Source of the DNA: Dictyostelium discoideum
Lineage: Eukaryota
Reading direction: 5' to 3'
DNA: 64,000 nt
NCBI GenBank assembly: GCA_000004695.1
Contig: CM000152.2
Location: forward strand, 1,728,001 to 1,792,000
Shown: in pieces, positions 1-64,000 of the stretch
Layout of the letters: the number at the start of each line of letters is the position of its first letter
How positions within the stretch are numbered: position 1 is the stretch's first letter
Translations under genes and position numbers: made by a program
Notes under the pieces: model-generated
Database searches by the model: none
Seen by the model: the letters and a program-made list of their open reading frames with translations, nothing else
What the model was told of the DNA's origin: nothing

Positions 1-294
1 TTTATATTATATTTATTAATAAAGTTTTTTTTTTGATTATTTTTGTGTGAATGTAGCGACTTTTATAGATTTTTTTAATTTTATTAAAAAAAAAAAAAAA
101 AAAAAAAATTTGAAAAAAAAAAAAAAAATATTTAATTTTTATTTTTTTTTTAATTATTATTATTTTTTCATTTTTTTTTTTTTGTTTTTTTATTTTATTT
201 TATTTTTTTTAAAAATTCAACACACACAAAATTTTAACTATGCATTCTTTCAATTTAAACAAATAATTTTTTAAAAATAGATAATATAGATAAA

Positions 295-1798
295 ATGGAA
301 ACAAATGAAATTGAACTTCAAAAAAGGATATCGCATTTAAAAAATTTAATAAATTCACATAAACAACAACAACAACAACTGCAACAGCAACCACCGCAAC
401 AACAAATTTCAATACAACAACCAATAAAACCAATTTTTAATAAATTACCTCCAAACCACTTAAAAACACAACAATATAAACCAACTCCAACATTTAATAA
501 AAAGATTATTCAAAAACCAGTTAATAAAACAGTAAATTACAATTTAATTCCTCAAACTTCACCAACATTTAAACAAACACCACCTGTGGAACCACTTGTA
601 AATACAATTCAACCTATTACAGCAATAACAACAACAAAAGTGATAACCACCCCAACTAAAACAAACAATGTTATATTTAGTGGATATAAACCAAAAGAAA
701 GCTTAAATAAAATTAATGCAGTTAAACCACCACCACCATTATCATCCCAATTGAAATCGTCAAATGTAATATTTAGTGGTTTTAAACCACCATCTTTCAA
801 AACACAAAATAAATTATTTACATCCCGTTCTACCACTATTGGTAGTAATAAATATTATCCATCACCATCATCACCATCATCGAGAATATTTTTAAAGGCA
901 CCAATGATTACACCAAAAAGATTAACATTTAAACCTACAGCATCAGCAATAGCATTAAAAGTAAAAAGACAACAAATCCTAAAGAATAAACTATTAGCAC
1001 TTAAAAAAATTAAACAAAATAAACCATTACAATCAAATAAAGTAATGAAAGCGCCATCTACAATCTCACCAAAAGTTATAGATTCTATATTCATAAAGAA
1101 AGGAAATAGTTTAGTTAGAAAGAAACTTGATGATAATTATATAACAATTGGAAATAAATTAATTAGATCTAATACAGCCACGACAACAGCAGCAGCAACA
1201 ACAACAATCAATATACCAATATCTCACTCTAAATTATCGATAGTACCAAAACCAATAGTAAGAAGACCAATTATAAAACCACCATTATTAATTAATAATA
1301 AAATGAAAATTAGTGAAAAGATTAAAGAAGCGATAAATAAAAAGAAATTAGAAGTTAGTGAAAAGAAAAAAAAGAAGAAACAATATTGTTTATTTTTTAA
1401 TAGATTTGGTAAATGTAATAATGGAAATGATTGTAGATATGAACATGAACCAAAAAGAGTTAGAATATGTCCTAAATTTATAGCGGGCAACTGTGATGAT
1501 CCAGATTGTAAACTTCAACATTCCCTTGATTTGGATCTAATGCCCATTTGTCATTTATTCCTCAACAGAATGTGTACAAATGATAATTGTCCATATCTTC
1601 ATGTCAATCTTTCAAAAGATACAGAAGTTTGTCCAGATTTTATAAGTGGATATTGTCCGAAAGGTTCAAAATGTGAATTAAAACATACTTATACAAAGAA
1701 AGAAAAATCAAATGATAATAATATTGATAATAATAATAATAATAATAATAATACTACTAATACTAATAATAATAATAAAAAGAATAATGGTGAAGATG

Positions 1799-1833
<35 letters not shown>

Positions 1834-2100
1834 TTCGATAACAGCGATTATAATAAAACTCAAGATTCATTTTTTGATGATATGCATAAATTTTATGAAT
1901 TAGATAATGTAAGTAAATATGATGACGATAATAATGATAATAATAATGATATTGATAAAAATAATAATAATGATGATGATAATGATGAAAATGATCATGA
2001 TAATTATCATAAAAAAGATATTTATGAAATTAATACCCCCAATAAAATGGAAGATATTCACTCATTTATGCCTGTTGTAAATAACTTTAAAAAAAAATAA
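295..2100 (+). CDS. Tandem CCCH zinc-finger protein (CPSF30/ZC3H3-like fingers), single exon, 601 aa, with Q/N/D-rich low-complexity flanks
   Basis: Continuous ORF from ATG 295. Four consecutive C-x7-8-C-x4-5-C-x3-H fingers are read from the translation (CLFFNRFGKCNNGNDCRYEH, CPKFIAGNCDDPDCKLQH, CHLFLNRMCTNDNCPYLH, CPDFISGYCPKGSKCELKH). A/T third-position codon bias. Poly-Q/N/D tracts encoded by CAA/AAT/GAT microsatellites. Confidence 0.7.
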
Positions 2101-2457
2101 TAATCAAAAAATAAAAATAAAGAAAAAAAAAAATAAAAAATAAAAATAAAAATAAAAAAAAAAAAAAATAAAATAAAAATTTAATTTTCGATGGTCCCTG
2201 GGCAAATCCATAACCGAATTTTTTAGGTTTTGTGTGAGTTTTTTAATATTTTCATTTTCTTTTTTTTTATTTTCACTTTTTTTATTTTTTATTTTTTATT
2301 TTTTTTTTCTAAGCAAGAGTTATTATTAGTAACCATTCCAATACGTATGTTAATTACAACACATTAATTGTTTATAATTTTTATTTTTATTTTTATTTTT
2401 TTTTTTTAATTGTTTTTTTTTTTTTTTTTTTTTTCTTTTTTTTTTTAAAATTAATTT

Positions 2458-2488
<31 letters not shown>

Positions 2489-3084
2489 TTAATTTGTTTT
2501 ATTTCATTTTTTTTAAACACACTATGATTGTGTGAAATAAAAAAAAAAAAAAAAAAAAAAAACAAAAATAAATAAAAAATAAAAATAAAAATAAAAATAA
2601 AAATAAAAAAAAAAAAAAAAAAAAAAAAATATATCCAGAGCTAGACAAAATGCTTTTGACAGTGTGATATCAGCAACTGAAAATATCCGCCAACGCTTTT
2701 TTTTTTTTTTACTTTTTTTTTTTTTCTATTTTTTTTTTATTTTTTTTATTAATTTTTTCTATTTTTTTTTTTATTTTTTTTTTGGTGTTTTTTTTTCTTT
2801 TTTTCTGTTATTTATTACAATCAATTTAATCGTTCATCAGCCTATAAATCGTATATATCCAAAGAAATATTGTTTACATTTTAATATAAATATCAAAAAT
2901 TATATATCATATAAAATATTAATATCTTTTTATTTATATCTTAAAATAGGTGTTTAGAAAAAAAACAAAAAAAAAAAAAAATAAAAAAAAAAAAAAAAAA
3001 AAAAAAAACAAAACAACAAAACACAATTTTTTAAAATTTTTTTTTTTATTTTTTTTTTTTATTTTTTTTTTTTAAACCAAAGAT

Positions 3085-6000
3085 ATGGGTAAAGAAACTA
3101 AAATCGATAAATTTGAAAAAAGTAAATATAATAAACGTTACAATGAACCAAATGATCCTTTAGAAATCGATTATATGAGAGGTTATCAAACAACCACACT
3201 CTCAAATATTTTACATTATGGTTTAATTATATTATCAGCAGGTAATGTATAATTTTTCATCATCATCATCATTATTATTATTATTGTCATAAAAATCAAA
3301 ATTTTAATATATTTAATAATTATTATTATTATTATTATTATTTTTATTTTTATTTTTTTTTTATTTATAGGTTTATTATTATTAGTTTATCATTGGGTAC
3401 CAAGATGGGGTATTAAAATGAGATTTAAAGAATGTAAATTAAATGATGCAAATTATGTTTATGTTAAAGCAAAAGATAAGAAATATGAACTTAGTCAAGT
3501 GAAACATGTATTAATTGGAAAGAAAGATTTAGAATTTTCAGAAAGTGAAAAGAAGGATAAATATATTGAATTCAAATTCACTCGTTTATTCTATAATGTA
3601 GAGAAAGATTTATTCATTAGACCAATTAGTAACACTGATTATCATAGAAGTAAAATCAATGAATTGGTGAAGACCGGTTTATCAATGAATAAATATCAAG
3701 AGGGTAGAGATCTTTTTGGACCCAATTTAATTAGTGTGCCATTGAAATCAATTCCATCATTGTTGTTAGACGAGATTTTACATCCATTCTTTATCTTTCA
3801 AATTTATTCAATCATTCTTTGGTGTACAGAAGATTATTATGTTTATGCAGGTGCAATTCTTTTCATTGCTTTGGTTACTGCCATTTTCACATTACGTGAG
3901 ACTCGTAATAATCTCTTGCGTTTAAATGAGATCGCCACCTATAGATGTGATGTGACAGTGTTAAGAGATGGTAAACTTCAAGTGGTATCCTCAGAGACAT
4001 TGGTTCCAGGTGATATTATCGAAATTCAAAAATCATTGGTACTTCCATGTGATTTTTGTTTATTAACTGGTACTGTAATTCTCAACGAGTCAATGTTAAC
4101 AGGTGAATCGATCCCAGTTACAAAGTATTCATTGGAGGAGTGTTCAGGTGATCAATTGTCTGTGGACCCATTGGTGAATAAACGTTGTGCAATGTCTGGT
4201 GGTACAAAGGTTGTTAAAACTCAAGCCAAAGAGAAGGATGCTAAAATCTTTGCAATGGTTACCAATACAAGTTGGTTAACTACAAAGGGTGGTTTGGTAT
4301 TGTCAATGTTGTATCCAAAGGAATCTCATTTCAAATTCTTTGAACAATCTTTGAAATTCTTGGGTGTACTTTGTTTCATTGCATTGATTGGTTTCGGTGT
4401 TTCAGTATGGAGATTAATTAAAGCAGGCGAACAATTAAGTGAGGTAGTTACCAAAGCATTGGATTTAATTACAATTGTTGTTCCACCAGCTTTACCAATG
4501 GCACAAAGTGTTGGTACAGGTTTCAGTATCGTACGTTTAAAGGCAAATAAAATCTTTTGTATTTCACCACCAAGAGTTAATATGGCAGGTAAAGTTGAAG
4601 TCTATTGTTTCGATAAAACTGGTACACTCACTGAAGATGGTTTAGATTTGTTTGGTGTATTACCATCCCATCAAGATAGTAATAATAGTGGTGGTTTTGG
4701 TACAGTAATTAAAACCGATTTAAATCGTATGACAGGTCCATTATTTTTAACAATGGCCACCTGTCATACTTTGGCTCATATCGATGAACAAGTTAGTGGT
4801 GATCCATTGGAAGAGAAGATTTTCACTGCAACAAATGCAAAGTTAAATGATAATGGTGAATTTGGTTTTTGTGCATCAATTCAATTGTCAAAAGTTGATA
4901 ATATCTCTATGGTTCATCAAGAATATCCAATCTCTACAGTGGATGTTGAAACCTCTGATCAAATTGCATTGGTTGAACGTTTCGAATTTCAATCTGCACT
5001 TCAAAGAATGAGTGTTGTAATTAGAGGTATTAGAGCAACCGATGGTTCAACTCAAAGTAGTAAAGATTTGGCAATTGTTAAAGGTTCACCAGAGATGATT
5101 AAAAAACTTTCAAATCCAACTTCAATTCCATCCGATTTTGAACATGTTCTTAGCACCTATACAAAGAAGGGTTATCGTGTATTGGGTTGTGGTTATAAAG
5201 AATGGGATCCATCAGATTCAATTGGTAAAACAAAGGATGAAATTAGATCAATGGTTGAGAGAGATTTAATGTTTTTAGGTTTCATTATTATGGAGAATAA
5301 AATTAAACCAGAGACTGCTGGTGCATTAAAGGTATTAAAGGATGCAAATATTCGTATCATTATGGTCACTGGTGATAATGTTCTAACCGCAGTTAGTGTT
5401 TCAAGAGAATGCGGTCTAGTCACTAAAGAGAAAACAATATTCTCGTCACAATTGGTTAATGATCCTGTAACTGGTAAACCAACAATGGTAGAATGGTTTG
5501 ATGTTACCTCACCTGAAGAATCAATTCCATTCACTTTGGACCCATACACTTTAACAATTAATAATGCTGGTGGTGGCAGTAATTACGATGATGAGTATAG
5601 TTTGGCTGTCACTGGTGATGTTTGGAAATATTATTATGATCAATTCAAAGCAAATGGTCAACCAACCATTTGTTTCAATCAAATCTTAAGAAAAGGTCAA
5701 GTGTTTGCACGTATGACACCAGATCAAAAACAAAATCTTATCGAGGAACTTCAAGTATTAGGACTCTATGTTGGCATGTGTGGTGATGGTGCAAATGATT
5801 GTGGTGCATTAAAAGCTGCACATGTTGGTATTTCTTTATCTCAAGCTGAGGCATCTATTGCCGCTCCATTCACTTCAACCATTACCAATGTAACTTGTAC
5901 CTATAATCTAATTAAAGAGGGTAGAGCATCATTAACAGTGTCATTCAAACTTTTCCAATTCATTGGTATGTACTCATTGATTCAATTTTGTCAAGTTATT

Positions 6001-6690
6001 CTATTGTATTTCGATGGTTCCGTATTGAATAACTATCAATATCTCTATCAAGATCTTTGGGTAATTTTCCCATTGGTAATTTTCATGGGTCGTACTGAAC
6101 CATGTAGTAAACTCTCCATCAAAAGACCATCCTCTCGTTTAATTAGTTCAACAGTTATTGGTAGTTTACTCAGTCATGTCACATTAACATTTGTTTTCCA
6201 ATTATTGGTTTACATTTTCGTACGTCGTAATTCATGGTATAAGGATTTACCCGACACAAGCTCCAATGAAAATGAACCAAGATTAGATCATTTATTGGCA
6301 TCCCTTTTCATCTATGGTAATATGCAATACTCTGTCATGTGTTTCATTTACTCTTGGGGTAAACCTTTCCTTAGACCAATTTATACCAATCGTGCATTAT
6401 TCATCTTCTTTTGTGTAACACTTACAACTTCTTCATTATTATTATTGTTGCCTGTTTCCATTAGATTCTTTGGTACAACATGGTTAATGGATTTACCAGT
6501 ACGTTGGAGAGTTGAACTCTTAATTCTCTTTATTATCAATGCTGCTCTCGCTATGGCTGCCGAATGGATTATCATTGTCTATCGTGAAATCAGATCAAAA
6601 TCAAAGAGAAAATTAAAACAAAAACAAAATTCCGATCCAAATATTATTGCAAAAAATACTGTTAATGAAAGATATACTAGTTTAAATTAA
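3085..6690 (+). CDS. P5B-type cation-transporting P-type ATPase (ATP13A2-like, kil2 family candidate), 1158 aa; exons 3085..3241 and 3371..6690
   Basis: Exon 1 from ATG 3085 ends in phase 1 before GTAATG. The 129-nt AT-rich intron ends in TATAG. Exon 2 continues in frame through the long ORF to the stop at 6690. P-type ATPase motifs are read directly: DKTGTLT, MVTGDN, GDGANDCGALK. The PPALP motif marks subtype P5B. Multiple hydrophobic membrane segments. The ORF-track Met at 3418 is internal. Confidence 0.85.
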
Positions 6691-6897
6691 ATTTTAGTAT
6701 TTAAAAAATTATTAAACAGTATAATAATAAATAAATAAAATAAAATAAAAATAATAACAATAAAATATAAGATCATTTTTTATTTTTTTTTTTTTTTTTG
6801 GTCAAAAACTGGACTTGTTTTTTTTTTTTATTTTTTTTTTTATTTTTTTTTTTATTTTTTGGTTTATTTTTAGTTTTTCATTTTTCAACAAAACAAA

Positions 6898-7165
6898 ATG
6901 TCAAACAAAAATGATTTAAAAGAGTTGATGAAAGCTAAAACTAAAGAAAGAGAGAAGAATTTATTATCATCACAACAAACAACAAATAGTTTAAATACAT
7001 CTACTACCAATAGTAATAATGATGATGGAAAACAATTTGCAAAGTATAATAGTCAAAAACAATTATTGTGTTCTTTATGTGAAGCAAAAGTATTAAGTGA
7101 TTCAATGTGGAAAGCTCATTGTAACTCTAAAAAACATAAAGAATTACTAGAAGTTTATCGAAGAA

Positions 7166-7260
<95 letters not shown>

Positions 7261-7426
7261 GATAAAAAGAAAAGAGAATTGGAATTTTTAATTACAGAAT
7301 CACAACCTTCCAAAATAATTAAGACAACAGAAGAAGAGGAAGAGGAAGCCTTAAAAGAAGTTTCAACAATAAGTAGTTTATTTGGTGCTTATAGTGACGA
7401 AGATGATGATGATGATAATAATAATA

Positions 7427-7477
<51 letters not shown>

Positions 7478-8319
7478 TTGAAATAAATTCGAAAAATAAT
7501 AGTTTTCCAAGTGGTTTTTTTGATAATCCAGAAGAAGAAAAAAAATCAATTATAAACGATGATTCAGATTTAGAGGTTAATGATAAATTACCAAAAGGAT
7601 TCTTTGATAATGATAGTATAAGGAAGAATGAAGATATTGATAAAGAAGAAATCGATGAAATAACAGAAGAGGAATTAAAGTAAGTTTTGTTTCAAATAAA
7701 AATTAAATTTTGTTTTGAATTTAATTAATTAATAAAATTGGTTGATATAGTACTAATGCAAAAAAAAAAAAAAATAAATAAATAAAATAAAAATAAATTA
7801 ATTATTAAAATATTTACTAGTAAACAACTTGAACAATATAATAATAATATTATTGATTCCACAACTACAACTATTGTTGAAAATGAAAATGATTATATTA
7901 TTAATAACGATAACAATAATAATAATAATAATAATAATATTAATAATATTGAAGAGGTAGATGATAAAAATAGTTATAAAGAAGAAAATGTTAATAGTAA
8001 TAAAGAACAACAACAACAAGAACAAGAACAAAAGGTAGAAAAAGAAGAAAACCTAATAAAGAAAGTTGATAAAAAAATAAATGAAAATGTTTTAATTGGA
8101 CGAGTTTTGAATAATTTTGAAAAAAAGGTTTTAGAATCAAAAATTGATGAACTTGAAAATAAGAGAAAAGATTTGAAATTAATGATTCATTCAAAAAATA
8201 ATATTAATGAAAAGGAGAACAAAAAAGAAGAAAGTGATGACGATGGTGATGATGATTTTAATTTCGATGAAGATGTCCAAATGTTGGACACTAGATCAAT
8301 ATTTCAAAAAAAGAAATAA
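6898..8319 (+). CDS. ZNF830-like C2H2 zinc-finger coiled-coil protein; exons 6898..7679 and 7821..8319 (short unspliced form would stop at 7683)
   Basis: The N-terminal block FAKYNSQKQLLCSLCEAKVLSDSMWKAHCNSKKHKE matches the ZNF830 single C2H2 finger region. A poly-Q tract is encoded by (CAA)n. The stop TAA at 7681 overlaps a consensus GTAAGT donor starting at 7680. A 141-nt AT-rich intron ends ...TTTACTAG at 7820. The downstream sequence is open in the required frame (phase 2) through 8319, encoding a K/E-rich coiled-coil tail. Confidence 0.55.
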
Positions 8320-8770
8320 AATTGTAAATAATTTCTCTAAACTTTCATATTTTTTTATTATTTATTTTATTTTATTTTATTTTTGTTTTGGATTACTCAA
8401 AATTAAAAAAAATTTTAAAAGGTTTTAATCAATATAATATGGAAATAAATTAATCTTACTTTTTTTTTTTTTAATTTTTTTTTTTATCATTTTCATCTAT
8501 AGTTTTAAAGTTTTACATTGTTAAATATATAAATTTATTTATTTCTTTTTTATTATTATTTTTTTATTTTTCTGGTGGTTACTTTTTTTGGCCTTCTCGG
8601 TGTTGGTATTTATTTTAAAAATCTTGGTTGGTTAATTTCTATCATAAATTAAATAATTTTAAAAATAGGTTTTATAGGGTTATCTTTGTCTAATTAATAT
8701 CTAGATAAAATGGGGTGTTATTGTTATGGTTTCAATTCCAAAAAATAATATTAAAAAAAATATGGACATT

Positions 8771-8870
8771 NNNNNNNNNNNNNNNNNNNNNNNNNNNNNN
8801 NNNNNNNNNNNNNNNNNNNNNNNNNNNNNNNNNNNNNNNNNNNNNNNNNNNNNNNNNNNNNNNNNNNNNN
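8771..8870. other. Assembly gap (run of 100 N)
   Basis: Literal N characters are present. Confidence 0.99.
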
Positions 8871-9809
8871 TATGATGAAGATGGTTATGATGAAAATGGT
8901 TATGATAAATATGGTTATTTTTTATGTAAAAAAAACATCTATGATGAAAATGGCTATGATCAATATGGCTATAATGAATATGGTTATGATAAAGATGGTT
9001 ATGATGAAGATGGTTATGATGAAGAGGGTTATGATGAAGATGGTTATGATAAAGCTGGTTATGATAAATGTGGTTATAATGATGATGGTTATCATCAAGA
9101 TGGTTATAATGCATTAGGTTATTATGAAGATGGTTATAATATAAATGGTTATAATGAAGATGGTTATGATAAATATGGTTATAATGAAGATGGTTATGAT
9201 GAAGATGGTTATAATGAAGAGGGTTATGATAAAGATGGTTATCATATATATGGTTATAACAAATATGGTTATAATAAATATGGTTATGATAAATATGGTT
9301 ATGATAAAGATGGTTATGATAAAGACGGTTACGATGAAGATGATTATGATAAAAATGGTTATAATCCATATGGTTATGATAAAGATGGTTTTAATAAAAA
9401 TGGTTATAATAGAGATGGGGTTTATATAAAAAAAAAAAAACTTAACAAAATCACTAAAAAAAGCAAATTAGTTTTGAAATCATTAATTCCATATAAAGGT
9501 ATTCTTGCAAATAATTTAACAGATTTTAAATCAACTGAAAATGATTTCTTTTTAAATGTAGTGTCTCTTTTGTCACGTGAACGCCATATTACATTTATAT
9601 CTAGTGGTAACTTTGACAACAATTTCAACAATTGTTTGAAAATATCGCCGGAATTCTCAAAATGGAATAGTAATAAAGGTGAGGTAGAAATAAGTTCCTT
9701 TCCAACTTATGCTATAGATACAAAGGGTTCTAGAAGACTGACCTTTTATTTTTTTTCAATGAATAGTAAGTCTTTTTTATTAATTATAATTAACAATATT
9801 TTAAAATAA
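8871..9809 (+). CDS. Hexapeptide-repeat protein (about 30 tandem G-Y-D/N-x-x-G units) with a non-repetitive C-terminal tail; 5' end lost in the assembly gap
   Basis: Plus-strand frame is open from the gap through 9809. An 18-nt unit (ggttatgat gaa/aaa gatggt) is repeated in tandem from 8871 to about 9420, giving GYDEDGYDKDGY... Codons follow Dictyostelium usage (gat, ggt, tat, gaa). The minus strand is also open (HNHLYHNH), so strand assignment rests on ORF length and the unique tail. Confidence 0.4.
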   Translation, partial: YDEDGYDENGYDKYGYFLCKKNIYDENGYDQYGYNEYGYDKDGYDEDGYDEEGYDEDGYDKAGYDKCGYNDDGYHQDGYNALGYYEDGYNINGYNEDGYDKYGYNEDGYDEDGYNEEGYDKDGYHIYGYNKYGYNKYGYDKYGYDKDGYDKDGYDEDDYDKNGYNPYGYDKDGFNKNGYNRDGVYIKKKKLNKITKKSKLVLKSLIPYKGILANNLTDFKSTENDFFLNVVSLLSRERHITFISSGNFDNNFNNCLKISPEFSKWNSNKGEVEISSFPTYAIDTKGSRRLTFYFFSMNSKSFLLIIINNILK

Positions 9810-9837
9810 CCCCACTTGGTACTAATATAAATTAAAC

Positions 9838-9981
<144 letters not shown>

Positions 9982-10399
9982 CCAATAAAAGTCCAAACAT
10001 AATCATTATTTTAGAATTTAAATTTTTTCATAAGACTAATTCAATTTTCAGTTATTTTCTTGACGTAAAAAAAAGACCAACACTAATTACATTGATTTCT
10101 TTGAATCTGCCAAAGATCAAATATTCACAATGACTCAGAGAATTCTAGATGTATCAAAAAGTGTTGACAAAGAATATCAAATAATTAATTATCTCATATT
10201 TGGATATAAAGATATTTCAAAATTAAAAACTAGACCCCAAAGGATTGCTGATTTTGGTTTTGATATTTATTTAATTGATGCTGTTACTAAGGAATCAACG
10301 AAAATTCATAATTAAACAAAAATAAATATCCACTCCATGAAGGTCAAAAACAATAACAACAAGAGAATTAAAAAATAAAATAAAATAATAAAATTAAAA

Positions 10400-10502
<103 letters not shown>

Positions 10503-10529
10503 ATAAAACTATCAATTACAATATCCATT

Positions 10530-10701
<172 letters not shown>

Positions 10702-10753
10702 ATAAAAAGTTACAGGAATAATTTATTTAAACTATTGTCTGAATTATGGGTCG

Positions 10754-10784
<31 letters not shown>

Positions 10785-11469
10785 TTTTATTTTCCAAATA
10801 CATTGGCCAATTCCAATAATTATTGTTTTTTGTGTGTGATAATCATTGCTGCAAAAATTAAAAAAAAATAAAGATAAAAATAGAAAATTAAAGATAGAAA
10901 AAATAATTATTTAATTTATTTTTATTTTATTTTTTTTTTTTTTTTTTCAAAAAGGTTTTTTTTTAAAGGGGCCAAATTTTTTTTTCACTTTAGTAAAAAA
11001 AAAAAAATTAAAATGGAATTTTATTAATCATATTCTAATTTATTAAAAATAAAACAAAATTTATTTAGATAAATAACACTTTTAAAAAAATTCTGTAGAG
11101 TCAATTAGTCTAAAAATAAAAATTACTTGTTCAATTTAAATAATTAATTGGATTTTGATCTCATTTTAAAAACATTTAAAATTTTATTTTTAAAATGAGA
11201 TCAAAATCGAATTAATTATTTAGACAGAAAGAACAAATTATTTTTATTTCAAAAATTAATGTACTCGATAATAAAAAAAAAAAAACAATAACAAATTTGG
11301 CGCAATTTATGCTCGTAAATCATAACACCATTCTCATTCAAAAAAAGAATGGAAACAAAAATTTTAAAAAAAAACAGTTTTTGAAAAAAAAAAAAATAAA
11401 ATAAAATAAAAAAAATAAAAAAATAAAAAAAATAAAAATCTTTGCAGTTGATTTCGTTTAATCTGAATC

Positions 11470-11504
<35 letters not shown>

Positions 11505-12047
11505 ATTAAAAAACTAAATTTAATAAAAAAAAAAAAATTAAAATAAAATAAAAAAAAAAATAATAAAATAAAAACTAAATTTAATAAAAAAAAAATCAAA
11601 AAAAAACAAAAAAACTAAAAAAGAAAAGAAAAAAGAAATAAAAAATTTTAAAATTTTATAATAAAAACGTAGAAATATCTATACACTTTTCAACATTGTT
11701 TTTATTATTGGTCGAATTTTTAAAAAAATAAAATAAAAAATGAGAAAAATTATGGTAGCCACCAACCGTTTTGAAAAATCTGATAACAATTCACGAAAAA
11801 ATGCAAAGTTTTCAAAAATAAAAAATATCTTTTTTTTTTTTTTTATTTTTTTTTTTTTTATAAAAAGATGAAATTTTTGAGGAGGTTAGAGAATTTTCCA
11901 ACTACTTTTGACTCTAAAATTTTTTTTTAAAAAATATTTTTTATTTTTTTTTTTTTTCCAAACGATTCGGTATAAAAAGTTTTTTTTAAAAAAATTTAAT
12001 CATTATCTTAATCATCCAATTATTTTTTAAATATATATATAAATAAA

Positions 12048-13532
12048 ATGAAAGTTTTATCTGCCTTATGCGTTTTATTAGTCAGTGTTGCCACTGCCAA
12101 ACAACAATTATCCGAAGTTGAATACAGAAATGCTTTCACCAATTGGATGATTGCTCACCAAAGACATTATTCATCAGAAGAGTTCAATGGTCGTTACAAT
12201 ATCTTCAAAGCCAATATGGATTACGTCAATGAATGGAATACCAAAGGTAGTGAAACCGTTTTAGGTTTAAATGTCTTTGCTGATATCAGCAATGAAGAAT
12301 ACAGAGCCACCTATTTAGGTACCCCATTCGATGCTTCATCCCTCGAAATGACCGAATCCGATAAAATCTTCGATGCTTCCGCTCAAGTCGATTGGAGAAC
12401 TCAAGGTGCTGTCACCCCAATCAAAAATCAAGGTCAATGTGGTGGTTGTTGGTCATTCTCAACTACTGGTGCCACTGAAGGTGCTCAATACCTTGCCAAC
12501 GGTAAAAAGAATTTAGTCTCATTATCCGAACAAAATTTAATCGATTGTTCAGGTTCATACGGTAACAACGGTTGTGAAGGTGGTTTAATGACCTTAGCTT
12601 TCGAATACATCATCAATAACAAAGGTATTGATACTGAAAGCAGCTACCCATACACTGCTGAAGACGGTAAAAAATGTAAATTCAACCCAAAGAATGTTGC
12701 TGCTCAATTATCATCATACGTTAACGTTACCTCTGGTTCAGAATCAGATTTAGCTGCCAAAGTTACTCAAGGTCCAACCTCAGTTGCCATTGATGCATCC
12801 AACCAATCATTCCAATTGTACGTTTCAGGTATCTACAATGAGCCAGCTTGCTCTTCAACTCAATTAGATCACGGTGTCTTAGCTGTTGGTTTCGGTACTG
12901 GTAGTGGTTCATCTGGTTCCCATGGTGGTTCCCAATCACAATCTGCTGGTTCAGATTCACAATCTGCTGGTTCAGAATCATCCCAATCTGAATCCGGTTC
13001 ACAATCACAATCTGAATCCGGTTCACAATCACAATCACAATCTGGTTCTCAATCATTCTCTGGTTCCTTATACTCTGGTTCATACTCTGGTTCCCAATCT
13101 GGTTCCCAATCTGGTAACAGCGGTGCTGCTGTTAAACAAACTGGTGCTGGTTCAGGTTCAGGTTCAGGTTCAGGTTCCGGTTCCGGTTCAGGTTCAGGTT
13201 CAGTCTCAGGTTCAGCTTCAGGTTCCGCCTCAGGTTCCGCCTCAGGTTCATCAAGTGGTAGCAATAGCAACGGTGGTGTTTATCCAACCGCTGGTGACTA
13301 CTGGATCGTTAAAAACTCATGGGGTACCTCATGGGGTATGGATGGTTACATTTTAATGACCAAAGGAAATAACAATCAGTAAGTACATAATATATAAAAT
13401 AATTTATATACATATTTATAATAAAAATAGAAATACTAACTAATTTTTTTTTTTTTTTTTTTTTAAATTTTCCTTTATAGATGCGGTATTGCAACAATGG
13501 CCTCACGTCCAACTGCTGTTGCATCACTTTAA
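12048..13532 (+). CDS. Papain-family cysteine proteinase with Ser/Gly-rich insertion domain (Dictyostelium CP4/CP5/CP7 type; cprD/cprE/cprG family), 460 aa; exons 12048..13378 and 13481..13532
   Basis: Signal peptide [17 protein letters not shown]. Propeptide ERFNIN-like region. Catalytic motifs [11 protein letters not shown] (Cys), [10 protein letters not shown] (His), NSWGTSWG (Asn). A roughly 150-aa GS/SQ-rich insert between the His and Asn is encoded by imperfect tcaggt/tcacaa repeats. A phase-2 GTAAGT donor at 13379 and a 102-nt intron precede the last exon, which encodes the conserved papain C-terminus (Q)[16 protein letters not shown]. Confidence 0.85.
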
Positions 13533-13813
13533 ATTAACGATACATATATATACATATTTATATAATTTTATAATTAATAAAAAATAATACGAAAACATAT
13601 AAAATTTATATGATAAATAAATAAAAAATATTTGTAATATATAAAAATTAATTTTCTTTTAATAAAGTTGTTTTAAGTTCTCTTTTGTAAAATTTGTCTT
13701 TTTAAAAAAATTTTTTTTTAAATAAACGCCAATATCTTTTTTTAAAAAATTATAAATAAATTATTTTATTATTATAATTTTTTTATTTTATTTTATTTTA
13801 TTTTATTTTTTTT

Positions 13814-15031
13814 TTAATTATCTTTAATCATTTTTAAAATTTTAAAAAATATTTTCATGTGTTTCTTATAAAGTATTAAAAAATAATTTAAACAAAACCA
13901 AATTGTTAAACGTGGAATTGTAATTGAAATATAATCATTTAAAAATGAAGGAAATATTGAAAGGAATAAAAGTGAAAAAGATTGAATAAAGAAAACTAAT
14001 GTCCAAGTTTCATAATAATATTTTTTAAAAAATAATTTTAATTTTGAATTATATTTTAAACTTGATAAATTAACTTGTTTTCCTTTGATAATTAATTTCT
14101 TTACAGTTAATGGAATTAATCTATGATCTAATTTTATATATCTTTTATTTTTGAAATCACTAAATTCAATGATTTCAACACCAAATGGAATTGAACCATA
14201 ACAAAGATTTGAAGCAATATATTCTCCATTGAAATGATCAATAATTTTCAATTTCTTAACAGATGATGGTATTACATTCTTTTCAATTCTTGTTTCAAAA
14301 CTACAAAATGAAATTGTTAATTTTCTAACTGATGATGGTATAAATCCTGGAATTAATTGCGGTTGAAAATATTTTGGACCCAATACAAGTTTTGTAACTG
14401 ATGATGGTATAAATCCAACTAATAAATTAATATTAAAACAACCATCGATAATTAAGGTTTTAATTGATTTTGGTATATCATTAATAGTTAAATCCATTCT
14501 ATTGAAAAAATTGAATAGTTTTAATTTGGTCACAGTTTGTGGAATTGTATGTGGTTTATTAAAAATACCACCATATTCAATGGATGTTACAGATGGTGGT
14601 AAAAATTCAAATGATTGATTGAAATGATATCCAAATCTTAAAGTTTCGCATGTTGGTGGAATTACACCTTTATCAATTTTAAAATTAAAAAATTGACCAA
14701 CATAAATTGTCTTTACTTTTGGTGGTAATGATCCAATTATCAATGGATATGAAAATACATTACTCAACTTTAATGACCTTACTGAATGTGGTATTGCTCC
14801 AACTGGTATCGATGAATTCTTTAAAAATTTACACTTCTTTATATAATATGAATTCTCTAAACCATTCAATTTGCTACAATCTTCAAAAACTTTAATTTTA
14901 TTCATTGAATATTTTTTAATTTGATGAAAAATTCTAAATCTTAAAAATTTATTTCTCCAAACTTTAAAAAATAATATTTCATTTAAATTATTATTATCAA
15001 TTATTAAATTAATTTTATTATTATTATTCAT
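13814..15031 (-). CDS. FNIP-repeat family protein (Dictyostelium FNIP repeats), 405 aa as a single ORF
   Basis: N-terminus MNNNN...LFFKVWRNKFLRFRIF is typical of FNIP-repeat proteins. Multiple IP(x)SV(T/R)xLxF/FN(Q)xxxxxIP repeat units appear through the body. The hydrophobic C-terminal approximately 70 aa may be 3' read-through or an unrecognised intron. Confidence 0.6.
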   Translation of the reverse strand: MNNNNKINLIIDNNNLNEILFFKVWRNKFLRFRIFHQIKKYSMNKIKVFEDCSKLNGLENSYYIKKCKFLKNSSIPVGAIPHSVRSLKLSNVFSYPLIIGSLPPKVKTIYVGQFFNFKIDKGVIPPTCETLRFGYHFNQSFEFLPPSVTSIEYGGIFNKPHTIPQTVTKLKLFNFFNRMDLTINDIPKSIKTLIIDGCFNINLLVGFIPSSVTKLVLGPKYFQPQLIPGFIPSSVRKLTISFCSFETRIEKNVIPSSVKKLKIIDHFNGEYIASNLCYGSIPFGVEIIEFSDFKNKRYIKLDHRLIPLTVKKLIIKGKQVNLSSLKYNSKLKLFFKKYYYETWTLVFFIQSFSLLFLSIFPSFLNDYISITIPRLTIWFCLNYFLILYKKHMKIFFKILKMIKDN

Positions 15032-15965
15032 TTTTTTTTTTTTTTTTTCTTTTTATTTGAATTAAAATTTTCAATATGATTATTTCATATTCCTTTATTT
15101 AACAATCATATATAATAAAAATAAAAATAAATAAAAAAAAAATAATAATCAAAAAAAAAAAAAAAAAATTATAAAAAAAAGAAAAAAAAAAAAAAAAAGA
15201 AATTTTTTTGTGAATAGGGTTAAAAAAAATTTTTTTTTACCCCCTGCAACTGTATTTTTTTTATTTTTTTCTTTATTTTAAAAAAAAAAAAAAATACAAT
15301 CAAAGTATTGTTTCTATATCTAGTTTAGTGGGGGTTAAATTTTAATCTTAAATAACTTTTTTTTTTTTTTTTTAAAAAATAGGGTTTATGGTTAAAAAAA
15401 AAAAAATTAATCCATAAATAGGCTAACAATATTTTAAGTTAAATTACCACCATTCTGTGGGAAAGCCAAATGTGATGAAAAATGTACAATAAAACCATTG
15501 ACATAATATAATCATGTCAAATAATTACCATGGTAAAAACATAAAATAATAAAATCAATTTTAATATAGCATTATTTTATTTTTTAAAACATTAATTATT
15601 TTTTTTAATTCTTAAAAAGTTATTAAAAAAACATTTAAAATAAAGTAATATAAAAGAAGTTGGATAAAAAAAAATTAAAGTAAATTATTAAAATGTTAAA
15701 TTAATAAATATAATAAATGTTAAATTAATAAATATAATAAAATTATTAAATTTCCAAACTAATTTTTCAATGTTTTTTGATTATCACAGCCAGAGGTAAT
15801 TCAATTTCAAATCTCTTTCAATTTAAATAAAAATATTAAATAGATTTCTTTATAGTTTTAAAAATGTTTATTATTTATTTCTTTTCTTTCCTTTTCTTTT
15901 CTTTATTTAATTAATAATTAACTCTAATAAATATTAAGTAATAGTAGTTTTCTTATTATTATTAT

Positions 15966-16003
<38 letters not shown>

Positions 16004-16008
<5 letters not shown>

Positions 16009-18597
16009 CAAAGTTTAATCTTAATTTTAAAAGATATTTAATTCTACATTGAGAATTATTATAGATTACATATTCATTGGGAGTAAAAAATGTTACAATA
16101 CTACCAGTTTCAATGATGGGACCTTTTAATACTGAAGATGGTATAAATTCATCTTTATCTTGATAGCAACCATTCAATTGGTCATAGAGAGCTGGTTGTC
16201 TTTTACCCAAGGCTTTTGTACTTAGATATCCTAATTGTGGTTCCTCCATGTAGGTATCATGGTATAATGCGGCGCTATTACCCAAAGCAACGTCACAAAT
16301 GGCGATAATAGCGGTTGGATTCTCTTTTGTGGCACCAGTGTATAAACCTGATAAAGAAATGCAATCAGCTAGATAGACACCTTTACCAAGACGATAGCCA
16401 GATTTTGGAGATAATGGTGAGGCGATCTTTAAACCATTTGGAAGAATACTACACCAAGATTGAATTCTACTACCATGGAATAATAACATTCTATTGTGAT
16501 TTGATTCCCATTGAGAAAATTGATCATCACCAATTCTATCAACCTTGAAAACATCCAATACATCGATACTATAACCCAAACTTGGATCAACGGTAGAAAG
16601 TGCAAACTCTTCAATATTACGAAAGAGAAAAGAATCTCTTTCCAATGGTTTAATATCGGCCTTTAAGAGATTATAGTTGTCGTCGGTTGAATTACCACTG
16701 GTGGATGTACTTAATCTTTTCAATTGATTTACGACCTCTATTTCACTTAATGCATCTACCAATCTAATACATTTGACCAAGAGTTCTTTATTATCGATTG
16801 GTGGTATTTTACTCATGAGACCACCCTCGAAACGATGTGGAATATGTGTATAGAATTTTGAAGACTCTGCCATAATTTCACTTTTAATATTGTGTTGGGC
16901 AGTTGGTGACAATGGTTGTAATGGTGATTGTTTTTCAATGGTTTCTAAAAGCTCTTGAATTCTATTCAATACTTCATAGGCTTTATTAATTTGATTCTGT
17001 GATAACTTTCCCAATGGCATCTTTTGTACATCAAATTGAAGTGATGTTAATGATTTCTTCATTAATTCTGAATCAAATAATGTATTTACAAGTGATTGAA
17101 CTGGTTGTAATAATTTTGATGGTTTTGTATTAACTGGTGCAACAATTGGTGCTTCTACTTCATTATCACCACCACTACTAAATTCACCAACATTCTCTTC
17201 TAAATCGATGATTGCATATTTACCATTTTGTTTCTTATATTTACCTCTATCATTCCATTCAATACCAGTTTTATCAGTGAATCTTTCACCAAATTCTTTT
17301 AATGCTTTGTTTAATGATGTATGACTATGTTGCATTGTACCGCCATTACTAACACCAATACGACCCCATTTACAATATACCCAATACGATGTATCACCAG
17401 TTTTAATAATTTGTAAAATATAATATGAATTATTATTATGAATTAAATCAGTTAAATTCATTAAAACATTATATGCAACATAACCATAAACATCATCTTC
17501 TAATACTAAAATTTCACCTTTATTTGCATTACTAAATGATGGATCAACTTTTAATAATGTTGAATTTTTTTTAATTGGTGATTTTTTATAAAAGAAACTA
17601 TTATTATCATCATCATTATTATTATTATTATTATTATTACTACCATTATCTTTTGAATCTGAAATTGATAAAGCTGAAAATGTTGGAATTTCTGTTTCTT
17701 TAGTACTATTTATACCTTCTGTTTCTTTATATTCTAATACTTCATATGGATGAATTTGTGAAAATGTATAACCTTTTTGAGTAAAATAAAAAAATTAATT
17801 AGTATTAAATAAATAATTATTATTATTATTAAAAAAAAAAAAAAAAAAACAAACCTTTAAAGAAAGAAGTTTTTGGCATTAATTCCTTTGGAATTATGAA
17901 ACGATATCTTTTAACCTCTTGACCATGCCAAGTACAACGAGAAAATGAACTTGAGAAACCCCTACAATAATAATTTTTACCATCATATAAAACAGTTAAA
18001 CCATTACAAGATGGACATGGACCAATACGACCATATGATAAACCATCGGCCAAAAAGTGAAGATAATAACTTGGTGATAATGAATCCAATTTTGGATAAA
18101 ATTCTAAAAATAATTTTTTAATAATTGCTGGTTTTAATTCACTAATTAAAATATCTTTAATTCTCCAAACTTCATTATAATACTAAAAATAAAAAATTTT
18201 TAAAAAAAAAAAAAAAAAAAAAAAATTTAGTATATTAATTATTTTTGAAAATTAAAATAAAAAAAAAAAAAATACATACAGTTGATAAAGCTAAATTTAA
18301 TCCATCATCAGTTTGACCTAAAATTTTTCTAATTTTTAATTGATCATCCCATCTTAATAATTCATAATGCTTTAATTGATTAATATAAAAGATTTTTAAC
18401 TTTGGGAAGTCCATACAACTTAAATGGTAATATTTGACATCGTAACCATCGAAAACACGTGACGGTGTCTCTGTTCCAACTCTAATTGTATCCATTCCAA
18501 TTGTTCCTTTACATTTCTTGCAAGATGATCTGGCTGATTTTGAATATTCGACTGTTTGTCTTAACCCTTCATGTGATGTAAATTTCTCTTTTTCCAT
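16004..18597 (-). CDS. Poly(ADP-ribose) polymerase with N-terminal PARP-type zinc finger, WGR, regulatory and catalytic domains, 804 aa; exons (minus) 18597..18280, 18182..17855, 17772..16004
   Basis: Exon 1 encodes the zf-PARP motif (EYSKSARSSCKKCKGTI...FDG...YYHLSC). Donor GTATGT, 97-nt intron. Exon 2 ends in phase 1 before GTTTGT, followed by an 82-nt intron. Exon 3 encodes the WGR region (YILQIIKTGDTSYWVYCKWGRIGV) and the catalytic domain with the H-Y-E triad (LLFHGSR, GKGVYLAD, NEYVIY). Confidence 0.8.
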
Positions 18598-19298
18598 TTC
18601 TTAAAAATATGTGTAAAAGTAAAAATATATAAATATATATATATATATATATAAATGTATTCAAATACAAAAATAATGTTTTAAAGAAAGAAAATAATAA
18701 TTTTTTTTTTTTTTTGTAAGAAAAAAAAAAAAATTGCGCCTTGAAAAAAAAAAAAACAAAATAAAATAAAAAAAAATTAAATTTAAAAAATTGATTTATT
18801 TTCGAGGTAAAAAAGGGTTTCTCCAAAAAAAAAAGAAAAACAAAAAAAAATCTTTTAAAAAAATCTTTTTATAAAAAAGGAAATTCGATATTTTTAAGAT
18901 ATTTTATTTTTATCTTTTGAATTCTAGTAATATTTGGATTTAAATTTTGGATTTCTTATTTTTAATAATTTTTTTTATCTTTTTTATCTTTTTTCACTTT
19001 ACGCAGAAATAAACTTTTATTAACTTTGAAGGATTATTTATTTTTTTTTTTTTTTTATTTTTTTTTTTTTTTTTCATTATCTATGTATTTATTTTGATGA
19101 AGAAATAAACTTTTAAAAAAATAAATATTTATTTTAATATTTTTTAATAAACTTTTTAATATTTTCTTTTAAAATTAAATTGGAAGGATTTTTTTTTTTT
19201 TTTAAGAATCTTTGGTTTATTTTTTTTATTTTTTTTTTTTTAGTCTTGGATTTATTTATTTATTTTTTTATTTATTTTTTTTTGTTTTTTTTTTTTTT

Positions 19299-23183
<3,885 letters not shown>

Positions 23184-23241
23184 TTTTATAACTTTTGTAA
23201 TACGACTAGAATATCAGTATCAACAAATTAAAAAGTTTTTG

Positions 23242-23284
<43 letters not shown>

Positions 23285-23732
23285 TCGTTTTTTTTTTTTT
23301 TCGTTTATGAAATTTTATTTTATTTTAATTTTTTTTATTTTTTTTTTTTTCCATAACATAATCCTATAATTATTTTTTTTTTTATTCCAAAAATTAATTT
23401 ATTAATTATAGGATTTTTTGTCTGATTGAGTTTTTTTTTTTTTAATCTTTTATTTTTTTCTTGATTTAATTAATAATTTTTAACTTGAGTTTTATTTTTA
23501 TTTTATTTTATATAAATTTTGGAATTAAAAATATATTAAATGGGTGGTGGAAAAAAAAAAAAAAAAAAAAAAGAAAGTCAAAAAGAAATAATTATTAATT
23601 ATTATTTTTTTTTTTTTTTTTATATTTTTTTTTTTTTATATTTTTTTTTATTTTTCTTTTTTAAATAAGACAAATTTGGATAATCAAAGGATTGCGATTG
23701 AACCATATTAGCCACCACTCTTTTAAATTAAT

Positions 23733-24215
23733 TTATAATAAAAGTTCGTATTTGACTGGTTTGACTTCAACGAATTCAGTGTTTCTTGGGTTGACAAAGA
23801 AACCGTCCTTTGGTGCAGCTGGGTTACGTCTAACATCGACCCATTTACCGGCTTTCTTGGCTTCAACGACAGCTTTTTTGTTTTCTTGGATACGTTTTAA
23901 GTGAGCAGCCATGGAGTTTGATGGTTTGACGTGTTCAGTTCTGACGTGGATTTTCTTGGCAATGATTCTTGGACCAACACGTTTGTTGATGATGACACCA
24001 ACAGCACGTGGAGTAACATTCCAAACACGACCGGTACGACCGTGGTAGAATTTGTGTGGCATACCTTTGTGTACATTACCGGTGGCTTTGATATCAACGT
24101 AATCACCTAAACGGAAAGTTCTTAAGAAGGTGGTGGTTTGTAAGAGACCATGGTTTCTGAAACCACGAGAGAACAAGTATCTGGTACGAGCACGGAGACC
24201 GAATGAGTGAGGCAT
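23733..24215 (-). CDS. rpl21: 60S ribosomal protein L21e, 160 aa, single exon
   Basis: The translation MPHSFGLRARTRYLFSRGFRNHG...GMPHKFYHGRTGRVWNVT...KRIQENKK matches the eL21 family along its whole length. GC-enriched highly-expressed codon usage (cgt, aag, acc). Confidence 0.9.
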   Translation of the reverse strand: MPHSFGLRARTRYLFSRGFRNHGLLQTTTFLRTFRLGDYVDIKATGNVHKGMPHKFYHGRTGRVWNVTPRAVGVIINKRVGPRIIAKKIHVRTEHVKPSNSMAAHLKRIQENKKAVVEAKKAGKWVDVRRNPAAPKDGFFVNPRNTEFVEVKPVKYELLL

Positions 24216-25570
24216 TTTCTAAAAAAAATAATTATAAATAAATATTAATATAATTATAATTTTTTTTCAAATCATTTGATTTATGCTATCAATTATTTTT
24301 TTTTTTATTTATTTTTTTATTATTATTATTATTGGATGACAAAATTATTGAGGGAGATTTTAGTTGAATTTTAATTTTATCCCTATATAGTTTTGTTGGG
24401 GAAAAAGAGAAATAACATCCAAAAAAAGTATCTAGTTTAACGTTTAAAAATCCTAATTTCCATATTTTTTTTGTTGACCAATATTACTATTATTATTATT
24501 TTATATACCTATAAATTTACTCTTTATTTGATGTTGTGATTGTGGGAAATAAAAAAAAAAAAAACGAATAGAGAAAAAAAAAAAATTTTTTTTGATTTTT
24601 TTTTTTTTTTTTGATTTCGAAAATTTTTTCCGTAAAAAAAAAAAAATAAAAATCAAAGTAAATCTGTAACACTACTAAATTTGTTTGATGCTATTTTTTT
24701 ATTTTATTATCTAATTCTATTTATTTAATGAGCAATACATTTTGATAATTTTAAATTGAATTTGAAATTTTTTTATTATCTTTTTTTTTTTTTTTTTTTT
24801 TTCTTAAAAAAAAAATAATAATTCCTCTTTATTTAATTTCTCCTCTTTAATTAATTGTCATCCATCAAATTTTTATTTTTATTTATTTTTTATTTTTATT
24901 TATTTATTTATTTATTTATTTATTTTATTTATTTATTATTTTTTATTATTATTTTTTTTTTTAATACAACGAAAGTCATATAAAAAAAATTGTATGTTAT
25001 CACATCATACCTTAAAATTTAACTAGAAAAACAGAGAAAAAAGTTTTTTTTTTTTTTTTTTTCACATAGGCCCTCTTTCAAAATTTTTAAAAAAAAAAAA
25101 TTGAGCTTGTGCGGTTCGATTTTTATAATTTTTCATACATAACTTTTACATTCCAATGTAAAATTTTTTTTTTTTTTTTTTTGAAAAATTCAAAAAATAA
25201 AAATAAAAAAATAAAAAAAAATAAAAAATGAAAAAACTATGAGATTGTTTAAATCTAAAATAAAAATTAGATGGTATTCTAATTTTAGATTAAAAACCGA
25301 ATTTAATATTTAATTTTAAATAAAAGCATGATTTTTTTTTATTTTTTTTTTTTTATTTTTTTATTTTTAATAATAATATTTTGGTGGCAGTATTCGACTA
25401 TAAAATATTTAAATATATAATTTAAAATATAAAATTTTTTTTTATTTTTTTTTATTTTTTTTTTATTTTTTTTCAATTCCTTAAAAAAAAATAAAATAAA
25501 AAAAAATATAAAAAAATAAATTAAAAATAAAAATAAAAACAATCAAACTCTTTAGGATTATGTAATTCTT

Positions 25571-26173
25571 TTATTTAAAATGTTTATCAGTAGCTTCTTT
25601 AATTTTATCAAATTCTCTTAGACCTCTATAAGGTTTGGTTTCTCCTTCATCAAAACTATTATAAAAAAAAAAAAAAAGTTAGAAATTTAAAATTTGAATA
25701 AAAAAAAAAAAAAAAATTTAAAGCCAAAACTTACAAAACTAAAGATGGATAACCTGTAATATTATATTTTTTACAAATTGAGTCATCCCCTTCACAATGA
25801 ACTTGCGCCACTTTAATTTTTGAATTTTCAATGTCGCTGTTGTAATGTTGAGCTAGATTTTCAAGTACAGGTTGAAATTTTTTACAATGTCCACTCCATT
25901 TTACACCACTTTTTTAAAATTTATAATTATAAGGTTTTAAATAATTTAATAAATTAAATAATAAATTAAATAATAAATTAATAAATTAATAAATAAAAAA
26001 ATAAATAAAAAATTAACATAATTTAATTCATACAATTTAACTAACCAATTTCCATTTAGGATTAAATCTAAATTATCATTTGTAATAACAATAATTTGGG
26101 AAGGTTGGTTTTGGGAAAAGGCAACACAAAATAATAAAAAAAATAAAATAAATAAAGTAAATATTTTTTTCAT
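25571..26173 (-). CDS. Secreted single-domain PDI/thioredoxin-fold protein with SGHC motif, tandem copy 1, 132 aa; exons (minus) 26173..26034, 25908..25735, 25655..25571
   Basis: Signal peptide MKKIFTLFILFFLLFCVAFS. Thioredoxin/PDI a-domain signature ...FGVKWSGHCKKFQPVLENLAQHY...VAQVHCEGDDSICKKYNITGYPSLVFFDEG...YRG. The first active-site Cys is replaced by Ser (WSGHC rather than WCGHC). Two phase-2 introns (GTATGA and GTAAGT donors). Confidence 0.7.
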
Positions 26174-26248
26174 TCTTTTTAATTTTATTATATTGTTTTT
26201 TTTAGATTTCTAAAATTTTTTTTAAAAAACAAAAGAAAAAACCAAAGG

Positions 26249-26279
<31 letters not shown>

Positions 26280-26599
26280 ATTATTGATACTGTATAAGTT
26301 GTTAAAAAAAGTGAGTCATCTTTTTTTTCTGAAAAAAAAAAAATTATATAAAAAAAAACAATCAACAAAGACAAAAATATTTTGATTTTTTTGAAAATTC
26401 ATAAAATATTTACATCGTTCCAAGTTGTATATATCAGTGTGGTGTGTTTGAAATAATATTTTTTATTTTTTTTTTTTATTTTTTTTTTTATTTTTTTTAT
26501 TTTTTTTTTTTAATTCTTCCAAATTTCAATAAAGAATAATAAATAAATAAAAAAAAAAAAAAAAAAAATATAAGATTATGACCAAAATGAAACAATTCT

Positions 26600-27012
26600 T
26601 TATTTAAAATGTTTATCAATAGCCTCTTTAAAATTTTCAAATTGTCTTGGGCCTGTATAATGTTTGATTTGGCCTTCATTAAAACTATAAAAAAAAAAAA
26701 AAAAAGTTAGAAATTTAAAATTTAAAATATTTGAATAAAAAAAAATATATTAAAAAGTTAAAACTTACAAAACTAAAGATGGATAACCTGTAATATTATA
26801 TTTTTTACAAATTGAGTTATCCTCTTCACAATGAACTTGCGCCACTTTAACTTTTGAATTCTCATTGTCACTGTTGTAATGTTGAGCTAGATTTTCAAGT
26901 ACAGGTTGTAATTTTTTACAATGTAAACTCCATGCTGCACCACTTTTTTAAAAATTTATAATTATAAGATTTTAAATAATTCAATAGATTAAAAATAAAT
27001 TAATTAAAAATT

Positions 27013-27052
<40 letters not shown>

Positions 27053-27268
27053 TAAATAAAATAAATTAATTAATAAAAAAAACAATAAATTAATAAATAA
27101 AAAAATAAATTAAAAATTAACATAAATTAATACATACAATTTAACTAACCAATTTCCGGTTAAGAGTAAATCTAAATTTTCATTTGTAATAACGATTATT
27201 TTGGAAGGTTGGTTTTGGGAAAAAGCAACACAAAATAATAAAAAAAATAAAGTAAATATTTTTTGCAT
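26600..27268 (-). CDS. Secreted PDI/thioredoxin-fold protein with S-x-x-C motif (WSLHC), tandem copy 2, 129 aa; exons (minus) 27268..27138, 26942..26769, 26684..26600
   Basis: Paralog of copy 1 with identical exon structure (exon 2 is 174 nt, exon 3 is 85 nt). MQKIFTLFFLLFCVAFS signal peptide. AAWSLHCKKLQPVLENLAQHYNSDNENSKVKVAQVHCEEDNSICKKYNITGYPSLV. Confidence 0.7.
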
Positions 27269-27343
27269 TGTTTTTAATTTTATTATATTGTTTTTTTTAG
27301 ATTTCTAAAATTTTTTCTAAAAAACAAAAGAAAAAACCAAAGG

Positions 27344-27388
<45 letters not shown>

Positions 27389-27614
27389 ATTATTGATTAA
27401 TACTTTGTAAGTTGTCAGAAAAAGTGAGTCATCTTTTTTTTTTTTTCTGAAAAAAAAAAAAAAAAAAAAAAAAAAACCATAACAAAGAAAAAACTATTTT
27501 TGATTTTTTTGAAACTACATAATATTTACATCGTTCCAAGTTGCATATATCAGTGTGGTGTGTTTGAAATAATATTTTTTATTTTTTTTTTTTTATTTCT
27601 TTATTTTTTTTTTT

Positions 27615-28344
27615 TTAATTCTCCCAAATTTCAATAAAGAGATATGCACTTTCAAATTTATAATAATAAATAAATATTTTTTTTTTAAAAAAAAAATATA
27701 TAAGATTATGACTAAAACGAAACAATTCTTTATTTAAATGTTTATCAATAGCCTCTTTAAAATTTTCAAATAGTCTTGGGCCTCTATAATGTTTGATTTC
27801 GCCTTCATCAAAACTGAAAAAAAAAAAAATATAGAAAAAGTTAAAACTTACAAAACTAAAGATGGATAACCTATAATATTATATTTTATACAAATTGATT
27901 CATACTCTTCACAATGAACTTGCGCCACTTTAACTTTTGAATTCTCATTATCACTGTTGTAATGTTGAGCTAGATTTTCAAGTACAGGTTGTAATTTTTT
28001 ACAATGTCCACTCCATCCTGCACCACTTTTTTAAAAATTTATAATTATAAGGTTTTAAATAATTCAATAAATTAAAATAAATAAAAAAAACAAAAGATTA
28101 ATAAATGAATAAATAATTAAATAATTAAATAAATTAATAAATAAAAAAACAATAAATTAATAAATAAAAAAATAAATTAAAAATTAACATAATTTTAGAC
28201 ATACAATTTAACTAACCAATTTCCGTTTAAGATTAAATCTAAATTATCATTTGTAATAACAATTATATTGGAAGGTTGGTTTTGGGAAAAAGCAACACAA
28301 AGTAACAAAAAAAATAAAATAAATAAAGTAAATATTTTTTTAAT
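27615..28344 (-). pseudogene. Tandem copy 3 of the PDI/thioredoxin-fold gene, apparently degenerate: start codon changed (ATT where copies 1 and 2 have ATG) and a 1-nt deletion in the last codons causes a frameshifted extended tail
   Basis: Exons at 28344..28205, 28025..27852 and 27813..27730 are collinear with copies 1 and 2 (GAGWSGHCKKLQ... conserved). Plus-strand ttatttaaatg at 27730 lacks one a relative to ttatttaaaatg in copies 1 and 2, so HFK-stop becomes HLNKELFRFS... with the stop at 27615. The codon aligned to the initiator reads att. Confidence 0.5.
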
Positions 28345-29139
28345 TGTTTTTAATTTTAATTTATTGTTTTTTAAAAAAAAAAAAAAAGAGAAAAAAAAAA
28401 AAAAAATTATCACTAATACTTCCTTAAAAAATGTTATTCATCTTTTAAGGCACCCCATATTTTACTCATTAAAATACAAAAAAATATAACTAATTTTTGT
28501 TTTTTGAAGTCATATATATATTTACATTGTTCCAAGTTGTTAAGGTGTGGCTGAAATTATTTTTTTTTTTTTTTTTAATTCTCCCAAATTTCAATAATGA
28601 GCGATATACTTTCTGATTTACAATATCAATATTTAAATATTTTTTTTTAAAAGTAAAATAAAATAAAGTAATTTATTTATTTAATATTACTTTTAAAAAA
28701 AATAAAAAAAATTATTTAAATACTTATTCTTTTTTTTTTTGATTTTTTTGATTTTTTTTTTTTTTTAATATTGTTTGGAAAACTGAATAATAATTCTTTT
28801 TTGTGTTTGAGTAGGGAAGAAAAAAAATTCCTTTACTTTATAAAATATTCTTAAATTTAACAAGGCTAGGCCGCCACCTGCTTTAATTAATCCCTAATTA
28901 TTATTTCTCAAATTTTTAAGATAGTTTTTTTTTTCTTTTTTTTTTTTTTAACAAAATTTATTCTAACAAACCCTCAAACATTATAATATAATTTTTTAGT
29001 AAAAAAAATTCAACAATAAACTATTTTAAATCTATTTTTTTTTAACATATATTACAAATAATTTTTTATTTATTGTTTAGTAAACTTTAAAAATCTTTTT
29101 GGTATTTTTTATTTTTATAAAATTATATAAATTTTTAAT

Positions 29140-29267
29140 TTAATTCCATTTTGATTTTGGAATGGCTTGTGGGATTGAAGCCATAGTAGCAATACCACAT
29201 CTATAAAGGTGAAGTTAAAATAAAAATTAAAAAAAATTTAAATAAATGATTAGTTAGTAACTCTATC

Positions 29268-29302
<35 letters not shown>

Positions 29303-30579
29303 TTTTTTTTTTTTTAATATATTATGTGTACTTACTGATTATCCTTATCTTTACTCATTAAAATGTAACCATTAATACCCCAGTCAAGACCCCATGAGTT
29401 TTTAACGATCCAATAGTTACCATCAGTTGGGTAATCACCAGAGTTACTATTACCACCATTTGATGAACCTGAGAATGAACTTGAACCAGAGGCTGAACCT
29501 GAACCAGAGACGGAACCTGAACCTGAACCTGTACCAGCACCAGTGAAACTATTGGAACCTTGAGATTGAGATGATTGTGACCAACTGTTTGAATCTTGTG
29601 ATGATTGAGATTGAGATGATTGTGACCAACTGTTTGAATCTTGTGATTGTGATGATTCTGACCAATTGTTATTTGATGATTGTGATTGAGAACCAGCAGA
29701 TTGTGATTGAGAACCAGATGAACCACTACCGAAACCAACAGCTAAGACACCGTGATCCAATTGAGTTGAAGAGCAAGCTGGTTCATTGTAGATACCAGAT
29801 GAATAAAATTGGAATGATGGTTGAGATGCATCAATAGCAACTGAGGTTGGACCTTGAGTAACTTTGGCAGCTAAATCTGATTCTGAACCAGAGGTAACGT
29901 TAACGTATGATGATAATTCAGCACCAATGTTACTTGGGTTGTATTTACATTTTTCAGTGTTGGCAGTGAATGGGTAACTGCTTTCAGTATCAATACCTCC
30001 GTTATTGATGATGTATTCGAAAGCTAAGGTCATTAAACCACCTTCACAACCGTTGTTACCGTATGAACCTGAACAATCGATTAATTGTTGTTCAGAGACT
30101 GATGTTAAATCTGAATCACCATTGGCAATGTATTGAGCACCTTCAGTGGCACCAGTTGCTGAGAATGACCAACAACCACCACATTCACCTTGATTTTTGA
30201 TTGGGGTGACAGCACCTTTAGCTCTCCAATCGACGGAATTAGCTTGGACACCACCAAATACTTTTTCAGATGGAGTCATTTCGAGTGATGATGCATCGAA
30301 TGGGGTACCTAAATAGGTGGCTCTGTATTCTTCGTTGGTGATATCAGCGAAAACATTTAAACCTAAAACGGTTTCACTACCTTTGGTATTCCATTCATTG
30401 ATGTAATCCATATTGGCTTTGAAGATATTGAAACGACCATTGAACTCTTCTGATGAATAATGTCTTTGGTGAGCAATCATCCAATTGGTGAAAGCATTTC
30501 TGTATTGGAGTTCAGATAATTGTTGTTTAGCAGTGGCAACACTAACTAATAAAACACATAAAGCAGATAAAACTTTCAT
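29140..30579 (-). CDS. Papain-family cysteine proteinase with Ser-rich insertion domain, paralog of the gene at 12048 (cprD/cprE/cprG family), 434 aa; exons (minus) 30579..29336 and 29200..29140
   Basis: N-terminal 280 aa are about 90% identical to the 12048 gene (same signal peptide and same catalytic Cys/His/Asn motifs). The S/Q/N/W-rich insert ([29 protein letters not shown]...) differs in repeat content. Same phase-2 GTAAGT donor after ...KDNQ. A 135-nt intron is followed by a last exon encoding (Q)[19 protein letters not shown]. Confidence 0.85.
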
Positions 30580-30911
30580 TTTTAATTTATTTATTTATTT
30601 ATTTTGAAAAATATTAATAAAGATTTGAATAATTGAAAAAAAAAGAAAAAAAATTCTCCTTTTATAATGTTTTGAAAATAAAAAAAAAAAAAAAAGATAT
30701 ATAAGAAAAAAAAAGAAAAAAAAAAAAAAGTTAATGGAAAAGAAAAAAAAAAAGTGAAAGGAAAAATAAAATTTTAAATCCTATTGAAAATTTAGTTTTG
30801 TAAAATTTAATAAGAATTTTAAAGACACATCATAAATGATATGATATCCAAAAAAGATATTTTTTTTTTTCGACCTCGAAAAGTAAACAAAAAACTTTTT
30901 TTAATTTTTTT

Positions 30912-30942
<31 letters not shown>

Positions 30943-31155
30943 GAATTGACTTTTTCCAATCGATTTTCTTTTTTTTAAAAAAAAAAAAAAATATCTAATC
31001 AAAAATTGCTTAAAAATTAATTCTTTGATTTTCGTTGTAATAATGGATATAATTTTACACCATTCAATGGATATAATTTTTGTAATTGTTTTTTTTTTAA
31101 AAAAAAAAAATTCATATATTAAATATCTTTATTTATAAATTAATATTTGATTTTC

Positions 31156-31188
<33 letters not shown>

Positions 31189-31543
31189 AATTAAAAACTT
31201 CATACATTAATAAAAAAAAAAAATTGTTTAAAAAAGGAATTAAAAACACAAAATGATTATTTATTTTATTTTATTTAATAATACATTTTGTTTATTAATT
31301 TTTTTTTTTTTATTTTTTTTTTATTTTCCATTATAATTAACTAAAAAAAAAAAGTTGGAAAAAAAAAAAAGGAAAATTTTTGGTGGTATTAAAAAATTAA
31401 AAACAAGAAAATAAAAAACCATAAAAAAATAAATAAAAATAATAATAAAAAAAAATAAAATTAAGTTTTGTTCAATTTTAAAGTTTAAATATAATTCTAT
31501 TTATTTTTAAAGAAAGATTTTATTTAATTGATCAGATAAAAAA

Positions 31544-31576
<33 letters not shown>

Positions 31577-32513
31577 TCAAAAAAAAAAATAAAAAAAATA
31601 AAAAATAAAAAAATTTTTTTTTTACATTCCAATGTAAAAACTATGTCAATTTTTTACGTTTCTCAGGTTTTTTTTTTTGAGGCATGCCAAATTTTTTTTG
31701 TGTGACTCGGGCTAAGAAAAAAAAAAAAAAAAATTATCATCTTTCTTTTTTTACGAGTACATACAAAAGGTGTGTGATATCTATTTTATTTTTTTTATTC
31801 ATATTATTTGTTTGTTTTCAAAAAAAAAAAAAAAAATAAAAAAAAAATAATAAAAAAAAAAAATAATAATAAGAGAGATAAAAAAAAATAAAAAAAAATA
31901 CAGTTATTAGAGATGAAGTTTATAAATAAATAAAATCAAATAATTAAGACACACAATATTTTCAATTTTATAATTATAAAGAATTTTTTTTTTTTTATTG
32001 TAATAAAATAAAAAAAAAAATATTTTATATGTAATAATATAAAATAAAAATTCAAAATTGTATTCAAAAAAGTGGTAATTTAGAGTGATCAAAAATAAAC
32101 AAATTTTTTAAAAAAAAAAACAGAATTGATTAGGGACAGGTTTATAAAAGTGTTTAGATTCAGTTTTATTATATTATAATAATAAAGCATATAATCGAAA
32201 ATTAAAATATTGTTGGAATTAGGTTATGCAGATCAAAATTATTTATAGATGGTTACGCGACCAGAATGTCACTCTCTAAAAATTCGTATTTTTTTTTTTT
32301 TTTTTTTTCAATTTTTTTTTTTTCGTCTTTCAAATTTTTTTTTTTTTTTTTTTTTTTTTCATTTTGATTGTTATTTTCACTTCATCAACAAATCACCGTA
32401 TATATATTTTTTTTCTTTTTTTTCCCCCACTATTTCAATATCATTTTCAAATATAAAAAAAAATTATTCTAACAATTTTCTTTTTTCTTTTTTTTTTTTT
32501 TAAAAAAAATTAG

Positions 32514-32960
32514 ATGGCCACCACTGCTGTTACCCTTAAAGACGTCTGCCCACAAGAATTCATTGCTACCTACGCAAGATTCTTAAAGAAAACTGGTCGT
32601 GTTCAAATCCCAAAATGGAATGATATCGCCAAAACTGCCACCTACAGAGAACTCCCACCAACCAACCCAGATTGGATTTACTACAGAATTGCCACCCTTG
32701 CCCGTAAAGTTTACATCCGTGGTGGTGATGGTGTTGCAACCTACAGAAGAGTTTTCGGTGGTAACCGTAGAAACGGTGTCAGACCAAATCACTTTGCCGA
32801 TGTCAATGGTGGAAACATCCGTTATTGTTTAAAACAATTACAAAACTTAAAAGTCATTGAAACCGACGCTGTCAAAGGTGGTCGTACCATCACTGCTACC
32901 GGCCGTAGAGATCTCGACAGAATCGCCAAGCAAATCTATGACAAAAAAAACAAAATCTAA
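32514..32960 (+). CDS. rps19: 40S ribosomal protein S19e, 148 aa, single exon
   Basis: The translation MATTAVTLKDVCPQEFIATYARFLKKTGRVQIPKW...YYRIATLARKVYIRGGDGV...GGRTITATGRRDLDRIAKQI matches eS19 over its full length. GC-enriched codon usage. Confidence 0.9.
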   Translation: MATTAVTLKDVCPQEFIATYARFLKKTGRVQIPKWNDIAKTATYRELPPTNPDWIYYRIATLARKVYIRGGDGVATYRRVFGGNRRNGVRPNHFADVNGGNIRYCLKQLQNLKVIETDAVKGGRTITATGRRDLDRIAKQIYDKKNKI

Positions 32961-33271
32961 ATAATCACGATTTAAGTATTTAAATGTTTTGCAACAAAGA
33001 TTAACAAAATATAATAAAAACTAAAAAAAAAAAAAAAAAGCAAAAAAAAAAAAAACACCTATTTTAAATTTTTCTTTTTTATTATTATATATATATATGT
33101 ATACATTTATTTGTTTTTTTAAAGTGGGGAAAAAAAACAATGTATTTGTTTTTACAACTAATTAAATTGTATAAACATACATTATTTGGAATTTTTGATT
33201 TTGTTTTTGCGAAAGTAAATCCTATTTTTTTTTTTTTTTTTTTTTTTTTTGTTTCCTTTTGTTTTTTTCTT

Positions 33272-33904
33272 TTAAGTTCTCTTTAATTCATATTCTATTG
33301 CAGATAAATCATTTGAATTGTTTACAACAAAATCAGAAGGAGTTGGTGATAATTTTATATTACCCCAAATGTTTACATATAAACGCATAAACCCATTAAA
33401 TACTTTAATAATTCCATTTCTTAATATAATTGTATTACCTGGCTGTACAACATCATTTTGTTCTGTTGATTTTTTTACAATTAAAAATATATATTAAATA
33501 ATAATAAAAAATAAAGAAAATTGTTAATAATAATAATAATTAATAGTTTTTAACAAAATAAAAAAAATAATTTACCATTTTTAACAGTTAATATAATTGT
33601 ACCAGTTTCATCACCAACAACAGCTTCTGATATCATTTCTTTCTTATCTTTATTCTTTTCAATTACAACTTTTGTACTAACTACTTTTAAAATTAAATTA
33701 TGACCTGTTGACATTGGTTTTAAAGATGATACCTTTGAAACTAAAATAATAATAAAATATAAAAAAAGTTTGTTAGTATACCAATTTTTTTTTTTTTTAT
33801 TTTTTAAAAATAATAATAAAAATATCTCTCATTTTATTTTACTTTATTATAATATACATACAAGTTGGTTGTGTTAAAGGTGGTGCATTATTTTCAGTGG
33901 ACAT
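33272..33904 (-). CDS. Small OB-fold ssDNA-binding protein of the NABP/SOSS-B (hSSB) family, 132 aa; exons (minus) 33904..33862, 33740..33576, 33462..33272
   Basis: Three exons (GTATGT and GTAAAT donors, phase 1 at both junctions). Translation MSTENNAPPLTQPTFSKVSSLKPMSTGHNLILKVVS...EAVVGDETGTIILTVKNGEQNDVVQPGNTIILRNGIIKVFNGFMRLYVNIWGNIKL is collinear with the hSSB1 OB fold (LNLIFIVLE...VADKTGSI..SVW...[9 protein letters not shown].RGY...KG.L.LY.G..G.L.KIG). Confidence 0.5.
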
Positions 33905-34683
33905 TATGTTTAATTATATGTTTTAAATAAAGAAGAAAAAAAAAAAAAAAAAAAAAAAAAAATTTAATAAAAAAAAGATGCAAATAGGATCGTATAGATT
34001 TCGATATTTAGAAATAATCTGAAAATAAAAAAAAAAAATAAAAAAAAAAAAATATTGATTAAAAATAAAAAATTAATTTATGAAAATATTAATAAAAAAA
34101 AAAAAAAAAAAACCAGTGCAAATTCAATATAAAAAAAAAAAATTAATTTGTGAAAATAATAAAAAAAAAAATAAAAAAAAAAATTAAAAATAAAAAAAAA
34201 ATTAAAGTAAAAAAAAAAAATAAAAAAAAAATGCAAATATATATGTGTGTGAACATCATCTTATTTTAATATAACTAAATAAAAAAGGTTACCTTTATTT
34301 TATTTATTTTTTTAATTTACAAATTGGGTCAGATTTTTTTTTTTTACTTTAATTTTGGACAACTTAAATTCTTCCAAATTCGAATTATTGAATAAAAACA
34401 TTTGCCAAACTACTGATGAAAATTATTGCTCAAATATATTTTAATAATAATGAAAATAATTTCCAATAATAAATATATAACTCTAAAAAAAAAAAACTTT
34501 GATAATTAAAAAAAGGTTAAAAATTTAATTTTTGTATCCATTTTTATTATTATTATTTATAATGTAAAGTTTTTTTGAGATAAAAAGATAAATAATAATT
34601 AAAAATAAAAAATTAAAAGATTTAAAAATTTAAATAATATATTTTTTTTATTTTTATTTTATTTTATTTATTAGTTTATATTT

Positions 34684-37261
34684 TTATTCTTTATTAGCAT
34701 AAATTTCTCTAAATTGTTTAGCAACTTTAACCATATTAATTAAAGCTAATCTTGTAGTTTCTGGTTCTCTAGTTTTAAGACCACAATCTGGATTAATCCA
34801 TAAGAGATTAGTTGAGAGATATTTAAGCATTTGTTCAACACGATCTTTCATATCTTCAACAGATGGAATTCTTGGAGAGTGAATATCATAGAGACCTGGA
34901 CCAATTTCATTTGTGTAACCATATTTTTCAAAAGCTTTTAAGAGTTTGAGATCAGATTTTGAATTTTCAATAGTTAAAACATCAGTATCCATTCTTTGAA
35001 TTGATTCAAAGATATCATTGAAATCTGAATAACACATATGGGAGTGAATTTGAGTACTATCTTTAACACCAGTGCTTGATAATAAGAAAGAGTCAATTGC
35101 CCATTTAAGATATTGATTCCAATCGGATAAACGCAATGGAAGACCTTCACGAATTGCTGGTTCATCGATTTGAATACAAGCAATACCTTTATTTTCTAAA
35201 TCGGTAACTTCATCACGAATGGCTAAACCAATTTGGAAACAAGTTTCAGAACGTGGTTGGTCATCACGAACAAATGACCATTGAAGGATTGTAACTGGAC
35301 CAGTTAACATACCTTTCATTGGTTTGGTTGTGAGGGTTTGAGCAAATGTGGTATATTCAAGAGTCATTGGAACTGGTCTATTAACATCACCATAGATAAT
35401 TGGTGGTTTAACACAACGACTACCATAACTTTGTACCCAACCATTTTGAGTGAAAACGAAACCAGCTAAATATTCACCAAAATATTCAACCATATCGGTT
35501 CTTTCAAATTCACCATGTACTAAAACATCCAATTCACATTCTTCTTGAACTTTAATACATTTTCTAATTTCATCACGAATGAATTGATCATAAGCTTCTG
35601 GTGTGATTTTCTTTGATTTAAAGTTACTTCTTGCTAAACGGACTTCTTTAGTTTGTGGGAATGAACCAATAGTAGTGGTTGGGAATAATGCTGGAAGAGT
35701 AGTTAATCTTTTTCTTTGGGCTTCACGACGAACTGGGAATGGATTTTCACGTTTTAACATTGATGGAGTAATTTCAGTAACTCTCTTTTTAACGATATCA
35801 TTATGAATTAATTTTGATTCTCTTCTCTTTTGATTTGATTCTTTATTTAATTGATAATATTCTTTAATTTTTGAACAAGTATCTTCTGGGAAAGTAATAG
35901 TATTTTCAGTGGTAAAAGTACATTTATTAAGAGCGTAGGTAAGGAAAGAAATTTCTTTTAATTTCTCTAATGAGAAAGCTAACCAATCTAAGACTTGACT
36001 TTCAACTCTACCAATTTCACGAGTTAATGAATGTGGACAATGTAATAATGAACAAGATGGTGCCAATAAAATTCTATCACTACCAGTTTTGGCGATAATA
36101 TTCTTTAAGGTAACTAATGATTTAGTTAAATCATTCTTCCAAACATTTCTACCATCGATAATACCAATTGAAATTGTCCATGAGGTTGGAATTTTAGTTA
36201 AAACACTTTCAACTTCACTTGATGAACTTCTAATAGTATCAATATGAATACCATTTACTGGTAATGAAGTAATTAAATCAATATTTTCACGAATTTCACC
36301 GAAATAAGTTGCAATTAAAATATTAATATTTGGGGCAGCTTTATGAATTACATTAAAAGCAGTGGTATAAGCATTTTTAATTAATTCAGTTTCAAAGAGA
36401 TCAAAACATAAAACTGGTTCATCGATTTGAACAGATTTAACACCAATCTTTTCAAATTGTTTGAAAAGTTCTTCATAGACACCTAATAAAGCATTGAGGT
36501 GAACTAATGAATCGAATTTACTTGAATATGGTTTTGAACTATCACTTGATTTACCTAATAAAAGGAAAGAGATTGGGCCAAGAACAACTGGACGAGTTTC
36601 AATATCAATTGATTTTGCTTCTAAGAATTCGTGAATTGGTTTTGGTTCACTATAACCACCATAGTTTGTTAATTTGAATTGTTGAGAATCTTCAAATTCT
36701 GGTACAATGTAGTGATAATTTGTATCGAACCATTTCTTCATTTCCATACTACCAACATCGATTGATTTCTCAACTTTTGATGCAAATGCACCTTGAGTAT
36801 TGGTTTCTGAAACTTGGGTGGCTGCTTTTGAAGTTTGATAACCACGACCCATAGCGAAATAAGTACGTAAACCATTTGAACCATCTTCAATTTCAGATTC
36901 AACAACTGGAGTATAACGTTTTGGAATGGCACCAAATAAGTGAATATGATCTAAAACTTGATCATATAATGAAAAATCATTACTTGGAATAATTTCAATA
37001 CCAGCTTCCTTTTGTAATTTCCAATGATTAATTCTAATTTCTTTTAATTCCTTTTGGAATTGGGTTTCTTCAACTTTACCCTATTTTTAAAAAAAAAATT
37101 TTAAAAAATTTTAATTTTAATAAATTTATTTTATATTAAATATTTTATTTTAAAATAAAATTAAATTTTAGAAAACTTACTTGCCAATAGTTTTCAACTA
37201 ATTTCTTTAATTCACGGTTTTCACCCATTCTTGGGAAACCTAAATTTGATGATGAAACCAT
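34684..37261 (-). CDS. metE: Cobalamin-independent methionine synthase (5-methyltetrahydropteroyltriglutamate-homocysteine methyltransferase, MetE), 825 aa; exons (minus) 37261..37181 and 37080..34684
   Basis: Exon 1 encodes MVSSSNLGFPRMGENRELKKLVENYWQ. Phase-0 GTAAGT donor, 100-nt intron. Exon 2 continues GKVEETQFQKELKEIRINHWKLQKEAGIEIIPSNDFSLYDQVLD..., giving the two-barrel MetE architecture with C-terminal zinc-binding and catalytic blocks (HGEFERTDMVEYFGE, CGLKTR). Confidence 0.9.
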
Positions 37262-37363
37262 TTTTTTATTTATTTAAAAATTTACTTATTTTGATAAGGT
37301 TAAATATAAAAAAAAAAAAGAGAATTGATTTGTTTTAAAAAATTATTTTCCAATTTTATAGTT

Positions 37364-37409
<46 letters not shown>

Positions 37410-37640
37410 AAAAAAAAAATAATAATTAAATTAAAAATAAATAAAAAAATAATTACGAAATAATATTACCAAACTGGTAGTATCTTATTGACTGTATATT
37501 CAAAAAAAAAAAAAAACAAAACAAAAAAAAAGGAAAATAAATCACCATAATGACTAATGGTATTGGAAATTATAATAATTTAAATTTAATAACCTAATTT
37601 TTTTTTTTTTTTTCCAAGCTTTTACAAAAACTAAACTTAT

Positions 37641-37736
37641 CCCCATTGACGTGTAAATAATACAAAAATGATTTTTCATATTAGAAAAAGTATTTAAGAT
37701 GAAAATCATTTTGTATACACGTCAATGGGTTTTTTT
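37641..37736. promoter_or_regulatory. 96-bp near-perfect palindrome in the metE 5' flank
   Basis: ccccattgacgtgtaaataatacaaaaatgatttttcat ... atgaaaatcattttgtatacacgtcaatggg. The arms are reverse complements apart from a 5-nt insertion, and each arm carries a TGACGTGT / ACACGTCA core. Confidence 0.4.
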
Positions 37737-38421
37737 TTTTTTTTGGTTTAAATTTGCATTTGGTTGGGGAAAAAAAAAAAAAAAAAAAAAAATATCTAAT
37801 GGCACTGAACAAGCACAATTAAATTTCACCCAATCTTATATGTTGTTGACTCAACAACTTCAAGGTTGATATTTGAAAATATTAGAAAATGAAAAAAAAA
37901 AAAAAAAAATAATATTGCAAAAAATTACCTTTACAATTGATTAAAAAAAATTTTTTTTTTTTTTTTTTATTTTATTATTTTTCTTTATTGTTATTACATT
38001 TCCTGAAAATGTAATTTAGAGACAATAATTGATTTTTCTATTAACAATATTTTTAAAATATTTTTATTCTTTTACTATTTTTTTTTTAATTATTATATTT
38101 TTTTTTCTTTATTTTATCATTCTATTATTTCTGTTACTTGAAAAAATAAATTGATATTATTTTTTATTAATTTTTTTTTTTTTTTAATCCAATATATTTA
38201 TTGAGAATGACCAAATTATATTTAAAAGGGAAATTTGAATGGAAAAAAAAAATAATTGAAAAAATTCTTATATTCTTTTAAATTTATTATTACAAAATAA
38301 AATAAAATAAAATAAAAATTATCTCAAATTAAATTTAAACAATATAAAATTTACACTTTAAAGAATGAATGTTTTTTTTTTTTATGAATATAGTTTTTAT
38401 AATTTATGTGTGAACAATTGT

Positions 38422-39386
38422 TTATTTCTTTCCACCAATAACAATACCATCATAAGTGGTTTTGAACCAGTTAACGGCATCTTCTTTACCGATTTTATGT
38501 TGGAAACCAACTTTAGCACCGGCTCTCTTTTTGTGAGCAACACGGAAACCTGGACGTGAAAGTACGACGAAGAAATCCATACCGTAAATACCGATTGATG
38601 GATCGTATTTAATACCTAAATCGATGTGTTCTTGGATACCAAAACCAAATGAACCTTGGGTTGAGAAGTTACGGGCACGGAGTTCGAATTCTCTAACTTT
38701 GAGACCTTTTTCTAAGATTTCAGCAGCTTTTTCACCACGGACAGTGACGTGAGCAGCGATTTGTTCATTACGACGAATGTTGAAAGATCTGACAGTGTAA
38801 CGAGCTATAATTTTTAATATTATGGTTAGTCTATGGTATTATTTTTAGTTATTATTATTTAAATAATTTACCTTTAGAGTAGACTGGGGTTTGACCAGTT
38901 AATTGTTCAAGTACTTTAGCAGCACGAACTAATCTATCACCAGATTCACCAACACAAATGTTGAGAACTAACTTTTCAATTCTGAGACCTCTCATGACAT
39001 TGTCTTTCTTTGATTTTTTGGTTTCAACTGGTGTAGTTGCTTCTGGTGCTTTGACGGCAACCTTAGTAGCGTTTTTGGTGGCAGCTTTGGCAGACTGTCA
39101 TTAAATAAAATGTTAATTTCTTTTTTACTTTCTGTGTAATTGTGAAATATAAGGAGGGTGATAGGTTTTTTTTAATGTTTAAACTTTTTTGACTATCTAT
39201 TTCATATTGTATATCCATTATCGTTATCATACTGTCATTATCAATCCTTGTTAATCTTTAATAATCTTTAATTAATCCACATCAACTATTTAATTTCAAC
39301 CTATAGTCCAAACATTAAACCAAACACCCACCTATATTTTCATACATATAAAATGATATATATAGACATCGCATAATACATACCAT
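38422..39386 (-). CDS. rpl11: 60S ribosomal protein L11 (uL5), about 202 aa; exons (minus) 39386..39384 (ATG only), 39094..38872, 38804..38422
   Basis: Core sequence [41 protein letters not shown] / [24 protein letters not shown]...[38 protein letters not shown] matches uL5. The second junction is a phase-1 GTAAAT donor with a 67-nt intron. Upstream, a 33-codon K/A-rich open extension runs to an AG acceptor at 39095, and the only ATG followed by a GTATGT donor lies at 39384..39386, giving a 289-nt first intron. The first-exon model is less certain than the core. Confidence 0.75.
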
Positions 39387-39866
39387 TTTGTGGATGGAAG
39401 ATAAAACGTAAAAATTGAAAAATTGTGAGGATTTTTCTCAACACCAATAAATTTTTTTTTTTTAAAAATTGAAAAAAAAAAATTGAAAAACCTAAAGCCT
39501 AACGTTTTTTTTTTTTTTTTTTTGTTTGAAAAAGGATTAGGGCGAGAATTTTTTTTTTTTTTAATTTATTTATTTATTTTTTTTAGATGACAAATTTTTG
39601 AGATTAAAATAAAGTTAAAAAGGGGAATTATTAAAAAAATAAAAAAAAAAAAATAAATGAATAAAGAAAAAAAAAAAAAAATAATAATAAATAAAAATAA
39701 ATAAAAAAAAAAAAAAAAAAAAAGCACTATTTTTTATAAACAATTATTTTCAAGAAAAATCTTTTTTTTTTTTTAATTTAAATGCAAAGGAAATTATTCA
39801 TTTTTGGTTTGTGGATTATTTATTATTTGCAAATAAGATATCACCTTTGGAAAAAACCAAAAAATA

Positions 39867-39897
<31 letters not shown>

Positions 39898-40230
39898 TGA
39901 TTTATAAAAATTCAAACCCCCTTCAAATAGTTTTTTTGAAATTATTGTTTAGATATTTTAATATAATATTTTGATTTTATAATTTGATATATTAAAATAA
40001 CAGCCTGGTAAACGATTCCATTTATGTATATTTTTAATTTATTTTAATTTTTTTTTTTTAATTTTTTTTTAATTTTTTTTTTTTTTTTTTTTTTTTTTTT
40101 CAATTTTTTATTTTTTTTTTTTTTATAATTATTTTTTTTTTTTTTTGTCAATACACTAAAAGTTAAATTAAATCAATAAATAAAAAGATAATTAAACTAA
40201 ATAGCTTTAGTTTGTATTTATAATTAAAAA

Positions 40231-41370
40231 ATGGATGGATTTGAAGATCAAGAATTGGTTTCAATGGAGTTATTACAGATGGTATTATTAAAAAATTTTT
40301 TTTTTTTTATTAAAAAATTAAATAAATAAATAAATAAATAAATAAAACTAACAGTTATTATTATTATTTTATTATCTTTTATTATTATTATTATTATTTA
40401 ATATTAAATAGCAAAATGAATCATATTGGTTAATTCAAAGAGAAGTACCAACAGTTTGTAAAAGGGTTAGAACCATTGTAAATGTGAGTTTATAATTCAT
40501 TCATTCATTCATTCATTCATTCATTCATTGATTCATTCATTCATTCATTCATTCATTCATTCATTCATTGATTCATTCATTCATTCATTCATTCATTCAT
40601 TCATTGATTCATTCATTCATTCATTCATTCATTCATTCATTCATTGATTCATTCATTCATTCATTCATTCATTCATTCATTCATTCATTCATTCATTCAT
40701 TCATTCATTCATTCATTCATTCATTCATTCATTCATTCATTCATTCATTCATTCATTCATTCATTGATTTATTCATTCATTAATTCATTGATTTATTCAT
40801 TCATTAATTAATTTAAATATACTAATGTTTTTATATTTACTATAATTTTTTTTTTATTTTTTTATTTTTTTTTAGAAATGTTTAGAGTTATTACACCCAA
40901 TCGATCGAACTGAAGAAGATAAGGAAAATATAGATGAAGAAGATAAAAGTAAAAATAAAAAGAATGAGAATTTAAATAAAAATCAAGAGCCAGAGGAAGA
41001 GGATAATGAGGTGAATGAATTATTTGATATATTAAAATTTAATGAGGAAGATTCTAAAAAAGTTGGAACTGAGAAATTTGAAACTCTAGAGTATGTATGA
41101 ACTTTAATAATATTGGATTGGATGCAATAATTTTATTTTTTTTTTTAAAAAAAAAAAAAATAATAATATATACAAAATAATAATTTTGATAAATTTATAC
41201 AGAGGAAGTAGAGGTGTTTTAAAGTTAAATGGTTGGTTAGTAAATTCAAATGATCTACATATTAAAACAAAGAGTAAAACAAATAATCCAGTCATGTATA
41301 AAGATACTATTTCAAAATCATCACCTTGGAGATTAAATCAAGTATGTAATTATTTCTTTTTTTTGTAATC

Positions 41371-41430
<60 letters not shown>

Positions 41431-41707
41431 TTAATAACAAATTTAAATCAAAACATTTTTAGATTCAAAATGCATATAATCATCTTCAATTTGTAGAATC
41501 CGAATTAACAGGTATTATTAACTTTGCTCAAAGATATGTACCCACTTTTGTAAATTTTTCAACCCCACAACAATTAAATAATAATGCTAATAGTGGCATT
41601 GGTACCCTTAATAATAATAATAATAATAATATTGGTAGTAGTTTAGAATCATCATCGTCATTTGTTTCGAATAACAGTAATAATATAGATGGTAACTATC
41701 CTTTTTG

Positions 41708-41738
<31 letters not shown>

Positions 41739-42354
41739 AGATTTTAATTTTTTTATTTTTTCTTCTTCTTCTTCTCAAAAAAAAAAGGTTGTAATACATT
41801 TACAGGTAATAGTGGTAATGGTATAGTACCACCAGAATTATTATCATTATTTGAAATTATAAAATCAATTGGAGAATGGATATCATTAGCAAAGGATGAA
41901 TTATTATTACCAAGTAAAGATGTTTTTCCAATTACATTATTTCAAAGAAATCTATTAAAAAATTTACCACCAGATTTACATATTGATATTACAGTTTCCA
42001 ATTGTGATATTGTTTTTAGTATACACGAATTACAAATTTCATCATCTGATTCTGGTCAAAATTTGGGTGGAATTGGTGGTAGTGGTGGTAGTATTGGCGG
42101 AGGAGGTGGTGGTGGTTTAAGTGGTAGTGGTTCTCATCATCATCATCATAATAATAATAATAATAATAATCATCATCATTCAAGCCCAAGTAAATTTTTA
42201 AAAAAATCTGCAAATAAATTGGTTGGAGGTGGAAGTCCACATCCACAACATATGCAACAACAAATAAATGGTGCATCAAATGGTCATAATAATAATGGTA
42301 ATAATAATGGTTCTCAACCAAATGGCAATAATCAAGGTAATAATAATGGTATTA

Positions 42355-42420
<66 letters not shown>

Positions 42421-42657
42421 GCAATAATAATGGTATTAATAATAATAATAATCAACAACAACCACCAAATAATCAATCACAATCACAACCAACTTCATCA
42501 ACAAGTACACCACAAACTTCTCAACCAACTTTATCAACATCTTCCACTATTCCAAGAAATAATAGTGGTAATAATTTATCAAACTCAACAGGTAATAATA
42601 ATAGTAATAACAACAACAACAATAACAACAATAGCGGTAATAATAGTAATGATAATA

Positions 42658-42751
<94 letters not shown>

Positions 42752-43080
42752 ATCACCAAATATGTCAACTTTAGTGGAAGAAGATTTTAATACCAACCCA
42801 CCTGATCAATATTCAAAGAAAACTTAGTAAGTTTTATTTTTATTTTATTTTTTTTTGTTTTTAAAAATTTTCTATTAACATTTTTTTATTTATTTTTTCA
42901 TTTTCCTTTTTCAGTCAAATGAATAAGCAAGGTAGTGTCCAATGGGTTACAGTAATAGAGCACAGTGAATCTAGAATTCCAGTTAAAAAATTCTCTGATA
43001 CATTTGCATTGATGACAAGCGCATATGATAAATTGGCAGATTTAAGTGAAAAGTTTATGGTCTTATCAAATACAAGCTAA
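40231..43080 (+). CDS. Rogdi/Rav2-family protein (RAVE-complex-like) with large N/G/H/Q-rich low-complexity insertion, about 636 aa; exons 40231..40281, 40412..40483, 40876..41090, 41203..41341, 41463..41691, 41788..42826, 42915..43080
   Basis: Seven-exon model with all phases consistent (1911 nt). The Rogdi-like blocks are DQELVSMELLQ...SYWLIQREVPTVCKRVRTIVNKCLELL (compare Rogdi [23 protein letters not shown]) and GVLKLNGWLVNSNDLHIKTK...SSPWRLNQIQNAYNHLQFV (compare [20 protein letters not shown]...KQWKLQQIQDARNHV). An alternative in-frame acceptor exists at 41806. The exon 1 donor GTATTA is weak. The stop TAG of the long ORF overlaps the GTAAGT donor before the last exon. Confidence 0.5.
40494..40796. 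repeat. (TCAT)n / (ATTC)n tetranucleotide microsatellite, about 300 bp, inside intron 2 of the Rogdi-like gene
   Basis: cattcattcatt run with a periodic cattgattcatt variant unit. Confidence 0.95.
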
Positions 43081-43917
43081 AAGAGTTTATGTAAAAAAAA
43101 AATAATAAATAAATAAATAAATAATAAAGCTTTAGCAATCAAAAGGGATGGTTTAATTGTCATTCCAAAATAATTATCCTTTATAGGACCATTAAGTTTT
43201 AAAATTTTAATACCTTTTCTAAACAAATTTTATCTGACAAAAAATCCTTTCTTTTTTTTTTTTTTTTTTTTTTTGAATTAGAGTTTAGAAATTAAAGACA
43301 ATAAAAAATAATTAGCGATTTTTATTTTTTTATTTTAAAAATTTTAAAGTTGTTTATGAAATAGAACAAATAAATTTAAATGTATTGGTCAAATATTTGG
43401 ATTTTTAAAATTGATTGGGTCTTAGGAAATTTTATGATAATATTTTTTTTATGATTATTGAAATAAAATAAAAAATGATTACTTAATAAATTAAATGAGA
43501 AACCTCATTACAATTATAATATCTTAAATATGTGTCAAATTATATTTCAAATAATTTTAAACACCTTTGCTTTCATTACAAATTTAGAATATCTTATTTT
43601 GTGCCAAAGTATTCAAATATTAATTTTATATTGATTGTGTCATATGATATGGTATTAGTATAAACATGAAAATAATTTTCTTTTCAATTCTAATTGTTGA
43701 TCACATTTTCAAGAGTTAAAGCTACAAATAAATAAATTAAAAAATAAATATATTAAATAAATAAAAGAATATTAAATTTAAGCTTTTGTTACATTATAAT
43801 CATTACATAAAATTCATTGCATTAACCTGCGTTGAAATTAGACCACTTTCGTTACAAACTCACATAACAATAAAATTAAAAAAACATACACATGGTTATT
43901 ATTATTATTATAATTAT

Positions 43918-44306
43918 CTATTTATTTATTTTAGGGGTTTTTTCAATATATTCTTGATAAGTTTGAGTTGGTATAATTTCTTTGGATAGTTCATCCAAAC
44001 ATTGCACCATATAGTCAAAAACTGATTGATTCCAATCTTGCTGGCCTTTAATATGCAACTGATTTTTTGATACATCTGTTGAGTTGAATCCCAAACATAC
44101 CAACTCTATATTTTCTTTGATATAACCTTTTTTATTGTCAAGTCTATTCAATGACATTTGGAAAACACGTTCATCATTATCAATTTCACGGCTGTACAAC
44201 ATTATAATACCACTAAGATTACATTTACCTCTTTGAATTTTAATATCGTCGTCATCAATAATTTCTTGACTTTTTATTAATGAAAGTGTTGAAGAAAATA
44301 ATGAAG

Positions 44307-44386
<80 letters not shown>

Positions 44387-44731
44387 GATGATGATGAAGA
44401 TGATGAAGAAGAAGAAGATGCTGGTGATGAAGATGGTGAGGGTGTAATTATTACTATTATCAATTACTTCATTTTTATTTATATAATTATTATTTTTAAT
44501 AAAAGAACTACAACTACTATTATAAATATCTTCAAGTGGTCTTTTATTAAAATAAAAAGAAATACCAACATCATTCATACCTTTCCTCAGAATCTCTTGG
44601 TTTTCTTTTTCAATTTTTTCATTATATTCATCTAATGAACAAGATGTTTCTGGTCCTGAAGGGTAAACAAATTTTGGAGAAGAGTTCTTATTTATTTTTG
44701 TATTTTTATTATTTTTTTTATGATGAAGCAT
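43918..44731 (-). CDS. Hypothetical protein with long poly-Ser tract; two long ORFs (44731..44255 and 44463..43918) overlap in different frames across a (GAT)n/(ATC)n tract
   Basis: The N-terminal ORF from ATG 44731 (MLHHKKNNK...NEVIDNSNNYTLT) and the C-terminal ORF (poly-S ...KGYIKENIELVCLGFNS...QEYIEKTPKINK) both have complex coding-like composition. They are offset by one nucleotide, with no GT..AG intron between them, so a frameshift (real or sequencing error in the microsatellite) is implied. Confidence 0.4.
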
Positions 44732-45593
44732 TATGTAAATTTTCTATTAAAAAAACCAAAAATATTAATAATGTAACAAGATATGTTATAAAAACTTCAA
44801 ACTATAATAGATTTCGTCATAATAAAATTTAATAATTAAATTAATAAAATTTAATTAAATTAATAAACAGATGCCCAAATTTAAAACAAAAGTACCGATT
44901 CTACTAATTTTTATTATTTTAAACAGATGTCCAAATTTATAAAATTTAATTTATTTTATAATCTAAACCTATCAATTCGAAATCCTTACTAAAAATGATG
45001 TATTCAATTTTATTCTTACATTTTTAAATTTATTTGAAGTTTAATGGATTTAGATACTAAAAGTGTTAATAAAAAAAAAATCAAAAAAAAAAATTACTAA
45101 CATTTTATATAATTAAACTGAGAACTTTTTTGGGGTTACTTTATTTTTTTTTTTTTTTTTTTTTAAAAAAAAAATACAAGTGTCAGGGCTTGAAAAAAAA
45201 AAAAAAGATCTGGATTTTTTTTGGTGCCACTTTATTTTTTTTTTTTTTTTTTCTAAAAATAAATAAAAGTGTCAGAACCTTTTTGAAAAAAAAAAATCTG
45301 GACCTTTCAATTTTTTCAGGGAAATTAATACTAAAAGTTAAAGTTTATTGCTATATGAAATTATTTAAACACTGTGCCAAAACTAAAATAAAAAAAATAA
45401 AAAATATAAAAAATAAAAAATATAAAAAAATAAAAATTAATAAATAATATTAATAATCATTAGAATTTTTTTTTTAAGTTTTTTTAAATTTAAAAAACAT
45501 TAAAAATGAACAAATAGTTTATGGAATAATACTAACAATATTTTTTTAATTGAGTAGATTTCATCGAAATTTCGATACCTTATGACAAAGACA

Positions 45594-45667
45594 TGTGCCT
45601 GAAGGGTTTCGATCCCATGACCTATTGATTCGAAGTCAATCGCTCTTCCGAACTGAGCTACAAGCAC
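45594..45667 (-). tRNA. tRNA-Arg (anticodon UCG), 74 nt
   Basis: Reverse complement GTGCTTG-TA-GCTC-AGTTCGGAA-GAGC-G-ATTGA-CTTCGAA-TCAAT-AGGTC-ATGGG-ATCGAAA-CCCTT-CAGGCAC-A folds as a cloverleaf. The 7-bp acceptor stem contains one G-U pair. D stem is GCTC/GAGC. The 5-bp anticodon stem is perfect and the anticodon loop has U33 and A37. The T stem has one T-T mismatch and the T loop is ATCGAAA rather than TTCGAAT, so it could be slightly degenerate. Confidence 0.7.
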
Positions 45668-45682
45668 CTTGGCTTCATGGTG

Positions 45683-46542
45683 TGTAATAAAGCTTGTTAG
45701 CTTTATAAATATATAATTAATAATTATATAATTGAATAATACTTTGTTATCTTTATTTAATATTAGTTTATATTTATAATATTCAATATTGTTTATAAAA
45801 TTATTCTTTAGTATTTATATTATTCATAATGAGTTGACAGTATTATTATTATTATTATTATATTATTTAAATGTGTGTCAACTATAATTAGTAATGTAAT
45901 ATGCATATTTAATATCTATTAATTTTATAGAGTAACTTTATTACATATCCCCCCCTTTTAGTTGAAAAAAATTTTTCAATCTTTTAATATAAAACACATC
46001 ATGATTTTTAATATTATCCAATACTAATTTGAATTTTAAATCGCTAACTCTCTCATGTACTTTGAAAAGACCTTCCCAAGATTTATTGAGCTTTACTGGA
46101 CCAACAGTGGATTGTAAATAGACATAATCTCCTACTTGAATATTTGAACGAGAAACTTTTTTATTAATTTGTGATAATTGGTCTTTACCAAGATTATCCT
46201 TAATGAGACAAGGACGTTTGAGGTTATTATTAACAATTTGAGCGAAATTATGAGCAAAATCTAATCTTGATAAATTTGTACATGGATTTCTTATTAATGG
46301 TTGAATTGAGGTTATTTGTGATTTAATTATTGAATTCTCTGTTTGATTTAATGATATTGATTTTAATGGTAAATTTGATGTTATTGGTGAATCTATTGGT
46401 TCTTGGAATAAGAATTCTGGAATATCGTAATCTATTGGTAGTTGTTCTTCAATAGTTGGATACGATTTGATTGATAGTATATGATGAGAATTAAAATTTT
46501 CAATTAAATGATCAGTATCTGTTAATAATTCTGATTTTGATG

Positions 46543-46594
<52 letters not shown>

Positions 46595-47869
46595 TGAATA
46601 ATCAGATACTGTTTTAAATATAGTTTGTATACATGGTTGGGTTTCTTTAGATATTAATTTGGTACCAACATTGAATTCAAGATTCTTAATGATCATTTCT
46701 TTAAAATCAATGACTAAATTTAATCCAATTATTGTATCAATGCCAAATATACAATCAATTGATGTATCATTATCTTTAACAACATTAACTTTAACTCTAG
46801 CGAATGCTTTACCTAATTTAATTGTTGTGTTACTTATTCCAATGATTTCGATTTGATTATTTGATGCTGATTTAACAGAATATTGTTTATTTTCAATCTT
46901 TAATTTTAACTTTTTAGCAATACTTTCCCAAACAATAGTAAGTGATGAACCAGTATCAATCAAACCTCTAACATTTTTATTATTTATTAATAAAGCTGCA
47001 TTCATACTATCTATTCCAATTGAATTAATTGTACTATTATTGACCATTGTAATTGAATTAGTTCTATTATTGTAATTGTTATTATTATTTTTATCTTTTG
47101 ACCAACACTCTTGAATTACATGACCTTTCTTTTTGCAATATTTACAAAATTTTGTGATTGAATTTACTTGATTTTGTGGTGCTTTATAAGGGGATGATTG
47201 TGGTGACATTTGTGGTGATCGATTATAATATTGATTTTTAAAAATTGGTGTTGAAATTTCTTCAGATTCAATTGATTGTTGTTCGTTTTGAGATGTAACA
47301 TATTGAGGGGATGTTGCAGAATAACCCGAACCCGAACCTAGATATCTTTGATTACCAAATTCTTGCAACGTCTTTGCAACTAATTGACCAGTGTACATTG
47401 ATCTACCTTTGATACGAATTGAACCATCTTCACAAGACTTTGCAATATCTATTGCTCTTTTTAATGATTTTGGTGCACATTTTGTAATTTTAATACCCAA
47501 TTCAGTACCAACAGCTGAATAAAACAATTGTATTTTAAACTTTTCTGAAATATCAACTGCTGAACATTTTGATAGAAATTTACCAATTAATATATCTAAT
47601 GTATTGTATTTATATTCTCCCAACTTTGTTAATTCTGTTAAATCATCACTATCACCAATATCAAAAGCATCTTTAAGATCTTCAATTATCTCCATTGCTG
47701 TTAAGTCTGTATCCAATGTTGCGGCATATTCCAATGCATTGTTTCTTAGTTTTCTAATAATATCAGCTTTCGATATTTCCTCGCCATGAATTAATAAGAG
47801 TAAGTGTTTGAATTTACGAAATGATAAACCTTTTCCATCACCCGAAAAAATTACGTTTTCATTATTACT

Positions 47870-47956
<87 letters not shown>

Positions 47957-48333
47957 TATTAAATTAAATTTAATCTAATGTAAAATTTTAATTGATTGAA
48001 TAATTTGATAACTTTATATTTATAGTATATTTTTTTTTTTTTTTTTTTTTTGAAAGACGATGTCGCCAAATGTAATAAAGCTTGTTAGCTTTATAAATAT
48101 ATAATTAATAATTATATAATTGAATAATACTTTGTTATCTTTATTTAATATTAGTTTATATTTATAATATTCAATATTGTTTATAAAATTATTCTTTAGT
48201 ATTTATATTATTCATAATGAGTTGACAGTATTATTATTATTATTATTATATTATTTAAATGTGTGTCAACTATAATTAGTAATGTAATATGCATATTTAA
48301 TATCTATTAATTTTATAGAGTAACTTTATTACA
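45683..48333 (-). mobile_element. DGLT-A-like Ty3/gypsy LTR retrotransposon, internally deleted (2.65 kb), minus orientation, 15 bp upstream of the tRNA-Arg gene; LTRs 45683..45945 and 48071..48333
   Basis: Two 260-263 bp direct repeats begin TGTAAT and end TTATTACA. They are identical except for one tat unit in an internal (tat)n run. A primer-binding site TGGCGACATCG lies immediately internal to the upstream LTR (reverse complement of 48051..48070). A polypurine tract AAAAGGGGGGG lies immediately before the downstream LTR (reverse complement of 45946..45960). The flanking GGTG is duplicated (a 4-bp target-site duplication). The internal ORF has a gag CCHC knuckle and a DTGS protease. Confidence 0.8.
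45941..47872 (-). CDS. Retroelement gag-protease-integrase C-terminus fusion ORF (643 aa), lacking RT/RNase H/integrase core
   Basis: CCHC zinc knuckle CKYCKKKGHVIQEC. Aspartic protease LIDTGSSLTIV. The C-terminal block GDYVYLQSTVGPVKLNKSWEGLFKV...HDVFYIKRLKNF resembles the gypsy integrase C-terminal/chromo-like region. There is no reverse-transcriptase motif anywhere, so this is an in-frame internal deletion. Confidence 0.7.
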
Positions 48334-50156
48334 GGTGTAATGAACGTCGTATTCCAATTCCTATGAAATTAAGTGTGGACACACCACTCACACCTGGAAT
48401 GTGAAGATTTTAAACCATCTACAAATTGCACTAGTAGCCAATTTAATAGCTATTATATTCGAAAAAATTTGGCACAAAAGAAACAAACTCATTCACGATG
48501 AAAAAGAAATAATAATTCACAGACAACAAGTAATACGTGAACTAATTAAAACACAAAGAGCTGCATGGGACAGGACACAAGCGGTTATAAACAAAACATT
48601 AAGAATCAAATCAAAGCAACGGCCAGAAGAACAAAATAAACTAGACTCACTAATCTCGCTAAAGCTATTACAATTTAGCAGACAATGGAACTCACCTCTT
48701 CACGCAATAGAACTTCCTAAACATCTCAAAAAATACAATAATTCACTCAGTACTTTCTATAAATAAATAAAAAAAAAAAAAAAAAAATAAAAAAATAAAA
48801 AAAAAAAAAAAAAAAACTTGGGAACCCAAGTTAATCAGAAAATTTCCAGATTTTTAACTTTTTAAAGAAAAATAAAAAAAATAGAAAGAAAATAAAATGA
48901 AAATCACAAACAACACCACAAATATTAAGCAACACAAATGCCTACAAAAAATAAGCGAAATTGTGGATAAAACTCAATTAAAAAAAAAACAATTCAAATA
49001 CGTCATAAACATCAATCACGAACCAGACGATAAAATAAAAAAAGATATAGAAAAAAGTTTGGACAAAAAAGATGTTTTAATCAAAAGTAATAATATAATT
49101 CAAAATTCGAAACAAAAAAAAAAAAAAAAAAAAAAAAAAAGGTAAACCAACCCCTCTTTTAGAGACCCTGTAAAAAAAAAAAAATAAAATAAAATGAGAT
49201 CTAGCATCTCAAGGAGAAGCAAATAATAATTGCGTTATCCAATTCAAAAAAAAAACAATTCCTATGAAATACTTTTGATAATTTGTATATACCTTATATA
49301 CTTGTGTTACCCTTGAACACAGAGAAATAATTAATAATAAATAATAAATAATAAATAATATTATATCTCTTATATAATATTATATGTAATAAAGTATAAG
49401 TTTTGTTTATGCACAATTTGGAATAAAACAACAATGAATTAATTTTTATTTTATTTACTATTTATACTAAAATTAATTTTACTAAAGAAACCGTTGGTTA
49501 AATTTCTGAGAATAAAGTAAGAATCTTGTATTTGACGTCTTTTCAGTAACAGATCTATTTCTATATTTGTATTTTACCAAGGATAAAAACTTTATATGTT
49601 AATTTATGTCGCTTAATTATTCGCGATTATTACACAAGTAAAGGACCTCGTATTTGGACTTCTATGAAATTATGAGGCTTGGCACATATTCTTCAAATGT
49701 AAATCTCACCTCAAAGACACTCAAACCTGCATTGATTACATTCAAGATAAAAGTGGGGGTTCCCAAATCACGTGGGGAGTGGAAATATTTGGGAACAAAC
49801 TGGATATTTCACTAACAGCCAACGCCATAGCTATAATCTGTGAAAGCATTTGGAGAAGAAGAAACAAAAGAATACACGAAGAAATCACTCTCAAAAAACT
49901 AAGAGAAGAAAAACCCAAACATCTATTAAAGAAAACGCAAGAAGCTGCCTTGGAAAGAACCAAAAACAACATATATAAATTAATAAGACAATCAAAAAAA
50001 GCAACAACGATTGAAGCAGCTAAAAAATTCAAATCCATCATCTCCTCTCAATTAGAAAGATTCAGAAAAAACTAGAACTCTCCTCTACACATAGTAACAC
50101 TTCCACCCAACCTAAACAAATATATAACATCACTCAACACACTCTATACCCTCAAC

Positions 50157-50202
<46 letters not shown>

Positions 50203-50545
50203 TATAAATATATAAAACTAATACCACCCGAAAAAAAAAAAAAAAAAAAGGGACCATTTTAAAATTAAAACCTACTATAATAAAATGAGATTAATCTCAA
50301 GAAGAAGCAACTCACAATTGCTTTATTCCATTCAAAAAAAAACTTCTATGAAATACTAATAATATTTTGTACAAACAGAAATAATTAACAAAAACGCACT
50401 ATTCAGTGAATGCTCAGGGTTATCAAAGGTTTCTTTATAAAATCGTTAACGTCTTTTCGGCTACATATCCATTTCTATATTTGAGTTTATCAAGGATGAA
50501 AACTTTATATGTTAATATATGTCACTTATTCATTCGCGATTATTA
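48334..50545 (+). mobile_element. Nest of non-LTR (TRE-type, tRNA-gene-targeted) retrotransposon fragments: two poly(A)-terminated ORF2 C-terminal fragments plus a recurrent non-coding module
   Basis: ORFs 48401..48766 and 49779..50075 are paralogous (IAIIFEKIWHKRNKLIHDE and IAIICESIWRRRNKRIHEE; the W-x-x-RN-x-x-IH motif is characteristic of LINE ORF2 C-termini). Each is followed by an A-rich tail (48767..48816 and 50160..50215). Each is then followed by a conserved module (AAAATGAGAT...CAATTCAAAAAAAAAAC..TCCTATGAAATAC at 49190 and 50283). Another shared block (CGTCTTTTC.G...CTTTATATGTTAAT.TATGTC.CTTAT...TTCGCGATTATTACA) occurs at 49535..49640 and 50445..50545. All lie upstream of the tRNA-Arg gene. 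Confidence 0.55.
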
Positions 50546-50590
50546 CATTCTCATTTAATTTATTAAATAATTATTTTTTTTATTTTATTA

Positions 50591-50639
50591 GACCTATTGA
50601 TTCGAAGTCAATCGAGCTTCTGAAATGAGCTACAAGCAC
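50591..50639 (-). pseudogene. Partial copy of the tRNA-Arg(UCG) gene (5' two-thirds, mutated)
   Basis: gacctattgattcgaagtcaatcgagcttctgaaatgagctacaagcac aligns to positions 1 to about 47 of the 45594..45667 tRNA with a few substitutions. The T arm and 3' acceptor strand are missing. Confidence 0.6.
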
Positions 50640-51088
50640 CAGGCTTTTCTCATTTAATTTATTAAATAATTATTTTTAATTTTATTTCAATAATCATAAA
50701 AAATATCATAAAATTGTTATATTAAAAAAAAATCAAATATAAAACCAATTAAAATTGTTATATTAATTATAAAAAAAATAATAATAAAAAATAATAAATA
50801 ATAAAAAAATTAAAAAATTTAATTACAATTTTCTGTGTGAAAGAAATAAAAAAATTTGTGTCGTAAAATTAATGTAAAAAAAAATGTGCAGAATTAATTC
50901 AACATTTCTGAATTTTATTTTTTAATAAGATTAACAATGATTTTATTTTTTTTTTTTTTTTTTTTTTTTTGGGAATATTAAACCAAACCAATTACAATCA
51001 CTATAAAATAAAATAAAGAAATGAAAAAAAAAAAAAAATAAAATAAAATCATTATTAATCTTATTAATTATATATATTATAAAAAAAA

Positions 51089-52968
51089 ATGTTTAATCAA
51101 ACTAAAATATTTTTATTTTTATTTTTGTTACTATCTTTATTTGTTTTTATTGGTATGGATAAATATTTTTTTTTTTTTTTTTCATTATATTTATTAAAAT
51201 GGTTTTAATATTAACAATGGGTTAATTTTTTATTTTAGATTGTTACCCATGCGATTATAATGTAGGTTGTGATGATGGAGATGAATGTACTGGTGATTCA
51301 TGTTCAATTGATAATTTATGTATAAATATTATTATTTCATGTGATGATAGTAATTTATGTACCAGTGATTCTTGTTCAAGTATAACTGGTTGTTCTAATG
51401 TACCAATTTCATGTGACGATTGTAATGCTTGTACCGTTGATTCTTGTTTGCCATTGATTGGTTGTTGTCATGCTCCAATGGTATGTGATGATTGTAATGC
51501 TTGTACAGTTGATTCATGTTTAAATTCAACTGGTTGCTGTCATACTCCAATAGTATGTGATGATTGTAATGCTTGTACAATTGATTCTTGTTTAAATTCA
51601 ACTGGTTGTTGTCATACTCCAATGGTATGTGATGATGGTAATGCTTGTACAAATGATGGTTGTTCAAGTGAAACTGGTTGCAATCATTTGCCAATTTCAT
51701 GTGATGATTGTAATGCTTGTACATTGGATTCTTGCTCACCAATTACTGGTTGTTGTCATAGTCAAATTTCATGTGATGATTGTAATGCTTGTACATTAGA
51801 TTCTTGTTCACCAATTATTGGTTGTTGTCATACTCAAATGGTCTGTGATGATGGTAATGCTTGTACAAATGATGGTTGCTCTGAAGAAACTGGTTGTTGC
51901 CATACTCCAATTTCATGTGATGATGGCAATTCTTGTACAAATGATGGTTGCTCTGAAGAGACTGGTTGTTGTCATACTCCAATTTCATGTGATGATGGTA
52001 ATGCTTGTACATTAGATTCTTGCTCCTCAACTACTGGTTGTTGTCATACTGCAATGGTATGTGATGATGGTGATGCCTGTACATTAGATTCTTGTTCACA
52101 AACTTCTGGCTGTTGTAGTTCACCAATTTCATGTGATGATGGTAATGCATGCACTAATGATGGTTGTTCAAGTGAAACTGGTTGTATTCATTTACCAATT
52201 TCATGTGATGATGGCAATGCTTGTACAAATGATGGTTGCTCTGAAGAAACTGGTTGTTGTCACACTCCAATTTCATGTGATGATGGTAATGCTTGTACTA
52301 ATGATGGTTGCTCTGAAGAGACTGGTTGTTGTCACACTCAAATTTCATGTGATGATGGTAATGCTTGTACAAATGATGGTTGTTCAAAGGAAGATGGTTG
52401 TATTCATTTACCAATCTCATGTGACGATTGTGATGCCTGTACAGTTGATTCTTGTTCAAATGAAGATGGTTGTATTCATTTACCAATTTCATGTGACGAT
52501 TGTGATGCTTGTACAATTGATTCTTGTTTAAATTCTACTGGTGGTTGTTGTCATACTCCAATTTCATGTGATGATGGTAATGCTTGTACAAATGATGGTT
52601 GTTCAAGTGAAACTGGTTGTAATCATTTACCAATTTCATGTGATGATGGTAATGCTTGTACATTAGATTCTTGCTCACCAACTACTGGTTGTTGTCATAC
52701 TCCAATTTCATGCGATGATGGTGATGCTTGTACATTAGATTCTTGTTCACCAACTTCTGGCTGTTGTAGTTCCCCAATTTCATGTGATGATGGTAATTTA
52801 TGTACAATTGATTCCTGCTCACCTTCAACTGGTTGTTGTCATACTCCAATTTCTTGTAATGATCTCAATATGTGCACCATTGATTTCTGTCTCCCAAATT
52901 TTGGTTGTGTTCATAGATTAAGACCATCATGCCATAACTATAACGAAATTGGTATTAATATAAATTAA
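51089..52968 (+). CDS. Secreted cysteine-rich protein built from about 20 tandem 24-aa Dicty_CTDC-type repeats (C-x-D-x-N-x-C-T-x-D-x-C-x4-GC-x-H-x-P-I-S), 597 aa; exons 51089..51152 and 51239..52968
   Basis: Exon 1 encodes the signal peptide MFNQTKIFLFLFLLLSLFVFI and ends in phase 1 before GTATGG. An 86-nt intron ends TTTTAG. Exon 2 is in frame with the long ORF. The repeat CDDGNACTNDGCSEETGCCHTPIS recurs with near-identical 72-bp DNA units. Minus-strand ORFs (HNHLYKHY repeats) are artefacts of the periodicity. Confidence 0.75.
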
Positions 52969-53302
52969 ATAAAAATTAATTTTTTTTTTATAATAAATTT
53001 TTTTATTTTATAATTTAAAAATTTATTATTTATTATTATTTATTATTAGGTCATAATGGTCAATAATATTAAATATTATATTATTAATAGTGGAAAAAAA
53101 AAAATCAATTTTATAATCGTTAAGCGATTATCCAAAACATTTAAAATTTAATTTGGTGGATGTAAAAATTTCAGCATTAAAGTAATTTTGTTGCCTCTTT
53201 TTTTTTTTTACTTTTATTTTTTTATTTTCTGCGACTCCCCTTATGGAAAATCTACTTAATTTTAATTAAAATCATTCGTTTTTGATTGAAAGTCGTTAGT
53301 GG

Positions 53303-53333
<31 letters not shown>

Positions 53334-53343
53334 CTCCAACGAT

Positions 53344-53378
<35 letters not shown>

Positions 53379-53443
53379 CCTAATAATTATTCATTGATCA
53401 TTAAACATAATCATTTTATCAAAAAAATAAATAATTAATAGCC

Positions 53444-53813
53444 ATGAATACAAATGCATCTGTTTTTTATGGTTTGTAAGTATCTTTCAAAATAAACCAG
53501 ATTTAAATTTAATATTAATCAGGTTTTTTTTTTTTTTTTATTAATATTATTATTAATTTCAAATTAAATTTTTTAAAAAAGTGTTGGATTAACCATAGCA
53601 TGTATTATTCCATGGTACAATGAACGTAGAAAATTTATGGATGAAAAAAATAAGAAAATTGAAGAATCAGCTGAAAATGTTAAACAAAGACAATTGAAAC
53701 AACAACAACAACAACAACAAAATAATAATAACACTAATGACACTATTGATACATATAAACCATATGATGAAACAAACACAAAAAGAACTATACCCAATAA
53801 CCCGAAGAATTAA
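53444..53813 (+). CDS. Small single-pass membrane protein, 87 aa; exons 53444..53475 and 53582..53813
   Basis: ATG at 53444, phase-2 GTAAGT donor at 53476, 106-nt intron ending AAAAAG. The product MNTNASVFYGFVGLTIACIIPWYNERRKFMDEKNKKIEESAENVKQRQLKQQQQQQQNNNN...KN has a hydrophobic helix near the N-terminus followed by a charged tail. Confidence 0.45.
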
Positions 53814-53858
53814 AAAATAAAAATAAAAATAAAAAATAAAATAATTATCAACAAAACA

Positions 53859-54008
<150 letters not shown>

Positions 54009-54701
54009 TAATAACAAGAAGTAAAAATAATATAATAATAGAAACAATAAGAGTAATAAATACTCTTAATAAAATATATCAGTTTCATTATTGAGTAAAA
54101 TAAAGAATTATGTAATTATTGATAATTAAGGAAAACTTCAATTACCAAATTCACAAAAAGTGAAAATAAAATATTAATTCAGTTTCAAATATATATAAAT
54201 AAAATATGGATGAAAAAATAAAACAAAAAAAAATAAAAAAAATAAAAATAAAATAATTTAAACTCAAATAAAATTAAACAGTTAACCCAAACCACACACT
54301 AATTTTTTATTTTTTTTCCTAATTTCAAATTTTTTTTTTATTTTTTTATTTTTTATTTTATTTTTTTTTTTTTTTTTTAAATTTTTTTTTTTTTTTTTTT
54401 TTTTTTAAAAATTTCACAATTTTTTTTAATATAAAAATTGAAAAATTTATTTTTCTTTTCATTTCTTTTTATTGCGAACAAAAGGTTAGTTCGAATTAAA
54501 ATATACATTTTTGTTTGAATCAGCATTTTGTTTTTGTTTAAATTAAAAATAAATTACATTGTTGTAAACGATCGGAGACACGAACAACAATGCAATTTAA
54601 GGATGATAGATCGATAAATAAAAAAAATAAATAAAAAAAATAAATAAAAATAAAAAAAAAGAAAAACAAATAATTTTAATATGCGTATAAAATTTTATGT
54701 G

Positions 54702-54742
<41 letters not shown>

Positions 54743-55617
54743 ATAAAAATAATAGAAAATAAAATAAAAATATAAATAAAAAAAATAAATAATTAGAATA
54801 GAATAAAATTGATACACCTATTAGTTTTCTTTTTTTTTTTTTATTCTAAAATTTTTTTTTTCCCTCTTCATTTGAATCTTTTTTTTTTTTTTTTGTTATT
54901 ATTTATTATTATTATTATTATTTATTTATTTATTTTTATTTTAATGTTGTGTAAGTGCAATATCACCTCCATAAAACTTTATTAACCTTTAAAATTTTTT
55001 TTTTTTTATTATTATTATTTTTTTATTTTTTTTATTTTACTACTATAATAAATTCAGGTTTATTAAATTTTTTTTGAATCTGATCAGTAGCAAACAATAT
55101 ACCATATTGTCAAATTGTTCAATATTTTGAAATATAAAAGCAAAAATATTCTTCAATTTACAATTCAATTAGGAATCAAAAAAAAACAAACGAAAACGAA
55201 TAATAATAATTAATAGTAGTAATAATAATAACAATAATAACTAAATCATATAATCCAAAAAAAGAGAGTTAACAGTTCTCATTTTTCTTTGTTCGATCAC
55301 TTTATATTTTATAACATTATAGTTCAACTTTTATTTGTATAACAAAAAAAAGAACATCAAAAAAAAAAAAACATAAAAAAAAAAAAAAAAAAAATCAAAA
55401 AATCAAAAAAAAAAAAAAAATCAAAAAAAACTAAAAAAAAATAATTATTTCTTTTTTTTTTTCAAAACTTATAAATAGTATTTATTCATTCATTTGTTAA
55501 TATTTTATTATTTTCACACTCACTTTTAAATTTTTTTTTTTTTTTTTTTTTTGGAAATAACAGTAAAATTAAATAAAATCACAAAAAAAAAAAAATAAAA
55601 AAGAAATAAAAAAAAAC

Positions 55618-55745
55618 AAATCACTCACATATACATACACACAATTAATAACACACACACACACATACACAAACACACACCACACATACACAAACACACA
55701 CAAACACACACACACACACACACACATACACAAAAATACACAACA
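55618..55745 (+). promoter_or_regulatory. C+A-rich (CA)n-like tract in the 5' flank/5'UTR of the RNA polymerase II largest subunit gene
   Basis: catacacacaattaataacacacacacacacatacacaaacacacaccacacatacacaaacacacacaaacacacacacacacacacacatacacaaaaatacac ends about 35 bp before the ATG at 55778. This is a strong compositional outlier in otherwise near-pure A/T intergenic DNA. Confidence 0.4.
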
Positions 55746-55777
55746 ACCACACATAAAATACATATATAATTTTAAAA

Positions 55778-58700
55778 ATGGCAGCTTTTTTTCCACCATC
55801 ATCAGCAGAACTAAGAAAAGTTAAAAGAGTTCAATTTGGTATTCTTAGTCCAGATGAAATTAGAAATATGTCAGTTGCTCGTGTTGAACATCCAGAAACC
55901 TATGAAAATGGTAAACCAAAAGCTGGTGGTTTATTAGATCCAGCAATGGGTACCATTGATAAAACACAAAGATGTCAAACATGTTCAGGTACAATGGCAG
56001 AATGTCCAGGTCATTTTGGTCATATAGAATTAGCAAAACCAGTATTTCATATTGGTTTCATTGATACAGTATTAAAAATTTTAAGATGTGTTTGTTATCA
56101 TTGTTCAAAATTATTAACGGATACAGTAAGTTTATTTATATATATATTTAAAAATATATATATTATATATATTTTATATTAATTTTTTTTTTTTTTTGTT
56201 TTTAATTTTTTAATTTTTTTTTTTAAAAAAAAAAAAAAAGAATGAACACTCATTTAGACAAGCATTAAAAATTAGAAATCAAAAACATAGATTAAATGCA
56301 GTAGTAGATTGTTGTAAAAACAAAAAAGTATGTGCAATTGGAGGAGAAGAAGAGGAAGAACATGATTTATCAAAAACCGATGAAGAATTGGATAAACCAG
56401 TTAAACATGGTGGATGTGGTAATGTTTTACCAAAGATAACAAAAGAAGATTTAAAGATTATAGTAGAGTTTAAAGATGTAACCGATGAAAGTATTGAAAA
56501 GAAATCGGTACTATCGGCAGAACGTGTTTTAAATATTTTAAAGAGAATTAAAGATGAAGATTCGCGTGCAATGGGTATTAACCCAGATTGGGCAAGAGCA
56601 GATTGGATGATTGCAACAGTATTACCAGTACCACCACCACCAGTTAGACCATCGATTATGATGGATACCTCAACGAGGGGTGAGGATGATTTAACACATA
56701 AATTAGCCGATATTGTAAAGGCAAATAGAGAATTACAACGTCAAGAAAAGAATGGTGCACCAGCACATATCATTGCAGAGGCAACTCAATTCTTACAATT
56801 CCACGTTGCAACCTATGTAGACAATGAAATACCCGGTTTACCACAAGCTCAACAACGTTCAGGTAGACCATTGAAATCGATTCGTCAACGTTTAAAAGGT
56901 AAAGAAGGTAGAATCAGAGGTAATCTTATGGGTAAACGTGTTGATTTCTCTGCTCGTACAGTCATTACTGCCGATCCAAATCTTTCGATCGATCAAGTTG
57001 GTGTACCACGTTCAATTGCGCTCAATCTCACCTATCCAGAGACAGTAACACCTTTCAATATCGATAAAATGAGAGAGTTAATTAGAAATGGTCCATCCGA
57101 GCATCCAGGTGCAAAATATATCATTCGTGAGGATGGTACACGTTTCGATTTACGTTTTGTCAAAAAAGTTAGTGATACCCATTTAGAGTGTGGCTATAAA
57201 GTTGAAAGACATATCAACGATGGTGATGTGGTTATTTTCAATCGTCAACCATCACTTCATAAAATGTCTATGATGGGTCATCGTATTAAAGTTATGCCAT
57301 ACAGTACTTTTCGTTTGAATCTTTCTGTAACCTCTCCATACAATGCAGATTTCGATGGTGATGAAATGAATCTTCATGTACCACAAACTTTGGAAACCCG
57401 TGCTGAAGTCATTGAAATTATGATGGTACCACGTCAAATCGTTTCACCACAATCAAATCGTCCTGTAATGGGTATTGTACAAGATACTCTATTGGGTAGT
57501 CGTCTCTTTACAAAACGTGATTGCTTTATGGAAAAAGATTTAGTAATGAACATATTAATGTGGTTACCATCTTGGGATGGTAAAGTACCACCACCAGCAA
57601 TCTTAAAACCAAAACAACTTTGGACAGGTAAACAACTTTTCTCACTCATCATTCCCGATATAAATTTAATTCGTTTCACATCGACTCACAATGATAAAGA
57701 ACCAAATGAATGTTCGGCCGGTGATACTCGTGTCATCATTGAAAGAGGTGAACTATTGGCAGGTATTCTTTGTAAACGTTCATTAGGTGCAGCAAATGGT
57801 TCAATCATTCATGTGGTCATGAATGAACATGGTCATGATACTTGTCGTCTTTTCATTGATCAAACTCAAACCGTTGTCAATCATTGGTTAATTAATCGTG
57901 GTTTCACTATGGGTATTGGTGATACCATTGCAGATTCTGCAACAATGGCAAAGGTTACTCTTACCATTTCCTCTGCAAAGAATCAAGTAAAAGAATTGAT
58001 TATCAAAGCTCAAAATAAACAATTTGAATGTCAACCAGGTAAATCTGTAATTGAAACTTTTGAACAAAAAGTAAATCAAGTATTAAATAAGGCTCGTGAT
58101 ACCGCTGGTAGTAGTGCACAAGATTCCCTCTCTGAGGATAACAATTTAAAGGCGATGGTAACTGCAGGTTCAAAAGGTTCTTTCATCAATATCTCACAGA
58201 TGATGGCTTGTGTAGGTCAACAAAATGTCGAAGGTAAACGTATTCCATTTGGTTTCCAAAGTAGAACATTACCACATTTCACCAAGGATGATTATGGTCC
58301 AGAGAGTCGTGGTTTCGTAGAGAATTCATATCTTCGTGGTTTAACTCCTCAAGAATTCTTTTTCCATGCTATGGGTGGTAGAGAAGGTTTAATTGATACT
58401 GCCGTAAAAACATCTGAAACCGGTTATATTCAACGTCGTCTTGTAAAAGCAATGGAGGATGTCTCAATTAAATATGATGCCACAGTTAGAAATTCATTGG
58501 GTGATGTTATTCAATTTGCCTATGGTGAAGATGGTATAGATGGTTGTTTTGTTGAGAATCAATCCATTGATTCCCTTAGAAAAGATAATACCGAATTGGA
58601 ACGTATGTATCGTCATCAAGTTGATAAACCAGACTATGGTGATGGTTGGATGGATCCATTGGTAATTGAACATGTTAGAAACGATTCATTAACTCGTGAT

Positions 58701-61076
58701 ACATTGGAGAAAGAATTTGAACGTATTAAATCGGATCGTTCATTATTAAGAAATGAAATTATACCATCTGGTGAGGCAAATTGGCCATTACCAGTGAATT
58801 TACGTCGTTTAATTAATAATGCACAAAAACTTTTCAATATTGATATTCGTAGAGTTAGTGATTTAAATCCGGCAGTTGTTGTTTTAGAAATTGAAAAATT
58901 GGTAGCACGTTTAAAGATTATTGCAACCGCTGATACAACCGAAGATGATGAAAACTTTAATCGTGCTTGGGCTGAAGTTTACTTTAATGCCACAATGTTA
59001 TTCTCGATTTTAGTACGTTCAACATTTGCAAGTAAACGTGTTTTAACCGAATTTAGATTAACAGAGAAAGCATTCCTTTGGGTTTGTGGTGAAATCGAAA
59101 GTAAATTCCTTCAAGCATTGGCCCATCCAGGTGAAATGGTAGGTGCATTGGCAGCACAATCAATTGGTGAACCAGCAACACAAATGACACTTAATACTTT
59201 CCATTATGCTGGTGTAAGTAGTAAGAATGTAACATTGGGTGTACCACGTCTAAAGGAAATCATTAACATTGCCAAACAAGTGAAAACACCATCCCTCACC
59301 ATCTATTTGAAACCACATATGGCTCGTGATATGGATCGTGCAAAGATTGTAAAATCACAACTCGAATATACTACACTTGCAAATGTAACCTCTGCAACCG
59401 AAATCTACTATGATCCTGATCCACAAAATACCATCATCAGTGAAGATGCTGAATTTGTAAATAGTTATTTCGAACTTCCAGATGAAGAGATCGATGTTCA
59501 TAGTATGTCACCTTGGTTACTTCGTATCGAATTGGATAGAGGTATGGTTACCGATAAAAAGTTAACAATGGCCGATATCACTCAATGTGTCGTTAGAGAT
59601 TTTGGTCTAAGTTTAAATTGTATTTTTAGTGATGATAATGCCGAGAAACTCATTCTTCGTATTCGTATGGTAGAGAGTCAAGAAACAAAAGGTACCGACA
59701 ATGATGATGATGATCAATTCCTTCGTCGTATCGAATCAAATATGCTCAGTGAAATGGTTTTACGTGGTATCAAAGGTATAAAGAAAGTGTTTATGAGAAC
59801 CGATGATAAGATTCCAAAGGTCACTGAAAATGGTGGTTTTGGTGTTCGTGAAGAATGGATTCTCGATACTGATGGTGTTTCCCTCTTAGAGGTAATGAGC
59901 CATCCAGACGTTGATCATACTCGTACCACCTCTAATGATATCGTTGAAATCATTCAGGTTTTAGGTATTGAGGCCGTAAGAAATGCTCTCCTCAAAGAAC
60001 TTCGTGCCGTTATTTCCTTTGATGGTTCCTATGTAAATTATCGTCATTTGGCAATTTTAGCCGATGTTATGACTTATCGTGGTCATCTTATGGCCATCAC
60101 TCGTCATGGTATCAATAGAGTTGAAACTGGTCCACTCATGAGATGTTCTTTCGAAGAAACTGTCGAAATTCTTATGGATGCCGCCATGTTCTCTGAAACT
60201 GATGATGTCAAAGGTGTAACTGAAAATATTATTTTAGGTCAACTCCCACCATTGGGTACTGGTAGTTTCGAAGTTTTCCTCAATCAAGATATGATCAAAA
60301 ATGCTCATTCCATCGCTTTACCAGAACCTTCCAATGTTTCTTATCCAGATACTCCAGGTAGTCAAACACCTTCCTATTCCTATGGTGATGGTAGTACAAC
60401 TCCTTTCCATAATCCTTATGATGCTCCATTGTCACCATTCAATGAAACTTTCCGTGGTGATTTCTCACCTTCTGCTATGAATTCACCAGGTTATAATGCA
60501 AATAAATCCTATGGTAGTAGTTATCAATACTTCCCACAATCACCAACTTATTCTCCAACTTCACCATCCTATTCTCCAACTTCACCATCTTATTCACCAA
60601 CTTCTCCATCTTATTCACCAACTTCACCATCTTATTCACCAACTTCTCCATCTTATTCACCAACCTCACCATCTTATTCTCCAACTTCACCATTTTATTC
60701 TCCAACTTCACCTTCCTACTCACCAACTTCACCATCATACTCCCCAACCTCACCATCATATTCACCAACCTCACCATCTTACTCACCAACCTCACCCTCC
60801 TATTCACCAACTTCACCATCATATTCACCAACTTCACCATCATATTCACCAACTTCACCATCATACTCTCCAACTTCACCATCATATTCACCAACCTCTC
60901 CTTCATACTCACCAACCTCACCATCTTATTCACCAACCTCACCATCATATTCACCATCATCCCCATCTTATTCACCAAGTTCGCCATCATATTCACCAAG
61001 TTCACCATCATACTCACCATCATCACCAACCTTTACAAACAAATATAACTATCAACCAAATAATAAAAAGAAATAG
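55778..61076 (+). CDS. rpb1: DNA-directed RNA polymerase II largest subunit (Rpb1), 1727 aa; exons 55778..56125 and 56241..61076; C-terminal domain of about 23 YSPTSPS heptads
   Basis: Exon 1 encodes the N-terminal zinc-binding clamp ([33 protein letters not shown]...CQTCSG...[16 protein letters not shown]). Phase-0 GTAAGT donor, 115-nt intron. Exon 2 is continuous and contains the catalytic [10 protein letters not shown] motif, the trigger loop and bridge helix regions, and the CTD (YSPTSPS with one YSPTSPF and terminal YSPSSPS variants). Confidence 0.95.
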
Positions 61077-61208
61077 ATCAACATTAAGATACCATTTCCT
61101 ATTTTAAATATTTAATTTGTATATAAATAAATTTAAACTTAACAAATTAACAAAATATAAAAAAAAAAATAAACAAAAAAAAAAAAAAAAATAATAAATT
61201 TATTTATA

Positions 61209-61242
<34 letters not shown>

Positions 61243-62125
61243 CTTTTTTGGCTTAATTATTTTAAAATAATATTTTTCAAGATTTAAATTGTTTTAATAA
61301 ATTTTAAATCAAAAATAAATCTAATTATTGATTCCTAAAATAGTCTTATTATACCAATTTATTTAAACTTCAAATATGTTATTATTTTTATAATTTTACT
61401 AAAAAAAATAATAATAATAATCTATTAAAAATTAGAATTTTTTATTTGAAGTCTAAATTTAAAATTAATAATAAAAGTTCATAAATAACTATTAAATATT
61501 ATTTATTTCCTTTATTTCCAATCAATTTTATAAAAAAAAAAAAATTAGAGTTCTCTTCGATTATTATTATTTTTTAAATAATAATCTCCCAACTAATTAG
61601 AAAGAGTATCTCTAATTTAATTTTTAAATTTTCTTTTTATGACCATTGATGTGTTAAAACATTTTTTTTAGTAAAAACTCATCTATTATTTTCTTTTTTT
61701 TTTTTGAGTATATTGATAGCTTCCAACACTTTTTAATATTATATATTTTCATTGCCATATATTTTAAATAAAATATATGTTTTAAACAATTTTTTTCTCT
61801 TTTTTATTATTAATATTTTTTTTTTTTGGCAATAAAATCAATTTTGTATTTTAAAATAAACTGCCATTACAATATCAACATCATCATCATCATCATAATC
61901 TTCATCATCATTTCTTTTTTATTTATTTTGTATATATAATAAAAGTTGCGCAAATAACAAAATAAAAATAAAATTAAAAAAAAAAATAAAATAAATATTT
62001 CTTTTTTTTCCTTGTTTTTAATTTTTTTGGAAAAAAAAAAAAAAAAAAAAATTTTTAATTTTTTAAAAAATGAAATTACATGCAATTAAATACAAACACA
62101 AATAATTAGCACACATTAAAAATAA

Positions 62126-62711
62126 ATGAATTTAATAAAAGTAAATGAAATTAAACCATACTCAAAGAATATAAATTGTGTTTTCATAGTATTGGATAAA
62201 GGACCACCAACAAAGAAAAAAGAAGGAACAATATATCAAGTTTTAGTTGCAGATTCTACAGCGTCTATTAATATGACCGTTTGGGATGCATTAGGAGAAC
62301 AAATTCAACCTGGTGATATTTTAAGATTAAAAGGTGGTTATTCAAATATTTACATAGAGTTGTTAAATCTTTATGTTGGTAAAACTGGTATAATTGAAAA
62401 GATTGGAGAGTATGTAATAAATTTTTATTTTTTTTCTTTTTTATATATTAATTATTTTCTTTCTAACAATTAACCTAATACATATATGTATATATTTTGT
62501 ATATATAAAGATTTACATTTCCATTTGTTGAAGCACCAAATTTAAGTTCAACACTTTGGAATGTTCATCAAGATCCAAATAATCCTAAAAATATGGTTGC
62601 AACACCAAAACCTTCACCCCATAAACAACAACAACCAATGCAACAGCCCACTCCACCTATGACTCATCAAATGAAACAACCACCAATGCAACAAATGAAA
62701 CAATTACCTTT

Positions 62712-62776
<65 letters not shown>

Positions 62777-62778
62777 AA
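62126..62778 (+). CDS. SOSS-B1/hSSB1 (NABP2)-like OB-fold ssDNA-binding protein with poly-Q C-terminus, 183 aa; exons 62126..62409 and 62511..62778
   Basis: [77 protein letters not shown](F)[11 protein letters not shown] is collinear with hSSB1 (...[61 protein letters not shown]). Phase-2 GTATGT donor at 62410, 101-nt intron ending TATAAAG. The C-terminal poly-Q is encoded by (CAA)n. Confidence 0.7.
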
Positions 62779-63009
62779 TTATAATAGTAATAATTTATTA
62801 AAAAAATAAATCTCCCCAACACCAATTGTACATAGTAATATAATAATTTTAATATTTATTTGATTTTTTTTTTTTTTTTAAAAAAATATATACACAGAAC
62901 AAAGGAGTTCTTTTTTTTTTTGTTTTTTTTTTTGTTTTTCTAAAAATAAATAAGATAGAATATTATTAGAAATAGATTTAAAGCTTGATTTTTTTTTTTT
63001 TTTTTTTTT

Positions 63010-63392
63010 TTACATCCCAATTGAATCGTTTACTAAGGTTGTTAAATTTGAAACAGTGTTATATAAAGCACCACCAACATATAAACCAGCACCAATTGGT
63101 CTAGTACCAACAGTTTTACCTTTATTTCCACTTGTTAGAGTATCATAAAATTTATCAGCATAAAGGTAAGTTTCAGAGCTAATTGGTAAATAAACTAATA
63201 TATATCGTTCGCTATCAACTCCTGGGTCAACCATTTGTAACTCTACACTCTTTACATTATATTTTTGTTGTACAAATTCTGTACATTTCTTTTGTTCACT
63301 CTCTAGAATATATGGTTTAACTTTCTATAAAATATAAATAATAAAAAAAAAAAACAATAATAACAATATAAATAATAATAATAATTAATTAA

Positions 63393-63481
<89 letters not shown>

Positions 63482-63927
63482 TCCCAAATTTCTTGTTTTG
63501 AAATATCAATTGTTAAAACTTTTTCAGATAAAATCATTTCACCAGAATAAGTTGATAATTCATCGGTTGAAGGTAATAAATGAGTTGATCTATTTGAATA
63601 AGTATTTTTTCTAATTAATTTATCTACTAAATTGGGATCAAAAGAATTTGAAGCACAAAATATGATTTCATCATGATTAGTAGTTATTCTTTGATTATTG
63701 ATTGTCTCTGTGACATCATTGATTGTAAAAGTTGCACTAAATGAAGTGGATGTAGTCAAAGTGAAAACATAAACTGGAAAATAGAATCTATTTGGTTTAC
63801 TCCATTTAATATCCTTAAAATTGGCTGGTAAAAACCATCTACCTTCTAACCATTTCCTTGCTTCATTACTACACATCTCTAATGATTGATAAAATTGAAT
63901 ATAATATTGTTGACAATTTGTTGAAGT
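63010..63927 (-). CDS. 3' portion of a multi-exon gene of unknown function (5' end beyond the window); exons (minus) 63927..63478 and 63324..63010
   Basis: Two in-frame exons joined by a phase-0 GTTTGT donor and a 153-nt intron that carries an (AAAT)n repeat. The product ...CSNEARKWLEGRWFLPANFKDIKWSKPNRFYFPVYVF... / KVKPYILESEQKKCTEFVQQKYNVKSVELQMVDPGVDSERYILVYLPIS...GAGLYVGGALYNTVSNLTTLVNDSIGM has complex, coding-like composition. No family was recognised. Confidence 0.4.
63399..63470. repeat. (AAAT)n / (TTTA)n microsatellite, about 18 units, intronic
   Basis: aaataaataaat run between the two exons of the right-edge gene. Confidence 0.9.
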
Positions 63928-64000
63928 CTAAATATGTAATTAATAAATAAATAATAAATAATAAATAAAAAAATTAATAATTTAATAATTTAATAAATTA

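Follow-up and report, generated by a model that had tools for sequence, protein, structure and literature searches.

A stop codon within the 5' splice site of a ZNF830-like gene of Dictyostelium discoideum is most probably the by-product of an ordinary, conserved phase-2 intron

Introns whose first bases complete a stop codon have been described in Yarrowia lipolytica, where phase-2 introns acquire an in-frame stop through the donor hexamers GTGAGT and GTAAGT (Mekouar et al. 2010, PMC2911113). In that genome 209 + 11 such introns were counted and linked to the decay of intron-retaining transcripts, so that the phenomenon counts as a known feature of whole genomes (PMC2911113). A retained intron which leads to an early stop and to an altered gene output is also reported for the autoregulation of Chtop (PMC5175361) and for KLRK1 NKG2D-TR (bioRxiv 10.64898/2026.08.21.746301), and there both retention and regulation are shown experimentally. 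In contrast, the locus presented here displays only the universal geometry of the donor, and the comparative evidence argues against regulation. [quoted passage not shown] In D. discoideum, introns consist of 89 % AT and are 143 nt long on average, and ACTAAT is their most frequent branch motif (Irimia and Roy 2008, PMC2483917).

The locus is part of a window of 64,000 nucleotides, the whole stretch of D. discoideum DNA which was analysed. It resembles the Yarrowia introns (PMC2911113) in that a phase-2 donor puts a TGA or TAA in frame directly after the exon; it differs from them in that the organism is a dictyostelid, the hexamer is GTAAGT instead of GTGAGT, and the case is known from sequence alone. 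A hand-built model of the ZNF830-like gene on the plus strand comprises two exons separated by one intron in phase 2 (Table 1). Bases 7678-7685 read AAGTAAGT. The TAA corresponds to bases 2-4 of GTAAGT and a phase-2 intron with this donor is read as xxG TAA if it is not spliced, in the ZNF830-like gene as aaG TAA. A stop within the donor is therefore certain as soon as phase 2 and a GTAAGT donor coincide, and nothing beyond chance has to be explained. According to the list of open reading frames, the unspliced frame 6898..7683 encodes 261 aa and is closed by this TAA. All coordinates given by the first-pass annotation for the motif aagTAAgt and for the end of the 261-aa frame at 7683 hold. Its further statement that the donor at 7680 and the acceptor at 7820 keep the frame up to 8319 was confirmed as well: the joined segments 6898-7679 and 7821-8319 have 1281 nt, remain in frame and encode 426 aa, the codon split by the intron being AA/T (Asn).

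Table 1 Positions of the splice signals, exons and introns discussed in the text and accessions of the dictyostelid orthologues (a slash marks the exon-intron boundary)
Feature	Position or accession	Strand	Characteristics
Exon 1, ZNF830-like gene	6898..7679	+	ATG start; the last 2 nt (AA) begin the split codon
5' splice site GTAAGT, ZNF830-like gene	7680..7685	+	TAA 7681-7683 in frame through phase 2
GT-AG intron, phase 2, ZNF830-like gene	7680..7820	+	141 nt (3n), 10.6 % GC
Branch-point-like motif ACTAAT, best candidate	7752..7757	+	AG-free up to the acceptor
3' splice site TTTACTAG	7813..7820	+	read from the sequence
Exon 2, ZNF830-like gene	7821..8319	+	1 nt of the split codon, 165 codons, TAA
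Phase-2 donor TA/GTAAGT of the last Rogdi-like intron	42825..42832	+	sequence and gene model
Last Rogdi-like intron, GTAAGT...TTTTTCAG	42827..42914	+	88 nt, 11.4 % GC
Last Rogdi-like exon	42915..43080	+	55 residues with the split codon counted in, closed by TAA; in-frame join
Phase-2 donor ttaaa/GTAAGT, CBF/Mak21-like gene	22134..22139	-	in-frame TAA; gene model
Second phase-2 GTAAGT donor, CBF/Mak21-like gene	21465..21470	-	gene model
Phase-2 donor tt/GTAAGT, thioredoxin-like copy	25729..25734	-	splits the thioredoxin domain
Phase-2 donors tt/GTAAGT, paralogous thioredoxin-like copies	26763-26768 and 27846-27851	-	
Orthologue, Tieghemostelium lacteum	KYR01963		276 aa
Orthologue, Heterostelium album	PPL_05910		347 aa
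Orthologue, Acytostelium subglobosum	XP_012757724		347 aa

The splice signals of the ZNF830-like intron (GTAAGT, ACTAAT and the first AG) are of consensus strength. With 89.4 % AT, 141 nt and an ACTAAT motif, the intron shows no notable difference from the typical intron of D. discoideum (PMC2483917), and its GC content of 10.6 % contrasts with 25 % in exon 1 and 21 % in exon 2. Within the intron AG is found exclusively at 7683, 7749 and 7819, and the acceptor is the first AG after ACTAAT. This motif is located about 63 nt from the acceptor, and the true branch point could be a closer TTAAT-like site. If the intron were retained, it would bring three in-frame stops into the message. As its length is a multiple of three, only these stops bar read-through in the correct frame. 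Their presence fits the idea that 3n introns need stops, but a sequence with 89 % AT would be expected to produce them by chance as well. The intron also contains seven AATAAA hexamers. Alternative polyadenylation at these sites was considered and rejected, since the hexamers go back to an (AAATA)-like repeat in a sequence of 89 % AT and are present in every such AT-rich intron.

The same arrangement had been reported for a Rogdi-like gene at 42825..42832, and sequence (TAGTAAGT) and gene model agree on this recurrence. The hand-built model of this gene has six introns with the phases 0, 0, 2, 0, 1 and 2. At the last donor the unspliced frame first meets a TAG formed by the exonic TA and the intronic G, and the TAA follows directly. 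The protein is recognized by the Pfam model Rogdi_lz with 40.3 bits (gathering cut-off 29.4) over profile positions 1-221 of 295 and matches human Rogdi (5xqi) weakly. No alignment of the last exon to either Pfam Rogdi_lz or human Rogdi was obtained; its status derives from frame continuity only, the probability that such a frame stays open by chance being about 0.008 as calculated from composition. For the Rogdi-like donor the same reasoning applies as for the ZNF830-like one. A (CATT)n microsatellite about 270 nt long (40498-40765), interspersed with some GATT units, takes up most of intron 2 in the Rogdi-like gene.

Stops within donors are frequent in the window. At least seven introns are of this type: a CBF/Mak21-like gene contributes two, thioredoxin-like genes contribute three, and the ZNF830-like and Rogdi-like genes one each. 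Among the 11 introns of three hand-built gene models there are four. The CBF/Mak21-like gene, which is encoded by the minus strand, is interrupted by four introns (phases 1, 2, 2 and 0), all with GTAAGT donors; the donor at 22139 even shares the string ATTAAAGTAAGTTT with the ZNF830-like donor. Both phase-2 introns are located upstream of the Pfam CBF domain, which comprises aa 523-679. A further donor of this gene at 20928 (-) had been assigned to phase 2 by an ORF-based approach and was rejected, as the manual model places it in phase 0 and lets the next exon begin at 20849. The wrong phase is explained by the preceding intron: most of its 436 nt are taken up by a pure (AT)n stretch (about 330 nt, 21073-21402), which is read as an open frame (IYIY...).

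The thioredoxin-like genes are three tandem paralogues (25600-28050, minus strand) with a WSGHCK or WSLHCK motif and nearly identical 59-codon exons ending with tt/GTAAGT. In the two copies scanned (donors at 25734 and 26768) Pfam Thioredoxin aligns across the splice junction with E values of 2e-15 and 3e-17, respectively; the alignment covers residues 5-82 and the junction lies at residue 59/60. A product ending at the donor would therefore consist of half a fold. In the third copy (donor at 27851) the spliced frame is devoid of the FFDEGETKPYRG segment and runs into junk, and this may be a decaying copy. A heuristic scan of the window revealed that all candidate introns (28/28), whatever their phase, would lead to an in-frame stop within 20 codons if retained. 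Such a result is expected for introns with about 89 % AT.

Exon 2 has the properties of coding sequence. Its frame is open for 165 codons, for which the composition (21 % GC) gives a chance of about 2.6e-9, and none of 200,000 shuffled versions stayed open; the two other frames contain 11 and 49 stops. The GC content by codon position (0.40/0.10/0.13) follows a pattern like that of exon 1 (0.42/0.22/0.11). The frame opens at the acceptor without an initiator; among the listed start codons, the first one in frame is a TTG at 8107. In the encoded peptide a poly-N linker precedes a long helix and an acidic tail, and FDEDVQMLDTRS is located near the C-terminus. AlphaFold2, applied to exon 2 alone, predicts one long helix for residues 57-136 (pLDDT 82-95 over about 61-130) flanked by a disordered poly-N segment and the acidic tail. 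The description of the 166 exon residues as coiled-coil-like is supported by this predicted helix.

The relationship of exon 2 to other dictyostelid proteins was analysed with a profile built from the C-terminal halves of the orthologues in Heterostelium, Acytostelium and Tieghemostelium and with a shuffle control. Exon 2 reached 51.6 bits in comparison to 30.0 +/- 4.0 bits for composition-preserving shuffles (maximum 47.8), none of the 3000 shuffles attained its score, and the alignment runs collinearly through almost the entire profile. Taken by itself, the Heterostelium orthologue gave no significant BLASTP match to exon 2; significance required the profile of three sequences. Exon 2 is genuine coding sequence and homologous to the C-terminal halves of the three dictyostelid orthologues. 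For the ZNF830-like gene, the conservation of the downstream exon in other dictyostelids, which the first-pass annotation had named as a check, is thereby established.

ZNF830/CCDC16 (Omcg1) is a family of spliceosome-associated zinc-finger proteins. The human protein belongs to the XAB2/intron-binding complex and binds PPIL2 (PMC6315705). With this family the window protein shares an N-terminal U1/JAZ-type C2H2 finger in the context AKYNxxGQLxCxLC...W..H..SK.HK as well as a repeated LPxGFFD and a helical region after it; the parts that follow resemble the acidic tract and the short C-terminal motif of the family. The Pfam model zf-C2H2_jaz matches aa 58-81 with 23.1 bits, just above the cut-off of 22.6. 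A ZNF830 family profile made of 117 proteins scores the protein with 65-67 bits, and hhalign gives a probability of 98.9 % over aa 46-241 including the finger and the GFFD motifs. FPSGFFDNP and LPKGFFDND align with the invariant P-G-F-F-D-D columns of the family (the LPEGFFDDP motif which opens the ZNF380_CC region). In contrast to ZNF830/CCDC16, the C-terminal half is strongly diverged, ZNF380_CC is undetected, long poly-Q and poly-N inserts are present, and the nearly invariant W and K of LDWRSK are absent, the window protein reading LDTRS. Pfam ZNF380_CC (PF23406) did not match the C-terminal half even at E <= 10, no PF23406 match is recorded for the dictyostelid orthologues either, and past residue 241 the metazoan ZNF830 profile produced no significant alignment.

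A weak collinear match (hhalign E = 0.008, probability 5 %) connects the last 50 residues or so with the C-terminus of metazoan ZNF830, pairing KIDELENKRKDLK...DDDFNFDEDVQMLDTRS with the family pattern rV..Le.Kke...acidic...FDEFLDWRS at the extreme C-terminus. The acidic tract and motif of the window protein are DDDGDDDFNFDEDVQMLDTRSIF, a T replacing the W of FDEFLDWRSK; the corresponding motif is LFKWGSK in Heterostelium and LFQWGSK in Acytostelium. The homology of the C-terminal part is based on the dictyostelid orthologues and on this weak hhalign match, since the metazoan ZNF380_CC model does not match. Judged by these alignments, the name ZNF830-like, as assigned in the first-pass annotation, is justified for the N-terminal two thirds (65-67 bits, hhalign 98.9 %), whereas its extension to the C-terminal part has to be reduced to a likeness of architecture.

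Searches of other collections added little. The PDB was found by sequence to contain other U1-type fingers but no ZNF830 relative. Neither the exact 426-aa nor the exact 261-aa product occurs in a collection of 15 billion proteins, and consequently the splice junction receives no support from an annotated model or a transcript-derived ORF. No relative with more than 53 % identity was present in this collection, though it contains orthologues from three other dictyostelid genera; the proteome of the source species itself appears to be missing from the protein libraries searched. Exon 1 holds a perfect (CAA)27 poly-Q tract (7180-7260) and an (AAT)14 poly-N tract (7432-7473). Because of these tracts the word-index homology searches with the full and with the low-complexity-masked protein were swamped by Q/N/K/E-rich candidates and yielded nothing useful.

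Orthologues were obtained by a full HMMER scan with the 261-aa ORF, and the genomic loci of the matches were then exon-mapped (Table 1). The Heterostelium intron (...EKAL ga/GTATGT...TGTAG/t) has 63 nt, the Acytostelium intron (...EEEL ag/GTATGT...AATAG/t) 73 nt, and both share the alignment column and phase 2 with the window intron. Around the junction, with the residue of the split codon between slashes, the proteins read TEEEL/N/KQLEQYNNNI in the window, REEEL/S/AGMKEYDEAI in Acytostelium and NEKAL/D/DGLREFDDAI in Heterostelium. As position and phase are common to three genera, the intron predates the divergence of these genera. With GTATGT donors no stop arises within the donor, and on retention the first in-frame stops would appear at codon 16 (Heterostelium) and codon 14 (Acytostelium). 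The Tieghemostelium gene is an uninterrupted ORF of 831 nt with finger, C-terminal helix and acidic tail; since it has no intron, there is no splice choice in this organism. The downstream exon and the intron are thus kept, but the stop in the donor is not.

Some further features of these loci were observed. The Tieghemostelium orthologue (locus L002, 2001-2831) is annotated as a "RING zinc finger-containing protein", its recorded domains being only JAZ/U1-type C2H2 fingers. It contains neither GFFD motifs nor introns, which suggests a shortened, possibly retro-processed copy. An extra intron after ...AKY in the zinc-finger region is common to the orthologues of Heterostelium (L001) and Acytostelium (L003) and absent from the window gene. 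A folate-carrier/MFS gene is located downstream of both of these loci and was not seen downstream in the window. There, a 100-N assembly gap (8771-8870) lies inside the highly repetitive ORF 8715-9809 (+) with GYDEDGYDK-like units, the opposite strand of which reads as H/Y/N repeats. Directly upstream of the ZNF830-like gene an intron-free ORF of 1090 aa (3418-6690, +) carries the P-type ATPase hallmarks DKTGTLT and GDGANDCGALK and looks like a P5-type pump.

According to the first-pass annotation, a single splice choice in the ZNF830-like as well as in the Rogdi-like gene toggles between a short and a long isoform. In such a case of regulated intron retention, splicing would give the 426-aa protein and retention a functional protein of 261 aa with the finger and without the C-terminal helix, and the donor stop would set the end of the short isoform. 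The short ORF is indeed intact and includes the zinc finger and both GFFD motifs; a truncated protein keeping them could in principle be formed, which is a point against full certainty. However, the donor stop arises automatically and recurs in no fewer than five other introns of the window, some of them inside globular domains, and truncation makes no sense for a thioredoxin fold or for introns upstream of the CBF/Mak21 domain. Furthermore, the orthologous introns start with GTATGT and have no donor stop, one orthologue is intronless, the C-terminal half is kept across dictyostelids, and the splice sites are of consensus strength, whereas weak sites go along with retained introns (PMC2397502). 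The toggle was therefore not upheld, and regulated retention is regarded as very unlikely. A more radical separation of the two parts would place the true end of the gene at 7683 and treat 7821-8319 as an independent or spurious ORF. The metazoan ZNF830 profiles, which cease at residue 241, and the undetected Pfam ZNF380_CC would agree with this. It has next to no probability and is effectively refuted already by a frame which opens at the acceptor without initiator and continues over 165 codons (chance about 3e-9), and by a peptide that is homologous to, and collinear with, the C-terminal part of orthologues which resemble exon 1 in their N-terminal part; one of these orthologues has both halves in an intronless gene.

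Selection might instead act on the donor stop as a fail-safe, by which unspliced transcripts end at once and are cleared by nonsense-mediated decay; for a spliceosome-associated ZNF830-like protein, autoregulatory feedback could result. Such constraints were proposed for Yarrowia, where the consensus sequences of donor, branch site and acceptor supply most of the in-frame stops (PMC2911113). The 141-nt intron is a 3n intron in which read-through is barred by nothing but an in-frame stop, three of which are present, and human ZNF830 is found in the XAB2/intron-binding complex and binds PPIL2 (PMC6315705). On the other hand, a fail-safe would be a genome-wide property with nothing specific to the ZNF830-like gene, no selection is needed for introns with about 89 % AT to give a stop within 20 codons whatever the frame, the orthologues have not kept the donor stop, and the literature yielded nothing specific on nonsense-mediated decay in this organism. 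Selection of this kind is considered very unlikely. In the autoregulatory variant, the putative spliceosome-associated ZNF830-like factor would retain its own single 3n intron when splicing capacity is low, and the donor TAA would then produce either a decay substrate or a finger-only competitor of 261 aa for the full-length protein; for this variant we see a very small chance.

The evidence points with high probability to an ordinary, conserved phase-2 GT-AG intron, from whose properties we infer constitutive splicing. The stop in the donor would then be a geometric by-product without a signal of its own. The functional mRNA would be the spliced form giving the 426-aa protein, with the predicted order U1/JAZ-type C2H2 finger, two xPxGFFDN motifs, long helix, acidic tail and short C-terminal motif. 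Occasional retention would lead to an immediate stop, as it would lead to a stop within 20 codons in the other AT-rich introns of the window. Intron-retaining transcripts, whose fate we infer likewise, most likely represent noise of the splicing process, and nonsense-mediated decay may remove them.

For scans of genomic sequence these results imply some caution. A stop overlapping a GTAAGT or GTGAGT donor is to be expected at every phase-2 intron so built, and it should not by itself count as evidence for alternative isoforms. The link of ZNF830 to the spliceosome makes a self-regulating splice event an attractive speculation, which nothing found here supports; if it were true, autoregulation would be a modest addition to the known feedback loops of splicing factors. 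As by-products, the analysis provides a verified two-exon model of the ZNF830-like gene and an intron position which is older than the split of several dictyostelid genera.

Follow-up and report, generated by a model that had tools for sequence, protein, structure and literature searches.

A predicted, probably dispensable and fast-evolving orphan gene with an acidic pentapeptide array spans an assembly gap on Dictyostelium discoideum chromosome 3

Sequence comparison across five strains supports the conclusion that positions 8762 to 9809 on the plus strand of the window (the whole 64,000-nt stretch of DNA that was analyzed) are a single-copy predicted protein-coding gene on chromosome 3 of Dictyostelium discoideum AX4. 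We consider it probable that this orphan gene is dispensable and evolves fast, and that its acidic, tyrosine-rich array is a slippage-prone, length-tolerant spacer or scaffold. In the proposed scheme, the open frame would be kept while the residues are little constrained; the array would act as a regular, turn-rich, acidic spacer or scaffold that tolerates a wide range of lengths, and it would not be a catalytic or specific binding domain. The sister species would have disabled or lost the gene, and the AX4 allele would show early damage in the form of a C-terminal frameshift.

The gene sits between a poly-Q/poly-N C2H2-like gene and DDB_G0279197, a 61-codon open reading frame on the plus strand (10130 to 10315) that was identified by exact look-up and is annotated in AX4. 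Of the array gene and this downstream frame, the AX4 reference annotates only the 61-residue DDB_G0279197 product; in newer assemblies, the array gene is listed as encoding a hypothetical protein. Exact look-up of the 378-, 416-, and 312-residue models found no AX4 identifier for the array gene, and exact look-up of two wild-strain array proteins gave no match. The AX4 reference cannot model the gene properly because a gap of 100 N cuts its 5′ part. The G+C content is ∼22% (A+T, 78%), AAC, AT, and ATA microsatellites are abundant, and the matches of an Rfam search over positions 8000 to 10700 were all due to chance and fell on an (AT)n tract.

The gap is an assembly placeholder of exactly 100 N (8771 to 8870), the sole N run in the window. 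Look-up of the protein encoded by the FNIP gene at 13814 to 15031 (DDB_G0279203 by exact protein look-up in AX4) led to the corresponding locus (L005) on CM142509.1 in the gap-free assembly GCA_054883475.1. This assembly is 100% identical to the window at 8001 to 8770 and 8871 to 10315 and puts 189 nt (63 codons, in frame) where the window has 100 N, and we replaced the placeholder with its sequence. The missing piece encodes KKKVI, nine units, the linker NYWCKKVI, and one unit, and it carries a 60-nt segment that is repeated with a single difference. An earlier note on this DNA, made from the letters alone, had put the gap down to a repeat that could not be assembled. The closed sequence bears this out, since the gap coincides with a hard-to-assemble repeat, and the near-perfect 60-nt duplication may plausibly explain why assembly failed here. 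A large expansion of undefined size was considered as the content of the gap and rejected, as only 189 nt fill it in GCA_054883475.1. The same note had called the copy number and the 5′ end unknown; the new assembly fixes both, at 45 units and an ATG at 8762 to 8764. The start codon and first codons, ATGGACATT (M-D-I; 8762 to 8770, plus strand), correspond to the annotated start in L005 (position 16346, minus strand), and their D. cf. discoideum counterpart reads ATGGGCATT.

Tandem Repeats Finder (TRF) describes the array at 8871 to 9418 as 36.9 copies of a 15-nt period with 79% matches (score, 515). The plus strand reads GYDEDGYDKDGY... and then enters a unique tail that ends with a TAA at 9807 to 9809. 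Each unit thus encodes five residues, G-Y-[D/N]-x-x, with the consensus Y-D-E/K-D-G; the 18-nt hexapeptide unit proposed before counted the glycine shared by adjacent units twice. After gap closure, the protein has 378 residues and consists of MDIKKKVI and 9 units, NYWCKKVI and 4 units, YFLCKKNI and 32 units, and the tail, for a total of 45 units in three blocks (9, 4, and 32), each opened by KK[V/N]IYD. By unit parsing of the plus strand, the last three pentapeptide units of block 2 occupy 8871 to 8915, and the 8-codon linker YFLCKKNI, an in-frame copy of the cap KKKVI, opens block 3 at 8916 to 8939; block 3 itself is a run of 32 consecutive 15-nt Y-[D/N]-x-x-G units in the TRF output (8940 to 9419). 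The array directly abuts the gap, as the earlier note had it, but it is not uniform, because YFLCKKNI interrupts it. Both linkers are similar to the N-terminal cap, which suggests that the 5′ part of the open reading frame underwent two in-frame duplications. Glycine is found in 44 of 45 units, Tyr or Phe in all 45, and Asp or Asn in 42. The codons for Gly and Tyr hardly vary; variation is concentrated at the first codon positions of residues 2 to 4, and synonymous third-position variation is rare among units. Tyr accounts for 22%, Asp for 21%, and Gly for 18% of the array, which has a net charge of about −44 and a pI of 4.05.

Five strains were compared, D. discoideum AX4 (L005), ACTFIW (L006), and ACTFIR (L007) and D. 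cf. discoideum ACTFIY (L001) and ACTFIZ (L008); the three assemblies beyond L005 and L001 were reached via the FNIP neighbor. The gene is intact in AX4 (378 residues), ACTFIW (374 residues), and ACTFIR (256 residues; ∼26 units without internal linkers). Its syntenic orthologue in ACTFIY, P0007, is flanked by the same zf-CCCH, P5-ATPase, FNIP, and PARP genes and has a TAA at codon 34 that the annotators' 21-nt "intron" masks. In ACTFIZ, the array and tail are absent and the flanks lie 2.4 kb apart. Array length ranges from ∼26 to 52 units across strains and array net charge from −18 to −84, and the array changes by whole 15-nt units, gained or lost, and by larger segments that also keep the frame. 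The linker YFLCKKNI is present in ACTFIW as YFLCKKAI and absent from ACTFIR and ACTFIY. Runs of identical units are allele specific (GYDIN in ACTFIR, GYDEY and GYDKY in ACTFIY, and GYDED and GYDEY in ACTFIW), a pattern that marks local amplification of units. Between strains, the 5′ intergenic region has been rearranged, with lengths of 438, 691, 924, and 1122 nt, that of AX4 (438 nt) being the shortest. Among D. discoideum strains, the locus stands out as a hot spot of variation in both structure and sequence.

Because stop codons are missing from four of the six possible frames of GGTTATGATGAAGAT, the repeat unit, open frames inside the array mean little. The earlier observation that both strands remain open holds within the array but fails beyond it. 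In the gap-closed sequence, the minus-strand H-N-H-L-Y frame is open for 179 codons, never leaves the array, and is interrupted by the linkers, whereas the plus-strand G-Y-D frame runs for 378 codons from the ATG, across both linkers, and into 129 unique codons; only the plus frame crosses the cap, the linkers, and the tail. All three blocks of the array are exact multiples of 5 residues (15 nt). With 40 to 90 random substitutions on the consensus array, 3.2 to 6.6 stop codons would be expected, and none is seen (probability of none, 0.035 to 0.002). Array and internal indels between the four alleles that retain the gene are all in frame, and the tail domain has a single indel, of 3 nt; the indels in the flanks measure 1, 2, 7, 8, 9, 10, 22, 77, and 83 nt. 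The tail has taken at least 87 substitutions without a stop codon, when ∼8% of possible changes would make one (P ∼ 0.001). The plus-strand gene that the earlier note had proposed is supported by this comparison: its frame is the only one to span the ATG, linkers, and tail, and its indels keep to the frame.

The unique C-terminal domain (VYIKKKKLNK...GSRR; 9420 to 9737, plus strand) is an apparently orphan, basic domain (pI ∼10) of ∼110 to 130 residues, with an open frame conserved in four alleles and invariant blocks that alternate with variable positions. In AX4, it is followed at 9738 to 9809 by a strain-specific, frameshifted tail, LTFYFFSMNSKSFLLIIINNILK, that runs to the TAA and results from a 1-nt deletion at 9738, where nucleotide alignment places AGAAGACTGACC of AX4 against AGAAGACCTGACC of ACTFIW and ACTFIY, one C being lost in AX4. 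The ACTFIW, ACTFIR, and ACTFIY proteins all terminate with RRPDLLFFF[N/K]E. The ancestral TAG (9764 to 9766, plus strand; out of frame in AX4) overlaps a consensus GTAAGT splice donor (9766 to 9771). Annotators joined the DDB_G0279197 frame to the array gene in two assemblies: in ACTFIR, they spliced at GTAAGT and so added 108 codons, up to the TAA of DDB_G0279197, and in the AX4-like assembly (L005), they reached the same stop via a 392-nt intron. The downstream frame of ACTFIR has 125 codons without a stop, a length that chance would be unlikely to produce in DNA so rich in A+T. Two 1-nt indels in AX4 (at 9738 and near 10066) break the long form seen in ACTFIR; the downstream region has a 77- to 78-nt deletion in ACTFIW and, in ACTFIY, an 83-nt deletion that disrupts the 61-codon frame. 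Enumeration of splice models for a second exon gave several possibilities, none of them conserved between AX4 and D. cf. discoideum. An (AAC)50 microsatellite at 9835 to 9985 (TRF and four-allele alignment), in the 3′ flank or a putative intron, is much shorter in the other strains. Taken together, these data correct the AX4 annotation: the gap stands for 189 nt, the start of the repeat gene is defined, and DDB_G0279197 is possibly a remnant of its 3′ exon or a mis-split exon.

Neither 3′ version of the tail matched a family or solved structure in Pfam, NCBIfam, or PDB. A word-index protein search with the tail alone and with a four-allele profile gave no match; this search also missed the known orthologue P0007, so that its negative result counts for little. 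In the database search of the unique C terminus that the earlier note had suggested, only P0007 matched the tail among the best 150 matches listed, most of which were matches to the repeat, and among those matches the domain appears to be confined to the D. discoideum complex.

Over 107 codons of the tail, dN/dS is 0.58 to 1.14 and dN is 0.08 to 0.21; for neighboring genes in the same genomes, omega is 0.04 to 0.31, and the FNIP gene has a dN of 0.007 to 0.018. Between ACTFIW and ACTFIR, dS is 0.013 in the FNIP gene, and the tail has a dS of 0.083 and a dN of 0.095. Such values fit relaxed or diversifying selection on what appears to be real coding sequence with very little residue constraint. 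We infer that selection protects the open frame yet barely constrains the residues, which suggests that the gene is dispensable and fast evolving.

An alternative explanation for these data could be that the AX4 copy, and perhaps the gene throughout the complex, is a decaying pseudogene of a longer two-exon gene whose first exon is open by accident. The dN/dS values near 1 (0.6 to 1.1), the AX4 frameshift, the second 1-nt indel downstream, which with the first breaks the long form of ACTFIR, and the rearranged 5′ region, shortest in AX4, all fit a decaying allele, as do the premature TAA of ACTFIY and the absence of the gene from ACTFIZ. However, 256 to 378 codons are open in three D. discoideum alleles despite an A+T content of 78%, the 45 units have no stop codon against 3 to 7 expected, the substitutions in the tail have likewise made none, and the internal indels are all in frame. 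We regard such wholesale decay as unlikely, if a serious contender.

Distinctly less probable, in our view, is diversifying or balancing selection on a conflict or recognition gene, in which the high amino acid divergence, the age of the alleles, and the presence or absence of the gene would be adaptive and would not reflect relaxed constraint. The divergence between ACTFIW and ACTFIR is ∼6 times that of the neighboring gene, silent sites included, omega reaches ∼1.1, the tail alternates between invariant and variable stretches, and the whole locus is prone to structural variation, all of which speaks for this reading. Yet the comparison is based on four alleles only, within which the omega of the tail is never clearly above 1; loss or disruption in two strains suggests dispensability, and the protein lacks the signal peptide or membrane anchor needed for recognition at the cell surface.

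The N terminus (MDIKKKVIYD...) is hydrophilic, and hydropathy analysis of the alleles found neither a signal peptide nor a hydrophobic stretch in any of them (mean of the first 30 residues, −1.0) and no membrane helix; the best 19-residue Kyte-Doolittle window scores 1.19 and lies in the AX4-specific frameshifted tail. Lacking both by this measure, the protein would most probably be soluble and stay inside the cell. This argues against the mineral-binding, adhesive, or cell-wall role that the earlier note had entertained. The array is indeed very acidic and rich in tyrosine, and in the bacterial proteins P0266 and P0032 such an array follows a lipoprotein signal or precedes an adhesin domain, but many other bacterial relatives are cytoplasmic (sigma factors, helicases, and exonucleases). 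A His/Asn-rich protein encoded on the minus strand was also considered and rejected, as its frame stays within the array and does not continue across the linkers; we hold this and a secreted acidic protein, as a joint alternative, to be very improbable. An EF-hand-like DxDxDG loop was rejected as well: the spacing is D-x-D-G-Y-D, with glycine directly after the second Asp, and no EF-hand, thrombospondin, or dockerin model matched.

It is scarcely credible that the array is a noncoding minisatellite that happens to be open in several frames, an idea favored by the stop-free frames of the unit and the scarcity of synonymous third-position variation but opposed by the conserved ATG and the frame that it opens through two nonrepeat linkers and the unique tail, by block lengths and indels that respect the reading frame, by the sparing of the Gly and Tyr codons, and by the recurrence of the same peptide repeat in thousands of proteins.

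For the dispensable, fast-evolving gene that we favor, a spacer or scaffold role of the array is suggested by the recurrence of Gly, an aromatic residue, and Asp or Asn every five residues and by the many unrelated domains with which such arrays are combined elsewhere. AlphaFold2 with a 40-sequence alignment modeled the first 80 array residues at a pLDDT of 93 to 98, almost without helix or strand. This high confidence may be an artifact of the perfect repeat, and no solved structure matched the predicted array model. With 2 sequences, AlphaFold gave the window protein a mean pLDDT of 47 and left the tail unmodeled, and the Foldseek matches were meaningless. The gene could be used to study in-frame array expansion, the decay of orphan genes, and whether such diversity is selected.

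Although the array had been called unusual, an exhaustive HMMER search found 2,961 cluster representatives with related arrays at E ≤ 1e-3 and 191 at E ≤ 1e-30, all via the array. The representatives are mostly bacterial, and those that are named include Wolbachia, Clostridia, and Elusimicrobiota. The Dictyostelium protein falls within this G-[Y/F]-[D/N]-x-x array class, as defined operationally in the place of a curated model. The 312-residue window protein had no match in Pfam (hmmscan, E ≤ 10) or NCBIfam and nothing significant among PDB sequences, and a literature search for these peptide strings or for Dictyostelium pentapeptide repeats found no relevant paper. The class of Gly-aromatic-Asp/Asn pentapeptide arrays is very large, with neither a curated model that covers it nor a solved structure, and it overlaps the unresolved repeat region of the Legionella secretion protein DotG.

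Bacterial and metagenomic members share the five-residue unit and its consensus with the Dictyostelium array, often have a Lys-rich stretch before the array, and reach phmmer E values down to 1e-169 against it. Their lengths vary among close relatives, for example from 1393 to 1553 residues in steps of 20. Their partner domains differ entirely from the Dictyostelium tail: architectures include a membrane anchor, the array, and DUF4145; the array with a HelD/UvrD-type helicase or with sigma-70; a lipoprotein signal before the array; and the array with an Lcl_C adhesin domain. When 79 relatives that the Dictyostelium array had retrieved were scanned, the partners were RNase_T (exonuclease), TrbI, CWB2, reverse transcriptase, DnaJ, VWA, and HNH. 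This wide range of partners argues for a generic spacer or scaffold module. The codons of the array are those typically used in Dictyostelium, so a 15-nt unit may as well have been amplified independently as acquired from bacteria.

The likeness to the type IVB secretion protein DotG/IcmE (PF25296, Decapeptide repeat region, and NF033900) consists of long, length-variable arrays that are rich in Asp and Asn and have a glycine every five residues; the length of the DotG repeat region also varies between strains (PMC6761968). Among the 79 relatives, TrbI occurs in 4 and PF25296 in 2 (up to E = 8e-26), and other array proteins match the DotG repeat region weakly, at 20 to 40 bits, the curated cutoffs being 45 bits for PF25296 and 750 bits for NF033900. 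The Dictyostelium protein matches neither model (hmmscan at E ≤ 10 and NCBIfam), and it differs from DotG in being eukaryotic and in having no TrbI/VirB10 domain, membrane anchor, or secretion-system context. Similarity between low-complexity arrays such as these does not by itself point to common descent.

Rhs/YD repeats (PF05593 and TIGR01643; ∼20-residue GxxxRYxYDxxGRL) were rejected as relatives, there being no Pfam or NCBIfam match and a period of 5 residues. Classical pentapeptide-repeat proteins (PF00805), among them MfpA and Qnr, form a right-handed quadrilateral β-helix, and their acidity underlies DNA mimicry. The Dictyostelium array is likewise acidic and has a five-residue period with Asp or Asn at a fixed position, but PF00805 has a Leu/Phe core in place of the Gly/Tyr pattern, and membership was rejected because no match was found at E ≤ 10 and the unit is Y-D-E/K-D-G rather than A[D/N]LXX. 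Five-residue tandem units that contain glycine are also known from elastin (VPGVG), flagelliform silk (GPGGX), and human pVHL (GxEEx), the last of which is the nearest match among PDB sequences, at a nonsignificant E of ∼0.5. These arrays lack the Tyr-Asp core and have no sequence relationship to the Dictyostelium array, whose protein, unlike them, has no predicted secretion signal; they share with it the five-residue, glycine-containing design, and they are regarded as series of successive turns or as acidic linkers without fixed structure.

The repeat gene is missing from the locus of Dictyostelium cf. discoideum strain ACTFIZ (~12320-16320 in locus coordinates), in which ~2.4 kb of unrelated sequence, containing a 99-aa gene call, lies between conserved flanks. 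In strain ACTFIY of D. cf. discoideum, the annotation of the syntenic orthologue P0007 bypasses an in-frame TAA with a 21-nt "intron" (positions 10080-10103 of the locus). This "intron" is an annotation artefact, and it probably conceals a pseudogene in D. cf. discoideum. A word-index protein search queried with the exact C-terminus of P0007 returned no match, although P0007 is in the database searched. Negatives from this search are unreliable for A+T-rich, low-complexity sequence such as that of the repeat gene.

Upstream of the repeat gene, the intergenic region spans 438 nt in AX4 (window 8320-8761); in three further strains, D. discoideum ACTFIW and ACTFIR and D. cf. discoideum ACTFIY, the lengths are 691, 924 and 1122 nt, not necessarily in that order. 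Across these four strains, only the first 80 to 130 nt of the region can be aligned, and the AX4 sequence directly before the repeat-gene ATG matches a D. cf. discoideum site located ~900 nt upstream.

On the 3' side, the 61-aa AX4 gene model DDB_G0279197 (window 10130-10315) is part of a longer frame. In strain ACTFIR, this frame continues for 125 codons without a stop and is fused to the repeat gene in the annotation. Almost every difference between strains in the DDB_G0279197 ORF is an amino acid change. In AX4, this model appears to be either what is left of a truncated exon or a spurious prediction. Three long microsatellites, (AAC)50 (window 9835-9985), (AT)48 (window 10403-10498), and (ATA)58 (window 10531-10705), lie in close succession on the downstream side of the repeat gene; the AAC tract is much shorter in other strains than in AX4. 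The next gene downstream also contains coding repeats, consisting of 5.5 copies of a 24-nt unit and 17 copies of GGTTCA (window 12926-13250, within ORF 12048-13382), and an overlapping frame at this interval yielded a dN/dS of ~2 in comparison with D. cf. discoideum.

Among relatives carrying the array, the metagenomic proteins P0125 and P0282 to P0290, bacterial array proteins forming one 90%-identity cluster, range from 1393 to 1553 aa in 20-residue steps, and array length is thus variable among close bacterial relatives as well. A conserved C-terminus (GSGLKILTPQQMLA.LPI...AGNNS...LYRSK) is common to the array proteins P0002, P0006, P0014, and P0019, all of which come from multi-megabase contigs. 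This shared sequence suggests that the four belong to a distinct family, possibly eukaryotic or tied to mobile elements, with the same repeat as the repeat gene.

Follow-up and report, generated by a model that had tools for sequence, protein, structure and literature searches.

A tandem array of three genes in Dictyostelium discoideum, located within a stretch of 64,000 nucleotides that was analysed as a whole (hereafter the window), probably represents a young, fast-evolving D. discoideum-clade family of single-domain thioredoxin-fold pseudo-enzymes made by partial duplication. The nearest true relative of the family is, on gene structure and sequence similarity, the a-domain of DDB_G0293378, and this origin by partial duplication is new here. 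PDI-family Ser-x-x-Cys proteins are known already (PDILT, TMX2, EtPDIL, CnoX), and the array is not a new kind of system.

Anatomy of the array and decay of its third copy

The array consists of three direct repeats arranged head-to-tail on the minus strand (25571-28344), with start-to-start spacings of 1095 and 1076 nt (about 1.08-1.10 kb). Every unit is a three-exon gene with GT..AG introns whose product consists of a predicted signal peptide and one thioredoxin/PDI a-type domain, so that repeat and gene-model analysis bear out the arrangement and domain content given in the original prediction. The genes and their neighbours are as follows.

Exons 26173-26034, 25908-25735 and 25655-25571, minus strand: copy 1 (c1), intact, 132 aa, active site W-S-G-H-C
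Exons 27268-27138, 26942-26769 and 26684-26600, minus strand: copy 2 (c2), intact, 129 aa, active site W-S-L-H-C
Exons 28344-28205, 28025-27852 and 27813-27615, minus strand: copy 3 (c3), pseudogene, active site W-S-G-H-C
29332..30579, minus strand: upstream neighbour, first exon of a Ser/Gly-rich papain-type cysteine proteinase gene (last exon past an intron), outside the family
23733..24215, minus strand: downstream neighbour, ribosomal protein eL21 gene

The c1 product, which carries a CX6C pair (C85/C92), is identical to KAM9949225.1 (NCBI, 'hypothetical protein'); it is also the peptide that had been quoted originally. A 9-nt in-frame deletion affects the signal peptide of c2, and the exact c2 protein is absent from the protein collection searched. 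The window is 99.6-99.8% identical to GCA_054883475.1, the differences being mostly homopolymer indels. Searches returned no family member among AX4 or UniProt proteins, though AX4 proteins are present in the database searched. In recent assemblies the family proteins are labelled only 'hypothetical protein', and several gene models of the family are wrong (fusions, truncations); the papain-type cysteine proteinase gene is erroneously fused to c3 and c2 in some annotations.

Using the eL21 gene as an anchor to retrieve the equivalent locus in other genomes, we found the array locus in D. discoideum only, with one, two or three copies depending on the strain. Three species, D. discoideum, D. 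citrinum and D. dimigraforme, share an older locus that holds a single copy and is flanked by an HSP20 and a PQ-loop gene. The array locus probably arose in D. discoideum, where unequal crossing-over would produce the one to three copies seen per strain.

The first copy of the array in gene order, c3, is dead in this strain. Its start (28344-28342) is ATT rather than ATG, in the context aaaaacaATTaaaaaaata as opposed to aaaaa[c/g]aATG in c1 and c2, and a 1-nt deletion near 27738-27735 (catttaaataa versus cattttaaataa in c1 and c2) removes the stop, adds about 40 low-complexity residues and lets the frame continue to 27615. Intron 2 measures just 38 nt, and about 45 nt of the promoter are deleted downstream of a degenerate TGACTCA-type motif. 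It is because of these four lesions, namely the changed start, the lost stop, the promoter deletion and the short intron, that we classify c3 as a pseudogene. Both coding lesions, the ATG-to-ATT change and the single-base deletion, had been called originally; they are confirmed by alignment and are also seen in L001, a separately assembled genome of an almost identical strain. Relative to c2, c3 has 16 non-synonymous and two synonymous differences (dN/dS 1.9). Rescue by an upstream ATG at 28413, which had been suggested, is ruled out: the codon there is GTG, so it offers no usable start, and no in-frame ATG was found anywhere in the c3 reading frame. The accompanying idea of birth and death among the copies is strengthened by the existence of strains with one, two and three copies and of an intact first-position copy elsewhere.

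The parent gene and the upstream elements

DDB_G0293378 of D. discoideum AX4 ('thioredoxin domain-containing protein', 417 aa) has dictyostelid orthologues including DICPUDRAFT_93483, and comprises Trx and Thioredoxin_6 domains, a C-terminal hydrophobic segment and a KEKDQ (KXKXX-type) ending. The c1 product is 54% identical to it over residues 1-119, signal peptide (LLVCVAFS) included. The two genes have identical intron positions and phases: exon 1 of each ends in the same codon phase after GNWLV(E/K), exon 2 measures 174 nt and exon 3 comprises 27 codons. The family stop sits at the intron-3 donor of the parent, as seen in D. purpureum (L010) and D. discoideum (L011). Also common to the two are the CX6C pair, the GYP cis-Pro loop, the proline five residues past the second Cys (Pro+5) and, in D. 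discoideum, a TGACTCA about 135 nt upstream. In contrast, the parent has WCGHC and LVEF where the family has WS(G/L/A)HC and LVKF, and the family ends after exon 3. Judged from these comparisons of sequence, the family is a partial duplicate (promoter and exons 1-3) of this ER-membrane PDI-like gene. A literature search on DDB_G0293378 or a Dictyostelium SXXC thioredoxin found nothing relevant.

In the scenario that we propose, the promoter and first three exons of DDB_G0293378, encoding the signal peptide and the catalytic a-domain, would have been copied up to the start of intron 3, where the former donor GTAA would now be read as the stop TAA. Since the copy ends at this boundary, entry into the ER would be kept and the Thioredoxin_6-type region, the membrane anchor and the KEKDQ signal would be lost. 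Two substitutions, Ser for the attacking Cys and Lys for the Glu that serves as buried general base, were probably fixed early and are kept in every intact copy, with the second Cys, the His/Lys next to it, Pro+5, the cis-Pro loop and the CX6C pair being retained.

Several conserved elements lie upstream of the three copies.

26311..26320, minus strand: GATGACTCAC (AP-1/GCN4-like TGACTCA core), candidate cis-element, 139-145 nt upstream of the c1 ATG
27424..27433, minus strand: GATGACTCAC, candidate cis-element, 157-163 nt upstream of the c2 ATG
28433..28442, minus strand: GATGAATAAC, degenerate c3 counterpart with two core changes
26406..26458, minus strand: originally predicted block preceding c1, reading TACATCGTTCCAAGTTGTATATATCAGTGTGGTGTGTTTGAAATAATA on the plus strand and including a CACACCACAC run and a CAACTTGGAACGATGTAAATAT core on the gene strand
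27522..27574, minus strand: the same block upstream of c2, 1 mismatch
28518..28557, minus strand: diverged block upstream of c3, only the core CAACTTGGAACAATGTAAATAT kept
26512..26530, also 27617-27635 and 28577-28595, minus strand: further conserved spacer block ATTGAAATTTGG(G/A)AGAATT

A conserved block before each unit had been proposed as a shared promoter element. Its conservation holds for c1 and c2, where 48 nt are exact at 26411-26458 and carry 1 mismatch at 27527-27574, and not for c3, near which only a 22-nt core remains (28518-28539); in strains L002 and L005 it is this diverged, c3-side version that precedes the first copy. The block has to be rejected as a promoter element of the whole family: it is array-specific, absent from the older locus and from the parent, exact in only two spacers, and no more conserved than recent duplication explains. 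On the sequence comparison it is an array-specific conserved spacer.

A better candidate cis-element is GATGA(C/G)TCA, found 98-170 nt before the ATG of intact copies (window/L001, L002, L005, L003 from D. citrinum, and L004) and common to the array, the older locus, another species and the D. discoideum parent gene (L011, about 135 nt upstream). The number of TGASTCA sites in the window (6 observed versus 4.15 expected) is not significantly enriched, so the case for the motif is one of conserved position only. No TGASTCA occurs at the conserved position in L007 or in the D. purpureum parent, and nothing relevant on TGACTCA in Dictyostelium was found in the literature.

Fold, active site and predicted localisation

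All three copies match the Pfam thioredoxin profile PF00085 well above its curated cut-off of 23.5 bits (65.7 for c1, 71.9 for c2 and 68.2 for c3), with E-values of about 1e-18 to 1e-20 (4e-18 for c1, 5e-20 for c2). The AF2 model (pLDDT 89) has the order beta-alpha-beta-alpha-beta-alpha-beta-beta-alpha, with strands at 28-30, 42-48, 78-84, 102-107 and 110-114 and helices at 32-39, 53-69, 89-94 and 120-131. Foldseek gave a probability of 1.00 to many Trx/PDI chains, the top matches being ERp46 Trx domains (TM 0.9, rmsd 1.3-1.4 A), and the best matches in a PDB sequence search were TXNDC5, ERdj5 and PDIA3/4. Thus profile search, predicted fold and structural comparison agree with the original assignment to the thioredoxin superfamily, PDI a-type. 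ERp46/TXNDC5 Trx domains are the nearest solved structures both by sequence (E 6e-44 summed) and by fold, and share a V-x-C-x6-C pair with the family, whereas ERp46 itself carries three catalytic domains with CGHC and ends in a KDEL-type signal.

The suggested kinship with AGR2 and ERp18 did not hold up, the likeness being only architectural (a signal peptide plus one domain). The 60 sequence and best 50 fold matches listed comprise ERp46/TXNDC5, ERdj5, PDIA3/4/6 and TMX1, and neither AGR2 nor ERp18 is among them. Their motifs are also opposite or different: AGR2 is CXXS, with the nucleophile kept and the resolving Cys lost, the reverse of the SXXC of the array family, and ERp18 is CXXC. Both carry ER-retrieval endings.

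The active site reads W-S-x-H-C in c1, c2 and c3, and WS(G/L/A)HC in nine of nine intact copies from three species. The attacking (N-terminal) Cys of the CXXC motif is replaced by Ser52 in all copies of all genomes examined, in keeping with the original prediction, and the resolving (C-terminal) Cys55 is invariant. The first position is encoded by AGT in all copies from at least six independent genome assemblies, which excludes a sequencing error at this codon; every assembly examined has Ser, and not the WCGHC that resequencing might have revealed. The buried Glu ahead of the active site (LVEF in the parent) has become an invariant Lys46 (LVKF). Invariant positions include K46, W51, S52, H54, C55 and K56, as well as P60, five residues past the second Cys, and G99-Y100-P101, the putative cis-Pro loop. 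Of the 16 positions in the active-site window 11 are invariant, compared with 27 of the 96 positions outside it (p = 0.003). What the buried Glu, Pro+5, cis-Pro and CX6C do in PDI domains has been described (PMC4249923).

SXXC sites are inactive in oxidation and isomerisation, in mutants and natural SXXC proteins alike (PMC4059736, PMC4894388). Given this enzymology and the Cys-to-Ser replacement at the attacking position, standard thiol-disulfide exchange should not be possible, and the family domains are predicted, by analogy with known SXXC proteins and mutants, to lack standard oxidoreductase/isomerase chemistry. The family most likely acts as a non-catalytic binder or 'pseudo-oxidoreductase', a role that we infer from these parallels. 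The conserved face around the active site would serve to dock clients that contain cysteine, and Cys55 might form a single mixed disulfide, as described for PDILT. The second Cys of thioredoxin folds is usually buried, so that reactivity of Cys55 is speculative.

The PDILT SKKC site takes part in disulfide-dependent interactions, and recombinant EtPDIL of Eimeria tenella, which has a single Trx domain with SXXC, has no isomerase activity (PMC4059736, PMC4894388). A conserved Ser-x-x-Cys is thus shared by the family with several natural thioredoxin-fold proteins (PDILT a', TMX2, EtPDIL and bacterial CnoX/YbbN). Human testis PDILT (SKQS / SKKC) resembles the family in belonging to the PDI family, in its a' SXXC and in having no oxidoreductase activity (PMC4894388, PMC4059736), but has four domains (a-b-b'-a') including a substrate-binding b', is ER-resident and is not orthologous, its SXXC being independent. 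TMX2 (SNDC) and EtPDIL resemble the family as single thioredoxin domains with SXXC; TMX2, however, is a membrane protein, and EtPDIL has no signal peptide and about 216 aa. Neither is among the 60 PDB sequence matches listed or the best 50 fold matches, which gives no specific sequence relationship. Because the family derives from a CGHC dictyostelid parent, the motif it has in common with PDILT, TMX2, EtPDIL and CnoX does not reflect common descent.

One may ask whether S-x-H-C together with Lys46 forms a new catalytic centre, with Cys55 as a lone thiolate of peroxidase-like or thiol-transferase type. Ser52, Cys55 and Lys46 are invariant, general chemistry predicts that a Lys at the position of the buried Glu should lower the pKa of the neighbouring Cys, and peroxiredoxins carry T/S-x-x-C at the place equivalent to CxxC. 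We nevertheless consider such a centre highly improbable: the proline of the peroxiredoxin P-x-x-x-T/S-x-x-C is missing (C-7 is Gly48), D. citrinum and D. dimigraforme do not keep the Arg of Y-x-G-x-R, and there is no Prx or AhpC match above the Pfam cut-offs. The peroxiredoxin-like reading was rejected on the missing proline and the unconserved Arg.

The N-terminus consists of MKK and 16 hydrophobic residues (mean Kyte-Doolittle 3.05) followed by A-F-S|Q, as judged by composition and homology to the parent; the segment is a low-pLDDT helix in the AF2 model and is homologous to the parent's signal peptide. In c1 and c2 no KDEL/HDEL, membrane anchor or KXKXX was found: both end in ..DKHFK, as the predicted lack of a KDEL-type ending implied, and have no hydrophobic segment past the signal peptide. 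Having lost the Thioredoxin_6-type region, the membrane anchor and the retrieval signal, the products are expected to be soluble and to exit the ER by a secreted or endolysosomal route; secretion is plausible.

Alternatively, the proteins could stay in the ER as redox-inactive chaperones or competitors of the parent enzyme, like PDILT/ERp29 or a dominant-negative a-domain. In favour of this, the family took over its signal peptide and promoter motif from an ER protein, the best-studied SXXC protein, PDILT, is an ER chaperone, and Dictyostelium Dd-PDI, which is unrelated to the family, is retained in the ER without HDEL. Retention is nonetheless rather unlikely in view of the missing HDEL/KDEL, anchor and KXKXX, and the family also lacks a b'-type domain, to which most of the chaperone binding of PDI and PDILT is due (PMC4894388). 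Fast evolution and copy-number variation would moreover be unusual for core ER folding factors, the parent being 97% conserved.

Distribution, evolutionary rate and significance

In a protein search, members came only from D. discoideum strains, D. citrinum and D. dimigraforme, after which scores fall from 181 to 79 bits; the aligned outgroup sequences listed have Cys at the Ser52 position (W-C-x-x-C, mostly WCGHC). No family member was found in the annotated proteomes of D. firmibasis and D. purpureum. Identity between the D. discoideum and D. citrinum sequences is 96.9% for the parent a-region and 60.9% for the family orthologues, and the family proteins evolve about 13 times faster than the parent. 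The family dN is 0.23, versus 0.02-0.085 in flanking genes at similar dS. Family dN/dS values are high (0.4-0.8, below 1 with p of about 0.02-0.04 in three contrasts), and constraint is therefore weak.

The whole family might consist of non-functional relics, i.e. a truncated duplicate of DDB_G0293378 that is drifting without its nucleophile, its tandem copies being neutral by-products of unequal crossing-over. Such drift would fit the absence of AX4 and UniProt proteins from the search results, the dN/dS values (including 1.9 for c3 versus c2), the modest excess of identity between copies in exons (92-95%) over introns (86-94%), the variable copy number, the decayed copies (c3 and a fragment with a stop in L007) and the unstable C-terminus of the D. 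citrinum member. Yet nine intact copies from three species keep an open frame and canonical splice sites, with in-frame indels only, at dS of about 0.4-0.5; dN/dS lies below 1 in the three contrasts; no copy departs from Ser52, His54, Cys55 or Lys46, and conservation is significantly higher in the active-site window than outside it; and the truly dead c3, which has lost start, stop and promoter motif, looks clearly unlike the intact copies. We therefore regard wholesale non-function as unlikely, and retain the reading of a non-catalytic binder.

A bolder version, which we hold to be improbable, is that Ser52, Cys55 and Lys46 form a re-engineered site and the proteins are secreted, rapidly diversifying, copy-number-variable monothiol effectors. 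If true, such an effector would covalently capture or sense extracellular thiol/disulfide targets, for example of bacteria or other amoebae, in conflict-driven evolution, and would be a recent, datable case in which exon-boundary truncation turned an ER folding catalyst into a pseudo-enzyme.

The family, for which the AX4 reference proteome contains no matching protein, represents a very young, datable and independent origin of the Ser-x-x-Cys motif. The gene it came from persists, the point of truncation is visible at the nucleotide level, and natural alleles with one to three copies exist together with a freshly dead copy in a tractable organism. It may thus be asked directly what happens once a domain of an ER oxidoreductase becomes a free, soluble monothiol protein.

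The tandem array, its gene models and their fold

The window has a G+C content of about 22%, with AT-rich introns; its ribosomal protein genes match D. discoideum eS19 and eL21 exactly, and it shares 99.6-99.8% identity with assembly GCA_054883475.1. Between the eL21 gene and a Ser-rich cysteine proteinase gene lie three direct repeats on the minus strand, spaced by 1095 and 1076 nt. Minus-strand reading with splicing at canonical GT..AG sites gave three exons in each.

Features of the array (window positions)
26173-26034 / 25908-25735 / 25655-25571, minus strand: copy 1, 132 aa, W-S-G-H-C
27268-27138 / 26942-26769 / 26684-26600, minus strand: copy 2, 129 aa, W-S-L-H-C
28344-28205 / 28025-27852 / 27813-27615, minus strand: copy 3, W-S-G-H-C
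23733-24215: eL21 gene, bounding the repeats on one side
29332-30579: Ser-rich cysteine proteinase gene, bounding them on the other

Each product has a hydrophobic N-terminal leader and a single domain, so that the strand reading and spliced models bear out the original prediction of three head-to-tail minus-strand units encoding a leader plus one W-S-x-H-C domain. The annotation of GCA_054883475.1 merges the cysteine proteinase gene, copy 3 and copy 2 into one 603-aa model (window 27600-30600; L001, from a nearly identical strain, 5612-9579; L006 3660-7627), and other family models are also faulty: in P0002 two copies are joined into one, and P0005 and P0155 lack part of the N-terminus. T homopolymers (25-43 on the gene strand) occur in promoters and intron 1 of the copies (26249-26277, 27016-27040, 27344-27386, 27450-27476), and it is mostly in the length of these runs that the window and L001 differ. 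An uninterrupted (AT)165 dinucleotide repeat with a T47 run behind it lies at 21073-21402, in the CBF-domain gene region between ORFs.

The predicted thioredoxin fold was confirmed, as each of the three products matches Pfam Thioredoxin (PF00085, E 1e-18 to 1e-20) and the AlphaFold model (pLDDT 89) has classic thioredoxin topology. The best solved relatives are the TXNDC5/ERp46 Trx domains, on which the model superposes with TM of about 0.9 and rmsd of 1.3-1.4 A, followed by ERdj5 and PDIA3/4/6. The proposed affinity with AGR2/ERp18 was rejected, neither protein appearing among the 60 listed sequence matches or the top 50 fold matches. Loss of the nucleophilic cysteine holds, the attacking position being Ser in the family and Cys in WCGHC relatives. 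The family retains the second Cys, Pro+5, the GYP loop and the CX6C pair, while the buried Glu of LVEF is replaced by Lys; the roles of these residues have been described (PMC4249923). If C85 and C92 pair with each other, as those of CX6C domains do, one Cys is left unpaired.

Origin from DDB_G0293378

An exhaustive HMMER search and word-indexed searches returned close relatives from D. discoideum strains, D. citrinum and D. dimigraforme alone. Every one is a "hypothetical protein" of a recent assembly, and beyond these the score drops from 181 to 79 bits. No AX4 or UniProt family member was returned, though the database includes AX4 proteins. The nearest CGHC protein is a dictyostelid one of about 410 aa (DICPUDRAFT_93483 in D. 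purpureum, DDB_G0293378 in D. discoideum). Over this protein's first 119 residues, signal peptide included, copy 1 is 54% identical to it. At both the D. purpureum (L010) and D. discoideum (L011) loci, exon 1 of this gene ends after GNWLVE in the same codon phase as in the family, exon 2 is 174 nt and exon 3 is 27 codons, as in the family, and the family TAA stop coincides exactly with the intron-3 donor (aag/GTAAat versus aaa TAA aag). Taken together, the identity, the shared exon phases and lengths and the position of the stop indicate that the family is a partial duplicate of this parent, one that took in its promoter and exons 1-3 but not the Thioredoxin_6 region, the membrane segment or the KEKDQ tail. 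Parent-gene models P0208, P0211 and P0212, from other strains and species, carry unexpected extra sequence after ..VNCVDN(Q/A)S.. that resembles intron 2, either retained or wrongly spliced; such inserts are probably annotation errors, not real isoforms.

The motif GATGA(C/G)TCA is found 98-170 nt 5' of the ATG in copies 1 and 2, in the single copy of L002, in both copies of L005 (both D. discoideum-type) and in the genes of a second locus in D. discoideum and D. citrinum (four sites in the latter), and about 135 nt ahead of the parent gene in D. discoideum. Its AP-1/GCN4-like core TGA(C/G)TCA (L011 1364-1370; window 26311-26320 and 27424-27433; L003 of D. citrinum 9834-9918; L004 of D. discoideum 9823-9829) lies about equally far upstream of the D. 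discoideum parent and of almost every intact family member. The copy 3 counterpart, GATGAATAA, has two substitutions, the motif is displaced in L007, and the D. purpureum parent has none in its upstream region. By count, the motif is not enriched within the window, and a literature search on TGACTCA in Dictyostelium found nothing relevant. We regard GATGACTCAC as a candidate cis-regulatory element. The conserved block predicted upstream of each unit stands in part: its 48 nt are exact upstream of copy 1 and have one mismatch upstream of copy 2, and copy 3 keeps a 22-nt core alone.

Two loci, copy number and decay

The second locus (locus B), older than the array (locus A), is flanked by an HSP20 gene and a PQ-loop gene. 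D. discoideum (L004) and D. citrinum (L003) each have a single copy there, in syntenic position, and locus-tag spacing suggests that the D. dimigraforme gene is the orthologue. Some annotated locus B models are N-truncated, the true start encoding a signal peptide. Locus A is missing beside eL21 in D. citrinum (L008) and D. dimigraforme (L009). In D. dimigraforme a DDE transposase gene (DDE_Tnp_1 / DDE_Tnp_4; L009 16166-17497) lies near eL21, and upstream of eL21 the synteny with D. discoideum breaks down.

Locus A copies in D. discoideum-type genomes
window and L001: 3
L005: 2
L002: 1
L007: 1, plus a stop-containing fragment

Segment-wise identities among the three copies form a mosaic, a pattern consistent with unequal exchange or gene conversion. 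Copy 3 lacks a start and a normal stop, because it has ATT for ATG and reads catttaaataa at the site of cattttaaataa in the other copies; DNA comparison of the copies thus upholds both predicted lesions, which recur in the independent assembly L001. The suggested rescue ATG at 28413, where the copy 3 ORF starts, is GTG, and a check of the reading frame found no in-frame ATG anywhere in copy 3. Its intron 2 is only 38 nt, about 45 nt of its promoter are deleted, and its differences from copy 2 are 16:2 non-synonymous to synonymous. Its upstream region corresponds to that of the first copies of L002 and L005, and since those are intact, the death of copy 3 is strain-specific. The fragment in L007 (7316-7393; strain GCA_054859235.1), GYCGNFQKLE*NFAQHHNSDVQNSKV, is found on the upstream side of the only intact copy and is a second, independent pseudogenisation at locus A. 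With one to three copies among strains and copy 3 dead, the birth-and-death reading of the array is sustained.

The family C-terminus is unstable. The D. citrinum locus B orthologue (L003 10560-10700) has no stop after ..KYFK and runs into a hydrophobic tail (EKEFHSIPYFGYTLTYSLMFIFFIIFFF..), the family protein of a second D. citrinum strain terminates in ..NEKEFH, and the copy 3 extension (..NKELFRFSHNL..) is similar at the DNA level to the L003 read-through tail.

Selection and predicted role

In comparisons of D. discoideum with D. citrinum, the flanking genes have dS of 0.30-0.40 and dN of 0.02-0.085, and the locus B gene dS of 0.46 and dN of 0.23; identity is 96.9% for the parent a-region and 60.9% for family orthologues. 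A less likely rival explanation is that the family members are relics. Constraint is weak: pairwise dN/dS is 0.4-0.8, with three contrasts falling below 1 (p of about 0.02-0.04) and that between copies 1 and 2 lacking significance, and exon similarity among tandem copies barely exceeds intron similarity. Frame and splice sites are nevertheless kept in nine intact copies, in which 11 of 16 positions of the active-site window 41-56 are invariant (G41, N42, W43, L44, K46, G48, W51, S52, H54, C55 and K56) versus 27 of 96 elsewhere (p = 0.003). A surface that evolves fast around a modified and frozen active site speaks against simple decay.

By established enzymology, an SXXC site supports neither oxidation nor isomerisation. 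PDILT and other natural SXXC proteins lack oxidoreductase activity and can engage partners through the remaining Cys, and single-domain EtPDIL showed no isomerase activity (PMC4059736, PMC4894388). The family resembles both in its site, and EtPDIL also in being single-domain. Its products have an ER-type leader and a single a-type domain, and lack the nucleophile, the general-base Glu and a retention signal. We infer as most likely that they would be soluble, exit the ER and serve as non-catalytic binders that may form a mixed disulfide through Cys55. Two further rivals are less likely: an ER-resident chaperone or competitor, which would have to stay in the ER with no retention signal, and, least probable, a new monothiol catalyst.

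These are lineage-restricted PDI-family proteins with an SXXC site, a known kind, and their function is a prediction. New here are the exon-boundary truncation of DDB_G0293378 as origin, the second, older locus, the variation in copy number from strain to strain, the Glu-to-Lys change fixed along with the loss of the nucleophile, and the lack of an AX4 protein match. The family is a tractable case of pseudo-enzyme birth.

Follow-up and report, generated by a model that had tools for sequence, protein, structure and literature searches.

A conserved palindrome upstream of metE in Dictyostelium discoideum carries paired boxes resembling bZIP sites

We report that the spacer upstream of metE in Dictyostelium discoideum contains an 88-bp imperfect palindrome that is far beyond chance, lies at the orthologous position in three related genomes, and ends in inverted copies of a 10-13 bp box, TACACGTCAA(T/G)(G/A)G (Table 1). 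Judged by comparison of metE promoter sequences, the box is the conserved unit and the palindrome is not: the box is kept independently of orientation (inverted copies in the D. discoideum clade, direct ones in D. purpureum) and of spacing (27-70 bp), and it occurs almost exclusively upstream of metE. We consider it probable that the palindrome is part of the metE upstream control region, with the two terminal boxes acting as putative transcription-factor sites.

The window, i.e., the whole stretch of 64,000 nucleotides that was analysed, belongs to D. discoideum chromosome 3, and the 1.3 kb around the palindrome match GCA_054883475.1 at 99.9% identity, with a single homopolymer indel. To the right of metE follows rpl11 (uL5) as the next gene, which is also on the minus strand and has its stop near 38422. 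A first-pass annotation, made from the letters alone, had placed the element upstream of minus-strand metE and before the next gene; its position is correct, with rpl11 as the neighbour and the distances to the metE ATG listed in Table 1. The rpl11-metE spacer is 1.16 kb long, has an A+T content of 85% and is without any called gene in all four annotated D. discoideum-clade genomes. Elsewhere in the window, a long TTCATTCA-type microsatellite occupies positions 40528-40811 of the window, where the plus-strand open frame reads (IHSF)n. The genome of D. discoideum encodes both MetE and the B12-dependent MetH (PMC2667541). A literature search by gene ID and related names found no paper on Dictyostelium metE regulation.

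Alignment of one arm to the other gave 31 matches, no mismatches and seven gap columns, five of which correspond to the AATAA insertion in the proximal arm and two to single-base run-length differences; the outer stems are perfect over 14 nt. The palindrome has the sequence first quoted for it. Its length had been given as 96 bp (37641-37736), limits which add one unpaired C and part of a T-run, and the arms, which do pair as had been described, are interrupted by the two 1-nt run-length differences in addition to the 5-nt bulge. Fold prediction, which the first-pass annotation had proposed as a check, gave -25.7 kcal/mol for the palindrome as single-stranded DNA vs -8.5 +/- 2.2 kcal/mol for 200 dinucleotide shuffles (z = -7.8), none of which folded as well. 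Moreover, exact inverted repeats of at least 14 nt with at least 3 G/C are expected at 0.02 per window, as estimated from block shuffles. The statement that nothing comparable occurs elsewhere in the window was wrong, because a longer and cleaner palindrome is present at 11137-11222. This second palindrome is intergenic and 86 bp long; its arms of 35 nt (AAATAATTAATTgGATTTTGATCTCATTTTAAAAA and its complement) enclose a 14-nt loop, it folds as DNA at -29.3 kcal/mol (z = -10.1), and its sequence is unrelated to that of the metE palindrome.

Table 1. Features of the metE locus and its upstream region (window positions)
Feature	Position	Strand	Remark
metE (DDB_G0279211), cobalamin-independent methionine synthase MetE	34684-37261	-	gene downstream of the palindrome; ATG at 37261
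Third box, decayed; metE-strand reading TACA-GTCAATAAG	37484-37496	-	orthologue (by alignment) of the intact D. firmibasis TACACGTCAATAG at -251
Conserved block CCATTAGTCATTATGG, AP-1/YAP-like TTAGTCA core	37545-37560	-	(nearly) invariant in four species
Whole imperfect palindrome, 88 bp	37642-37729		381-468 bp upstream of the metE ATG
Arm 1, 38 nt, CCCATTGACGTGTA-AATAA-TACAAAAATGATTTTTCAT	37642-37679		plus-strand reading
metE-proximal box, reads TACACGTCAATGGG on the metE strand	37642-37655	-	orientation as in the three D. purpureum boxes
Inner proximal arm: 5-nt insertion AATAA (37656-37660), then TACAAAAATGATTTTTCAT	37656-37679		
Spacer of the palindrome, ATTAGAAAAAGTATTTAAG, 19 nt	37680-37698		conserved to arm level in the three closest genomes
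Arm 2, 31 nt, ATGAAAATCATTTTGTATACACGTCAATGGG	37699-37729		plus-strand reading
Inner distal arm, ATGAAAATCATTTTGTA, with ATGA-N3-TCAT mini-palindrome	37699-37715		
metE-distal box, inverted copy, reads TACACGTCAATGGG on the plus strand	37716-37729	+	
Perfect 17-bp palindrome GTTGTTGACTCAACAAC, TRE/GCN4-type TGA(C/G)TCA	37842-37858		~590 bp upstream of metE

The metE upstream regions of ten genomes were collected via the MetE homologues, their cluster members and the encoding contigs. The group 4 set consisted of D. discoideum, D. cf. discoideum, D. citrinum, D. firmibasis and D. purpureum, and the non-group-4 set of Polysphondylium violaceum, Tieghemostelium lacteum, Heterostelium album, Acytostelium subglobosum and Cavenderia fasciculata. 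A search of other dictyostelid metE promoters for the same palindrome, also proposed in the first-pass annotation, recovered it at the orthologous position in three relatives, D. cf. discoideum, D. citrinum and D. firmibasis, while D. purpureum has the boxes without the palindrome. In the four-genome alignment, which in spacer DNA of 85% A+T is error-prone, the palindrome is the conservation peak of the rpl11-metE spacer, with 80-85% invariant columns vs 39% overall and 3-30% over most of the distal 500 bp. Within the spacer no invariant run is longer than CATTGACGTGTATACAAAATGA, which spans the inner distal arm and the adjoining box.

Conservation is unevenly distributed between the two arms. 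The distal arm shows zero to one change among the four D. discoideum-clade genomes, while the proximal arm gathers substitutions and indels; the AATAA insertion is missing in D. firmibasis and replaced by another sequence in D. citrinum. The arms of D. firmibasis differ from each other by two substitutions over 32 nt, and the palindrome spacer varies between 19 and 22 nt in the clade. Among the three closest species, the inner arms, which hold ATGA-N3/4-TCAT mini-palindromes, and the spacer are conserved to the same degree as the boxes. A pure two-box model leaves this unexplained; it may reflect further sites, or merely low divergence.

Low divergence is also the core of the reading that we are dealing with a neutral inverted duplication without function, the conservation of which reflects how little the four D. 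discoideum-clade genomes have diverged. Good conservation indeed extends to other parts of the proximal 600 bp, and the proximal arm is visibly decaying. However, in the same genomes the distal two thirds of the spacer align poorly, with the low values given above, while the palindrome does not, and D. purpureum, in which the remaining spacer is unalignable, has the box three times. We therefore regard neutrality as an unlikely explanation.

The metE promoter of D. purpureum carries three direct copies of the box (TTTACACGTCAATGAG, ATTACACGTCAAGGAG and TTTACACGTCAAGGTG at -265, -201 and -174 upstream of metE), with no palindrome and no hairpin potential (fold z = +1.4). D. firmibasis has, in addition to the two boxes of the palindrome, a third intact ACACGTCAA at -251, which has decayed to the sequence listed in Table 1 in D. 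discoideum and D. citrinum. Taken over the five group-4 genomes, TACACGTCAA followed by (T/G)(G/A) is found in all 12 box copies upstream of metE. ACGT cores lie 70, 69 and 68 bp apart in the three species with a palindrome, and in D. purpureum the distances are 64 and 27 bp; this drift fits independent sites, and across species (27-70 bp) there is no fixed helical phasing. D. purpureum box 1 and the metE-proximal arm of D. discoideum have 17 nt in common (TTATTTACACGTCAATG), which suggests that the proximal arm is ancestral and that the distal arm is its inverted duplicate. The long palindrome would then have been born when approximately 35 bp carrying one box were duplicated in inverted orientation in the ancestor shared by D. 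discoideum, D. citrinum and D. firmibasis, and palindromy would be a by-product rather than the mechanism.

Box occurrence outside metE promoters is rare. The octamer TGACGTGT is present in three copies in the window vs 0.37 expected, the third of which (23927-23934) is located inside the rpl21 coding sequence. Likewise, the 22.7-kb D. purpureum locus has four copies of ACACGTCAA vs 0.10 expected (a count reached in 0 of 100 shuffles), three in the metE promoter and one in the rpl21 coding sequence. No box was found outside metE promoters and the rpl21 coding sequence in the ~270 kb of dictyostelid DNA examined. The rpl21 copies of ACACGTCAA/TGACGTGT (window 23927-23934; L004 19970; L005 17051) are conserved as codons in three species. 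In the non-group-4 metE promoters we detected no ACGTCAA, GACGTGT, TGACGT or CACGTG within 1 kb.

Three other readings of these sequences were considered and discarded. The first was a match of ACCCATTGA to DUSE, the promoter element of Dictyostelium ncRNA genes with the consensus [AT]CCCA[CT]AA; the match has two mismatches and its CCC is not conserved in D. purpureum. A WRKY W-box (TTGACY) would account for a part of the box, the invariant positions of which run on through ACGTGTA, and a bHLH E-box would need CANNTG where the hexamer is CACGTC.

The number of copies also bears on the possibility that a mobile-element relic (a MITE, a foldback or a pair of terminal inverted repeats) lies in the metE spacer, either neutral or co-opted later. 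A compact foldback of 88 bp has the typical shape of a MITE, the unrelated 86-bp palindrome in the same 64-kb window implies that such structures arise repeatedly in this genome, and small repetitive elements of D. discoideum, thug-S, overlap multicopy miRNA loci (PMC6161686). Yet the metE palindrome is present in one copy in the window and in none in the other ~200 kb of dictyostelid DNA examined, and its flanks (...CTTATC / TTTTTT...) reveal no target-site duplication. The orthologous site is occupied in four of the four clade genomes, where the palindrome is the most conserved block and is not decaying, and the terminal box is already present as direct repeats in the metE promoter of D. purpureum. 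A transposon terminal inverted repeat present in many copies, named in the first-pass annotation as the finding that would speak against its reading, thus has no support in the ~270 kb examined, and a mobile origin appears improbable to us. A metagenome scan for pairs of boxes yielded three contigs with an unrelated satellite of 20-22 bp and 40% G+C; the box pair in this satellite was judged to be due to chance, because one 12-mer coincidence in repeat-rich DNA automatically yields an inverted pair. In these contigs (Ga0335398_10196336, Ga0209390_10221485 and Ga0209491_10215071) the 14-mer CCCATTGACGTGTA appears in both direct and inverted orientation in one variant of the satellite unit, AAGTGACCTACACGTCAATGGGATGAGAC.

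The first-pass annotation had suggested that the whole element could extrude as a cruciform. If so, the inverted repeat would extrude under negative supercoiling, and the structure, not the linear sequence, would regulate metE or mark the spacer. Strong hairpin potential is predicted for each of the four genomes of the D. discoideum clade (-22 to -29 kcal/mol, z = -6 to -9), the arrangement as a palindrome has been kept since the D. firmibasis split, the arms are long and near-perfect, and the A/T-rich flanks favour melting. However, long spacers and imperfections strongly disfavour cruciform extrusion on kinetic grounds, and the spacer here is never shorter than 19 nt, with one 5-nt and two 1-nt bulges in D. 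discoideum. With respect to pairing, 28 of the 31 stem pairs never vary, the remaining three (the outer CCC/GGG) vary by single uncompensated changes in three different genomes, and no pair has changed on both sides (0/31), although four sequences give low power. The uncompensated changes, the asymmetry between a fixed distal and a drifting proximal arm, and the 19-22-nt spacer therefore provide no support for selection on pairing, within that low power; the lack of covariation speaks, if anything, mildly against a structure. Moreover, the D. purpureum boxes are direct repeats without any predicted fold. We consider it very unlikely that the element matters through extrusion, and the suggestion was not borne out.

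Hairpins in intergenic DNA may also be transcribed, and the spacer might harbour a hairpin RNA gene, i.e., a microRNA precursor or another small non-coding RNA. As RNA, the 88-nt hairpin folds with -35.8 and -34.1 kcal/mol on the two strands (z ~ -7 to -8 on either strand), an Rfam search of the spacer (E <= 10) returned sub-threshold matches to generic miRNA hairpins, the best being mir-137 with 22 bits vs a gathering score of 56.7, and both strands have poly-T tracts upstream, as is the case at D. discoideum pri-miRNA starts (PMC6161686). Against this, either strand of a DNA palindrome folds equally well, and poly-T tracts are found everywhere in this DNA. No Rfam match on the palindrome reached the gathering score when the whole window was searched, and the arm and inner-arm sequences are not in the supplementary miRNA hairpin lists of two sRNA-seq surveys covering D. 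discoideum and D. firmibasis (PMC11014262, PMC6161686). In addition, the four-genome alignment has no covariation and the loop is conserved as much as the stem. The palindrome resembles Dictyostelium miRNA precursors such as mir-1177 in being an intergenic hairpin of similar length and stability that is conserved within group 4, but it is outside the published catalogues, lacks compensatory changes and lies at another locus than mir-1177. Taken together, we regard an RNA gene as highly improbable. The sole Rfam match at gathering score in the 64-kb window is a tRNA gene on the minus strand (45594-45667).

Our preferred reading, a cluster of putative transcription-factor sites in the promoter, also draws on the DNA around the palindrome. 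The perfect palindrome GTTGTTGACTCAACAAC sits 115 bp further upstream than the 88-bp palindrome, and sites of its type, TGA(C/G)TCA, also precede metE in D. purpureum, P. violaceum, H. album, A. subglobosum and C. fasciculata. A k-mer comparison of 1-kb metE promoters identified TGACTCA as the only 7-mer containing G/C that is present in five of six species. In D. discoideum, D. purpureum (-437) and P. violaceum (-440), the metE promoter contains GTTGAGTCAA, and P. violaceum has three TGAGTCA within 130 bp; TGA(C/G)TCACC is common to H. album, A. subglobosum and P. violaceum, and C. fasciculata has ATGAGTCAT at -389. A half-site, GTCAA(T/G)(G) or CCATTGA, is common to the hybrid box, the TRE-like sites and the CCATTAGTCATTATGG block. 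These promoters suggest that a TRE-type input to metE is pan-dictyostelid and that group 4 may have added the hybrid ACGT box to it. Elsewhere in the window, a near-identical pair of AAAAAGTGAGTCATCTTTTTT (AP-1/YAP-like TGAGTCA) is present at 26312-26318 and 27425-27431, approximately 1.1 kb apart and adjoining tandem thioredoxin genes.

In mechanistic terms, we propose that a sequence-specific transcription factor, most probably a bZIP dimer, would recognise the terminal boxes, TACACGTCAA(T/G)(G/A)G, in double-stranded DNA. The class is suggested by the ACGT core of the box, its TGAC(G) and GTGT half-sites, and the recurring GTCAA(T/G)G that it shares with the neighbouring TGAGTCAA-type sites. 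Both boxes, the downstream third box and the TRE-like sites (GTTGAGTCAAC and TTAGTCAT) would then form a cluster setting metE transcription. The signal might be methionine or homocysteine status, B12 or amino-acid starvation; a link to methionine is plausible from the position of the element, which points to methionine or homocysteine status.

At both palindrome ends the ACGT core is flanked as CACGTC/TGACGT, which is the sequence pattern of bZIP ACGT-core sites. In plant nomenclature, CACGTC is a G-box/C-box hybrid ACGT element, and CCACGTCA is an XBP1/CREB3/ATF6-type core. ACGTGT occurs in the yeast Hac1 UPRE-2, and the metE box may bear a likeness to XBP1/Hac1-type UPREs. The terminal TGACGTGT/ACACGTCA had been singled out as bZIP-like half-sites in the first-pass annotation, and our data agree in that they look like the functional part: TACACGTCAA is invariant in every copy upstream of metE, and the octamer is identical to a natural CREB/ATF bZIP site in the 21-bp repeats of HTLV-1 (PMC509288). 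The metE box is thus like other ACGT-core bZIP elements in combining this core with one TGAC half-site and in being present in multiple copies before a metabolic gene, but it differs in its flanks, TA-CACGTCA-A(T/G)G and not CC-CACGTCA-TC. Full-text searches were useful for TGACGTGT/ACACGTCA with respect to the HTLV-1 CRE alone, and returned only unrelated primers for the arm sequences.

D. discoideum encodes 19 bZIP factors, to which a review assigns no target sites and which it treats as largely uncharacterised (PMC6025073). Literature searches found no bZIP site matching the box. One of the factors, BzpR, is under GCN4-like translational control, and a search of its report gave no binding site for it (PMC3293825). 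DimB is an unlike case, in that the sites it binds are CCCCAC-like and have no match to the ACGT-core metE box.

The TRE-like sites invite comparison with the GCN4/AP-1 sites that fungi have in the promoters of amino-acid biosynthetic genes; yeast MET6 is a Gcn4 target. The likeness consists of a perfect palindromic TRE close to the element and of the recurrence of TGA(C/G)TCA in the metE promoters of six dictyostelid lineages, whereas the flanks of the metE site, TTGA..TCAA, differ from ATGA..TCAT. To our knowledge, Dictyostelium has no demonstrated regulator of biosynthetic genes of the GCN4 type. The arrangement as a whole is similar to homotypic clusters of transcription-factor sites, having two to three copies per promoter, an orientation and spacing that vary between D. 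discoideum, D. firmibasis and D. purpureum, and an invariant 10-nt core; unlike in such clusters, two of the metE boxes are embedded in a 31/38-nt inverted duplication, the non-box parts of which are also conserved in the closest species.

From what can be read in the sequence, the element looks like an ordinary kind, a conserved cluster of transcription-factor sites in a promoter, of which this instance is previously undescribed, and no new kind of mechanism is indicated. We know of few Dictyostelium promoter elements that have been defined outside developmental genes. An invariant and almost promoter-specific box with a clear comparative footprint is a ready probe for its factor (pattern TACACGTCAAKRG; 25-mer TATTATTTACACGTCAATGGGGATA) and gives a testable handle on methionine regeneration in a bacterivorous amoeba with both MetE and MetH. 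On a small scale, the metE boxes also illustrate how sites turn over between D. purpureum, D. firmibasis and D. discoideum.

In algae the METE promoters are repressed by vitamin B12, and where both MetE and MetH are present metE is usually switched off by B12, which D. discoideum obtains from the bacteria eaten. The analogy is physiological, with no sequence relation between the promoters: D. discoideum resembles the algae in having both enzymes, and its possession of MetH makes B12-dependent switching of metE an attractive possibility. In its most specific form, the box would be a group-4-specific and largely metE-dedicated response element, with a bZIP heterodimer switching metE by the supply of B12, homocysteine or methionine and with the inverted duplication as a cooperative two-dimer site; we consider this form speculative and rather doubtful. 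If true, no nutrient-responsive cis-element of one-carbon metabolism would have been defined earlier in Amoebozoa, and the box would represent a traceable rewiring of a promoter from TRE sites to hybrid ACGT boxes.

Among the other methyl-cycle genes, sahA was inspected: the 4 kb upstream of it in D. discoideum and D. purpureum have no ACACGTCAA, ACGTCAA or GACGTGT, and this one gene in two species therefore gives no evidence for a shared methyl-cycle regulon. Finally, Tieghemostelium lacteum (L007 11114-13807) has an uninterrupted ORF of 897 codons in which the C-terminal half of MetE is fused to a complete S-adenosylhomocysteine hydrolase, such that consecutive enzymes of the methyl cycle are joined; this species also has a separate SahA (P0130), which is 86% identical to the fused copy.

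Follow-up and report, generated by a model that had tools for sequence, protein, structure and literature searches.

Some non-autonomous LTR retrotransposons have kept gag without pol and are mobilised by an autonomous partner, examples being BARE-2 of barley with BARE-1 and Dasheng of rice with RIRE2. Their LTRs, PBS and PPT correspond to those of the autonomous relative, their enzymatic domains have been lost, and their multiple copies have one internal structure and their own target duplications; the last two features recur in the short element described here, and the first may do so as well. A second comparison is the gypsy-type element Ty3 of yeast, which generates target duplications of 5 bp. 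DGLT-A of Dictyostelium discoideum is likewise gypsy-type, and both elements integrate only a few bp from the Pol III start site, ~15 bp upstream of the 5′ end of the mature tRNA; however, the Ty3 integrase contacts TFIIIB, whereas the RNase H and the IN-NED of DGLT-A contact the Tfc4 subunit of TFIIIC (PMC6101501), and Ty3 has two overlapping ORFs where DGLT-A has a single one. The DGLT-A consensus is 5054 bp long, with an LTR of 265 bp and a Gag-Pol protein of 1437 aa, Q9GQ51 (Glockner et al. 2001, Spaller et al. 2016, Kling et al. 2018). In the AX4/AX2 lineage 20 DGLT-A insertions have been counted before, and AX4 has been described as lacking a full-length copy (0/9 copies with internal sequence, PMC5006619). 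A DGLT-A insertion as such is ordinary for D. discoideum: the family and its targeting rule have been described before, and the genome is the reference one.

The stretch of D. discoideum DNA that we analysed (the window) is 64 kb long and contains a single tRNA gene according to ARAGORN, tRNA-Arg(tcg), located at 45594–45667 on the minus strand. The Rfam tRNA model RF00005 matched it over the full model with 62.9 bits, compared to a gathering score of 29, confirming the tRNA-Arg(UCG) gene proposed in the initial annotation. Upstream of this integration target and separated from its 5′ end by a spacer of 15 bp (45668–45682) lies an LTR element of 2651 bp in minus orientation (45683–48333). Both the side and the distance had been noted before and were borne out, and they fit the published DGLT-A integration window of 13–33 bp upstream of tRNA genes (mean 15). 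The last 4 bp of the spacer, GGTG (45679–45682), recur directly behind the other end of the element (48334–48337), in agreement with the earlier claim; because the fifth base mismatches, the length of this target duplication is 4 bp. The chance of one such 4-mer match is ~1/256, and private 4-bp duplications were also present at five other copies. Assembly GCA_054883475.1, probably from AX2, has this insertion at the corresponding position as well (99.5% identity, 14 kb; L005).

Direct-repeat comparison placed the 3′ LTR on the tRNA side (45683–45945, minus strand) and the 5′ LTR at 48071–48333 (minus strand). Both are 263 nt long, start with TG and end with CA, and a 30-mer from the LTR start matched two sites only, one in each LTR, versus 0 expected by chance. 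The initial annotation had given the same length and the same ends, but its difference of one (tat) unit between the LTRs disappeared on alignment, which yielded 100% identity without gaps. The mutation rate of D. discoideum is very low; therefore, two identical 263-bp LTRs provide little time resolution, and the insertion can be called recent only in a relative sense. In copies at other loci the LTR length was 256–268 bp.

The PBS TGGCGACATCGTCTTTC is 17 nt long, is located 2 nt after the 5′ LTR (48052–48068, minus strand) and matches the D. discoideum DGLT-A PBS exactly (PMC5006619), with the core TGGCGACATCG kept in all copies compared. At the other end, the PPT AAAAGGGGGGG (45949–45959, minus strand) is separated by 3 nt (ATA) from the 3′ LTR and is kept in all short copies as well as in L006, a full-length element of 5051 bp from D. 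cf. discoideum that has the same PBS core and an LTR identity of 85%. Both sites are thus positioned as expected for a minus-oriented element, as had been proposed. No primer is known for the DGLT-A PBS (PMC5006619). We considered self-priming and a primer encoded nearby and rejected both, as the only match in the window to the complement of the PBS with up to 2 mismatches was the PBS itself; the 3′ end of the adjacent tRNA-Arg did not match the PBS either. An RNA ending in ...GACGAUGUCGCCA-3′ could be a candidate primer at this site.

Judged by its sequence, the window element is DGLT-A, a Ty3/gypsy retrotransposon of D. discoideum. It shares with the DGLT-A reference the PBS and its 2-bp offset, the PPT beside the right LTR, a TG...CA LTR of similar size (263 versus 265 bp), a single ORF whose leading part, Gag, has the CX2CX4HX4C motif, the lack of a chromodomain and the tRNA-upstream site, 15 bp in this case, and its Gag-protease part is 89% identical to Q9GQ51. 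The Skipper elements are Ty3/gypsy elements as well, yet there is next to no probability that the element belongs to Skipper-1 or Skipper-2/DGLT-P. In these, a polypyrimidine stretch replaces the TGG PBS, there are two ORFs and a chromodomain, and the LTR measures 390 bp (Skipper-1) or 208 bp (Skipper-2/DGLT-P); they reside in centromeres (Skipper-1) or downstream of tRNA genes (Skipper-2), whereas the window element combines the TGG-type PBS of DGLT-A with one ORF, no chromodomain hit and a position upstream of the tRNA gene.

The differences from the reference concern the length, 2651 bp instead of 5054 bp, and the coding capacity. The internal region of 2125 bp contains one ORF of 643 aa (45941–47872, minus strand) that, unlike that of the DGLT-A reference, runs through the PPT into the LTR and terminates at a TAA within the 3′ LTR. 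Based on the ORF list, Pfam and mapping to Q9GQ51 and to the full-length protein P0007, it consists of Gag, protease, a linker remnant and the integrase C-terminal domain (IN-CTD). The translation contains the Gag zinc knuckle CKYCKKKGHVIQEC at aa 243–256 (47105–47146, minus strand), with the CX2CX4HX4C pattern named for DGLT-A (PMC5006619). It is followed by an aspartic protease with the active site DTGS at aa 295–379 (46736–46990, minus strand; PF13650 with 42.5 bits, PF13975 with 39.2 bits; E=1e-10 for Asp_protease_2). The Pfam search of this ORF also returned weak hits to zf-CCHC and SH3_Tf2-1 and no chromodomain, RT, RNase H, HHCC or rve.

Comparison with Q9GQ51 (P0170) found partners for three blocks of the ORF only. 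The first, aa 1–418, is 89% identical to residues 1–424, with 2 differences in the first 260 aa. The second belongs to a remnant of the RNase H-integrase linker at aa 467–526 (46295–46474, minus strand; BLASTP identity 36–50%, E=3e-4 to 2e-5), which corresponds to residues 835–907 of P0007 and, with its aa 475–513, to residues 885–927 of Q9GQ51. The third is the IN-CTD remnant at aa 532–636 (45965–46279, minus strand), which has only 50% identity to residues 1323–1436 of Q9GQ51 (BLASTP E=9e-25) and accounts for the weak SH3_Tf2-1 hit. This domain is strongly diverged in the group of the window copy, with the GPF motif changed to GLF and the natural stop codon gone. P0007, in which the RT (475–632), RNase H (695–818), HHCC (1062–1121) and rve (1138–1234) domains are all present, gave the same three-block pattern. 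The first deletion junction, at which RT and RNase H were lost, lies just upstream of the linker remnant, and the second, at which the IN-NTD (including the Tfc4-binding NED) and the integrase catalytic core were lost, just upstream of the IN-CTD remnant. The two junction regions fall at about 46460–46490 and 46270–46300 and are strongly diverged from any full-length copy. Their breakpoints are thus located less precisely than to the single nucleotide, as the middle segment that was kept has an identity of only 36–50% to the full-length protein. The window copy can accordingly be classed as a deletion derivative of DGLT-A and not as an autonomous member. The description as internally deleted was correct as far as the shortening is concerned, but two deletions are present and not one, the frame is still open, and the deletions did not arise at this locus.

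The last point follows from the other copies. In the AX4/AX2 lineage, the same short form with two deletions occupies no fewer than five further loci (L001, L002, L010, L011 and L012), all with both junctions in common and with an identity of 98.8–99.5%, or 94.6% in the case of L002. Three of them have intact ends and are located 14 bp upstream of a tRNA-Ile gene (L001, duplication TTTC), 14 bp upstream of a tRNA-Leu-UAA gene (L002, duplication CTAA) and 28 bp upstream of a tRNA-Val gene (L010, duplication ACGG), so that the four intact-end copies of this lineage, including the window copy, have private 4-bp duplications 14–28 bp upstream of different tRNAs. In L011 and L012, one LTR each is cut by a TRE insertion. 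A second subfamily of the short form was detected in a wild isolate, with 76% nucleotide identity, and its two members are located 12 bp (L003, duplication TCCG) and 14 bp (L004, duplication CATA) from tRNA-Leu genes. In total, 6/6 short copies with intact ends have a 4-bp duplication, in contrast to the 5 bp of Ty3. As the parent of this second subfamily we considered P0173, a full-length element from the wild isolate, and rejected it, its Gag-protease being only 35% identical.

The presence of the short form at at least five other loci means that the molecule inserted in the window had been shortened beforehand and depended on the RT and integrase of a different element. A one-off event, in which a full-length DGLT-A inserted here and lost its internal part later, is what 'internally deleted' would most simply mean, and it would agree with the published AX4 account, as 0/9 full-length copies have the look of independent decay. 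We regard it as very improbable, since independent deletions would not repeat their breakpoints, and the same two junctions with a near-identical middle recur between unrelated flanks, in intact-end copies with their own target duplications and with a reading frame (632–643 aa) that is open in 7/8 copies. That the other loci are assembly duplicates is excluded by their different tRNA genes and flanks. From the same two-deletion form at unrelated tRNA genes, each with a private duplication, we therefore conclude that the short RNA went through reverse transcription and integration several times once the deletions existed.

As a further explanation we weighed spread at the DNA level, in which segmental duplications or ectopic gene conversion among the tRNA loci would have multiplied the short copies. 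The window copy and L002 differ in a mosaic fashion, with dS values of 0.11, 0.013 and 0.61 in three segments; co-packaging of different DGLT-A RNAs is expected to leave such a mosaic, and gene conversion between genomic copies could produce it too. However, the flanks of the short copies are unrelated and homology between their loci reaches precisely to the LTR ends and no further, and the different 4-bp duplication of each intact-end copy, 12–28 bp upstream of a different tRNA, is an integrase signature. Moreover, the LTR pairs are 100% identical within copies (window copy, L001, L002), while 0.5–1.2% differences were counted between copies. DNA-level spread thus has hardly any likelihood.

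The window element very probably belongs to a 2.6-kb non-autonomous lineage of DGLT-A that had acquired its deletions before this insertion and for which RT, RNase H and integrase would have acted in trans. The short lineage retains all that is needed in cis, namely the two LTRs, PBS and PPT, together with an open Gag-protease frame fused via the linker remnant to the IN-CTD, whereas RT, RNase H and integrase were probably supplied by a full-length DGLT-A. The RNase H and the N-terminal extension of the integrase of this putative helper would bind Tfc4 where a tRNA gene is active (Kling et al. 2018), and this docking would place the cDNA ~15 bp upstream of tRNA-Arg(UCG). The trans step is one that we only infer, because no helper was found in the AX4/AX2 lineage: with the RT-integrase part as query, the partial DDB_G0286503 was all that came up from AX4 or AX2, and no DGLT-A protein of full length. 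Compared to BARE-2 and Dasheng, the short DGLT-A differs in that Gag is still followed in frame by the protease and part of the integrase C-terminus, in its small family size (at least six copies in the AX4/AX2 lineage) and in the absence of the putative helper from the same assembly.

We also asked if the short form could be more than a passenger, with its Gag-protease-IN-CTD protein under selection for an own capsid in cis, for interference with full-length elements or through co-option by the host. In favour of this, the ORF has stayed intact in an A+T-rich genome, the Gag-protease dN/dS between the two subfamilies of the short architecture is ~0.2, and the AX4 annotation lists the protein-coding genes DDB_G0279931, DDB_G0271456 and DDB_G0277283 among the copies. 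On the other hand, 17 nonsynonymous and 9 synonymous changes were counted among five 99%-identical copies, giving an omega of ~0.49 that is not significantly below 1 (one-sided p = 0.07); the middle segment is neutral (dN/dS ~1.1), the IN-CTD of the window group has diverged as described above, and intact ORFs may just reflect youth. The value of ~0.2 between the subfamilies could have been inherited from ancestors of full length. We therefore consider selection on the short ORF conceivable but rather doubtful. With similar caution, we suggest that the short form may be a distinct, self-perpetuating non-autonomous DGLT-A lineage that makes up most copies with internal sequence in AX4/AX2, whose helper has since been lost and whose ORF is kept for its own Gag-protease. 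If this tentative scenario is true, the retrotransposition assay that is lacking according to Kling et al. 2018 could be built on a tagged short element and a full-length DGLT-A, the latter taken either from a wild isolate or from D. cf. discoideum.

The accounts consulted describe the AX4 copies as 'not full-length' and nothing more, with no word of a short form that is shared and propagated, and the words deletion, deleted, truncated and non-autonomous are absent from Spaller et al. 2016; Glockner et al. 2001 may mention the short form. The addition made here is modest: the incomplete DGLT-A copies of the AX4/AX2 lineage represent one shared form with two deletions that went on retrotransposing to new tRNA genes despite having no RT, RNase H or integrase, and are not random wrecks. 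Hence DGLT-A activity, together with a helper, outlasted the origin of the short form. As the short form lacks the RNase H and the IN-NED, the reported binders of Tfc4, tRNA targeting can apparently come wholly in trans. The short form further constitutes a natural mini-element that is taggable for a DGLT-A retrotransposition assay.

On the side facing away from the tRNA gene, the DGLT-A copy is neighboured by an older, 5′-truncated non-LTR retroelement of the TRE5 type in plus orientation (48370–49255), which has multicopy matches at other tRNA loci and is flanked by the 15-bp duplication CAATTCCTATGAAAT (48355–48369 and 49256–49270). The TRE5 label is based on where the element lies, its target duplication, its poly(A) tail and the multicopy matches and not on a family profile, and Pfam searches with the TRE-like ORFs of the window gave nothing useful. 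TRE5 elements insert ~50 bp upstream of tRNA genes (PMC5006619). When the DGLT-A copy was removed in silico, the TRE5-type element started 47 bp upstream of the tRNA gene, and this restored distance indicates that the TRE5-type element arrived before DGLT-A. It would accordingly have been in place already when the DGLT-A cDNA entered the gap separating it from the tRNA gene. At L012, the same TRE5-type 3′ end cuts a DGLT-A LTR.

The DGLT-A LTR retrotransposon lies upstream of a tRNA-Arg(UCG) gene at 45594-45667 (minus strand), the sole tRNA called by ARAGORN in the 64 kb window and an end-to-end match to the Rfam tRNA model (62.9 bits vs. a gathering score of 29). The element is in minus orientation and is bounded by direct repeats of 263 nt each, starting with TG and ending with CA, at 45683-45945 (3′ LTR) and 48071-48333 (5′ LTR); the 30-mer at the LTR start is absent elsewhere in the 64 kb (chance expectation 0 matches), and copies at other loci have LTRs of 256-268 bp. 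A target duplication of 4 bp, not 5, GGTG, flanks the element on both sides (45679-45682 and 48334-48337), and the tRNA 5′ end is 15 bp (45668-45682) away from the LTR, inside the 13-33 bp (mean 15) published for DGLT-A insertions upstream of tRNA genes (Spaller et al., PMC5006619). The primer binding site (PBS), TGGCGACATCGTCTTTC, is the reverse complement of 48052-48068, with TT between the 5′ LTR and the PBS, and the polypurine tract (PPT), AAAAGGGGGGG, at 45949-45959 (minus strand) is followed by ATA and then the 3′ LTR. The initial annotation had proposed this tRNA gene, its distance from the LTR, the GGTG duplication and a PBS and PPT at the LTR-adjacent sites expected of a minus-oriented element, all of which we recovered; the difference of one (tat) unit that it described between the LTRs has to be withdrawn, as the two are 100% identical over 263 nt with zero gaps.

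The 2125 bp interior holds one ORF of 643 aa (45941-47872, minus strand), the stop codon of which lies within the 3′ LTR. The published DGLT-A has a consensus of 5054 bp, 265 bp LTRs, a polypurine tract at the right LTR and a single ORF with a CX2CX4HX4C Gag and without a chromodomain (PMC5006619), and the window copy shares all of these features except the length and the enzymatic domains. Its 17 nt PBS is also an exact match to the one printed there for D. discoideum DGLT-A, at the same 2 bp offset from the LTR. The Gag motif reads CKYCKKKGHVIQEC and an aspartic protease was detected by Pfam at aa 295-379 (E = 1e-10), but RT, RNase H, rve and chromodomain had no Pfam match in the ORF. UniProt Q9GQ51_DICDI, equal in length to the 1437 aa DGLT-A polyprotein of Kling et al. 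2018, is 89% identical over aa 1-418 of the ORF (Q9GQ51 aa 1-424), with only 2 differences within the first 260 aa and a drop to about 75% beyond. The PBS, LTR size, single ORF, similarity to Q9GQ51 and tRNA distance support the assignment to DGLT-A already suggested. Skipper-1 and Skipper-2/DGLT-P were ruled out, as they carry a chromodomain, have a polypyrimidine tract where DGLT-A has its PBS, differ in LTR size (390 or 208 bp) and occupy other locations. Assembly GCA_054883475.1 (CM142509.1, about 1.86 Mb) contains the same locus with 99.5% identity over 14 kb and an identical ORF product, and also encodes an exact match to AX4 DDB_G0279931; the window almost certainly belongs to the D. 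discoideum AX4/AX2 laboratory lineage. Both the window DGLT-A and its genome are already known, and the insertion conforms to published behaviour.

To map the missing parts, the ORF was compared to two polyproteins, Q9GQ51 and P0007. P0007 is encoded by a full-length 5051 bp DGLT-A with two identical 273 bp LTRs in D. cf. discoideum (L006, 2406-7659) and has a protease (290-374), RT (475-632), RNase H (695-818), HHCC (1062-1121), rve (1138-1234) and C-terminus (1387-1420). A single interruption divides the L006 ORF into parts of 421 and 1031 aa, an inverted partial LTR adjoins the 5′ end of the element, and no tRNA gene lies within 2.6 kb of it. Only three stretches of the window ORF have partners in these polyproteins: aa 1-418, aa 475-513 (Q9GQ51 aa 885-927, 50% identity) and aa 532-636 (aa 1323-1436, 50%). 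On the domain map of Kling et al. 2018 (RT 419-742, RNH 733-879, IN-NTD 994-1147 including NED 994-1067, IN-CCD 1148-1313, IN-CTD 1314-1437), the ORF retains Gag and protease, part of the RNase H-integrase linker and the IN-CTD; it lacks two blocks, each about 400 aa in size, the first comprising RT and RNase H and the second the rest of the linker, IN-NTD and IN-CCD; the breakpoints are only approximate because the middle segment is too diverged. Aa 439-469 might tentatively be read as a degenerate vestige of where RT begins (9/31 identities by eye, length-collinear with P0004). The internal deletion noted initially stands, but it consists of two blocks and is common to other loci rather than local.

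In the database, the closest relatives of the ORF share its architecture; they are 'hypothetical proteins' from D. discoideum, 589-642 aa long. In the AX4/AX2 lineage, L001 (2594 bp) lies 14 bp from tRNA-Ile(AAU) in opposite orientation with the duplication TTTC, L002 (2618 bp, 94.6% identity to the window copy) 14 bp from tRNA-Leu(UAA) with CTAA, and L010 (2628 bp) 28 bp from tRNA-Val(AAC) with ACGG; L011 and L012 each have one LTR interrupted by a poly(A)-ended insertion, no tRNA within the locus and no readable duplication. Two 2.67 kb copies of the wild isolate GCA_054859385.1, both 76% identical to the window copy, are located 12 bp (L003, TCCG) and 14 bp (L004, CATA) from tRNA-Leu genes. 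Four copies are co-oriented with the tRNA and two divergent, the frame is open at 632-643 aa in seven of eight copies, and the two LTRs of a copy are 100% identical for the window element, L001 and L002 and differ by just a single indel for L003 and L004. A one-off deletion within a full-length DGLT-A at the window locus is highly improbable, as both junctions are also present in L001, L010, L011 and L012, which together with the window copy are 13-31 substitutions apart in about 2.6 kb. Spread of the short copies by DNA-level duplication is just as hard to credit, given that the homology between loci ends exactly at the LTR termini and that the 4 bp duplications and tRNA genes differ. The same two-deletion form at several tRNA loci, each with its own duplication, shows that a short RNA repeatedly went through reverse transcription and integration once the deletions had arisen. 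The 'incomplete' DGLT-A copies of AX4/AX2 are largely one propagated Gag-protease-IN-CTD mini-element, a single lineage that goes beyond the accounts of Spaller et al. and Kling et al.

The short copies and full-length L006 have a conserved PBS core and PPT in common, as mobilisation in trans requires, and short-form integration was repeated at canonical tRNA distances, each time with a 4 bp duplication. The missing RT, RNase H and integrase would have come from a full-length DGLT-A. In the study of Kling et al. 2018, the TFIIIC subunit Tfc4 was bound at TPRs 7/8 by the RNase H (733-879) and IN-NED (994-1067) of DGLT-A, an interaction proposed to position the intasome; since the short element encodes neither of them intact, the helper would probably also confer tRNA targeting. 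Searching with the RT-integrase part of P0007, we found no full-length helper in AX4 or AX2, in agreement with PMC5006619 and PMC5633606; full-length matches were limited to D. cf. discoideum, D. citrinum and a single wild isolate of D. discoideum, and the sole AX4 match was the partial DDB_G0286503.

For Gag-protease, dN/dS (Nei-Gojobori) was about 0.2 both between the window copy and L002 and between the window copy and L003; the IN-CTD gave about 0.5 and the middle segment about 1.1. The Gag-protease constraint could be a legacy of ancestors that were still full-length. In the five young copies we counted 17 nonsynonymous and 9 synonymous changes (omega about 0.49), which was not significant (one-sided p = 0.07); functional retention of the short ORF is no more than a possibility. 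Divergence between the window copy and L002 is mosaic, with sharply bounded divergent patches (dS is 0.11 for Gag-protease, drops to 0.013 in the middle segment and reaches 0.61 in the IN-CTD). The IN-CTD of L002 is identical to that of Q9GQ51, whereas that of the window group has diverged and lost the natural stop codon. On these sequence comparisons, the pattern speaks for recombination among DGLT-A lineages, which co-packaged RNAs would be expected to undergo; the published DGLT-A consensus may have been built partly from short-form copies.

On the plus strand at 48370-49255, pointing away from the tRNA, is a 5′-truncated non-LTR retroelement of TRE5 type. It comprises, besides an open ORF2 tail, an A-run in its interior, a 3′ module and an A10 tail up to 49255, and is bracketed by the 15 bp duplication CAATTCCTATGAAAT (48355-48369 and 49256-49270). 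With DGLT-A and one GGTG subtracted, it starts 47 bp upstream of the tRNA, and TRE5 is positioned about 50 bp upstream of tRNA genes (PMC5006619). At L011 (about 2583) and L012 (about 5145), a poly(A)-ended TRE element sits 18-19 bp within the LTR of a short DGLT-A, the landing spot expected for a TRE5 aiming about 48 bp upstream with DGLT-A already there. A later TRE5 would land inside the LTR, as in L012, and the 47 bp spacing without DGLT-A therefore places TRE5 first and DGLT-A second at the window locus.

At higher coordinates, 49530-50550 contains a poly(A) run and a second, diverged (65-86%) copy of a TRE5-like ORF2 tail, bounded by CTTCTATGAAAT at 49660-49671 and 50341-50352, as well as a 103 bp repeat present twice (49532-49634 and 50446-50547); the arrangement resembles an ancient duplication of the region upstream of the tRNA that received a separate TRE insertion. 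A gene at 51089-52968 (plus strand), which has no relation to the DGLT-A insertion, encodes a secreted-looking protein of 597 aa with many Cys-rich CDDxNxCTxDxC repeats, and its internal DNA repeats are about 80% identical to one another. A B-box-like motif, GGTATCGAAAT, at about 45560-45580 (minus strand), 15 nt downstream of the tRNA 3′ end and within a short palindrome, resembles the 'external B box' described for many D. discoideum tRNA genes. At 50591-50639 (minus strand) we noticed a 49 nt 5′ fragment of a tRNA-Arg(UCG)-like gene without T-arm and B box, flanked by the direct repeat CTCATTTAATTTATTAAATAATTATTTTT (50550-50578 and 50650-50678) and matching the real tRNA-Arg gene at 50/57 positions, 5 nt of upstream flank included.

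Follow-up and report, generated by a model that had tools for sequence, protein, structure and literature searches.

The region upstream of the tRNA-Arg(UCG) gene in the window analysed here, a 64,000-nucleotide stretch of Dictyostelium discoideum DNA, was very probably built up layer upon layer by at least five retrotransposons that integrated independently; two non-LTR elements, TRE5-A.1 and a TRE5-C-like copy, are interleaved with an internally deleted DGLT-A LTR retrotransposon and two LTR-like repeats, here termed b and c. The intact tRNA gene (45594-45667, minus strand), recovered by ARAGORN and by the Rfam tRNA model at 62.9 bits, is the target of the whole stack and the sole tRNA detected by Rfam in 43000-51500. 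The same stack is also present, collinear throughout, in a second D. discoideum assembly (locus L007), with 0 mismatches and 5 homopolymer gaps across the 5.3 kb spanning it; since the two versions differ only in homopolymer lengths, the stack is not an assembly artefact. The initial annotation had described TRE-type non-LTR 3' fragments that had entered a shared landing zone one after another, upstream of a single tRNA gene, a description that our analysis bears out, and the repeated pieces that it had located are real (blastn E values of 1e-13 to 1e-28, beyond chance).

The TRE5-A.1 copy occupies 48370-49255 on the plus strand (886 bp) and is 5'-truncated, comprising an ORF2 tail, a B-module, a C-module and a terminal oligo(A). 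Its ORF2 tail, which ends at a TAA stop (48764-48766) followed by an internal A-rich linker, represents the C-terminal 131 aa and is 99% identical to AX4 DDB_G0276495, the APE and RT domains having been lost with the truncation; the last 64 nt of the tail show 100% identity with a TRE5-A.2 copy in the sampled locus L005. The published 3' end of TRE5-A consists of ORF2, a B-module that is a ~290-bp duplicate of the 5' B-module with the ORF1 start, and a C-module (PMC3159450). The B-module of TRE5-A.1 (48818-49112, 295 bp) carries the duplicated ORF1 start, with its ATG at 48897, and matches the 5' B-module in L005 at 97.9% identity across 290 bp; in that locus, the 5' B-module sits behind three A-modules in tandem, and ORF1 (MKITNN...) begins within it. 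The C-module is described as 134-137 bp long, located at the 3' end and containing a hairpin that is needed for TRE5-A retrotransposition, with the residues T15, C26, A35 and C38 counted from the 3' end (PMC3159450). In TRE5-A.1, these published positions are matched 4/4 only in the register in which the C-module ends at 49245, while other registers reach at most 3/4; the hairpin appears as a 54-nt fold with z = -3.1, and the element terminates in A10 at 49246-49255. The BC junction is undeleted in this copy, while the TRE5-A.2 copies in L005 show a ~72-bp deletion there.

TRE5-A.1 is bracketed by a target-site duplication, CAATTCCTATGAAAT, at 48355-48369 and 49256-49270, with 15/15 positions identical. 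TRE5-A integrates ~48 bp (range 37-90) upstream of tRNA genes with its 5' end toward the tRNA, and the plus-strand copy indeed lies head-to-head with the minus-strand tRNA-Arg gene. It is now 2.7 kb from this gene because DGLT-A inserted later; with the DGLT-A element removed, the distance is restored to 13 bp plus 34-36 bp, i.e., 47-49 bp. The copy resembles TRE5-A (formerly DRE) in its ORF2 tail, 3' B-module, C-module, oligo(A), 15-bp duplication and distance, but differs in having no A-modules, ORF1 body or APE/RT; the A-module promoter was lost with the 5' truncation, which is typical of TRE5-A (PMC3159450).

The second non-LTR element (49671-50342, plus strand, 672 bp) is likewise 5'-truncated and consists of an ORF2 tail, a C-module and a terminal oligo(A). 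It is putatively designated TRE5-C-like, an assignment made from the published description of TRE5-C and not from direct alignment. The ORF2 tail ends at TAA (50160-50162) and, when translated, contains an in-frame TAG at 50073-50075; the closest matches to it are fragments of ORF2 tails from D. discoideum, at 62-73% identity. Internal A-runs at 50161-50198 and 50231-50249 precede the C-module, which ends at 50333 and is followed by A9 at 50334-50342. Neither sequence comparison nor direct reading revealed a match to the B-module in the interval from the ORF2 stop (50162) to the C-module. The C-module shares 76% identity with its TRE5-A.1 counterpart, and has a hairpin region that spans 51 nt versus 54 nt in TRE5-A.1 and folds into two hairpins; for the families themselves, C-modules that are ~78% identical and hairpin regions of 51 nt in TRE5-C versus 54 nt in TRE5-A have been reported (PMC3159450). 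Dd_TRE5-C, a family of 18 copies, has been described solely through a 3' consensus of 879 bp. The element shares with TRE5-C a related C-module, the 51-nt hairpin region, the absence of a 3' B-module, preservation as a 3' fragment only and a site upstream of a tRNA gene, but differs from it in the in-frame stop and in an extra 32-bp insertion within the post-ORF A-run. Its target-site duplication is perfect over 12-13 bp (13/13), with (A)CTTCTATGAAAT at 49658-49670 and the right copy starting at 50343, and its insertion distance from the tRNA gene is reconstructed at about 42-51 bp, a value that depends on the earlier place of repeat c. A TRE5-C-like copy in the sampled locus L006 has no tRNA within 5 kb.

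The pairs of repeated pieces in the two units differ in their degree of conservation. The ORF tails (48425-48811 versus 49806-50198) show 65% nucleotide identity (E 6e-13) and 45% amino-acid identity (E 2e-30), the modules (49161-49287 versus 50249-50371) are 76% identical (E 8e-18), and the second blocks (49532-49634 versus 50446-50547) are 86% identical (E 4e-28). Both units share the order of a 34-bp left piece, ORF2 tail, C-module, target motif and terminal block, an arrangement that would also be produced if a single ancestral unit of flank, TRE5 and flank had undergone one integration and had then been tandemly duplicated and diverged. Such a history is, however, highly improbable, since the divergence is uneven, with the ORFs at 45% aa and 65% nt against 86% for the terminal block; the B-module occurs in the first unit only; the 5' truncation points of the two copies lie ~100 bp apart; within either element the two copies of the duplication match perfectly, whereas the homologous targets of the two units disagree at 4/15 positions; and the first element is 99% identical to other genomic copies, while the best match of the second reaches 73%. 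The two TRE5 insertions are independent, as each has its own duplication and truncation point and as their ORF2 tails are far more diverged (45% aa) than the adjoining b/c block (86% nt), and the presence of two families, TRE5-A and TRE5-C-like, is supported.

A further account, proposed in the initial annotation, holds that the fragments are TRE elements ending in poly(A), each newcomer having cut the previous one, with a separate module lying between them. Both elements do lack their 5' parts, and both ORFs are followed by long A-tracts; the proposed succession of A-tract and shared module nevertheless stands only in part, as the 295-bp B-module intervenes in TRE5-A.1. These post-ORF A-tracts are internal and also occur in other TRE5-A and TRE5-C copies, so that they do not mark fragment ends, the true terminal runs being the A10 and A9 given above, and the recurring module is no separate non-coding unit but the C-module, by which TRE5-A and TRE5-C are defined at their 3' ends. 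The last part of the module given there (..TCCTATGAAATAC) belongs to the target-site duplication and not to the element. Both 3' ends are whole, with C-module and oligo(A), and the perfect duplications abut the truncated 5' ends, where a 15/15 match by chance is unlikely. With both truncated copies set between perfect duplications of their own (15/15 and 13/13), the 5' truncation took place during integration, a typical outcome for TRE5 (PMC3159450), and truncation by a newcomer is very unlikely. Furthermore, the stretch corresponds neither to a single contiguous element nor to a DNA transposon.

The two TRE5 elements lie within the LTR-like repeats b and c, both in plus orientation, each having inserted 34 bp into one repeat, TRE5-A.1 into b and the TRE5-C-like element into c. 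Repeat b is split into a left part of 34 bp (48336-48369, TGTAATGAACG...), which holds the left copy of the TRE5-A duplication, and a right part of 379 bp (49256-49634), whose first 15 bp are the right copy. Repeat c is correspondingly split into 34 bp at 49637-49670 (AGTAAAGGACC...), holding the left copy of the TRE5-C duplication, and ~205 bp at 50343-50547, the first 12 bp being the right copy; both repeats end in ...TTCGCGATTATTACA. Reconstructed without their TRE5 insertions, b measures 398 bp and c ~226 bp. The left ends of b and c are homologous, and the second shared block of the initial annotation, real as a repeat, is identified as the outer ~100 bp of these two repeats. Since the two repeats are homologous and the TRE5 hits on them fell at equal distances from the tRNA gene, the target motif YCTATGAAAT occurs four times in the stack, a recurrence that the interleaving of LTR layers thus explains. 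The termini are TG...CA in b and AG...CA in c, and before the arrival of DGLT-A, repeat b began 13 bp from the 5' end of the tRNA-Arg gene.

We infer that b and c are probably solo LTRs. In comparison with the DGLT-A LTR, only the terminal TGTAAT and TTATTACA are held in common and no internal similarity was detected; the repeats are therefore called LTR-like and not DGLT-A LTRs. A blastn search together with an nhmmer profile found no further full copy beyond these two in the window and loci L001-L007, and no convincing 4-5-bp flanking duplications were found for either repeat. These same features would also suit a reading in which the TRE5 identities hold while b and c are moved copies of the tRNA flank, arising by segmental duplication or ectopic recombination, or 5' pieces of TRE5-C; other local duplications of flank or tRNA pieces at this locus and in locus L002 point in the same direction, and we regard this reading as possible, at perhaps a one-in-four level of belief, while preferring solo LTRs on several grounds. 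Repeat b has TG...CA ends with TGTAAT/ATTACA inverted termini like those of the DGLT-A LTR, and starts 13 bp from the tRNA. In loci L005 and L008, 9 bp from a tRNA-Ser gene that is unrelated, there is a 34-bp sequence that agrees with the beginning of b at 28/34 positions (counted by eye) and has likewise been hit by TRE5-A at the same internal position. Moreover, c must have adjoined the tRNA gene when the TRE5-C-like element landed, whereas b now lies between them without a TRE5-C copy; b therefore arrived later, as would be expected of a mobile element with a target site at about -13. The LTR of Skipper-2 was considered as an identity for b and c and rejected, as Skipper-2 inserts downstream of tRNA genes, whereas b lies 13 bp upstream. 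A first impression of another LTR-like repeat at 43503-43860 was reduced to a 41-bp match with L005.

Between the tRNA gene and repeat b lies the DGLT-A element (45683-48333, minus strand), an internally deleted LTR retrotransposon situated 15 bp upstream of tRNA-Arg. This element, which adjoins the initially annotated stretch on its left, and the repeats b and c constitute LTR layers that were absent from that annotation. The element is flanked by a 4-bp duplication, GGTG, at 45679-45682 and 48334-48337. Its 3' LTR (45683-45945) and 5' LTR (48071-48333), both on the minus strand and 263 bp each, are 100% identical and run TG...CA (TGTAATAA...TTATTACA); published DGLT-A LTRs measure ~265 bp, and the element has a single gag-pol ORF with PR, RT, RNH and IN. 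The primer-binding site (48052-48068, minus strand), 2 bp inside the left LTR, matches the published TGGCGACATCGTCTTTC exactly (PMC5006619), and a polypurine tract, AAAAGGGGGGG, lies ahead of and just inside the right LTR. The ORF (45941-47872, minus strand) is 98% identical to AX4 DDB_G0279931 and encodes a gag CCHC knuckle (CKYCKKKGHVIQEC; expected form CX2CX4HX4C), a protease (Pfam Asp_protease_2 at 1e-10) and an integrase SH3 tail, for which the SH3_Tf2-1 match is weak. This copy resembles DGLT-A, a Ty3/gypsy element whose solo LTRs were once named 'H3R', in its LTRs, PBS, tract, knuckle, protease and position, but differs in being a 2.65-kb deletion derivative from which RT, RNase H and the integrase core have been lost. 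A HindIII site (AAGCTT) is present in its LTR.

DGLT-A integration has been published at 13-33 bp, with a mean of 15, upstream of tRNA genes, and 5 other DGLT-A copies in the sampled loci sit 12-15 bp from tRNA 5' ends. According to the literature, the family has no full-length genomic copy. The deletion derivative carries identical LTR pairs at three loci, which hints at recent DGLT-A mobilisation in trans, though the family is thought to be inactive.

At its outer boundary (50548-50720, minus strand), the stack is followed by 43 bp of the original tRNA upstream flank (50548-50590), a 49-50-nt copy of the 5' half of tRNA-Arg (50591-50640; 92% identical to 45619-45668) and, as alignments reveal, a longer second copy of the flank (50641-~50720), which together amount to a ~100-bp tandem duplication covering tRNA positions of about -48 to +49. 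The layered-integration model gives no account of this duplication. Neither Rfam nor ARAGORN calls the half-copy a tRNA. As this minus-strand tRNA-like stretch has the stack on its 3' side, the elements could be conceived as TRE3-type, which target the downstream side; however, the stretch is a 5' half only, without B-box or T-arm and missed by the tRNA models, the elements bear TRE5-A B- and C-modules, and the duplications and distances fit a site ~48 bp upstream of the intact tRNA-Arg gene, which leaves a TRE3 origin with practically no likelihood compared with TRE5 integration at that gene. Similar arrays of tRNA-Leu 5' fragments occur in L002, where pieces of flank and tRNA are likewise locally duplicated. 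It is conceivable, though we consider it doubtful, that b and c, along with their 34-bp relative near tRNA-Ser in L005 and L008, belong to an extinct, unclassified LTR family, distinct from DGLT-A, whose target sites lay upstream of tRNA genes, and that the ~100-bp tRNA-Arg duplication and the L002 arrays are traces left where the integration of retroelements at Pol III genes aborted or went astray.

The targeting mechanism at the protein level is taken from the literature, and in it either kind of element would measure a set distance, particular to that kind, from the Pol III transcription complex assembled on the tRNA gene. DGLT-A-type LTR elements integrate upstream of the 5' end of the mature tRNA at a distance of ~13-15 bp, and TRE5 elements ~48 bp upstream with the 5' end toward the tRNA, by target-primed reverse transcription from the C-module/oligo(A) 3' end, which often stops early, yielding 5'-truncated copies, and duplicates 12-15 bp of target. 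The layers would then have accumulated as follows, each later insertion pushing the older elements outward: repeat c would be the oldest and outermost layer; the TRE5-C-like element would have entered 34 bp into c; repeat b would have inserted 13 bp from the tRNA; TRE5-A.1 would have landed 34 bp into b, then 47-49 bp from the tRNA; and the 2.65-kb DGLT-A derivative, which would have entered 2 bp into b at a point 15 bp from the tRNA, is the youngest layer in the order that we infer. The reconstructed distances (LTR elements 13-15 bp; TRE5-A 47-49 bp; TRE5-C ~42-51 bp) agree with the published preferences.

Comparable arrangements are found elsewhere, with stacks of tRNA, DGLT-A and TRE5 also at loci L005 and L002, and with three TRE5-A copies upstream of a tRNA-Ser gene in L008, which extends L005 outward and where the same duplication was regenerated and the third copy extends beyond the locus. 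Repeated integrations at one tRNA gene are recorded in the literature (Table 1 footnote), and tRNA targeting by TRE5 and DGLT-A is likewise already well described for D. discoideum; only the b/c repeats and the tRNA half-duplication are unclassified. The yeast elements Ty3/sigma and Ty1/delta similarly show repeated fixed-distance hits upstream of Pol III genes, solo LTRs and nesting (PMC6101501, PMC5006619). The strategy is, however, a convergent one, in another organism and in other lineages, and D. discoideum alternates non-LTR TRE5 elements with an LTR family. The locus matters little beyond annotation, but it is a clean textbook example in which two unrelated retroelement classes use two distances from one Pol III complex and, by alternating, have left strata that can still be read.

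Pfam searches of the ORF tails and the B-module peptide gave no meaningful match, the tails lying beyond the known domains. For annotation, the gene model ACTFIT_010416 (P0003), taken from a D. discoideum assembly, is an exact splice of the window sequence, in keeping with the species identity, and is an artefact that joins the ORF1 start in the TRE5-A B-module to the TRE5-C ORF2 tail.

The layers upstream of tRNA-Arg(UCG) (45594–45667, minus strand) lie in a window with a G+C content of about 22%. Two pieces of the 48334–50545 region, spliced together, exactly reproduce protein P0003 of gene model ACTFIT_010416, which comes from a D. discoideum assembly, and positions 40861–58098 of the window have a collinear counterpart in a second assembly (L007; GCA_054883475.1, record CM142509.1), the sole differences inside 45500–50800 being five homopolymer lengths; the sequence is thus that of D. 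discoideum and the arrangement is no single-assembly artefact. The repeats seen in the initial annotation were borne out by comparison of the window with itself: the two ORF tails share 65% nucleotide identity (E 6e-13) and 45% protein-level identity, the copies of an approximately 90-bp recurring module 76% (E 8e-18), and those of a second shared block 86% (E 4e-28). The gene model itself (148 aa; window 48897–50075, L007 8001–9176) is an annotation artefact, which joins the ORF1 start of a TRE5-A B-module to a TRE5-C ORF2 tail.

Element 1 (48370–49255, plus strand) is a 5'-truncated TRE5-A.1, a type with the structure AB-ORF1/ORF2-BC, in which a 290-bp B-module contains the ORF1 start and a C-module of 134–137 bp forms the 3' end (PMC3159450). 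Its ORF2 tail shares 99% identity with a "reverse transcriptase zinc-binding" fragment of AX4 (P0013, DDB_G0276495), and the final 64 nt of this tail show 100% identity to a TRE5-A.2 copy in the comparison locus L005. The ORF2 stop is followed by an A-rich linker and then by a B-module (48818–49112) that shows 97.9% identity over 290 bp to the B-module in the complete 5' end of a TRE5-A in L005; three tandem A-modules precede this reference module, which opens ORF1 with MKITNN..., and the same ATG and peptide are present at window position 48897. With the count started at 49245, directly ahead of the terminal A10, the bases of the published hairpin mutations (T15, C26, A35, and C38 from the 3' end) match in 4/4 positions, and no other register matches all four. 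The terminal 54 nt are predicted to fold into two hairpins (z = -3.1). The BC junction is of the undeleted A.1 type, while the L005 TRE5-A.2 copies are without about 72 bp there, in agreement with PMC3159450. A perfect 15-bp duplication, CAATTCCTATGAAAT, brackets the element (48355–48369 and 49256–49270).

Element 2 (49671–50342, plus strand; 672 bp) fits TRE5-C as judged from the published description of that family. TRE5-C is represented solely by an 879-bp 3' consensus, no copy being full-length. It has a C-module and is without the 3' B-module; the C-module shares 78% identity with that of TRE5-A, and the terminal hairpin region measures 51 nt vs 54 nt (PMC3159450). Correspondingly, no B-module match is found in element 2, the C-modules of elements 1 and 2 share 76% identity, and the homologous terminal regions, which are predicted to fold alike, measure exactly 51 nt in element 2 and 54 nt in element 1. 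An in-frame TAG (50073–50075) interrupts the ORF2 tail where relatives encode Trp, and the closest relatives of this tail reach just 62–73% identity, which points to an old family. The element is bracketed by (A)CTTCTATGAAAT at 49658–49670 and 50342–50354.

The A-tracts after the ORF2 stops, initially read as fragment ends, are internal, and other TRE5-A and TRE5-C copies are arranged in the same way. The module is indeed repeated, but it is a composite of the 3'-most ~55 nt of the C-module, the terminal oligo(A), and duplicated target. When both TRE5 elements are taken out, each together with one of its two duplication copies, two repeats are reconstructed, b (48336–48354 plus 49256–49634; 398 bp, TGTAATGAACG...CGCGATTATTACA) and c (49637–49657 plus 50342–50547; ~226 bp, AGTAAAGGACC...CGCGATTATTACA), which are homologous and can be aligned over their full length apart from a large AT-rich indel; their outer ~100 bp constitute the second shared block. 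Their TGTAAT/ATTACA termini are shared with the DGLT-A LTR, and b starts 13 bp from the tRNA gene. A 34-bp relative of the start of b (28/34 identity, counted by eye) lies 9 bp from tRNA-Ser in L005/L008, with a TRE5-A inserted at the same internal position. Against membership of DGLT-A, the internal sequence of b and c matches no DGLT-A LTR sampled, a profile search of the sampled loci found no further copies, and no flanking duplication is evident around either repeat. On account of the shared termini and position on one side and these negative results on the other, b and c are termed LTR-like and are, with moderate confidence, read as probable solo LTRs from a DGLT-A-like family that is not yet classified.

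Nearest the tRNA gene, 45683–48333 is a deletion derivative (2.65 kb) of DGLT-A; the family consensus measures 5054 bp, with LTRs of 265 bp. It is identified as DGLT-A by its repeat pair (45683–45945 and a 100% identical copy at 48071–48333; 263 bp, TGTAATAA...TTATTACA), by TGGCGACATCGTCTTTC, the D. discoideum DGLT-A primer-binding site, found exactly on the minus strand at 48052–48068, at its published position 2 bp from the repeat (PMC5006619), by a polypurine tract just before the other repeat, and by a 643-aa ORF with a CCHC knuckle, an aspartic protease, and an integrase SH3-like tail, from which RT, RNase H, and the integrase core are absent. The derivative sits 15 bp upstream of tRNA-Arg, the sole intact tRNA gene nearby, with the duplication GGTG on both sides; five other DGLT-A copies in D. 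discoideum assemblies, in one orientation or the other, are 12–15 bp away from tRNA 5' ends. Position 48334, where the initially noted region begins, is the first base outside this element. The same 2.6-kb derivative (gag-PR-IN tail, without RT) occurs in L001 (5569–8162) and L005 (4562–7180), so that the three loci involve different tRNA genes (Arg, Ile, and Leu), each with a 100% identical LTR pair; this suggests recent mobilisation in trans, in contrast to the literature, where DGLT-A is held to be probably inactive.

In the proposed order, repeat c would have been next to the tRNA gene when the TRE5-C-like element inserted 34 bp into it; b, without TRE5-C aboard, would then have entered between c and the gene, TRE5-A would have inserted 34 bp into b (13 + 34–36 = 47–49 bp from the tRNA), and the DGLT-A derivative would have arrived last, 15 bp from the tRNA and 2 bp inside b. 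The reconstructed distances agree with published upstream windows (DGLT-A, 13–33 bp, mean 15; TRE5-A, 37–90 bp; TRE5-C, 38–95 bp), and the 5' ends of both TRE5 copies face the tRNA 5' end. The homology of b and c, together with their being entered at equal distances, explains why four copies of YCTATGAAAT are present here and none elsewhere in the window (expected 0.96). The initial proposal that each new element truncated the previous one is contradicted by the duplications, which directly adjoin the truncated 5' ends. Duplication of a single unit is contradicted as well: divergence is uneven, just one unit has a B-module, truncation points differ, and target duplications are perfect within units and different between them. 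Serial insertion at tRNA-Arg may have involved the reported contact of DGLT-A with the TFIIIC subunit Tfc4 and the reported targeting of the TFIIIC/TFIIIB complex by TRE5-A, whose retrotransposition is reported to require the C-module hairpin.

Parallel stacks occur in L005 (tRNA-Leu, DGLT-A, TRE5-A C-module chimera, TRE5-C), L002 (tRNA-Leu, DGLT-A, TRE5 pieces), and L008 (1–7750, minus strand), where three TRE5-A lie head-to-tail upstream of tRNA-Ser(AGA) with ATTGTATGAAATTTAA at every junction. Because of these parallels, and because repeated integrations at one tRNA gene are explicitly mentioned in the literature, the finding is a correct sighting of known biology, with the unclassified b/c repeat and, at the stack's outer edge, a ~100-bp duplication of a tRNA half as sole loose ends. 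The L008 copies comprise two TRE5-A.2 with at least three tandem A-modules and one TRE5-A.1. The L005 chimera (4270–4542, minus strand), in the TRE5 position upstream of tRNA-Leu(UAA) and flanked by AACCTCTTTTG as a duplication, has the look of a chimeric retro-copy, in which A43 joins a 5S rRNA-like sequence (Rfam 5S_rRNA, 46.8 bits, above gathering) to a TRE5-A C-module with oligo(A). The D. discoideum genome has been reported to be without processed pseudogenes.

The outer-edge duplication (50548–50720) is a tandem copy of tRNA-Arg positions about -48 to +49, reading in tRNA sense flank, AAGCCTG, tRNA[1–49], 43 bp of flank, the stack, and the intact tRNA. Against a reading of the elements as TRE3 downstream of its tRNA-like stretch (50591–50640), this stretch is a 5' half alone that tRNA models miss, and the elements bear TRE5 modules. 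The half-copy shares 92% identity with the gene and starts ~48 bp upstream of the reconstructed gene, the TRE5 integration distance. A third, inverted copy of the tRNA-Arg upstream flank (43428–43502; 89% over 75 bp vs 50646–50715) ends at the same boundary (...AAATGAGAA) with no tRNA after it; 41 bp at 43513–43552 weakly match L005 4234–4194 (88%). Duplication of tRNA fragments of the kind seen in the window also appears in L002 (7180–7340 and 9020–9290), where tRNA-Leu(CAA) 5' fragments of ~22 nt, together with ~35 bp of flank, form tandem arrays in inverted orientation that border both ends of a segment with TRE5 sequence located between two tRNA-Leu genes. Two ~80-bp direct repeats (45126–45296; 83% identical, rich in T/A runs) lie ~300–470 bp downstream of tRNA-Arg, the side expected for TRE3. 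On the right of the stack lies a gene with a long array of diverged 72-bp-period repeats (51268–52916) encoding Cys-rich CxDDxNxCTxDSC-like units.
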